Translations under genes and position numbers: made by a program
Notes under the pieces: generated by a model
Seen by the model: the letters and a program-made list of their open reading frames with translations, nothing else
Databases searched by the model: none
What the model was told of the DNA's origin: nothing
IMG/VR virus record: IMGVR_UViG_3300043205_000021
Coordinates: 1 to 25,882 of that record
Direction: 5' to 3' (one strand)
DNA length: 25,882 nucleotides
DNA from: a virus
Lineage: Duplodnaviria > Caudoviricetes
Shown: positions 1 to 25,882 of the stretch, piece after piece
Layout of the letters: the number at the start of each line of letters is the position of its first letter
Numbering within the stretch: position 1 is the first letter of the stretch

Positions 1-244
1 TACGCGTGATGCTGCGAATAACTGTGTCCGTGTTGGTTATGGCCTCGGAGAGATTTGCGACGAGGGTGCGCAACGCAGAGAGCGTGTCACTGTTGGTAAT
101 GGCATTGGACAAAGTGCGCGTAATAGACCGAGCCACAGTATCGGTGTTCGTAATCGCGTCGGTGAGTGTAGAAGTCCAAGCGACCGTTCCGCGTACTCGC
201 GTGATGTGAACTTTTATGGGAAATGTTCGTCCAAGTCGTGCCAT
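1..244 (-). CDS. Repeat-containing Thr/Ser-rich virion protein (fibre-like), 3' end outside window
   Basis: Not in ORF track; ATG at 244 gives MARLGRTFPIKVHITRVRGTVAWTSTLTDAITNTDTVARSITRTLSNAITNSDTLSALRTLVANLSEAITNTDTVIRSITR, with three L-x-x-AITN-x-DT repeats. Confidence 0.75.
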   Translation of the reverse strand, partial: MARLGRTFPIKVHITRVRGTVAWTSTLTDAITNTDTVARSITRTLSNAITNSDTLSALRTLVANLSEAITNTDTVIRSITR

Positions 245-245
245 G

Positions 246-1280
246 TTAGTAAGTAGAAGCGCGATTAACTGCCTGCTGAATAAACAAGGGAAGCACAGTT
301 GCGGATGCGACGAAGGGAGCGAACGAAACCCCAATTCCACGCGACTGTGTTGCTGAAGAGGCGTTGCACGTCATACTGAAGGAACCGGCAGGCGTTATCG
401 CACCGTGGCCTGAGTTATCGAATATCGCCATATCGCCAGTGGGGATGTTGTTCTGTAGAAGCGTTGCATTGGTCCCCACAGATACCGTTGCATTGTTTGG
501 AGTGTAGATAATGAAAGCCCAGCATTTGTCGGCGACAGTGGTAAACGCAAAGGTACTTGAAGTCGTATTCGAAGTTGTGTCACTGACGGAACTATCTGGA
601 AAGCCAGTTTGTTTAGCACCTGAGTAGGTGGCAATGCCGTGGTCCACCTCTCCGGCCGTCCCGTCGCTTGTTGAAACGACGTTATGACCACCTGAGGCCG
701 GAGCCGCTAACCACCAAATATATGCCTCCATTCCACCGCGTGTATTAGCCTTGTTAGAGTTCGCCATGCCGACCAAACTATATGAAGTCGCTGTAATGTG
801 GTCGCCCGAGTTGTGAAGATTGCCCACTATCATGAGGCCATTGGCGAGCGCGCCTGTTGTGTAGGCGGTCGTGAGTGTGGCCCCCGTACCGTTGCGGTCT
901 ATGCCGGATGTGTCAGAGGCGATCGAGAGGCGGTAATGGCCGGGGACGATGAGGGTACTTCCTGGCGTTACAAGAGCGGGAAACCACTCCAACTCAAAAG
1001 CCGGAAGCTTGAAGGTGCGTAAAGCTCTGCGCAATATAATCTCGACGTGGCAGAGAAAAGCCTCGACTGTGTAGAAGTCGTAGTGAACGTAACCCTTAGT
1101 CGAGGCGACGGCCGTGGCTTCAAGGCGTATTCCAACTTGACGCCAGAACACTAGTTCGTAGAGACGGAATACATTCGTTATCCAACACTCGCGGCTCCAT
1201 CGGAAGTCACGCCCCGCTTTAACCTGATAGCGCGGCGCTCTTGTGAGAGTCGCTAGGATAGTTGGAAGAATTCTGTTCAT
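246..1280 (-). CDS. Putative virion structural/receptor-binding protein (344 aa)
   Basis: Basic/aromatic N-terminal ~118 aa, then a Gly/Ser/Thr-rich beta-type domain starting IASD; lies in the late operon. Confidence 0.65.
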   Translation of the reverse strand: MNRILPTILATLTRAPRYQVKAGRDFRWSRECWITNVFRLYELVFWRQVGIRLEATAVASTKGYVHYDFYTVEAFLCHVEIILRRALRTFKLPAFELEWFPALVTPGSTLIVPGHYRLSIASDTSGIDRNGTGATLTTAYTTGALANGLMIVGNLHNSGDHITATSYSLVGMANSNKANTRGGMEAYIWWLAAPASGGHNVVSTSDGTAGEVDHGIATYSGAKQTGFPDSSVSDTTSNTTSSTFAFTTVADKCWAFIIYTPNNATVSVGTNATLLQNNIPTGDMAIFDNSGHGAITPAGSFSMTCNASSATQSRGIGVSFAPFVASATVLPLFIQQAVNRASTY

Positions 1281-1286
1281 TAGTCA

Positions 1287-1793
1287 TTAGATTTCAAACA
1301 CTACGTAGCAGTAGCAGTTCACAGCTGCGCCAGCGGTCACGCGAACGCGCAACGCGTTGGCATTGCCGAAAGCGGGCTCACGGCCAAGAGGAAATTGCTT
1401 CACATATTGATTGGTCGGAGCGACAAGCTGGAAGTCCAGCTCACGGGACGCAGTGATTGAACCTTCTGAAGTGCAAGTGTAACCGGTGGCGGACGTTCCT
1501 ACGGTAATGAGTGCGGTCGTTGGGTCGATGTCGTTCGGGTCGTAGCGCGTTATATCGTTGGCCACTGCGGCGGTTACCGTTCCAAAAACGGACCCGGTTT
1601 CCACCAACTCGCACTCGATCGGGGTAGCCGCGGCCGAACCGTCGAAGGAGACGCCCCACTCGATGACGCGTCCCTGCACACCAGAGGGAAGTTTAATCTG
1701 GAGCATCGTCTTGATCGCGGTGCCAGTCGTAACTTTGACCGGCGCTGCGGTCGTCGGCATCGCACCATTTTGATAGAGATAAACTTTAGCCAT
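1287..1793 (-). CDS. Putative virion structural protein (168 aa)
   Basis: Thr/Ala/Val-rich, tightly packed in the late operon. Confidence 0.65.
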   Translation of the reverse strand: MAKVYLYQNGAMPTTAAPVKVTTGTAIKTMLQIKLPSGVQGRVIEWGVSFDGSAAATPIECELVETGSVFGTVTAAVANDITRYDPNDIDPTTALITVGTSATGYTCTSEGSITASRELDFQLVAPTNQYVKQFPLGREPAFGNANALRVRVTAGAAVNCYCYVVFEI

Positions 1794-1811
1794 AAGTGAT
1801 TGGATTAGTGA

Positions 1812-2396
1812 TTAGTGCATCTGAATCTTCCACGTGACGGCCAAGCTGTCGCCGTTGACGACGTTGATGGCGGAAAAGACCTGGTGGCAGAGCAGGTTTC
1901 CGGTCGAAGCTGCGTCGAGCACTCCACTTTCGGTAACCGCTACAGTGCCCGTGACGCTGAAGGTATGCGCGATCTGCGCCGTATCGTTGGTGACGGACGT
2001 AGTGACGTTGGAGAGAGACCCCGCGGCACGTGAAAGACCGCTCGTGCTCGACTCTGTGCCAAGCGCAGTGTCGGTAACAGCCGCCGCGGTGCTGTTGGTG
2101 CCAACCGCGATGTACTGCATCACGGAAGGCGAGCCATTACCTGTTAGGAGTTTGGCGGTCTGCGCGAAGCCGACGTTGGTGATGAGGTTGCGTACCTTTT
2201 TCTGTGCTGACCAATAGCCAAGGAACGGGGCAATGAAAGGGGCATAGCCGCGATTAATCCAAAGCGGCGAGAGGTGGCCTTTCTTGATGAGCCAATGCGT
2301 CCAACGGTACTCCTGGAAGAGTGGCTTAGTGCGACCATCTGAACCGGTGAGCTGATAACTGACGTTTTCGTATGTTTTTACCTGTGCGAAGTTCAT
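1812..2396 (-). CDS. Tail fibre/collar-like structural protein
   Basis: Motifs NLITNVG, YIAVGT, DTALGTE, VTESGVLDAASTGNL resemble the N-terminal domain of phage tail-collar/fibre proteins. Confidence 0.65.
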   Translation of the reverse strand: MNFAQVKTYENVSYQLTGSDGRTKPLFQEYRWTHWLIKKGHLSPLWINRGYAPFIAPFLGYWSAQKKVRNLITNVGFAQTAKLLTGNGSPSVMQYIAVGTNSTAAAVTDTALGTESSTSGLSRAAGSLSNVTTSVTNDTAQIAHTFSVTGTVAVTESGVLDAASTGNLLCHQVFSAINVVNGDSLAVTWKIQMH

Positions 2397-2399
2397 AAG

Positions 2400-3158
2400 T
2401 TAGCTAAATGAATTAGTAAAATCTGGTGCCATGGCCAACTGCCTGTCCCAATCCTTTCGACCGTAGTGGGCTCGTAGGCGGTTTTCGTAATCCTGCAACT
2501 GTCCCTGAATGACTGCGAGCTGTGGTTGGTTCTTTGCCGCCGCGTACTCCATTGCGGGACCGTAGGCGAGTATAGGGTGGAAGGGATCGTCGAACCCTGG
2601 CGTGACGGTGCTGTCGGTAAGGACTGAAGTGTAGTCACTGGTCGTAAAGAGGATGGGTTGTCGCTCCCATTCAATGACCACAAACCCCCCGGCATCCACG
2701 TCCGCTTGAACGGGCATCGGATAGATAAAGACGGAATTGTACGCAACGTCATAACGCGGGTTAGTCTTGACGAAGTTGCTGTCGAGCGCAGTGTCGAGGC
2801 CCGATGATGCGTGATAGGCAATGCCCCCTTGCCATTCGCCGCTGTCCATTGGAGTTGCCCTGTAAGCGGTCACACCATCATAGGAGATGTCCACGCGCTT
2901 TATCTTCAACACTTTCTCTGACACAGGAATTGTGTAGTCACGCTGGAGTGCTAGTGGGGTGCTCTTGCGGGGGTAGCCGCTTCCCGCCGTCTGGTAGCGC
3001 GCGTCGTCGAAATCAACGTCATCCGCACTATCGAGAATCATCGTGACGGTTTTTTCAAGCCATATGTTGATATCGACAAGCAGCTTGGCGTCCTGGTACG
3101 AAGTCGTATCGGTGTTGGTGAGGTCGCGGGCTTTTTGCGCTATCTGTCCGAGTAACAT
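2400..3158 (-). CDS. Putative head-to-tail adaptor/head completion protein
   Basis: Helical N-terminus (LGQIAQKARDLT...VDINIWLE), beta middle and C-terminal PGFDDPFHPILAYG helix; position after the capsid cluster. Confidence 0.65.
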   Translation of the reverse strand: MLLGQIAQKARDLTNTDTTSYQDAKLLVDINIWLEKTVTMILDSADDVDFDDARYQTAGSGYPRKSTPLALQRDYTIPVSEKVLKIKRVDISYDGVTAYRATPMDSGEWQGGIAYHASSGLDTALDSNFVKTNPRYDVAYNSVFIYPMPVQADVDAGGFVVIEWERQPILFTTSDYTSVLTDSTVTPGFDDPFHPILAYGPAMEYAAAKNQPQLAVIQGQLQDYENRLRAHYGRKDWDRQLAMAPDFTNSFS

Positions 3159-3202
3159 AAGTGAGCGCGTGGCTCACTGTCAGAATACGAACCGCGCTCT
3201 AG

Positions 3203-3841
3203 TCAAAGCAAATAGTTGAGCTTCAATCCGTGGTCGAAAGCTGAAAGACGTTCGTTGTTGAATGAGGGTTTGAATTTGGCCCGGAATGGATGTTTGATAA
3301 AAGCGTCATGGTCGTAAGCCACAGCGGGGTTTGAGAACAGATTGGCAAACGTGTAGCCCGCGAGATGTGCTCGGTAGCCGACATTCACGTTGTCGCAACT
3401 CCAATGCTGGTCCAGCTCTTCGTCGAAGCCGCCAATCTCGAATAGTGCGGCGCGCGGCGCCATACCGCTGTCAATTTCCCAATGCTGCCAGCTCGGCTTG
3501 GCGTCCTCATATGCGCGCCAATCCCACTTGGCTGGTCCTTTGAAGTCGAGATTATCTACCTTGCCGACGGGCGCGGTTACAAAGGTGTGTTCGTCGAACG
3601 CCGACTGAAATTTCTGCAAATAGTCCGGGGGCACTCTGATGTAGTCCTGAAGGGACACGATGATGTCGCCCTTGGCCCGGCGAAGCATTCGGTTATATGC
3701 GGCATTGAGGTCGTGGCCGCGTTTCGGAATGCCAATTTCAACGAGCCACTCAAAATCGGTGAAAGTCTGGGCGGCAAGGCCGTCCTGAGTGACTTTGAGG
3801 CCTTCGGGCCGGATGCTCGGTGTGAGGACGCTTACCCGCAT
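3203..3841 (-). CDS. Glycosyltransferase, GT-A fold (GT2-like)
   Basis: N-terminal VSVLTPS, AYNRMLRRAKGDIIVSLQD and C-terminal IGGFDEE motif. Confidence 0.85.
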   Translation of the reverse strand: MRVSVLTPSIRPEGLKVTQDGLAAQTFTDFEWLVEIGIPKRGHDLNAAYNRMLRRAKGDIIVSLQDYIRVPPDYLQKFQSAFDEHTFVTAPVGKVDNLDFKGPAKWDWRAYEDAKPSWQHWEIDSGMAPRAALFEIGGFDEELDQHWSCDNVNVGYRAHLAGYTFANLFSNPAVAYDHDAFIKHPFRAKFKPSFNNERLSAFDHGLKLNYLL

Positions 3842-4734
3842 ATCTCCTTAATGCCAGCGAGTAATGCATCGGCGTAGTGCCGCTCGGTCCATTTGTTTCG
3901 GATATAAGCGACACCGGGTTCCCCGACGTAATCTTCCTTGCGGTGTTGAACCGCCTCTCGGATTTTGTTTGGATCAGGGTCCACGACTAGACCGAACCCG
4001 CTTTCCTCGACGAACTCACGGTTCTTCGTGCTATCGGTCATGACAACGGGCATGACGCCGCATGCCATAGCCTCAAGGGTAGCTCGTTGGCCTCCGCCCC
4101 AGTAGTCGGACGAATTGATAACGGTGTGAGAGGCGTTGAGGACGGAAGCTACCGCCTCGGCCGACAGTTCGGGTAACACCAGTCCCCCGGCGTCGCGAAC
4201 GCGCATAAACCCCATAGGGTCCGTCGCCTGGTGCCGTCCCATTACGGCGTACTTGGATCCCAGAGCCTCGGCACCAAGCCAATGACGCTTCCATGAGGCA
4301 CAAGTGGCCTGAAACACGCCGTCGAAGACTTTGGGCTGCTTCTCTGGCTTGAATATCTGTGTGTTAACGCCGAACGCGCGTTTCCAGGGAATACCTAGAG
4401 CCGAAAACTCTTCTTCGTTAAGTCTGCTCTCGACGAAGAACAGGTCAAAACCGGTGCACCATTCCTTCCTGATTGGGCCACCGGCAAATAGGAGCGCCTT
4501 CTTGAATGGGAGTTTGCGAACGGTCTCGTAATTATCGCGGTCCTTACCCGCCGCCGTGCAACAGGCTTCCCAATACAAAACGATGTCAGGGTTGAAGTCG
4601 TTGACGTCGGTGAGAGGAAAATCGAAGTATCGAACTTGATGCCGCTTCTCGATGAGTTGCATGGCCGCCCAAAGGCCGTCGCGCCACTGTCCGTATCTGC
4701 CGTCGAAGCCCTGCCAGATAAAAGCTATCTTCAT
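3832..4734 (-). CDS. Glycosyltransferase, GT-B fold (GT4-like)
   Basis: MKIAFI start, FGVNTQIFKP, and TLEAMACGVMPVV motif. Confidence 0.88.
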   Translation of the reverse strand: MKIAFIWQGFDGRYGQWRDGLWAAMQLIEKRHQVRYFDFPLTDVNDFNPDIVLYWEACCTAAGKDRDNYETVRKLPFKKALLFAGGPIRKEWCTGFDLFFVESRLNEEEFSALGIPWKRAFGVNTQIFKPEKQPKVFDGVFQATCASWKRHWLGAEALGSKYAVMGRHQATDPMGFMRVRDAGGLVLPELSAEAVASVLNASHTVINSSDYWGGGQRATLEAMACGVMPVVMTDSTKNREFVEESGFGLVVDPDPNKIREAVQHRKEDYVGEPGVAYIRNKWTERHYADALLAGIKEICG

Positions 4735-7088
4735 GCCTTTAGAATATCATTCCACCGGGCGGCTATCCTCGGCCACTCGAATTGGTGGGACCACTGCCGC
4801 GTCACACTTTCATTCCACCGATTTCCTTTAAGCACCTCGACCATTGCTTCAACCCAATCGTGTTGGGCTGCTTGACCTTCAAGACCGAAGTGGAATTGAT
4901 AGGGTTTGTTCCACGTCTCTTTAGTTTTGCTTGAATGAATTAACTTTGCAGCGGCGGTGGTGCTTTCGGGGAGGGCACCGAAGTCGGTAGCAACGACGCG
5001 AGCGCCAGCCGCTTGCGCCTTTTTGACACTGATACAGTCAATCTCGGCAAACTCAGTTGGATAGGCGAGAAAAGAAGCCTGTTGGTATAGCTTGCCCACT
5101 TCAGCTTGCGTAAGCCTGCCAAGCGTCTCAATCCCGGCATCGTCCATTTGCTTCTGCGTCTGTTTCATCCAATCTAGCTTTTTGGTGTCACTCGCAAACG
5201 AAGCTTTGAAAACTTCCCATCCGTAGGCCCACTGCAATCGAGCCTGCGGGATGCGTTTCTTCACCTCACGAAAGAGTGCAGGTAGCACGTCCATCGAGCG
5301 ATCGGGCGAACTGGTATTGATGATGAGATAGGGGTCTTTCTTAATCGGAGGGTCGCTCTCCAACAGCGCGAAGTCCATGCCGTTCGGTATGACAGCAATC
5401 TTTTCGTCCGGCACGTTCGGGAATAGCGAACGGTGAAATTGCGTCTTGACCATTATCTTCGTGACTTTAAGCAATCGTTTCGTCGTAAACTCGCCTTCTG
5501 GCACAACGTCGTGCAAGTCCACAAATATCTTTGATGAGTTGATTTCGGCGTCCAGCGGCTTGCACCAACGCCAGAGAATCGTCACGTCCTGCTTGTCGCG
5601 GTAATTCCACTCCCAGAAGGGACGGTATTCTACTTGTGCGAATTTCGCGGGCGTGAGCCTTGAAACTATTTCCGTCAGCGGTTTATGCCCACAGTTGTTG
5701 TAGACCGTCACATTCCACCCCAGCTTCGCCAGCTCGCGGGACAAGTTGATGACGGCCTCTTCGGAACCGCCAAATCCCTTGATCTTGAATAGCTCGGGAT
5801 TCCATTGGTGCTGTGTGTTGCCGCAGTAGATTACGAGGTCCCGGCCTGAGCTGGTCTGTTTGATGAAATTGGTGTTGCGGAGCGCAGCTATCGTTGGATG
5901 CGATTTAAGGGCCGTAGGAAGGCGGTCTAACTCCTGTTTGAGCTTTTCCTTGTCTTTAATCGAAAGAAGCTTCTCAGCGCGCTTTAGGGCCTTTTCCATG
6001 GCCTTGTATTCGCCTTCACCCTCCTTCACTAGTTTCTTAAGGTGGTCGTCGGTCGGGTAAATCTTCAGGCATCCCTTCAGCATCGGGAGCATGAGGTCGG
6101 GACGGTTTTTGTGATAGTAAATTTTGGCCAACAGCATCATCGGGTTGTAATCGTAGTCGCGGGGATTGAAGACAATCATGCGATTGGTCATCGGCTTGCG
6201 GACCATCCCCTGCAACACGTACTCCTCGGCCTTGTCGTAATTGCCGAATGAGAAATACAGATAGGCGAGCTGATAGAAACCATCTGGCAAAGTCGGGTAG
6301 AGGCCGATGGCGAGCTGGAGCTGTTTTATGGCTTCCTGGCGCCGGTCGAGGCCGCGGTAGCAGTCTGCGAGGCGGGAGTAGGCAAGATACTTCTCGTCAT
6401 CAGATTCGGTGGTTTCGATAAAATGCTCAAACGTGTCGATTGCTTCAGCGTATTTTGAAACGGCATATTGGGAGTTGCCCAGATTCCAAAAGGAACGCGG
6501 GTCGTCCGGCTTTACCTTTGCCGCCTCCACTGCGATCTCGAGATTGCGCTTGGCGTTTTCGTCGTGGCGTTCCTTCGTTGTGAGATGGCAGCGTTCAATG
6601 CCCTCAATGACGTGCACCTCAAACGCGCGGTTGGGCTCCATGTCCTCGTGCAAGGCGCCAACCCAACGGGTGCCCCCGTCATTCTTCACAATCATCGTCT
6701 TTTTGTGGACGACGGTAGGCTTTTTGAACTCATCCCAATCGTACAAATACCAAATGCCGAAGCCGTCTATGTGTGGGTGAGCCGCGAGGGTGTCTTTAAG
6801 CTTCTCCAGTCCGCGCCATGCATCGTCGGCATCGGACCACATGATGTAGTCGTAATCCTTCGGTACCTGCGAAAAGTTGAAATTGCGGGCGGCGGCGAAG
6901 TCGTTGCACCATTCAAAGTCTGAGAGGTGGGCCTTGTATTTCTTGGCTACCTTCGCAACAGCGTCATTAGGTTGTGTGCGGGTGATGAAAATACCGTCCA
7001 CGTAGGGGGCAATAGTCTGGAGACACCTTTCTAAGAGCTTGGCCTCTTCGTCAGTCCCGCGGACGATCATTGCGAGGGCAATTTTCAT
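4731..7088 (-). CDS. Multidomain glycosyltransferase: GT2 + TPR repeats + GT4 (about 785 aa)
   Basis: Start moved to MKIALAMIV (ATG 7088, ATGA overlap with upstream ORF); DFAAARNF and DADD (DxD); TPR-like helices (SFWNLGNSQY, AYSRLADCY, GFYQLAYLY); GT-B part with GGSEEAV, IPNGMD, EIDCISVKKAQAAG. Confidence 0.88.
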   Translation of the reverse strand: MKIALAMIVRGTDEEAKLLERCLQTIAPYVDGIFITRTQPNDAVAKVAKKYKAHLSDFEWCNDFAAARNFNFSQVPKDYDYIMWSDADDAWRGLEKLKDTLAAHPHIDGFGIWYLYDWDEFKKPTVVHKKTMIVKNDGGTRWVGALHEDMEPNRAFEVHVIEGIERCHLTTKERHDENAKRNLEIAVEAAKVKPDDPRSFWNLGNSQYAVSKYAEAIDTFEHFIETTESDDEKYLAYSRLADCYRGLDRRQEAIKQLQLAIGLYPTLPDGFYQLAYLYFSFGNYDKAEEYVLQGMVRKPMTNRMIVFNPRDYDYNPMMLLAKIYYHKNRPDLMLPMLKGCLKIYPTDDHLKKLVKEGEGEYKAMEKALKRAEKLLSIKDKEKLKQELDRLPTALKSHPTIAALRNTNFIKQTSSGRDLVIYCGNTQHQWNPELFKIKGFGGSEEAVINLSRELAKLGWNVTVYNNCGHKPLTEIVSRLTPAKFAQVEYRPFWEWNYRDKQDVTILWRWCKPLDAEINSSKIFVDLHDVVPEGEFTTKRLLKVTKIMVKTQFHRSLFPNVPDEKIAVIPNGMDFALLESDPPIKKDPYLIINTSSPDRSMDVLPALFREVKKRIPQARLQWAYGWEVFKASFASDTKKLDWMKQTQKQMDDAGIETLGRLTQAEVGKLYQQASFLAYPTEFAEIDCISVKKAQAAGARVVATDFGALPESTTAAAKLIHSSKTKETWNKPYQFHFGLEGQAAQHDWVEAMVEVLKGNRWNESVTRQWSHQFEWPRIAARWNDILKA

Positions 7089-7297
7089 ACGACGGTTTTG
7101 TGTTTGTGACTTAGTACATGAGGGTTTTGAACAGGGGACAATGTTACGGCGGCGAAGATTGCTTTCTGACGGGCGCACCATTCATGTATCGGTTTATCAC
7201 TGCGGTGCGAGCACCATGAACACTTATAAGGTCCGCTTCGCTTTAGTTGAAGTTTGGGCGTCCAGGTCGGGACTCTGCGGGGACGTTTATAAGTCAT
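7085..7297 (-). CDS. Small basic protein with possible Zn ligands (CSWC...HEWC)
   Basis: ATGA overlaps with both neighbours suggest translational coupling. Confidence 0.55.
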   Translation of the reverse strand: MTYKRPRRVPTWTPKLQLKRSGPYKCSWCSHRSDKPIHEWCARQKAIFAAVTLSPVQNPHVLSHKHKTVV

Positions 7298-7596
7298 ACG
7301 TGATGGGGTAGGGCGAATTGCTTAAAGGTGGTTGCAAACCAACGGCCACCTTCTTTGGTGTTGAACCATTTCACTCCCTCCACAGAAAGGGCCTGAACTA
7401 ACGCGGCCTGCAAGCGTTCGGATATCTCAAAGACAGCGCGTTGCTGACCATCGCCCGTGCCGAACTTGGGGTCTTTAAGAGATGCGCGATGCATCGCCAC
7501 GGCTTCGCACAGCAACCTGTACTCTTGTGGTGCCCGAAGCTTGTAGTGTCTAACGACAGTGCGAATTTGTTTCTTAAAAAGTTCGGCACTATCCAT
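7294..7596 (-). CDS. Hypothetical phage protein (about 100 aa)
   Basis: ATG at 7596 just after the capsid terminator; coupled to the downstream ORF. Confidence 0.65.
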   Translation of the reverse strand: MDSAELFKKQIRTVVRHYKLRAPQEYRLLCEAVAMHRASLKDPKFGTGDGQQRAVFEISERLQAALVQALSVEGVKWFNTKEGGRWFATTFKQFALPHHV

Positions 7597-7612
7597 ATGT
7601 CCCAATTAAACA

Positions 7613-7646
7613 ACACAAAACGCCTGCCGCAAAGCAGGCGTCTGTG
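7613..7646 (-). terminator. Intrinsic terminator after the major capsid gene
   Basis: Minus strand ACGCCTGC-tttgcg-GCAGGCGT followed by TTTGTGT. Confidence 0.8.
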
Positions 7647-7659
7647 GAGAACAATACGA

Positions 7660-8586
7660 CTAAGCCGAAAGCAGGAAGCCGTCTGCGTAGAAGTGCGAGT
7701 TCTGATTGCGAACCTCAAGGGTCATCGCGCCGTAGACCGCTCGCGGATAATACGCGCCGCCAACCGTGAGGTTGTCGATAACCGTCGGCGCAATAAGCAT
7801 TGCGACCTTCAGTTTCTCGGGGCGTATAGCCAGGATGCGGCCGGTAGCGTCGCCAGCCTGCTGGATATAGCGATGTTTGTGAATGGTGATGGTACCCATC
7901 GAAGTCTCGAACCGCGTAACGGTGCGGACGACTTCGCGGATATCAGGGATATTCACAACGCTATTCTGCTTCTGGACGAAGTTGTCAGTAACGCGCTTCA
8001 TGATGCCACCGACATAAAGATCGGTTGCAACATCGCCGTTGCTGCTCGCCCAACAATTTTCCATGAGGCCGTCCAATATCGTAGCTGAAAATACCGTGCC
8101 AGAGGTCTGGGACGTGTAGTTCGTGGACTGCGATATCGCGGCAATGATGCCTGCCATCTTCGCCACCGTGCCCGACACGCCCGAAGTGAGCGTGGAACGA
8201 ACGAGGTCGAACTCAAGGCCGTTGGAAAACTCGACAAGAGCTTTCCGGGTCTGGCGTTCAAGTTCGTTCTCGCCGGTGAAGTGAGAGACAGCGACCTGCG
8301 GACGGGTGACGCGAAGCGGCTGCGCCATTTCCTCGACGATGTTCGTGAGGAGGCTCGGCGTCGTACGAGTAGAGAAGGTGAAGTCCTGTCCCTGCTCGGT
8401 AGCGAGCGAACCTGCCGTGGCGTAGGTGTCCGTCATGTACGAGTGAACCATCGCAAGAGCCTGCGTCTTTCCCAAAAGGGAATAGATGCCGTCTTCCTTC
8501 GCGGTGATGTACTCGATGGCGTCACGCACAACATCGGTAACGATGCTGGAGTCGCCGTAGGTCTGTAATACGGCTGTTTGAGCCAT
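7660..8586 (-). CDS. Major capsid protein (SU10/DUF5309-like, HK97 fold)
   Basis: 308 aa after the scaffold gene and followed by a terminator; N-ELERQ...K...LEFDLV, MAGI, and C-terminal GAMTLEVRNQNSH features. Confidence 0.85.
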   Translation of the reverse strand: MAQTAVLQTYGDSSIVTDVVRDAIEYITAKEDGIYSLLGKTQALAMVHSYMTDTYATAGSLATEQGQDFTFSTRTTPSLLTNIVEEMAQPLRVTRPQVAVSHFTGENELERQTRKALVEFSNGLEFDLVRSTLTSGVSGTVAKMAGIIAAISQSTNYTSQTSGTVFSATILDGLMENCWASSNGDVATDLYVGGIMKRVTDNFVQKQNSVVNIPDIREVVRTVTRFETSMGTITIHKHRYIQQAGDATGRILAIRPEKLKVAMLIAPTVIDNLTVGGAYYPRAVYGAMTLEVRNQNSHFYADGFLLSA

Positions 8587-8597
8587 AGTTAGTGAGA

Positions 8598-9158
8598 CTA
8601 GGAGAGATTTTCAGCAATGGCCTTGGCGAACACACCGGCAACGTCAGAAGTAGAACTACCCTGAGCGTTGGCGATCGTGCGGGCCTCGTCCGTTATTGAT
8701 TTGTCTGCTCCTAGCCGTGAGTTAGAAGCGACAACAGATTTGGTCTGGGCAACCTTATCTGCCACTTCCGCTTTCCCGAAATAGGTCTTGAACGCCTCCG
8801 ACTGCACAACCTCGGAAAGAGGCTTGCCATTGCGCATTGCTGCGATGACGGTCTCATGCCCCTTGTATTGTGGGTTGGTGGCGAAAAATACCTGTTCTTC
8901 GAGCGATTGAACCTGAGCTGCAAGGGCTGGATCAGCGACGGGAGCGGGGTTGGCCGCATCTATCTTTTTACCGACGTAGCTCTTCGTTTCCTTTAGAGCT
9001 GCGAGTGCTGTTGGCTTGTCCTTGTAGTTCGTTCCGAGGTGCTGGTTCAACTCGGCAAGCGAAAGGGTGTCAACAACATTCTCCCCGCCTACTGCTGGTG
9101 TCAATTGAGCACCATCAGGGACGGTCGGTGAGGGATTGTTGTTTGGATCGTTATCCAT
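8598..9158 (-). CDS. Putative scaffolding protein (about 186 aa)
   Basis: Start moved to MDNDPNNN (ATG 9158); low-complexity helical protein directly upstream of the capsid gene. Confidence 0.7.
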   Translation of the reverse strand: MDNDPNNNPSPTVPDGAQLTPAVGGENVVDTLSLAELNQHLGTNYKDKPTALAALKETKSYVGKKIDAANPAPVADPALAAQVQSLEEQVFFATNPQYKGHETVIAAMRNGKPLSEVVQSEAFKTYFGKAEVADKVAQTKSVVASNSRLGADKSITDEARTIANAQGSSTSDVAGVFAKAIAENLS

Positions 9159-9249
9159 AGTAATTCTGTGTCTAGTAAGTAATGTCAGGGCTTCGTCGAC
9201 CTTCAGAGCCCCGCGTGAACCTCCAGCAGAGGCTTGCGCGGATATCCGA

Positions 9250-9555
9250 CTACGGCCTGATAATGAATCCGTCGTCCTGTGCGTTAGTGGCGGCCTCCTT
9301 AGCCGCGGCATGACCTTCGACCATGCCGGTAATCTCCTTGAGAAATTCAAAGAGTAATCCAGCGGCCATCTTGCGCGCTTTAATGGCAACTACTGCCTTT
9401 TCAGCTTCGTCGTCGTCTATGTTGGCGATGTTTTGCAAATCGAGAATTTTGTCGCCGATGAGCTTTGAGGCGATAGACCATCCGCGTGATGCGGTCATGT
9501 TGACCAGCTCCTCGCCGTCGCTCAAAACCTTCTGTGTTTCTTCGTCAGTTTTCAT
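9250..9555 (-). CDS. Small protein between portal and scaffold (Bbp19-like position)
   Basis: 101 aa, LVNMTASRGW motif, ATGA overlap with the portal stop. Confidence 0.65.
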   Translation of the reverse strand: MKTDEETQKVLSDGEELVNMTASRGWSIASKLIGDKILDLQNIANIDDDEAEKAVVAIKARKMAAGLLFEFLKEITGMVEGHAAAKEAATNAQDDGFIIRP

Positions 9556-11399
9556 CGTAGTGGTACGTTAGCTGCCTGTGAGGCCTGTTGAAGCTGAGCC
9601 AAGCCGGGCACGCCCTGCGGCGCTTGACCTGGCGCTCCGGGCATTGGCGGTCCTTGCATGGGCTGTTGGTTCGCTTTCGGCTGGCCCAATCCCAAAAGGT
9701 CAAATATCTCCTTCACGATATCCTGCTGATACTGCGGAGCCGCGGGCATGAGGCTAATGAGGTTCTGCACGGTCATAGGGACGTCCATCTCCTCGTTGGT
9801 AACTTGCACGCGGGTCTCCAGCTCCTTGGCTACAATCTCATCGAGTAGCTTGATGAACAGGTCGCCCTTGGAAAGTTGCTCCCGCGCGATGTCGATCGCC
9901 TGCTGAAACTCCTGCGGGTCCGGCAAATACCCCTGTGCGTAGTGCTGATGGAGCGCATGTTGCGCGCGGTTGGTAACGATAGTCTCTATGAGTTGCTGGA
10001 ATTTGTCGTCGTCGGTCGTGAGGCGGACCACCGTATCGGCATCCAATTCTTTGGCGAGGATGGGCAATGCGTGACGGTCCATCCATCGCTGGAGGAAGTA
10101 CCCGAGCTGGTCTTTGATGATTGAGAAGCCGGATTTAGCGTTCTGGTTCTGAATAGAAGCGTTGGTTGCTGGAGTAGAGGAGGGAAGGGCCTCGCCGGTC
10201 ACAACGTCAAAGGCATTGGTGAGCCGCTCGCTGATGGAGTTGATAACATCTTCGTCCTTGTAGCTCGTCGCTCCGATCTCCTGCACGACAAACTGCTGAA
10301 GGTCTTCGAGGTTTTGAAGCGGAATAGCGCCGTTGGATTGGAGGCGCGCGATCATGCCGGGTGTGATGCCCGCGCCTTTACGGTACTTGAAGATGCCAAG
10401 CTGTGATATGCGGGAGCGGTTAATGCGGACGTTAAAGACAATGTTGGCGTAGATTTGCAGGGTCAGTAGTCGCTCGGCAATGCCAAGGCCATACCAGCGG
10501 TTCGGAACGCGCGTGTACCAACACTCCTCGTAGGGTTTAAGGATATTCCCTTCGCTGTCCTCTTTGATATTGCCCTCGATGAGGTGGACGCGTTCTTTGC
10601 CGGGCGTATCGAGGCCAGACACAACGATATGTCCCTCCACCTCCTCATTGGAATCCGCTTTCTCACCCGTAATGAGGCTCTTAGGGATTTTGCCCCAGCA
10701 CTCATACACGTCGAGCATTTTGACGTTAGAAAAGCCGCCTGAGCGATTGCCCCACATCGGGTCAATGCGTGGGACGCCCATAGGTACGTCCTTGCGGATG
10801 CCTTGCGTGTTAATCCAGCCGTTCATGGCCTGGATTTCCTCGGGGAACATGAGGCTACGTTCAGTGAAGCGGTATGCCTGCTGAATGCTCGGCGTGGTGG
10901 GATCGAGGTAGCAGTTGAGTAGATTAACGCGGGTGAATTTGAGCTTCCCGTTTTCTTCCCATGTCTTCCAAACAGCGGTCCCGTAGATGGCCAGGTCGCG
11001 CTCGAAATCGTCAAGCGCCTGCCCGAAGTTCATCTTATCGAGCTTGTCTTTGACGAAAGCCCGTGTGAGGTCGGTTACTCCGTACCCGTTATCGTTCTTG
11101 GCCTGGAAGGTGATGTCTTTGGTGTCGAGGTCGATATTCTTGATGACCGCTTCAACGTTGATGAACGTAAGTGGATACCAAACCTTTTCCTGGTTGGTCG
11201 CCGGGTCTATCGGCTGGTCAAAAACGCCGTAATAATTCTTTTGGAGAATGCGCAGGAGTTGCCGCATCTTGAACGCGACGCGCTCGGTGATGAAAGCGGT
11301 TGCGGTCTCCCACCGCTGCCGTTCCATACGAACGATGCTGATAGCCTCACGCTCAATATCCGCATTGCGTTTCTTTGTTGCTTTGCTCTTGCGAGCCAT
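9552..11399 (-). CDS. Portal protein
   Basis: About 615 aa after TerL; IYGTAVWKTW, YLDP, VYECWG, WYGLGIAERL, TPATNA and a Gln/Pro-rich tail, as in P22/podovirus-like portals; start may be 11414. Confidence 0.85.
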   Translation of the reverse strand: MARKSKATKKRNADIEREAISIVRMERQRWETATAFITERVAFKMRQLLRILQKNYYGVFDQPIDPATNQEKVWYPLTFINVEAVIKNIDLDTKDITFQAKNDNGYGVTDLTRAFVKDKLDKMNFGQALDDFERDLAIYGTAVWKTWEENGKLKFTRVNLLNCYLDPTTPSIQQAYRFTERSLMFPEEIQAMNGWINTQGIRKDVPMGVPRIDPMWGNRSGGFSNVKMLDVYECWGKIPKSLITGEKADSNEEVEGHIVVSGLDTPGKERVHLIEGNIKEDSEGNILKPYEECWYTRVPNRWYGLGIAERLLTLQIYANIVFNVRINRSRISQLGIFKYRKGAGITPGMIARLQSNGAIPLQNLEDLQQFVVQEIGATSYKDEDVINSISERLTNAFDVVTGEALPSSTPATNASIQNQNAKSGFSIIKDQLGYFLQRWMDRHALPILAKELDADTVVRLTTDDDKFQQLIETIVTNRAQHALHQHYAQGYLPDPQEFQQAIDIAREQLSKGDLFIKLLDEIVAKELETRVQVTNEEMDVPMTVQNLISLMPAAPQYQQDIVKEIFDLLGLGQPKANQQPMQGPPMPGAPGQAPQGVPGLAQLQQASQAANVPLR

Positions 11400-11437
11400 A
11401 GCGCCATTGAACAAAAACAGCGCTAGTCAAAGCAAAC

Positions 11438-12751
11438 TTAGTTGTAACGCGTGGCGTACAATTCAACGTCGTGGTCGCCATCTAACATGCGTTCTATCCG
11501 GTTCTTCGGCTTCTCCCCTAATGGATCGCGCACATTGTCTACGGCCAATGCGAGGGACATAACCCGGTCGTCATGCATCCCATCAGGGACGGCCATTGTG
11601 AGACGCGACTTCCCTGTTTGACTGTTCGTCACTAATCGCCAAGCCACCGCCTCAAGCTCGGACACAAGGCCAGAGTCATTGGGTATTTTGATGCGATCCT
11701 GCTCTAGGAGCATTGAAAGGTTGAGCAAGAGGTTGGCCCGGCGCTGCTCGGTGAATTTCACGGCTCCTTCGGCGTCGATGTTGAGACCTTTCTGCGTAAG
11801 ACGCTCAACAATTGGATCCCCGACACCCGTAGCGTCCACCTTCAGGCGCGCGCTGTTAAAGCGATACGCCAATGCTTCAATGCGGGCCTCCTGCACATTC
11901 CAATCGACCTGATTAAATCGCTCCTGCGAATGCACATTGAAGGTATTGAGGTTAAAAGGGGTGAGGACGGTCCAATCCTGGTACTTGGCCAGGTCCACAC
12001 CCAACTGGTACGAATGCTCGGGGTCGAGCTCCAATTCGCCTTGGTAGGTGTTTTCCCGAATGCGTCTGAAAACCTGCCCGGCGCCGTCGATGAATTTGCA
12101 GTAATACTCCTGCTCGAAGATCGCTTGCGGCGCTTCCCTACGCTCGGCCTCTAGTGCCTCGGCAGGAATGGCGTGCGTGTCATCAACCGTGAGTATCTCG
12201 GCAAACCATGTGGGGTCGTCCTTGGCCTTCTGGAGCATCTCCCATGCGTGGTTCTTGCCGCGAGACGTACCATTGAAGATAACCCAGCCACCGTTGGCCG
12301 CTAGGATCGGACGTAGATAATCCCACGCTGAAGGTGAGGATATCGGCCATTCTGAAAAGACGACGCCGATGGGGTTGGTCCCGACTCCGCTTTCTTTGAA
12401 AACATCTGCGCCAATAAGTTGGATAATCGAGCCGTTGATAAGCTCAATTTTCAACTCGGTCGCATTGGTCCCTTTGATAAGTTCTCTCGGAATGTGATCG
12501 AGCATCCGAAAGCCATCATTGTCGATGTTGTCCCAAATGACTTTCTTGGCTTGCGAGTAGGTGGGTAAGAGATAAAAATAGGTGCCGACCTTTTGGGCCG
12601 CACAGCGCACCATAAAATTGAAACAAGTTTTGTCTTTGCCGCTCCGACGATGCCAGAAGATAATGGCGCGTTTTATTCCGCTATCAAGCGCTTTCAGTAG
12701 TGGGAGCTGATACGACCTCGGTTTGAACCGGTGCGGTAGTTGAATTTTCAT
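11438..12751 (-). CDS. terL: Terminase large subunit
   Basis: PRSYQ Q-motif, Walker A WHRRSGKD, Walker B variant VVFSE, FNGTSRG, QEYYCKF, RNase H-like LGVDLAK...HDDRVMSLAL. Confidence 0.93.
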   Translation of the reverse strand: MKIQLPHRFKPRSYQLPLLKALDSGIKRAIIFWHRRSGKDKTCFNFMVRCAAQKVGTYFYLLPTYSQAKKVIWDNIDNDGFRMLDHIPRELIKGTNATELKIELINGSIIQLIGADVFKESGVGTNPIGVVFSEWPISSPSAWDYLRPILAANGGWVIFNGTSRGKNHAWEMLQKAKDDPTWFAEILTVDDTHAIPAEALEAERREAPQAIFEQEYYCKFIDGAGQVFRRIRENTYQGELELDPEHSYQLGVDLAKYQDWTVLTPFNLNTFNVHSQERFNQVDWNVQEARIEALAYRFNSARLKVDATGVGDPIVERLTQKGLNIDAEGAVKFTEQRRANLLLNLSMLLEQDRIKIPNDSGLVSELEAVAWRLVTNSQTGKSRLTMAVPDGMHDDRVMSLALAVDNVRDPLGEKPKNRIERMLDGDHDVELYATRYN

Positions 12752-13103
12752 ACATGATTGGCTGCACCGTTATTTTATCACCTTTGCTGGTGATATCGGT
12801 TTCGGTCTTCTCACTGTAGCCGTGATTGGCAAGCATCAACTTTGTGATGGTCGGATTGAAAATGCTCGTGAGGCCATTGTGCACAAGCTCACGTTCTTGT
12901 TTTGCCTTCAAATCCTCTAACGTGTCCGAAAATTCAGGGTATGCCTCGGCCCATTTGTACAAAGTCGAGCGAGCGACGCCTAACACGAGGCTCAAACCCG
13001 CCACTGACGGCACGATGTCTTCGTAGGTGGTTGAGTGCTCGATATAGTCTTGCGCTTTGGCAAGCATCTCTGCGTCGTACTCAGTTGGCCGTCCGGCAGT
13101 CAT
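12684..13103 (-). CDS. terS: Terminase small subunit
   Basis: GRPTEY N-terminus, HTH (PSVAGLSLVLGVARSTLYKW...YPEF), LANHGY; overlaps the terL start by 68 bp. Confidence 0.88.
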   Translation of the reverse strand: MTAGRPTEYDAEMLAKAQDYIEHSTTYEDIVPSVAGLSLVLGVARSTLYKWAEAYPEFSDTLEDLKAKQERELVHNGLTSIFNPTITKLMLANHGYSEKTETDITSKGDKITVQPIMYENSTTAPVQTEVVSAPTTESA

Positions 13104-13111
13104 AATTGATT

Positions 13112-13459
13112 TTAGGGAAATAGGTGGTTTACGAAGGCCTCCGCTGCTTCGGGGTCTAAAGAAAGGGTACGGCCTCGGGCGTAGTCAAAGCAATTAGGAC
13201 AGCGGGTGCCGAAGTCCACAAGCTTGCCGCAGTCAGTGCAACGAGGGTGAAATCCTAGAACGGGCTTGGAGCCGCTTCTGAAATAGCGCAGTGCAACGAC
13301 GCGGGAAATCGAGCGACTCTGAGGAAAGTAGTATCGTCTCAATGTCGCGTAGGAGATGCCGTAGCCTGTTGCAAGGTGGTGTCGTTGAAGCTTGCCAATA
13401 GTTTGTGAGACGTAGATACCTATTCGGAGCGTGTCAGCTTGGATAGGGTCGAGTTTCAT
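13112..13459 (-). CDS. HTH-like plus zinc-ribbon protein, possible late regulator
   Basis: GYGISYATLRRY and CTDCGK...CPNC; first gene before terS. Confidence 0.55.
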   Translation of the reverse strand: MKLDPIQADTLRIGIYVSQTIGKLQRHHLATGYGISYATLRRYYFPQSRSISRVVALRYFRSGSKPVLGFHPRCTDCGKLVDFGTRCPNCFDYARGRTLSLDPEAAEAFVNHLFP

Positions 13460-13465
13460 TCCATC

Positions 13466-13474
13466 ATTGTATCA
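13466..13474 (-). promoter_or_regulatory. Extended -10 (TG-A-TACAAT), probably giving a leaderless transcript of the 13459 ORF and late operon
   Basis: TGATACAAT ends 6 nt before the ATG; no Shine-Dalgarno sequence. Confidence 0.5.
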
Positions 13475-13764
13475 GCCAGAAACCCGACGCCTTGAAAGAG
13501 CGTTTTCCACAGCTTTTTGCCGCGTCCGTTTTTGTTTGGTCCTTTGGAGGTTGGGCGCGATTTCAGTTTCGAAGAATTACAAGCATTTCAAAGGCTTTAA
13601 AGACCCAAACCCGCTGGGGTTGGAGTAAGCCCGTGTCGAACGTTATTTGGTCTTTCATTTGATGCGCGAAAGCTGCGTATCGGTGCCCTTGACTCCGTAG
13701 CCGGGAGGTGGGTCTATTAGTTTGTTGCACCGAACCACTAAGTTTTTTTGGTGAGAGGTGTGAC

Positions 13765-13893
13765 ATGACTGACCCTTCCATCTTTATCCGCTTCGGCGAG
13801 TTCCAGGCAGGCGCCTTTGGGCTTGCCGGGATTATCGCTCTTGTGTTGCTTGCCGCCTTGGCGGTAGGGGCTCGATGGCGTGGGCTCCTATGA
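13765..13893 (+). CDS. Small single-TM peptide (42 aa)
   Basis: GAGAGG 6 nt before the ATG; MTDPSIFIRFGEFQAGAFGLAGIIALVLLAALAVGARWRGLL. Confidence 0.5.
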   Translation: MTDPSIFIRFGEFQAGAFGLAGIIALVLLAALAVGARWRGLL

Positions 13894-14130
13894 GAATGCC
13901 CGGCAGACGGGCATGAAGGCGGTGGTGATGAGTTGGAGGATTGCCGCCGAGCCTGCACATGAGGCGGCAATGCCGTTGTAGATGGCTTGCTTGCGAGCAA
14001 CTGTATTCAAGCTGTCCCAGGTAGGCGGTAGGCGCGAAACCCAAGCCGCGGCAAACCACCAACCGGCCGCCCCGATCGCCAGCAAAGCCGTTAAAATTTC
14101 GAATATCGTTTTGAGATTGCAAACGGACAT
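13888..14130 (-). CDS. Small two-TM membrane protein
   Basis: Hydrophobic segments ILTALLAIGAAGWWFAAAW and GIAASCAGSAAILQLI. Confidence 0.6.
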   Translation of the reverse strand: MSVCNLKTIFEILTALLAIGAAGWWFAAAWVSRLPPTWDSLNTVARKQAIYNGIAASCAGSAAILQLITTAFMPVCRAFS

Positions 14131-14141
14131 AAGATCGCTCC

Positions 14142-14489
14142 CTAGAGCCCCAATAGTTGCACGTCTTCAATTGAACGCACAACCGCATATAATGCTCCGG
14201 CTTTCTCGGCACTAACCTGAAATTCTCTCTGCTCGGGCGTTTGATATGAGCCCGGGCGCTTCACCTCCAAAAAGTAGGGTCGGCCGACGTGCACAACGAT
14301 GATGTCGGCAACGCCACGCATGGCGTACTTAGGCATACGACGGAAGCTCCAGCCTTCTGCGCCCTTTTGTACTGTCGGTGACGTATTTTGGCGCCAGAAA
14401 AAATGCTTACGAAGCGCTAGGTAATCACAAATTGCCGACTGAATTTCACTTTCGAGCGGTATCTTGCGGCGCAATGCCGAGCGTTCCAT
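14142..14489 (-). CDS. VRR-NUC domain nuclease
   Basis: ESEIQSAI, GVADII, FLEVKRPG..QTPEQREF, VVRSIED; AGGAG Shine-Dalgarno. Confidence 0.9.
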   Translation of the reverse strand: MERSALRRKIPLESEIQSAICDYLALRKHFFWRQNTSPTVQKGAEGWSFRRMPKYAMRGVADIIVVHVGRPYFLEVKRPGSYQTPEQREFQVSAEKAGALYAVVRSIEDVQLLGL

Positions 14490-14492
14490 ACT
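14464..14492 (+). promoter_or_regulatory. Sigma70-like promoter for the 14522 gene
   Basis: TTGCGG-N17-CATACT, overlapping the divergent VRR-NUC start codon. Confidence 0.45.
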
Positions 14493-14521
14493 CCTATAAA
14501 GTTTAACACGCGGATTTCAAT

Positions 14522-15112
14522 ATGGATTGGCTCCAATTCATCGCAAGCCTTGTTAGCTCGCTGGCGTGGCCCGCGTTATTGGCCTTTTTCCTTTGGCTTG
14601 TTCGAAAGCGAATAGGTGGTCTTCTGTCGCGAATGATTGAACTGCATCTGCCGGGAGGTGCAAAAGCAGTTTTTGCTCAAGAGCTTGATAGAGGGCGCGA
14701 TGCACTTGAAAAGATTGAATTTAAAGTAGTTAGAAGAGCAAGGACGCGCGATTCTCTTCCGCTAGATTTTCAAACCACGCAAGAGGAGACAAAAGAAAGT
14801 CCTCAGTGGGTCATAGCCCTTGCGTACACTGATATTGAGGCGCTGTTGAACGAAGCAAAAGAGAAACTGCACCTGTCATCCCGAATGCCCTACACCGCCG
14901 TAATCAAGGCTCTTGTCCAAAAGGGGTACGTTGAAAATGGCGCGTTAGAACTTTTTGAAAGCTTGCGTCGAGCTAGGAATGCAGTTGTGCACGCGTCCTC
15001 TCGCGAGGTCACGGTTGGAGAGGCTGTTGAATACCAAATACAGGCGGCAGGGCTGTCTATAATCTTGACTGAAGCAATTAAGAAGTTGACCCAGCCGAAG
15101 CCGGGTCAATAG
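14522..15112 (+). CDS. N-terminal TM protein with C-terminal HEPN-like RxxxxH motif
   Basis: TM segment MDWLQFIASLVSSLAWPALLAFFLWLV; LRRARNAVVH; oriented opposite to the phage genes. Confidence 0.7.
   Translation: MDWLQFIASLVSSLAWPALLAFFLWLVRKRIGGLLSRMIELHLPGGAKAVFAQELDRGRDALEKIEFKVVRRARTRDSLPLDFQTTQEETKESPQWVIALAYTDIEALLNEAKEKLHLSSRMPYTAVIKALVQKGYVENGALELFESLRRARNAVVHASSREVTVGEAVEYQIQAAGLSIILTEAIKKLTQPKPGQ
15080..15109 (-). terminator. Terminator-like hairpin for the minus-strand transcript
   Basis: Minus strand TTGACCCGGC-TTCG-GCTGGGTCAA then CTTCTT. Confidence 0.55.
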
Positions 15113-15318
15113 CCGCACTGGTGGGGCACTCTGACGAATTGAACGTCATGAGGGCGTATCCCGACGATCCCCGACCGCAAGGGCATCCTGCGCCCAGGTC
15201 GTTTCTCACAGTCGTCGCGATGGGAGGCGGCAGTTTGGGAGCGGCTGGAACAGGACAGCAGCGATTTGATTAGTTTATGGGGCCAGAAAGAACGCCGCTA
15301 TCAATCATACCCCGCGGA

Positions 15319-15729
15319 TTAGCTTGCAATGGCGATTGCGGGATGTTGGCTCGAAGATCCAAAATCTGTGATGAAGTGCATTTTGCCGCCAAGCTCCACG
15401 GCGATGCTTTGCTGGGCTGTTTCGCGGCCGAAGCGGCAGATGAAGTCACGGATAAGAAAGAAATCTCGCTCGAATTGTACCGGTTCGTAAATGACGTAAA
15501 GGATATGCGTCGTCTCGACAATGAGCTTTCCTTCTTCTTTGTTGAGCCACATGCCGCTTGCGGGGGCAACGCGCGTTGCCCCACCGGCGATTGCGCAGAG
15601 AATGTATGTCGCCTCCATGACCCATTTCTCGATGTCTGCGACCGGCTCACCTAAACAGTCGCGATCGGGCAGGTAGAGAGTAAAACGGTGCGCGTGGAGT
15701 GATGACGAGGCGCCGATGTCGATATTCAT
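15319..15729 (-). CDS. DUF3574-like / PII-like fold protein (about 136 aa)
   Basis: GGAGG Shine-Dalgarno before ATG 15729; FTLYLP...GGAT...GMW...G.LIVE...QQSIAVE pattern. Confidence 0.6.
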   Translation of the reverse strand: MNIDIGASSSLHAHRFTLYLPDRDCLGEPVADIEKWVMEATYILCAIAGGATRVAPASGMWLNKEEGKLIVETTHILYVIYEPVQFERDFFLIRDFICRFGRETAQQSIAVELGGKMHFITDFGSSSQHPAIAIAS

Positions 15730-15865
15730 AGGTGCTGTCCTCCAGTGCGAGAGGACACCAATTCTCAGCACATTCTACCGAGAGTCGATTCTCCACCGTG
15801 TACTCTGTGCACTGGACCAAAATTATTTTTCGAAGGTTCACAGTGGTGCACGGTGGATCGTTGAG

Positions 15866-15881
15866 TGTTTCACGTGAAACT
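15866..15881. promoter_or_regulatory. parS: parS centromere-like site
   Basis: TGTTTCACGTGAAACT, 15/16 match to the bacterial consensus TGTTTCACGTGAAACA; intergenic. Confidence 0.8.
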
Positions 15882-15894
15882 TTAGAGTGCGCCG

Positions 15895-16242
15895 ATGACA
15901 TTCATCCGCACCAAACATCAAAAGAAAAACGGGCGCGTTTATTCGTATCGAACTCGCGAAGAAAGATATTGGTGTCCCGTCACCAAGAGAGTGAAGAGCC
16001 GTTATCTCGGCCGCGTAGATGATGACATTGAACGCGGACTGCGAGTTGCTGAACGTGCCGCGGCCAAGTCAGATGCATGGCAACGATCTAAACTTGGAGC
16101 TACTGCTGGGGAGCTGAAAGAACGGGAGGCAAACCAGTGGACGCAACAGGAGTTCTTAGAGGCTACTGCACAGCCACAGGACGCCAAGGGCGAACAGGAC
16201 GCCGGGGAGGGTGACAAGGGCGAAGATGGTGAGGTGGCGTAG
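15895..16242 (+). CDS. Hypothetical protein with basic beta-rich N-terminus (possible DNA binding) and acidic tail
   Basis: KNGRVYSY...RVKSRYLGRV; starts 13 bp after parS. Confidence 0.6.
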   Translation: MTFIRTKHQKKNGRVYSYRTREERYWCPVTKRVKSRYLGRVDDDIERGLRVAERAAAKSDAWQRSKLGATAGELKEREANQWTQQEFLEATAQPQDAKGEQDAGEGDKGEDGEVA

Positions 16243-16265
16243 GGTCATTTCTTCATTTGATTAGC

Positions 16266-16436
16266 TTATAAAGCATGGGGCGGCACAAACCCTCTGCGCA
16301 AAAAGTCCTCCACCAGTTTCATGTAACCCGCCGCAAAAGCTTTCCGCTTAATCTCGATACGGCCTCTGATGGTGGGGCATCTCTCGAAGTCGAGGGCGAG
16401 CTGTTGTTCCTCAGTGAGTTCTAGGGTGGTGGTCAT
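16266..16436 (-). CDS. Hypothetical protein (56 aa)
   Basis: ATG at 16436 overlaps the YopX stop (ATGA). Confidence 0.55.
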   Translation of the reverse strand: MTTTLELTEEQQLALDFERCPTIRGRIEIKRKAFAAGYMKLVEDFLRRGFVPPHAL

Positions 16437-16776
16437 TGTAGGAGTTTGGGTGTCTCGTAGATGTTGCCGATGATTTCGACCTTGGTCTCGTTGAACAAGT
16501 GCCATGCGCCAAGTTTGGGGACGCAAAACGCACCCTTATGGAACGTCACTTCGTATGTTGCTCTCGCGCCTTCGTCTGACGTGATAATATCCCCCTCGTA
16601 TATCTCCTTCCCGTTCTTGTCTTTGAGGCCAGTGAATTGTTGATAGATAATCCCAGTCGTATCGACGCCATGTGCGGCTGGATTGTCACACACCTCAATC
16701 GCGTCCTGAAGCAAGAACGGCTCCCCCATTGTTTTTCTATTGTGTTCCACGCCCTGAATTTAATTACGCGGTTCAT
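16433..16776 (-). pseudogene. YopX-family gene split by a single-base frameshift
   Basis: MNRVIKFRAW is in one frame and QFTGLKDKNGKEIYEGDI...EIIGNIYETPKLL in another; the junction is near the A5 run at 16732-16736. Confidence 0.8.
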
Positions 16777-16991
16777 ACAATGGGTGGTCGCTTAAGCGCA
16801 TTCATTGCGGCGCGACTGCGCGGGTCGTGTTGCTCGTATTTGGAAGCGGCCACAAGGAGACTGATAGTTCGGAGTGGCCCTTCGAGAAGGGCGGCGGTTT
16901 TGCGGTTCTGTTCGGCAAATTCATCGACGGCGCGGGTTAACAATGCTCCTGGTAAATCTCCTACGCGGCCGAAGAAATAAAATGGTTTCAT
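16773..16991 (-). CDS. Hypothetical protein (72 aa)
   Basis: ATG at 16991 right after the upstream stop; ATGA overlap with the YopX start. Confidence 0.55.
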   Translation of the reverse strand: MKPFYFFGRVGDLPGALLTRAVDEFAEQNRKTAALLEGPLRTISLLVAASKYEQHDPRSRAAMNALKRPPIV

Positions 16992-16992
16992 A

Positions 16993-17193
16993 TTATTCTT
17001 CAACTACGCGCAACTCTCCCCACCGTTGCTCCTGATCGGCAATCTCGGCCATGATTGCCTCGTCACGTTGCTCGTGGAAATGAAGGCGGCAGTAGCCGTC
17101 TGCTTCCAGTTCGTTGCCACACCACGCAATGCTACAGCCTTTCGGATAGTCACTTGGAAGGTGTTGCACGTTTAATTTCTTTGTTTGGGTCAT
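16993..17193 (-). CDS. Small Cys/His protein
   Basis: CSIAWC...GYCRLH, a putative zinc-binding motif. Confidence 0.6.
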   Translation of the reverse strand: MTQTKKLNVQHLPSDYPKGCSIAWCGNELEADGYCRLHFHEQRDEAIMAEIADQEQRWGELRVVEE

Positions 17194-17194
17194 G

Positions 17195-17332
17195 TTAGTG
17201 AGAGTTAGCTTTTAAGTTCTTTGGTCTGCCGCCTTTCTTTCCGTTCTTCTTCGCGGCCTTAATCTTCTTAGGTGTCTTAGCTCTGCCACCGAGAGAGCCT
17301 AGAGCTACTGCGTGGGGGTTTTTAGTCGTCAT
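17195..17332 (-). CDS. 45-aa highly basic peptide (KGG-repeat/histone-like, probable nucleic-acid binder)
   Basis: Below the ORF-track cutoff: MTTKNPHAVALGSLGGRAKTPKKIKAAKKNGKKGGRPKNLKANSH; fills the operon gap exactly. Confidence 0.7.
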   Translation of the reverse strand: MTTKNPHAVALGSLGGRAKTPKKIKAAKKNGKKGGRPKNLKANSH

Positions 17333-17504
17333 AATGTTTGGAAGGAAAAGGAAGACCGCGATTCTCAATTTCTTGCTCTAACCAATCTAGCACCACAACG
17401 TCGTTGGTGCCGAAGCAGTCCTCAATATTGATGAGACTGTCGTAGCTCTTAAATTCGCTGAGCAACTTTTTGTTAGAAAACTTGGCAATATCTTTTCGTT
17501 CCAT
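17322..17504 (-). CDS. Hypothetical protein (60 aa)
   Basis: First ORF after a predicted promoter. Confidence 0.6.
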   Translation of the reverse strand: MERKDIAKFSNKKLLSEFKSYDSLINIEDCFGTNDVVVLDWLEQEIENRGLPFPSKHYDD

Positions 17505-17547
17505 AAAACGTTGTAATCAGGTTCTTAATAATGCTGGCAACATAACC

Positions 17548-17575
17548 AGTCTAACAAACCCAAGCGATTCGGCAA
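17548..17575 (-). promoter_or_regulatory. Sigma70-like promoter of the small-gene operon
   Basis: TTGCCG-N16-TAGACT with a TGn extension. Confidence 0.55.
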
Positions 17576-17650
17576 GCATTTGAGACACTGCGATACTGCG
17601 CGGAAATAAAGTCAAGCTGTTGGGTTTTTGGACCTTATTTTAAGCCATAG

Positions 17651-17675
17651 AAAAGCCCCCGCCGAAGCGGGAGCT
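17651..17675 (-). terminator. Intrinsic terminator after the zinc-finger gene
   Basis: AGCTCCCGC-TTCG-GCGGGGGCT-TTT. Confidence 0.8.
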
Positions 17676-17709
17676 AACAGGTTGACACCGCCGTCCACAT
17701 TCTGCCGTC

Positions 17710-18309
17710 TTATCCCGTCTTCTGGAATTTCACGACATTCGTGTTCAACAGGCCCTTTGGCGGCAATCGAGCTTCAGTCACTCCGATGTAGCCGAGCAAC
17801 TTGCCGCTTTCGTCGCGGATTGGTACGGCGACGGTGCCGCGCATGAGGCCTTTGTTGGCGAACCCGATACCAAGGGTTCGCGCCTCTTCTTGATTGAACC
17901 CTGCGGCTTCCACGGCGGGATGCGCCGCGTCCAGGTAGTCGAGGGGGGTGAGGCCGGATGGATTAGCCGCCTCTGGCCTCTGTGGGGCTGTGGGATGCTC
18001 CTTGCTAACTGTACTGTTCTGTACAGTAGCTTGTACCGTACCTTTGCCGAGAAGCTCTGCCGCTTCGGGAAGTTTGCAGTTGCGGACATGAGCGACCAAT
18101 TGGATTTGGTCGCCACCCGATTGCGAACCGAAGCAGTAGAAGAGATTTTTCGCGGGCGTGATTGCCAATGCCCGGTCGCCGCCTGTTTTGCAGAAGGGGC
18201 ATGGGCCGCGAAGCTGGTTGGCCGATTTGGCAACCTGCAAGCCGAGCATCTGCACAGCGTCTTCGATGGACACGGCTTCTTTCAAAGCCGCAAAGTCAAT
18301 GTACGGCAT
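17710..18309 (-). CDS. Primase-type (CHC2-like) zinc-finger protein lacking a TOPRIM domain (about 199 aa)
   Basis: GGAGG Shine-Dalgarno before MPYIDFAALK; RGPCPFC...FYCFGS..GGDQIQLV; C-terminal GTVAVPIRDESGKLLGYIG resembles the start of the DnaG core. Confidence 0.8.
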   Translation of the reverse strand: MPYIDFAALKEAVSIEDAVQMLGLQVAKSANQLRGPCPFCKTGGDRALAITPAKNLFYCFGSQSGGDQIQLVAHVRNCKLPEAAELLGKGTVQATVQNSTVSKEHPTAPQRPEAANPSGLTPLDYLDAAHPAVEAAGFNQEEARTLGIGFANKGLMRGTVAVPIRDESGKLLGYIGVTEARLPPKGLLNTNVVKFQKTG

Positions 18310-18375
18310 TGCCGCCTCCATGTTGATAGCGATGCGGGGATCTTCCTTCGCCATTGTATCATTGGAGACAGAGGG

Positions 18376-18490
18376 TCTTTGTTTGGAGTGTGAATTTCGG
18401 GGGCGGTCGGTGAGCGCGTGCGACCCTGTACGCCGAAAGGCGTTCAATAACGTGTTCGGCCTCCGACACTCGCACTCCAAACGCGAGAGA
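18376..18490 (+). ncRNA. Candidate structured leader or ncRNA
   Basis: GTTTGGAGTGTGA/TCGCACTCCAAAC and TCGGGGGC/GCCTCCGA stems with G-U pairs; ACGCC-GAAA-GGCGT GNRA hairpin. Confidence 0.5.
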
Positions 18491-18503
18491 AAGTGAGCTC
18501 GTC

Positions 18504-18686
18504 ATGGCCAAAGGCCAAACGCCCGATTTCAATGTCTGCGTGTCGCGCAAGGGAAGCGACGAAAAGACCTACTACACGACGGTGGGAGCTGGTTGGCTCG
18601 TCGCCAAAGACGGCATTTCAATTCAGCTTCAATGCCTGCCGGTGGACGGCAAGCTGGTGCTGTTCCCGAAGCGGGACGACGAGTAG
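18504..18686 (+). CDS. Small beta-rich protein (DUF736-like, possible ssDNA binder)
   Basis: KTYYTTVGAGW...DGISIQLQCLPVDGKLVLFP pattern; the family assignment is tentative. Confidence 0.65.
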   Translation: MAKGQTPDFNVCVSRKGSDEKTYYTTVGAGWLVAKDGISIQLQCLPVDGKLVLFPKRDDE

Positions 18687-18691
18687 CGCAG

Positions 18692-18775
18692 TTTGGGGTG
18701 GCGGAACCGGTAGACGCGCACGGCGGTTTACCGTGTGGCCGCGAGGTCGTGAAGGTTCGACCCCTTCCCCCAGAG
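18692..18775 (+). ncRNA. tRNA-like cloverleaf (type II, Leu/Ser-like body) with non-canonical anticodon loop and no encoded CCA
   Basis: Acceptor TTTGGGG/CCCCAGA; D arm GCGGAACCGGTAGACGC; anticodon arm CACGG-CGGTTTA-CCGTG; variable arm GGCC-GCGA-GGTC; T arm GAAGG-TTCGACC-CCTTC. Confidence 0.8.
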
Positions 18776-18780
18776 CGCTA

Positions 18781-18809
18781 AAACAAAGAGGCCCCTATTC
18801 AGGGGCCTC
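18781..18809. terminator. Terminator hairpin (U-tract stronger on the minus strand)
   Basis: GAGGCCCCT-attc-AGGGGCCTC. Confidence 0.7.
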
Positions 18810-18902
18810 CGTTCGTTGTCGGCGTGTGCACGGTGCAATTGACTCGACTCTGGCCGATAAGCCCGCGTAACGTTCAGGATCGCGGCTTTATTTCGGGGCG
18901 CT

Positions 18903-19484
18903 ATGATGGTCGAAAAGATTTGGGTATTTACGAGTAGTCCCGACGGGCCGTATGGGGTGCGGGACGGTAAGAACAATTTCTACATTCAATTTCGTCAGAA
19001 CATTTTGGTTACACGCTATCCCGTCCAAGATTTAGAGGAGTGGCCGTTCGAGGAAGGCGACCTATATGAGGTCGCAAAGAAGTTTGGGTGGGGACGCCGA
19101 GAGCTTGACTTGGTGTTGTTCTATCTGGGCAACAAAGTAGAGTGGCAACATTATGCAGATTTGAGGAAGTCGCGAGATGAAAATGAGATGTGGAACCCGG
19201 ACTACAAATTGACTGACGCAAACCGCAGACAATTTCGGGATGAGGGATTGGAGTTCCTAGAAACTAACCCGATGGAAAGGTTGGTGAGGGGAATGATGAA
19301 GTTCGAACAATTCGTGAAAGGTTTGTTCTTTAAGGGAGAAGCGCGGGAAGCCCTTCCAGAACCTACGTTTGAACAACTGAAATCGAGCGTTGAGCAAGGA
19401 ACGTCTCAAACTGTGAAGCAAGAGGAACCGAACCGGGAAGATGCGGTCGCAGAAGCAGTGAGAGAAGTGTTCCGCAAAGAATAA
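18903..19484 (+). CDS. Hypothetical protein (193 aa)
   Basis: Long ORF ending at a hairpin shared with the convergent gene; no family recognised. Confidence 0.7.
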   Translation: MMVEKIWVFTSSPDGPYGVRDGKNNFYIQFRQNILVTRYPVQDLEEWPFEEGDLYEVAKKFGWGRRELDLVLFYLGNKVEWQHYADLRKSRDENEMWNPDYKLTDANRRQFRDEGLEFLETNPMERLVRGMMKFEQFVKGLFFKGEAREALPEPTFEQLKSSVEQGTSQTVKQEEPNREDAVAEAVREVFRKE

Positions 19485-19507
19485 GGGGCCTATGAGGCCC
19501 CGGTTTT
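19485..19507. terminator. Hairpin between convergent genes
   Basis: GGGGCC-tatga-GGCCCC then GGTTTT. Confidence 0.5.
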
Positions 19508-19657
19508 CTCCTGTTGTTCGGACTGGCGTCTCGTCCACTTGCGCTTTGGCTTTTCGCCGCCGCTGAACATAAGGGCAATTTCAGCGTCAGTAGCCGCCAA
19601 TTCAGTTGCCAATGTCTCACGCTTATCCACCAGCTCGCGCACCCTTTGCATGTCCAT
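19490..19657 (-). CDS. 55-aa coiled-coil/basic protein coupled to the relaxase gene
   Basis: Not in ORF track; AAAGGAG Shine-Dalgarno; MDMQRVRELVDKRETLATELAATDAEIALMFSGGEKPKRKWTRRQSEQQEKTGAS. Confidence 0.7.
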   Translation of the reverse strand: MDMQRVRELVDKRETLATELAATDAEIALMFSGGEKPKRKWTRRQSEQQEKTGAS

Positions 19658-20600
19658 CGTCGTCTCCTTTGAGAAACTTAAGAATGTTGAATGTGCCCAT
19701 TGCGGTACGCCAGTCTTCCGTCACCATATGAGCGGTTGGAGGCGGAAAGTCGTCGTAGTGCAGAAAGTCGGGAAGCACCTTGACCAGGACGCGGTTGGAG
19801 AGGTGGGGGTATTTGGTTTTCACGCGATGGAGGAAGTTATCCGCGCGGTCTGGATTGATAAACACCCACGCGGCACTGGCATTGGAGATACCGTAGCGAT
19901 TACGGAATCCACCACTCGTTAGATACGCCGCTTGCCTGTCGAGCTTGCCTTCCAACGTCTGTCGGTCGTCGGTCTTGCCATTGTTCTCCGTGCCGCGGTC
20001 GGCCTCGAACGGATGGATGTAGAAGTATCGTTTAGAACCGTCAGGACGCGTGTATTCAAAGCCGAATAGCGGTGCATCGGGACGAATGTGATGCTCGGGG
20101 ACTTCGGAGTTGATTTCGAGGTTGAGGCCACTGTGGGCTATGACATCTTGAAGGGTGCGCTTCTTTAAGTTCGGAATTTCGATCTCAGCGTAGTCAAAAG
20201 AGTAAAAAGCTACCTGAGCTAAATAGTCGTGGTCGAAGCTACTGCTACCAAGTTTTTCAAAATTGCGAAGCCTGCCTGCGCTTTCAAGCATGCGATACCC
20301 ACGGGGTGCAACGACCCAAGGGCGATAGCGATAAAGCGCATTGCGGTTGTTGTAGCCGTTGGGAATGCAAATAAGGTGAGCCTTGGCTAAGAGATTTAGG
20401 CGATCGTCAATGTAGTCAGGCGTGCTGAAGGGAGCGGTGCGAATGTAGGCACTCGGAAGAATACGGCCCTGAAGAAAATCCAGAACGTCAAGGTCAGTGG
20501 CCGTGGGGTCAAGCTTGATGAGGGGCTTGGGTGCCCTATCAGCAAGGGGATTATATCGTTGTTGCCTGCGCTCCATTTTGGAGCGTATAGGGGAAGCCAT
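19623..20600 (-). CDS. Replication-relaxation (Replic_Relax, MOBC-like) relaxase/initiator
   Basis: N-terminal wHTH (TDLDVLDFL...RLNLLAKAHLI), FDHDYL, and PD-(D/E)xK-type IRPDA...FEADRGTE...KLDRQAAY. Confidence 0.8.
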   Translation of the reverse strand: MASPIRSKMERRQQRYNPLADRAPKPLIKLDPTATDLDVLDFLQGRILPSAYIRTAPFSTPDYIDDRLNLLAKAHLICIPNGYNNRNALYRYRPWVVAPRGYRMLESAGRLRNFEKLGSSSFDHDYLAQVAFYSFDYAEIEIPNLKKRTLQDVIAHSGLNLEINSEVPEHHIRPDAPLFGFEYTRPDGSKRYFYIHPFEADRGTENNGKTDDRQTLEGKLDRQAAYLTSGGFRNRYGISNASAAWVFINPDRADNFLHRVKTKYPHLSNRVLVKVLPDFLHYDDFPPPTAHMVTEDWRTAMGTFNILKFLKGDDDGHAKGARAGG

Positions 20601-20621
20601 AAAAAATTAAAAGATGGGGAC

Positions 20622-20637
20622 GTGCACCGTGGTGCAC
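20622..20637. repeat. Inverted repeat GTGCACC-GT-GGTGCAC, candidate oriT or operator
   Basis: Lies in the 63-bp gap between the coupling-protein and relaxase genes. Confidence 0.5.
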
Positions 20638-20663
20638 TACGTACATTGTATCGTGAAATAAAA

Positions 20664-22541
20664 TTATGGCTTGTCGAAAGTTTGTGAGACGGGTTCCGGC
20701 TGGGATGGCTGAGTGACTGGGCGAAGACCGTACTTTTCGTCCATCCGTTTGCGCATTGCCACATACTCGGGACGCGTCATATGCAACTCGTCCTTTTCAA
20801 ATGAGTATGGATTGACGGGAATAGTGAAGTCGCGTCTGCGGGTCTTTACGTCTACGCGTTTAATGTCGGGGCAATTGCTCTTAAGACCCGCTTGCCTGAG
20901 AGATGCTTGAATGCGGGGGTCGATCTGCTCCTCGTGATGATGAGCTACGGTCATCGAAATCTTCTGTGCCCTGGCTTTTTCCAGGATGTCAGCGAAGCGC
21001 ATATCATCTTTGATGTAGTCGTGGGCTTCATCGAGAACGACAAAGATGGGCTTGAGCTTGTTCTCGTCCAGGCGAGTTCTGCGGGATGAAAGCTGGTCGA
21101 GCAGAGCAATAAAAAGCCGCCCCAGGACATTCGTCGCCTCGGGGCTGTCGTTGCCTCTATCGGTATCCACCAAAAGCACCTTGCCCCCTTCGTGCAGGAA
21201 GTCGAAGAGGTCGAGGGCACACCTATCGGCATTGAGCATGGTGCAGAGCGTCTCATTCTCCTTAATAAAGTTGGTGATACGGGTGTGCAGGCCGCTCCTG
21301 GTTAGGGGAGGAATACGCTGGAAGGCATTGCGAAAGTAGTCTTGGGTATCGGGGTCAAACTTGAAAAAGCGATCGGGCAACTCGTCCTTTTTGAGATTAA
21401 AGAAATCGCGGATAGTCCGGAGGGTTGGGTTGGGGTAGGCGGCGGCGGCGTCGATGAGGAAGGTCAGGGCGCCAGTTTGTAAGTCGCTCGCGTCGGAAAT
21501 GCTCGCGAGCATGTAGCGCATAACATCTTTGGCTTGCTTGCGCGGCAAGTAAAACGGATTGAGGGCTATAGGGTGTTCTGGGTCTACGATGAGAACGCGA
21601 TCTTTCAGCTCGCCCAATACACTGAGCGTCCGCATTTCGGTAATGAGCTTCTTGCTATCTATAACCACGAGGGAACATTCCCAGTTCTTCACGCGCTCTA
21701 AGTCAGCTTTGATGAAGTGACGAAGGTAGGTGGTTTTGCCGGTACCATTGTGGCCTAAACACCAATGATGAGTGCAACGCGTCTCATCGTCAAATCCGAA
21801 AGGGATGTACGTTTGGAACAATTGATCGAACGGCGTTTGCTGGAAGTAGAGGTGTGCAATCTTTTGTCGCGGCCAGTCGCTCTTAAAGTGTTGAGGATAG
21901 ACCGGGGCTTCGCCGCCTCCAGCTTTCACACAGTTATTTTGGAATTGAGCCCACAAGCCATAACAGCCTGAAAGTTGAGCGTTTCGAAATGGAGAGAACA
22001 TGCCCCACGTGGCACCCGGTAAATCAATGACCTCGGCGATTGGGAGTGTGAATTGCGGAGTGGGGTAGGTGGGTAGCAGGTCGATAAACGCCTTGTAGGA
22101 TTGGGCGAATGCACGTGCGATACCGGCCTCGTCAAAGACAGCCATTCGGTGTGCGTCGCGTTCAAGTTCCTGTTTATTTGTCGGCGGCGGTAGCGTAGGT
22201 GGGAGAGAGTGCTGATAAACAGCGTAGACCGCATCGAGCATAATCTTGGTGAGGAATGGCGACGGGGTCTCGCGCCCACTTTCTTTGACCGATGCGAAAA
22301 AAGCGCGAGTGAATTTAACGAGAAAATCTTTGGGAGAAAGGACAGTCTTTTGGGCTTGCCGGGTAAGAGTTTCAAGTTCTTTGCGTTCTTGGCGGGCGAT
22401 GCGCTGTTGCTCCTCAAGCGCTTTGGACGTGGCGGCTTCACGGTTGGTGCGGTCAAGTTCCTTGCGCTTTAAATGCTTCATTAATTGGTAGATGCCAGGC
22501 GAAATCCAGGCAAGGAATAGTAGGCCGAAGAAAGTCCACAT
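20664..22541 (-). CDS. VirD4/TraD/TrwB-like type IV coupling ATPase
   Basis: N-terminal TM segment; Walker A GHNGTGKT; VVIDSK; LNPF; Walker B VVLDEAH; ILEKARAQKISMTVAHH..EQI. Confidence 0.82.
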   Translation of the reverse strand: MWTFFGLLFLAWISPGIYQLMKHLKRKELDRTNREAATSKALEEQQRIARQERKELETLTRQAQKTVLSPKDFLVKFTRAFFASVKESGRETPSPFLTKIMLDAVYAVYQHSLPPTLPPPTNKQELERDAHRMAVFDEAGIARAFAQSYKAFIDLLPTYPTPQFTLPIAEVIDLPGATWGMFSPFRNAQLSGCYGLWAQFQNNCVKAGGGEAPVYPQHFKSDWPRQKIAHLYFQQTPFDQLFQTYIPFGFDDETRCTHHWCLGHNGTGKTTYLRHFIKADLERVKNWECSLVVIDSKKLITEMRTLSVLGELKDRVLIVDPEHPIALNPFYLPRKQAKDVMRYMLASISDASDLQTGALTFLIDAAAAYPNPTLRTIRDFFNLKKDELPDRFFKFDPDTQDYFRNAFQRIPPLTRSGLHTRITNFIKENETLCTMLNADRCALDLFDFLHEGGKVLLVDTDRGNDSPEATNVLGRLFIALLDQLSSRRTRLDENKLKPIFVVLDEAHDYIKDDMRFADILEKARAQKISMTVAHHHEEQIDPRIQASLRQAGLKSNCPDIKRVDVKTRRRDFTIPVNPYSFEKDELHMTRPEYVAMRKRMDEKYGLRPVTQPSQPEPVSQTFDKP

Positions 22542-22553
22542 CAGCGCCAGAGC

Positions 22554-23324
22554 CTAGGTTGAAGTCGGCAGGAACTCGTCACCCTCAAGACCCACGATGT
22601 TACGCGGTTCGGTGTGTTTTGTGTAGATGATAAGTCGTTCCGCATCCTCCAGTGTTGTCCTATAAATCGTTTTGTCCTTTATGCCGAGAAGTGCTTGTTG
22701 AAGCTTCGGCGGGACTTCGGAGAGGGAAGTAAGGGCCGCGGTGAGGCGATTTTGGCGAATGAAGGCGGTATAAAAGTCACGGCCATAAAAGCCAAAGTCA
22801 GGGACAATCACCTGTCCTTGATACTGTCCAATTAGTAGACTGGCGAGTACGAAAGCGTCAAAATCCCCCAGCTCGGCCCGGTCTATCCTCGCCACCACAG
22901 AACCTTTGAACGAGAAATTAGTAGGGTTGCAAAGTACCCGTCTGAGCACCGGGGAAAGCAGTAGGTCCTCGATTGTTGCGAGGGCCTCGGCGTCAGCCTC
23001 GCCAGAGGATTTGAGGTGATCTAGCCTGCCTGGATTATCCAGCAACAGTCGGGTCAAAGCTCGTTTGCCGTTGCGAACGGTGAGCGTGTTTTCCCCTTGT
23101 GGGGAAGCGGTGTAGACAGCGGCGGCAAAATCCCGCGCACGTTTGTAATCCATCCCTCGAAGGGGATTGAAGCTGTGAACGGTAGGGTCAAATAGTTTCG
23201 CGCGGGGAAAGGTCTCAAGAAAAGCATCGGCGATCGGGCCGTCGTCAATAAGTAAAAACGGTGGTTGTGCAATTTGTAAAAGCCGTTCTGTTTTGTCGGC
23301 GTTGCCGATTAGAAGTGCATTCAT
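22554..23324 (-). CDS. Degenerate coupling-protein-like (inactive P-loop) protein
   Basis: LLIGNADKT (eroded Walker A), LLIDDG, SFNPL, LGDFDAFVLASLLI, VIVPDF (eroded Walker B), in the same order as in the neighbouring ATPase. Confidence 0.6.
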   Translation of the reverse strand: MNALLIGNADKTERLLQIAQPPFLLIDDGPIADAFLETFPRAKLFDPTVHSFNPLRGMDYKRARDFAAAVYTASPQGENTLTVRNGKRALTRLLLDNPGRLDHLKSSGEADAEALATIEDLLLSPVLRRVLCNPTNFSFKGSVVARIDRAELGDFDAFVLASLLIGQYQGQVIVPDFGFYGRDFYTAFIRQNRLTAALTSLSEVPPKLQQALLGIKDKTIYRTTLEDAERLIIYTKHTEPRNIVGLEGDEFLPTST

Positions 23325-23425
23325 TTGGGTGGAGCAATCGCGGTGAGTAGAGCCTGTGCCTTTCAGGGAATGCTCACGGGACGCTCCACCGCTAAAGGTA
23401 CTGTCCAGTAGAAATTATACAACGC

Positions 23426-23447
23426 AAAAGCCGCCGATTGCGGCGGC
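23426..23447 (-). terminator. Intrinsic terminator
   Basis: GCCGCCG-caat-CGGCGGC-TTTT. Confidence 0.7.
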
Positions 23448-23542
23448 GGCATTGCGGGTTATTTAGAGGTTCTCCCAAACAATGTGCCACTGCGAATCAG
23501 CGGCGGTCGTGAGCTTTGTGCGACTGTGTACGAGTATAGCAC

Positions 23543-23745
23543 CTAGTGGTAACTCCGCCCAACTTGTCCGTCGTGCGCGCATGCGCCGACCCAATGGACT
23601 TTACCCTGAGTGGCGACTCTTGGAGTCTGTGTCTGAAAGGAGCGACGGCGACTATAAGACCAGATGAAGGGCATTGGGTCGGGGCGTAAGCCACGCGGCA
23701 AGTTGTGGCGGAATCGTTGGCCTGTCGGCGTTTCTACGCCGCAGG
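23543..23745 (+). other. Long rod-like foldback of about 180 nt plus a 3' hairpin (ncRNA or single-strand DNA element)
   Basis: Nested TCCGCC/GGCGGA, CAACTTGTC/GGCAAGTTG, CCGACCCAATG/CATTGGGTCGG; then CCTG.CGGCG/CGCCGCAGG. Confidence 0.6.
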
Positions 23746-23781
23746 GAATGTTCTAACAGGAAGCATATGTGTAGGAATATG

Positions 23782-23810
23782 AAGAAGGGCCGGGTTTTGA
23801 TGCCCGGCCC
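23782..23810 (-). terminator. Terminator after the AlpA/Xis gene
   Basis: GGGCCGGG/CCCGGCCC stem followed by TTCTT on the minus strand. Confidence 0.65.
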
Positions 23811-23817
23811 CCCACTT

Positions 23818-24099
23818 TCAGCTCGTCGTCACGAGCCGCAGTCCTTCTTTCGAAGGCGCGGTGCGAGCTGCTTTGCGTGCCGCGTCCCAGGCGTCAACTT
23901 CGTCAACCGGGAAGCCGATGCGACAGTTGCTTCGCTTCTTTCCCCCGAGCTTGTTGCTTGATGTGTGAACAGGCCCAAGGTGTACTCGTTGCGGAAAGCC
24001 ACAGTAGTCATCGGACTTAGGGTCTTCCCACCTGCCGATAGTTGGGCGAGAGACGTTGAACATCTGGCAGACTTCGCGCATCGTGAAGTACAGCTTCAT
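23818..24099 (-). CDS. AlpA/excisionase-like HTH protein (about 93 aa)
   Basis: ATG 24099 with GAAGGA Shine-Dalgarno; FTMREVCQMFNVSRPTIGRWE...GFPQRVHLG...RIGFPVDEVDAW. Confidence 0.85.
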   Translation of the reverse strand: MKLYFTMREVCQMFNVSRPTIGRWEDPKSDDYCGFPQRVHLGPVHTSSNKLGGKKRSNCRIGFPVDEVDAWDAARKAARTAPSKEGLRLVTTS

Positions 24100-24194
24100 G
24101 ACACTTCCTTCGTGAAGAAGGGCAGTGCCATGGCGCACGCTCGGTTGCCCGATACGAGACGCGAAGCGAATCTATCAAAAAGGAAAGGGCCGCA

Positions 24195-25304
24195 CTAGGC
24201 GGCCCGGAGTACTGTGGAAAGGTGGGCGTCGAAGCTCTCGATCGCCACCCGCATTTCCTTGATGTAGGTGTGACGGTCGTAGATGAGTTCTACGTCGGTC
24301 GTCACCGCGGCGGCGTGATTTATAAGCCGCTCGCCGACGCTCGAAAGCGTGCCAATCTCGCCGTGGATCGTGCGAAAAGTTCGGCGCAAATCGTGCAACG
24401 TGTAGCCCTTAACAGTGCTGTAACTGTCGAGGTCTTTCTTGTACTTGCTCCACCCCGAAATGGGCCTCTCATCGCTAACCCGTGAAGGAAACAGTAGGTC
24501 AGTAGAGTTGAGGCGCGGTACGGTTTCGAGGATCGCGGCAGTCGTATCCCCGTAAGGGAACACGTGCTCTTTGTGGTTTTTGGTCAGCCAATCGGGGAGG
24601 GTGATGAGCCTGTCCCGCTCGTTAATCCAAGGCCACCGGAGATTGGCAATTTCACCCCTTCGCTGGCCCGTAGTGATGAGAAGCTGGGTGAGGATGCCGT
24701 GGGGGTAGCCCTGCGACCCTGCGGCCTTCCAGACACCTCGTAGCTCGATTTCAGACAGTACCCTTTTACGCTTCTTGGGAAGTGGGATCTGAATCCCTTC
24801 AAGGGGACTGTGGGGAATGTACCGGCGCGGCGGCCGAACGCACCACCGCAGGAAGATACGGGCCACGGTTAGGGCGTGGTTGGCTTCTCCCTTTGGGCGA
24901 CCCTTTACACACTCGATAACCTCCTCGTAGGTCAGATTGGGAAGCCGCTTGCGCTTGAGAGTCGGAAGAAAGTGCTTCTCGATGAGGCGTCGATACTCCG
25001 CCTGTACACGGGGCCGCTTGCCTTCAAGGGTGAGCTTGTAGGCGTCGTAGGCTTCCTCAAAGGCAACACGGTCATTCTTCGTGACCGTCTGTTGAAGCAA
25101 GCCCTTGGCCTCTTTGCGGGCGTCTGCGAGGCTCTTAGCCGGGTAATGCCCGATTGTGGTTCGAAGCCGTTGCGTGCCTCGAATAACGAACCAGGTCTTA
25201 CGATGCTTGCCGACGCGAATACCAAACGCGGGCGTCGTAGTGTCAAAGTGCTCGCCGATTTCCTGAAGGCGAGACACCGCTAGATCGGTGAAGTGAAGCT
25301 TCAT
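24195..25304 (-). CDS. int: Tyrosine integrase with N-terminal arm-binding domain (about 369 aa)
   Basis: TGQRRGE (R), TKN (K), HDLRR, INH, IYD (Y); N-terminal FGIRVG...KTWFV...TIGHYPAKSLADAR. Confidence 0.95.
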   Translation of the reverse strand: MKLHFTDLAVSRLQEIGEHFDTTTPAFGIRVGKHRKTWFVIRGTQRLRTTIGHYPAKSLADARKEAKGLLQQTVTKNDRVAFEEAYDAYKLTLEGKRPRVQAEYRRLIEKHFLPTLKRKRLPNLTYEEVIECVKGRPKGEANHALTVARIFLRWCVRPPRRYIPHSPLEGIQIPLPKKRKRVLSEIELRGVWKAAGSQGYPHGILTQLLITTGQRRGEIANLRWPWINERDRLITLPDWLTKNHKEHVFPYGDTTAAILETVPRLNSTDLLFPSRVSDERPISGWSKYKKDLDSYSTVKGYTLHDLRRTFRTIHGEIGTLSSVGERLINHAAAVTTDVELIYDRHTYIKEMRVAIESFDAHLSTVLRAA

Positions 25305-25458
25305 TGTCTCGCTCCAGGTTTGCACTTTTTTTGCACTCGGATAGTGCAAATAAGCGAAGGTGCGTCTGGAGCCAGTATATCAAAGAAGTGCCCGTTTTAT
25401 ATGGGTTTTTGCGTGCACAGCGGAGTACGTTGTTGCACAGTGTACGCCCGGTGTTCTA

Positions 25459-25504
25459 ACTTCGAATCTGGGGGTCGGGGGTTCGAATCCCTCCGAGCGC
25501 GCCA
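25459..25504 (+). other. att site: 3' half of tRNA-Arg (anticodon loop to CCA)
   Basis: ACTTCGAATCTGGGGGTCGGGGGTTCGAATCCCTCCGAGCGCGCCA; no D arm or 5' acceptor strand upstream. Confidence 0.88.
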
Positions 25505-25787
25505 GTTGAGTCAGGCATTTCTCGCATATTCGTGGGCGCCAATCTTCCCAGAAACTGCTTCTGGAAACCGTGATGATTGCAAGCCGCACAGATAGTGAGC
25601 CGGCATTCAGCCTGCCGCGCGCCGCGGACATCAGTTTTTATAGGCTTCGGCGGCCTTTTAATTTTTGTCGCGGTGTTGCTAATATGGAATTGAGCTTGGC
25701 CGCCGACCGTTTGCCAGACGGCCCCTATGATCTCCAATGCGGGCGGCGAGGTTTACCCCGGGATGCCGCCTCAATCGCGGAGTCCCA

Positions 25788-25882
25788 ATGAAAACCTTTC
25801 TGCTAGCCGGTGCATCAATATTTGCTGCCAGCGTGTCGCCTTATTGTGCTTATGCGCAGATGGCGCCGCCTTCGCCGCCAGT
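25788..25882 (+). CDS. Probable host secreted/outer-membrane protein, 5' end only
   Basis: GGAG Shine-Dalgarno; MKTFLLAGASIFAASVSPYCAYA-Q signal peptide pattern. Confidence 0.6.
   Translation, partial: MKTFLLAGASIFAASVSPYCAYAQMAPPSPP

What the first reader, a model, noticed from the sequence alone, without database searches (positions are those of the whole stretch)
19490..23324. Virion-encoding prophage with a coupling protein + MOBC-like relaxase: candidate conjugatively mobilisable phage
Seen: one att-bounded element carries a head/packaging module and, directly after int/xis, a co-oriented run of degenerate ATPase, TM-anchored VirD4-like ATPase, Replic_Relax protein and a 55-aa partner. 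No CI repressor, polymerase, helicase or VirB genes are recognisable in the window. Known: MOBC elements such as CloDF13 encode their own coupling protein upstream of a PD-(D/E)xK relaxase and borrow the mating pore of other elements. Inference: this element could move both as a virion and as mobilised DNA, or it has repurposed these proteins for membrane-tethered replication.
Basis: partly seen in the sequence, partly recalled or inferred. Interest (0 to 1): 0.88.

Follow-up and report, generated by a model that had tools for sequence, protein, structure and literature searches.

The report
Phages built on conjugation-type DNA machinery
A large group of viruses of rhizobia-related bacteria shares, besides an integrase, a core of a DNA-nicking enzyme, a DNA pump and a long DNA hairpin of the kinds used in bacterial mating, and likely uses them to copy its own genome, while some members may also still move by mating.

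Summary
The gene run is real and sits in one ~36-kb prophage: a single flat-depth contig covers window 1-25488. The ATPase folds most like TrwB. The nuclease is a Replic_Relax/MOBC-type protein. The 'degenerate ATPase' is a shrunken TrwB-like paralogue.

This is a family trait. The module occurs in 34 viral or virion-gene records, including two circular phages and four att-bounded prophages, with three unrelated terminase families. It also occurs in three capsid-less islands. A search with the neighbouring CHC2 gene found the nuclease beside it in 20 of 20 viral loci. New part: a covarying ~170-nt hairpin upstream, in 27 elements, always more stable on the same strand.

No other replication genes or VirB genes were recognised. 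Nuclease catalytic residues are kept in 34 of 34 viral records. The putative DNA-linking tyrosine is lost in 8 of 34, including this one, versus 0 of 26 others. A clear membrane anchor is present in only 16 of 31. Best reading: a mobilisation module turned phage replicon (0.5). Dual virion/conjugative mobility remains open (0.3). Nothing functional was tested.

The parts
25459..25504 (+). att core: 3' part of a tRNA-Arg(TCG); right end of the prophage, host-type DNA beyond
   Evidence: sequence; loose ends at 25459 and 25504 and end of the element contig at 25488
24195..25304 (-). tyrosine integrase with Arm-DNA-binding domain
   Evidence: PF00589, PF13356; phrog_1
23818..24099 (-). excisionase-like protein
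   Evidence: phrog_66 E 1.3e-4; TIGR01764 below cut-off
23553..23713 (+). long imperfect hairpin (arms 23553-23595 and 23673-23713); candidate single-strand origin / origin of replication or transfer
   Evidence: found in 27 elements, this strand more stable in 27 of 27; 16 of 21 pairs with compensatory changes, 0 of 500 shuffles as high
23544..23551 (+). TAGTGGTA motif beside the hairpin; candidate nick or binding site (inferred)
   Evidence: CCACTA in 13 of 27 hairpin regions vs 3.6% of random 270-nt windows
23322..23423 (-). TATAAT box (23414-23419) and stem-closed leader ending at the start codon of the degenerate ATPase
   Evidence: 10 elements, more; moves with the gene where it is relocated; covariation weak, 3 of 5 pairs
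22554..23324 (-). shortened TrwB-like ATPase paralogue with decayed Walker motifs
   Evidence: hhalign A3 vs soluble TrwB-like family A4: 97.7%, E 2e-12, 243 columns; alignment
20664..22541 (-). TrwB/VirD4-like ATPase, intact Walker A/B, weak N-terminal hydrophobic segment
   Evidence: Foldseek TrwB E 2.9e-9; model pLDDT 89; hhalign vs A4 99.4%; hydropathy 1.41
19623..20600 (-). Replic_Relax (MOBC-type) nuclease: MarR-like winged helix plus PD-(D/E)xK-type domain; H124, D175, E199, D201 kept, family tyrosine replaced by Q223
   Evidence: PF13814 on 9 of 27 homologues, over cut-off in G001, G003, G008; folds; residues
19490..19657 (-). 55-aa ORF overlapping the nuclease end; conserved, function not known
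   Evidence: tblastn hits at the same place in L002, L005, L009, L014
18504..18686 (+). conserved 60-aa ORF, antisense to the module
   Evidence: 58-71% identity at the same position in several loci; no Pfam or named Atlas match
17710..18315 (-). CHC2 zinc finger plus DnaG N-terminal fragment, no TOPRIM domain; part of the core
   Evidence: PF01807; Atlas clusters 63-100% viral in five of six rows; 20 of 20 viral loci have the nuclease next to it
246..13103 (-). virion module: TerS, TerL, portal, scaffold-like ORF, SU10 capsid, three glycosyltransferases, adaptor, fibre-type genes; continues beyond the window
   Evidence: contig extends 10,436 bp past window base 1

Best explanation
This is one member of a large family of temperate phages of Xanthobacteraceae-type alphaproteobacteria that share a core of integrase, hairpin, TrwB-like ATPase, Replic_Relax nuclease and CHC2 protein, and this core, likely descended from a MOBC-plus-coupling-protein mobilisation module, likely serves as the phage's replicon. 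Shown: gene order, folds, one element, recurrence with unrelated virion modules, hairpin covariation and strand bias, residue patterns. Inferred mechanism: after excision the nuclease binds the origin through its winged helix and nicks beside the hairpin. The ATPase ring acts as the DNA motor. The displaced strand folds the hairpin, where second-strand synthesis is primed, possibly helped by the primase-derived CHC2 protein. Rolling-circle product feeds the terminase. That route needs a nick but neither a covalent pilot nor docking to a mating pore, which would explain why the tyrosine and the membrane anchor can be lost. Capsid-less siblings would be elements that lost, or have not gained, a virion module.
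For: (1) Universality: nuclease plus adjacent ATPase in 19 of 19 virion-gene elements; nuclease beside CHC2 in 20 of 20 IMG/VR loci found by CHC2 alone, ATPase in 19 of 20, the last being cut off. Virion modules differ: TerL phrog_2, phrog_38, phrog_675. (2) No polymerase, helicase, primase or initiator among 109 ORFs of the circular phages G001 and G002 (plus), nor in the ORF subsets scanned for att-bounded G775, G1194, G1195, G1199. (3) Nuclease H/D/E kept in 34 of 34 viral records; family tyrosine lost in 8 of 34 vs 0 of 26 other loci with a residue there (p 0.008; p 0.03 counted as 6 lineages). (4) Clear N-terminal hydrophobic segment in only 12 of 19 and 4 of 12 full-length viral ATPases, while Walker motifs are kept. 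(5) No VirB4 in 0 of 5 host MAGs of virion-gene elements. (6) Strand-biased hairpin as in a single-strand origin. Precedents: relaxase-started rolling-circle replication with an sso in ICEBs1 (PMC4595007, abstract); PF13814 linked to plasmid replication and relaxation (PMC3424549, passages).
Against: No function was tested. Most ORFs in these phages have no annotation, so an unrecognised initiator may exist. A coupling-protein ATPase acting as a replication motor has no precedent that I found. 26 of 34 viral nucleases keep the tyrosine and about half of the ATPases keep an anchor. ArdC, a conjugation-associated anti-restriction gene, is present in several virion-gene elements (G003, G007, G774, G1192, G1193, G1194). 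The hairpin lies upstream of the ATPase-nuclease operon, where an oriT would also lie, and fits either role. The catalytic role of the tyrosine is recalled from TraX work that I could not read. The host MAGs are incomplete, and the hairpin was not detected in every element.
Confidence: 0.5

Rival explanations
1. Dual route: the module is still a working mobilisation system. The hairpin region is the oriT, the nuclease is a relaxase, and the ATPase couples it to a helper element's mating pore, so the prophage can leave as a virion or as single-stranded DNA. It may also start replication, as in ICEBs1.
For: Gene pair and order match MOBC elements with their own VirD4 (PMC5704250, passages). Capsid-less att-bounded siblings with intact integrase and cargo exist (G004a, G005a, G118) and are interleaved with viral members in both trees. 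Tyrosine kept in 26 of 34, anchor in 16 of 31. ArdC, DUF932 and SSB genes are present. VirB4 occurs elsewhere in 2 of 5 hosts of elements without virion genes.
Against: An accessory route should be lost often, yet the pair is kept in every viral record examined. The window's own copy lacks the tyrosine and has a weak anchor. No VirB4 in 5 host MAGs of virion-gene elements. No detectable similarity to a CloDF13-type MobC or MobB by profile-to-single-sequence comparison (low power).
Confidence: 0.3
2. The pair handles double-stranded DNA of the excised circle (segregation, dimer resolution or delivery to the packaging site), as proposed for FtsK/SpoIIIE plus Replic_Relax in Bacillus phages; replication starts elsewhere.
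For: Bacillus phages carry an FtsK-Replic_Relax operon read as replication or segregation genes (PMC11526630, PMC9658697, passages). The ATPase is of the FtsK/HerA superfamily.
Against: It does not explain a strand-biased single-strand hairpin or the primase-derived CHC2 gene. The ATPase is closer to TrwB than to FtsK. These phages integrate at tRNA genes.
Confidence: 0.12
3. A HerA-type ATPase plus nuclease defence or anti-superinfection pair carried by the prophage.
For: HerA and Sir2-HerA structures score within one to two orders of TrwB; PD-(D/E)xK-type nuclease.
Against: Fixed position between xis and CHC2 in all members; conserved cis hairpin; all-helical N-terminus in the model; PF10412 on relatives. 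PADLOC was not run.
Confidence: 0.05
4. A tandem or chimeric arrangement of an IME and an unrelated prophage, or an assembly artefact.
For: Tandem islands do occur at these sites (G008 has one upstream). Close relatives of this TerL lack the module in 20 of 20 loci with at least 5 kb upstream.
Against: One unbranched contig at flat depth; no internal repeat. Same layout in circular G001 and G002 and between single att pairs in G775, G1194, G1195, G1199.
Confidence: 0.03

Closest known systems
MOBC mobilisable elements with their own VirD4 coupling protein (CloDF13; streptococcal IMEs, PMC5704250 passages)
   Same: Coupling-protein-like ATPase directly upstream of a Replic_Relax nuclease; candidate origin upstream of the pair; tRNA-targeting integrase in the IME case.
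   Different: Full virion modules in most long members; extra degenerate ATPase and CHC2 gene; tyrosine and membrane anchor often lost; no detectable similarity to CloDF13-type MobB/MobC.
Bacillus temperate phages with FtsK/SpoIIIE plus Replic_Relax (RBClin15, PMC11526630; Novomoskovsk and Bolokhovo, PMC9658697; passages)
   Same: A phage carrying a DNA translocase next to a Replic_Relax gene, read by the authors as replication or segregation genes.
   Different: TrwB-type rather than FtsK-type ATPase; alphaproteobacterial hosts; tRNA integration rather than plasmid prophage; no separate RepA or Par system seen; hairpin and CHC2 partner.
ICEBs1 relaxase-initiated rolling-circle replication with sso1 (PMC4595007, abstract and outline)
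   Same: Excised integrative element, nicking enzyme and single-strand origin proposed to drive replication.
   Different: ICEBs1 encodes its own mating pore and no virion; its relaxase is of another family (MOBT, recalled).
'Conjugative prophage' Phi1207.3 of Streptococcus pyogenes (PMC4260502, passages)
   Same: A prophage proposed to move by cell contact.
   Different: The word relaxase does not occur in that paper and its transfer mechanism is stated as unknown; here a relaxase-type gene and coupling-type ATPase are present but transfer is untested.

Membership tests
Replic_Relax (PF13814) / MOBC relaxase | PF13814 match over the curated cut-off | tested here: inconclusive
   window protein 15.7 bits vs 25.3; family members G001, G003, G008 pass with 31.5, 32.3, 47 bits
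Replic_Relax (PF13814) / MOBC relaxase | winged-helix N-domain plus PD-(D/E)xK-type nuclease domain with D...E-x-D/E | tested here: met
   MarR-like Z 9.4, rmsd 2.9, 77 aligned; weak FokI/MunI hits E 0.014-0.02; acidic residues kept in 34 of 34
Replic_Relax (PF13814) / MOBC relaxase | tyrosine four residues after the conserved lysine (role in MOBC catalysis recalled) | tested here: not met
   Q223 in the window protein; Y in 26 of 34 viral and 26 of 26 other sequences
Replic_Relax (PF13814) / MOBC relaxase | nicks a cognate oriT and supports transfer | not testable with these tools
   candidate site only
VirD4/TrwB coupling protein | TrwB-type ATPase fold with Walker A and B | tested here: met
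   Foldseek best hits TrwB E 2.9e-9, coupling complex 6sz9 E 1.5e-8, HerA E 5.1e-8; motifs
VirD4/TrwB coupling protein | N-terminal transmembrane anchor | tested here: inconclusive
   hydropathy 1.41 (19-mer), 1.72 (15-mer) in the window; clear in 16 of 31 viral members
VirD4/TrwB coupling protein | curated coupling-protein profile over cut-off | tested here: not met
   TIGR03743 15.9 bits vs 366; no PF10412 on the window protein; relatives do carry PF10412
ICE | own mating-pair-formation genes (VirB4 etc.) | tested here: not met
   none in the window or recognised in the complete relatives; 10.4 kb of this element not seen
IME | integrase plus relaxase-type gene, no mating pore | tested here: met
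   capsid-less siblings G004a, G005a, G118 fit
IME | mobilised in trans by a helper | not testable with these tools
   needs mating assays
Tailed temperate phage | terminase, portal, HK97-type capsid, integrase and att | tested here: met
Tailed temperate phage | produces virions containing the element | not testable with these tools
   here element depth equals its flank allele (48.6 vs 48.8), so it looks integrated and not amplified; circular relatives G001 and G002 show terminal repeats
HerA defence ATPase | HerA-type architecture and defence-system gene context | tested here: inconclusive
   HerA ranks below TrwB; model N-terminus all helical; PADLOC not run

The most novel reading that the evidence does not exclude
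A family of integrative elements that is phage and IME at once: one origin, nuclease and coupling-type ATPase both start lytic replication and, when a conjugative helper is present, hand the prophage to its mating pore. Virion modules are swapped in and out around this core, so capsid-less genomic islands and infectious phages interconvert.
Probability: 0.3. Interest if true: 0.92.

Novelty: new variant of a known kind. Interest (0 to 1): 0.76.

Why it matters
Phage and conjugative mobility are normally treated as separate machines. Here dozens of otherwise unrelated phage genomes are organised around a coupling-type ATPase, a MOBC-type nuclease and a candidate single-strand origin. Either outcome is informative. 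If the module replicates the phage, it is a new type of phage replicon and a new job for a coupling-protein motor. If it still transfers DNA, it is a dual-route element with a visible mechanism, which the named 'conjugative prophage' lacks. The predicted nick region, hairpin and natural tyrosine-less variants make this directly testable. One capsid-less relative lies in a complete 8.19-Mb genome whose length matches the Rhodoplanes sp. Z2-YC6860 record.

Tried and rejected
Cultured phages (INPHARED): no match for the nuclease or degenerate ATPase, one weak ATPase hit. Plasmids: no match for two queries. PDB sequence search with the two profiles: nothing useful. Rfam: no family for the hairpin or leader. 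Single-protein scan of IMG/VR with the ATPase found nothing; alignments were needed. Profile comparison with CloDF13-type MobC and MobB: not significant. Degenerate ATPase vs the main ATPase directly: not significant; the link runs through the soluble family A4. A recalled CloDF13 nick motif was located in that plasmid but does not match the element's motif convincingly; dropped. Mantel tests among nuclease, ATPase, CHC2, TerL and integrase in up to 17 viral elements: no significant co-phylogeny, even within the module, so gene order is kept while genes are exchanged or distances are saturated. A search of 401 order-level genomes with the degenerate ATPase gave only weak hits to longer proteins besides G007. 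No RNA holder listed. Earlier scan notes: nothing. A complex prediction (CHC2 against ATPase plus nuclease) was queued but had no result when the session ended: no verdict. In the tree, rows G008_2847 and G008_10670 were mis-tagged as viral; they belong to a neighbouring island.
Full report
1. The observation. The window is a whole 25,882-bp virus record. On the minus strand, integrase and excisionase are followed by ORFs of 256, 625, 325 and 55 aa, as described. TerS, TerL, portal, SU10 capsid and adaptor genes lie to the left. Only one att is visible, the 3' part of a tRNA-Arg(TCG) at 25459-25504. In two soil runs, which may be the source of this DNA, one 35,924-bp contig with no differences covers window 1-25488 at flat depth (32.6 and 48.6) and ends in the att core. 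The element is thus about 36 kb with no internal break, and 10.4 kb are unseen. In run X2 the exact flank allele has depth 48.8, so the element looks integrated and not amplified.

2. The proteins. The 625-aa ATPase model (pLDDT 89) matches TrwB best (E 2.9e-9), then the Legionella coupling complex (1.5e-8), HerA (5.1e-8) and VirB4 (6.5e-7). The margin over HerA is small. Curated coupling-protein profiles are far below cut-off, but relatives carry PF10412. Its N-terminal hydropathy is only 1.41. The 325-aa protein hits PF13814 below cut-off; 9 of 27 homologues carry it and three family members pass the cut-off. Its model has a MarR-like winged helix (Z 9.4) and weak restriction-endonuclease matches. 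The 256-aa ORF is a shortened, motif-decayed member of a soluble TrwB-like family found at the same position in other elements (97.7%).

3. The family. Profile searches found the module in IMG/VR, MAGs and metagenomes. The nuclease profile hit 8 of 401 alphaproteobacterial genomes and 34 of 401 genomes of the family of a Xanthobacteraceae MAG; I fetched flanks for 24 of these further loci. Nineteen elements, including the window, carry virion genes with the nuclease and adjacent ATPase. G001 (41.6 kb) and G002 (48.2 kb) have terminal repeats. G775, G1194, G1195 and G1199 lie between single 39-53-bp tRNA repeats. Caveats: G775's TerL and portal are in pieces, G006 shows tail-type genes but no terminase on its contig, and G774's terminase was read from sequence. 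Terminases fall into phrog_2, phrog_38 and phrog_675, with both podo-type and tape-measure-type modules. An independent query with the CHC2 gene returned 20 viral loci, all 20 with the nuclease beside it and 19 with the ATPase; 15 were new records, and 10 of those 15 show TerL within the fetched flank. The query alignment came from module-bearing elements, which biases towards them. The reverse test is negative: of 79 loci related to this TerL, 20 have at least 5 kb upstream and none has the module. So virion modules are drawn from a wider pool. Three att-bounded elements have the module and cargo but no recognised virion genes: G004a, G005a, G118. Many other chromosomal loci are on short contigs and cannot be classed. 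Viral and other members are interleaved in the nuclease and ATPase trees (at least 11 label changes forced in the latter, two rows mis-tagged).

4. New cis elements. Between xis and the degenerate ATPase lies a long imperfect inverted repeat. In 15 aligned copies, 16 of 21 pairs show compensatory changes, 93% of cells pair, 0 of 500 shuffles reach this, and slid controls fall to about 37%. DNA folding z-scores are -4 to -19. An iterated model finds it in 27 elements; the strand opposite to the genes is more stable in 27 of 27 (background 55 of 96), and CCACTA lies in or beside it in 13 of 27 (background 3.6%). It was not detected in G008, G775, G1197 or G1199. This fits a single-strand origin or oriT, but an antisense RNA is not excluded. 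A TATAAT box and stem-closed leader precede the degenerate ATPase and move with it; covariation there is weak.

5. What the module does. For replication: it is the only shared non-virion core. No polymerase, helicase, primase, initiator or CI was found in 109 ORFs of G001 and G002 (plus), or in the subsets scanned for four att-bounded prophages, though most ORFs have no annotation. The nuclease's H, D and E are kept in 34 of 34 viral records. The tyrosine after the conserved lysine is lost in 8 of 34, this one included, versus 0 of 26 other loci (p 0.008; 0.03 as six lineages, one alignment doubtful). A clear anchor is present in 12 of 19 and 4 of 12 full-length viral ATPases; some may have it on an upstream ORF. 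VirB4 was found in 0 of 5 hosts of virion-gene elements and 2 of 5 hosts of others, outside the elements (incomplete genomes). A nick giving a 3' end is enough for rolling-circle concatemers, whereas conjugation needs a covalent pilot and pore docking; that contrast is inference, and the tyrosine's role is recalled from TraX work not held here. For transfer: most members keep the tyrosine, half keep the anchor, ArdC and DUF932 genes are common, the hairpin sits where an oriT would, and capsid-less siblings need some route. The two roles are not exclusive. I put the replicon reading at 0.5, a still-working dual route at 0.3, double-stranded handling at 0.12, defence at 0.05 and a tandem artefact at 0.03.

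6. What is known. Passages read: PMC5704250 (IMEs and plasmids with own VirD4 plus MobC), PMC11389934 (MOBC related to restriction endonucleases), PMC3424549 (PF13814: plasmid replication and relaxation), PMC11526630 and PMC9658697 (Bacillus phages with FtsK plus Replic_Relax), PMC4260502 (Phi1207.3, mechanism unknown), PMC4219350 (pXO1-14/16 replicon; no link to PF13814 stated there), PMC7969092 (phage-plasmids; nothing on this pairing). PMC4595007: abstract and outline only. Searches (listings, open-licence library only) showed no description of this alphaproteobacterial family; subscription papers and supplements were not seen. No cultured phage in INPHARED matched the nuclease or degenerate ATPase.

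7. Verdict. A real, recurrent and apparently undescribed phage architecture built on mobilisation-type genes; a new variant of known kinds, with a categorically new reading left open. Interest 0.76.

Noticed in passing
window 18692-18776 (+): tRNA-like gene called tRNA-Asn(GTT) by ARAGORN but with a long variable arm and G33/T37 in the anticodon loop. No similar sequence in the fetched loci; a related soil contig covers it with two listed changes.
   Followed up: partly
window 3203-7181 (-): Three glycosyltransferase genes, one fused GT2-TPR-GT1 of 816 aa, lie between capsid and adaptor genes; possible virion glycosylation. The large one also occurs beside this TerL type in L162 and L222.
   Followed up: partly
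window 18903-19484 (+) and 14522-15112 (+): Two ORFs antisense to their surroundings (193 aa with no match; 196 aa with weak DUF4145) look like morons or defence cargo.
   Followed up: no
G775, G1194, G1196, G1197, G1199 (loci L086, L121, L123, L124, L127): The degenerate ATPase, often with its leader and sometimes the hairpin, sits at the far end of the element, close to the integrase only after circularisation.
   Followed up: partly
G008 (L031-L033), G409, G714: Tandem or nested islands with a second Replic_Relax and soluble TrwB-like ATPases at the same tRNA site.
   Followed up: no
G006 (L006): A MAG labelled Peribacteria holds 18 terminase matches and one member of this family; probably a bin of phage contigs.
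   Followed up: no
L026... G002, L025:18538-19068: The circular phage G002 encodes a GcrA-like cell-cycle regulator, in keeping with an alphaproteobacterial host.
   Followed up: no
window 25505-25882: The host flank has a second allele at about twice the depth in run X2, so a related strain without this exact element coexists.
   Followed up: no
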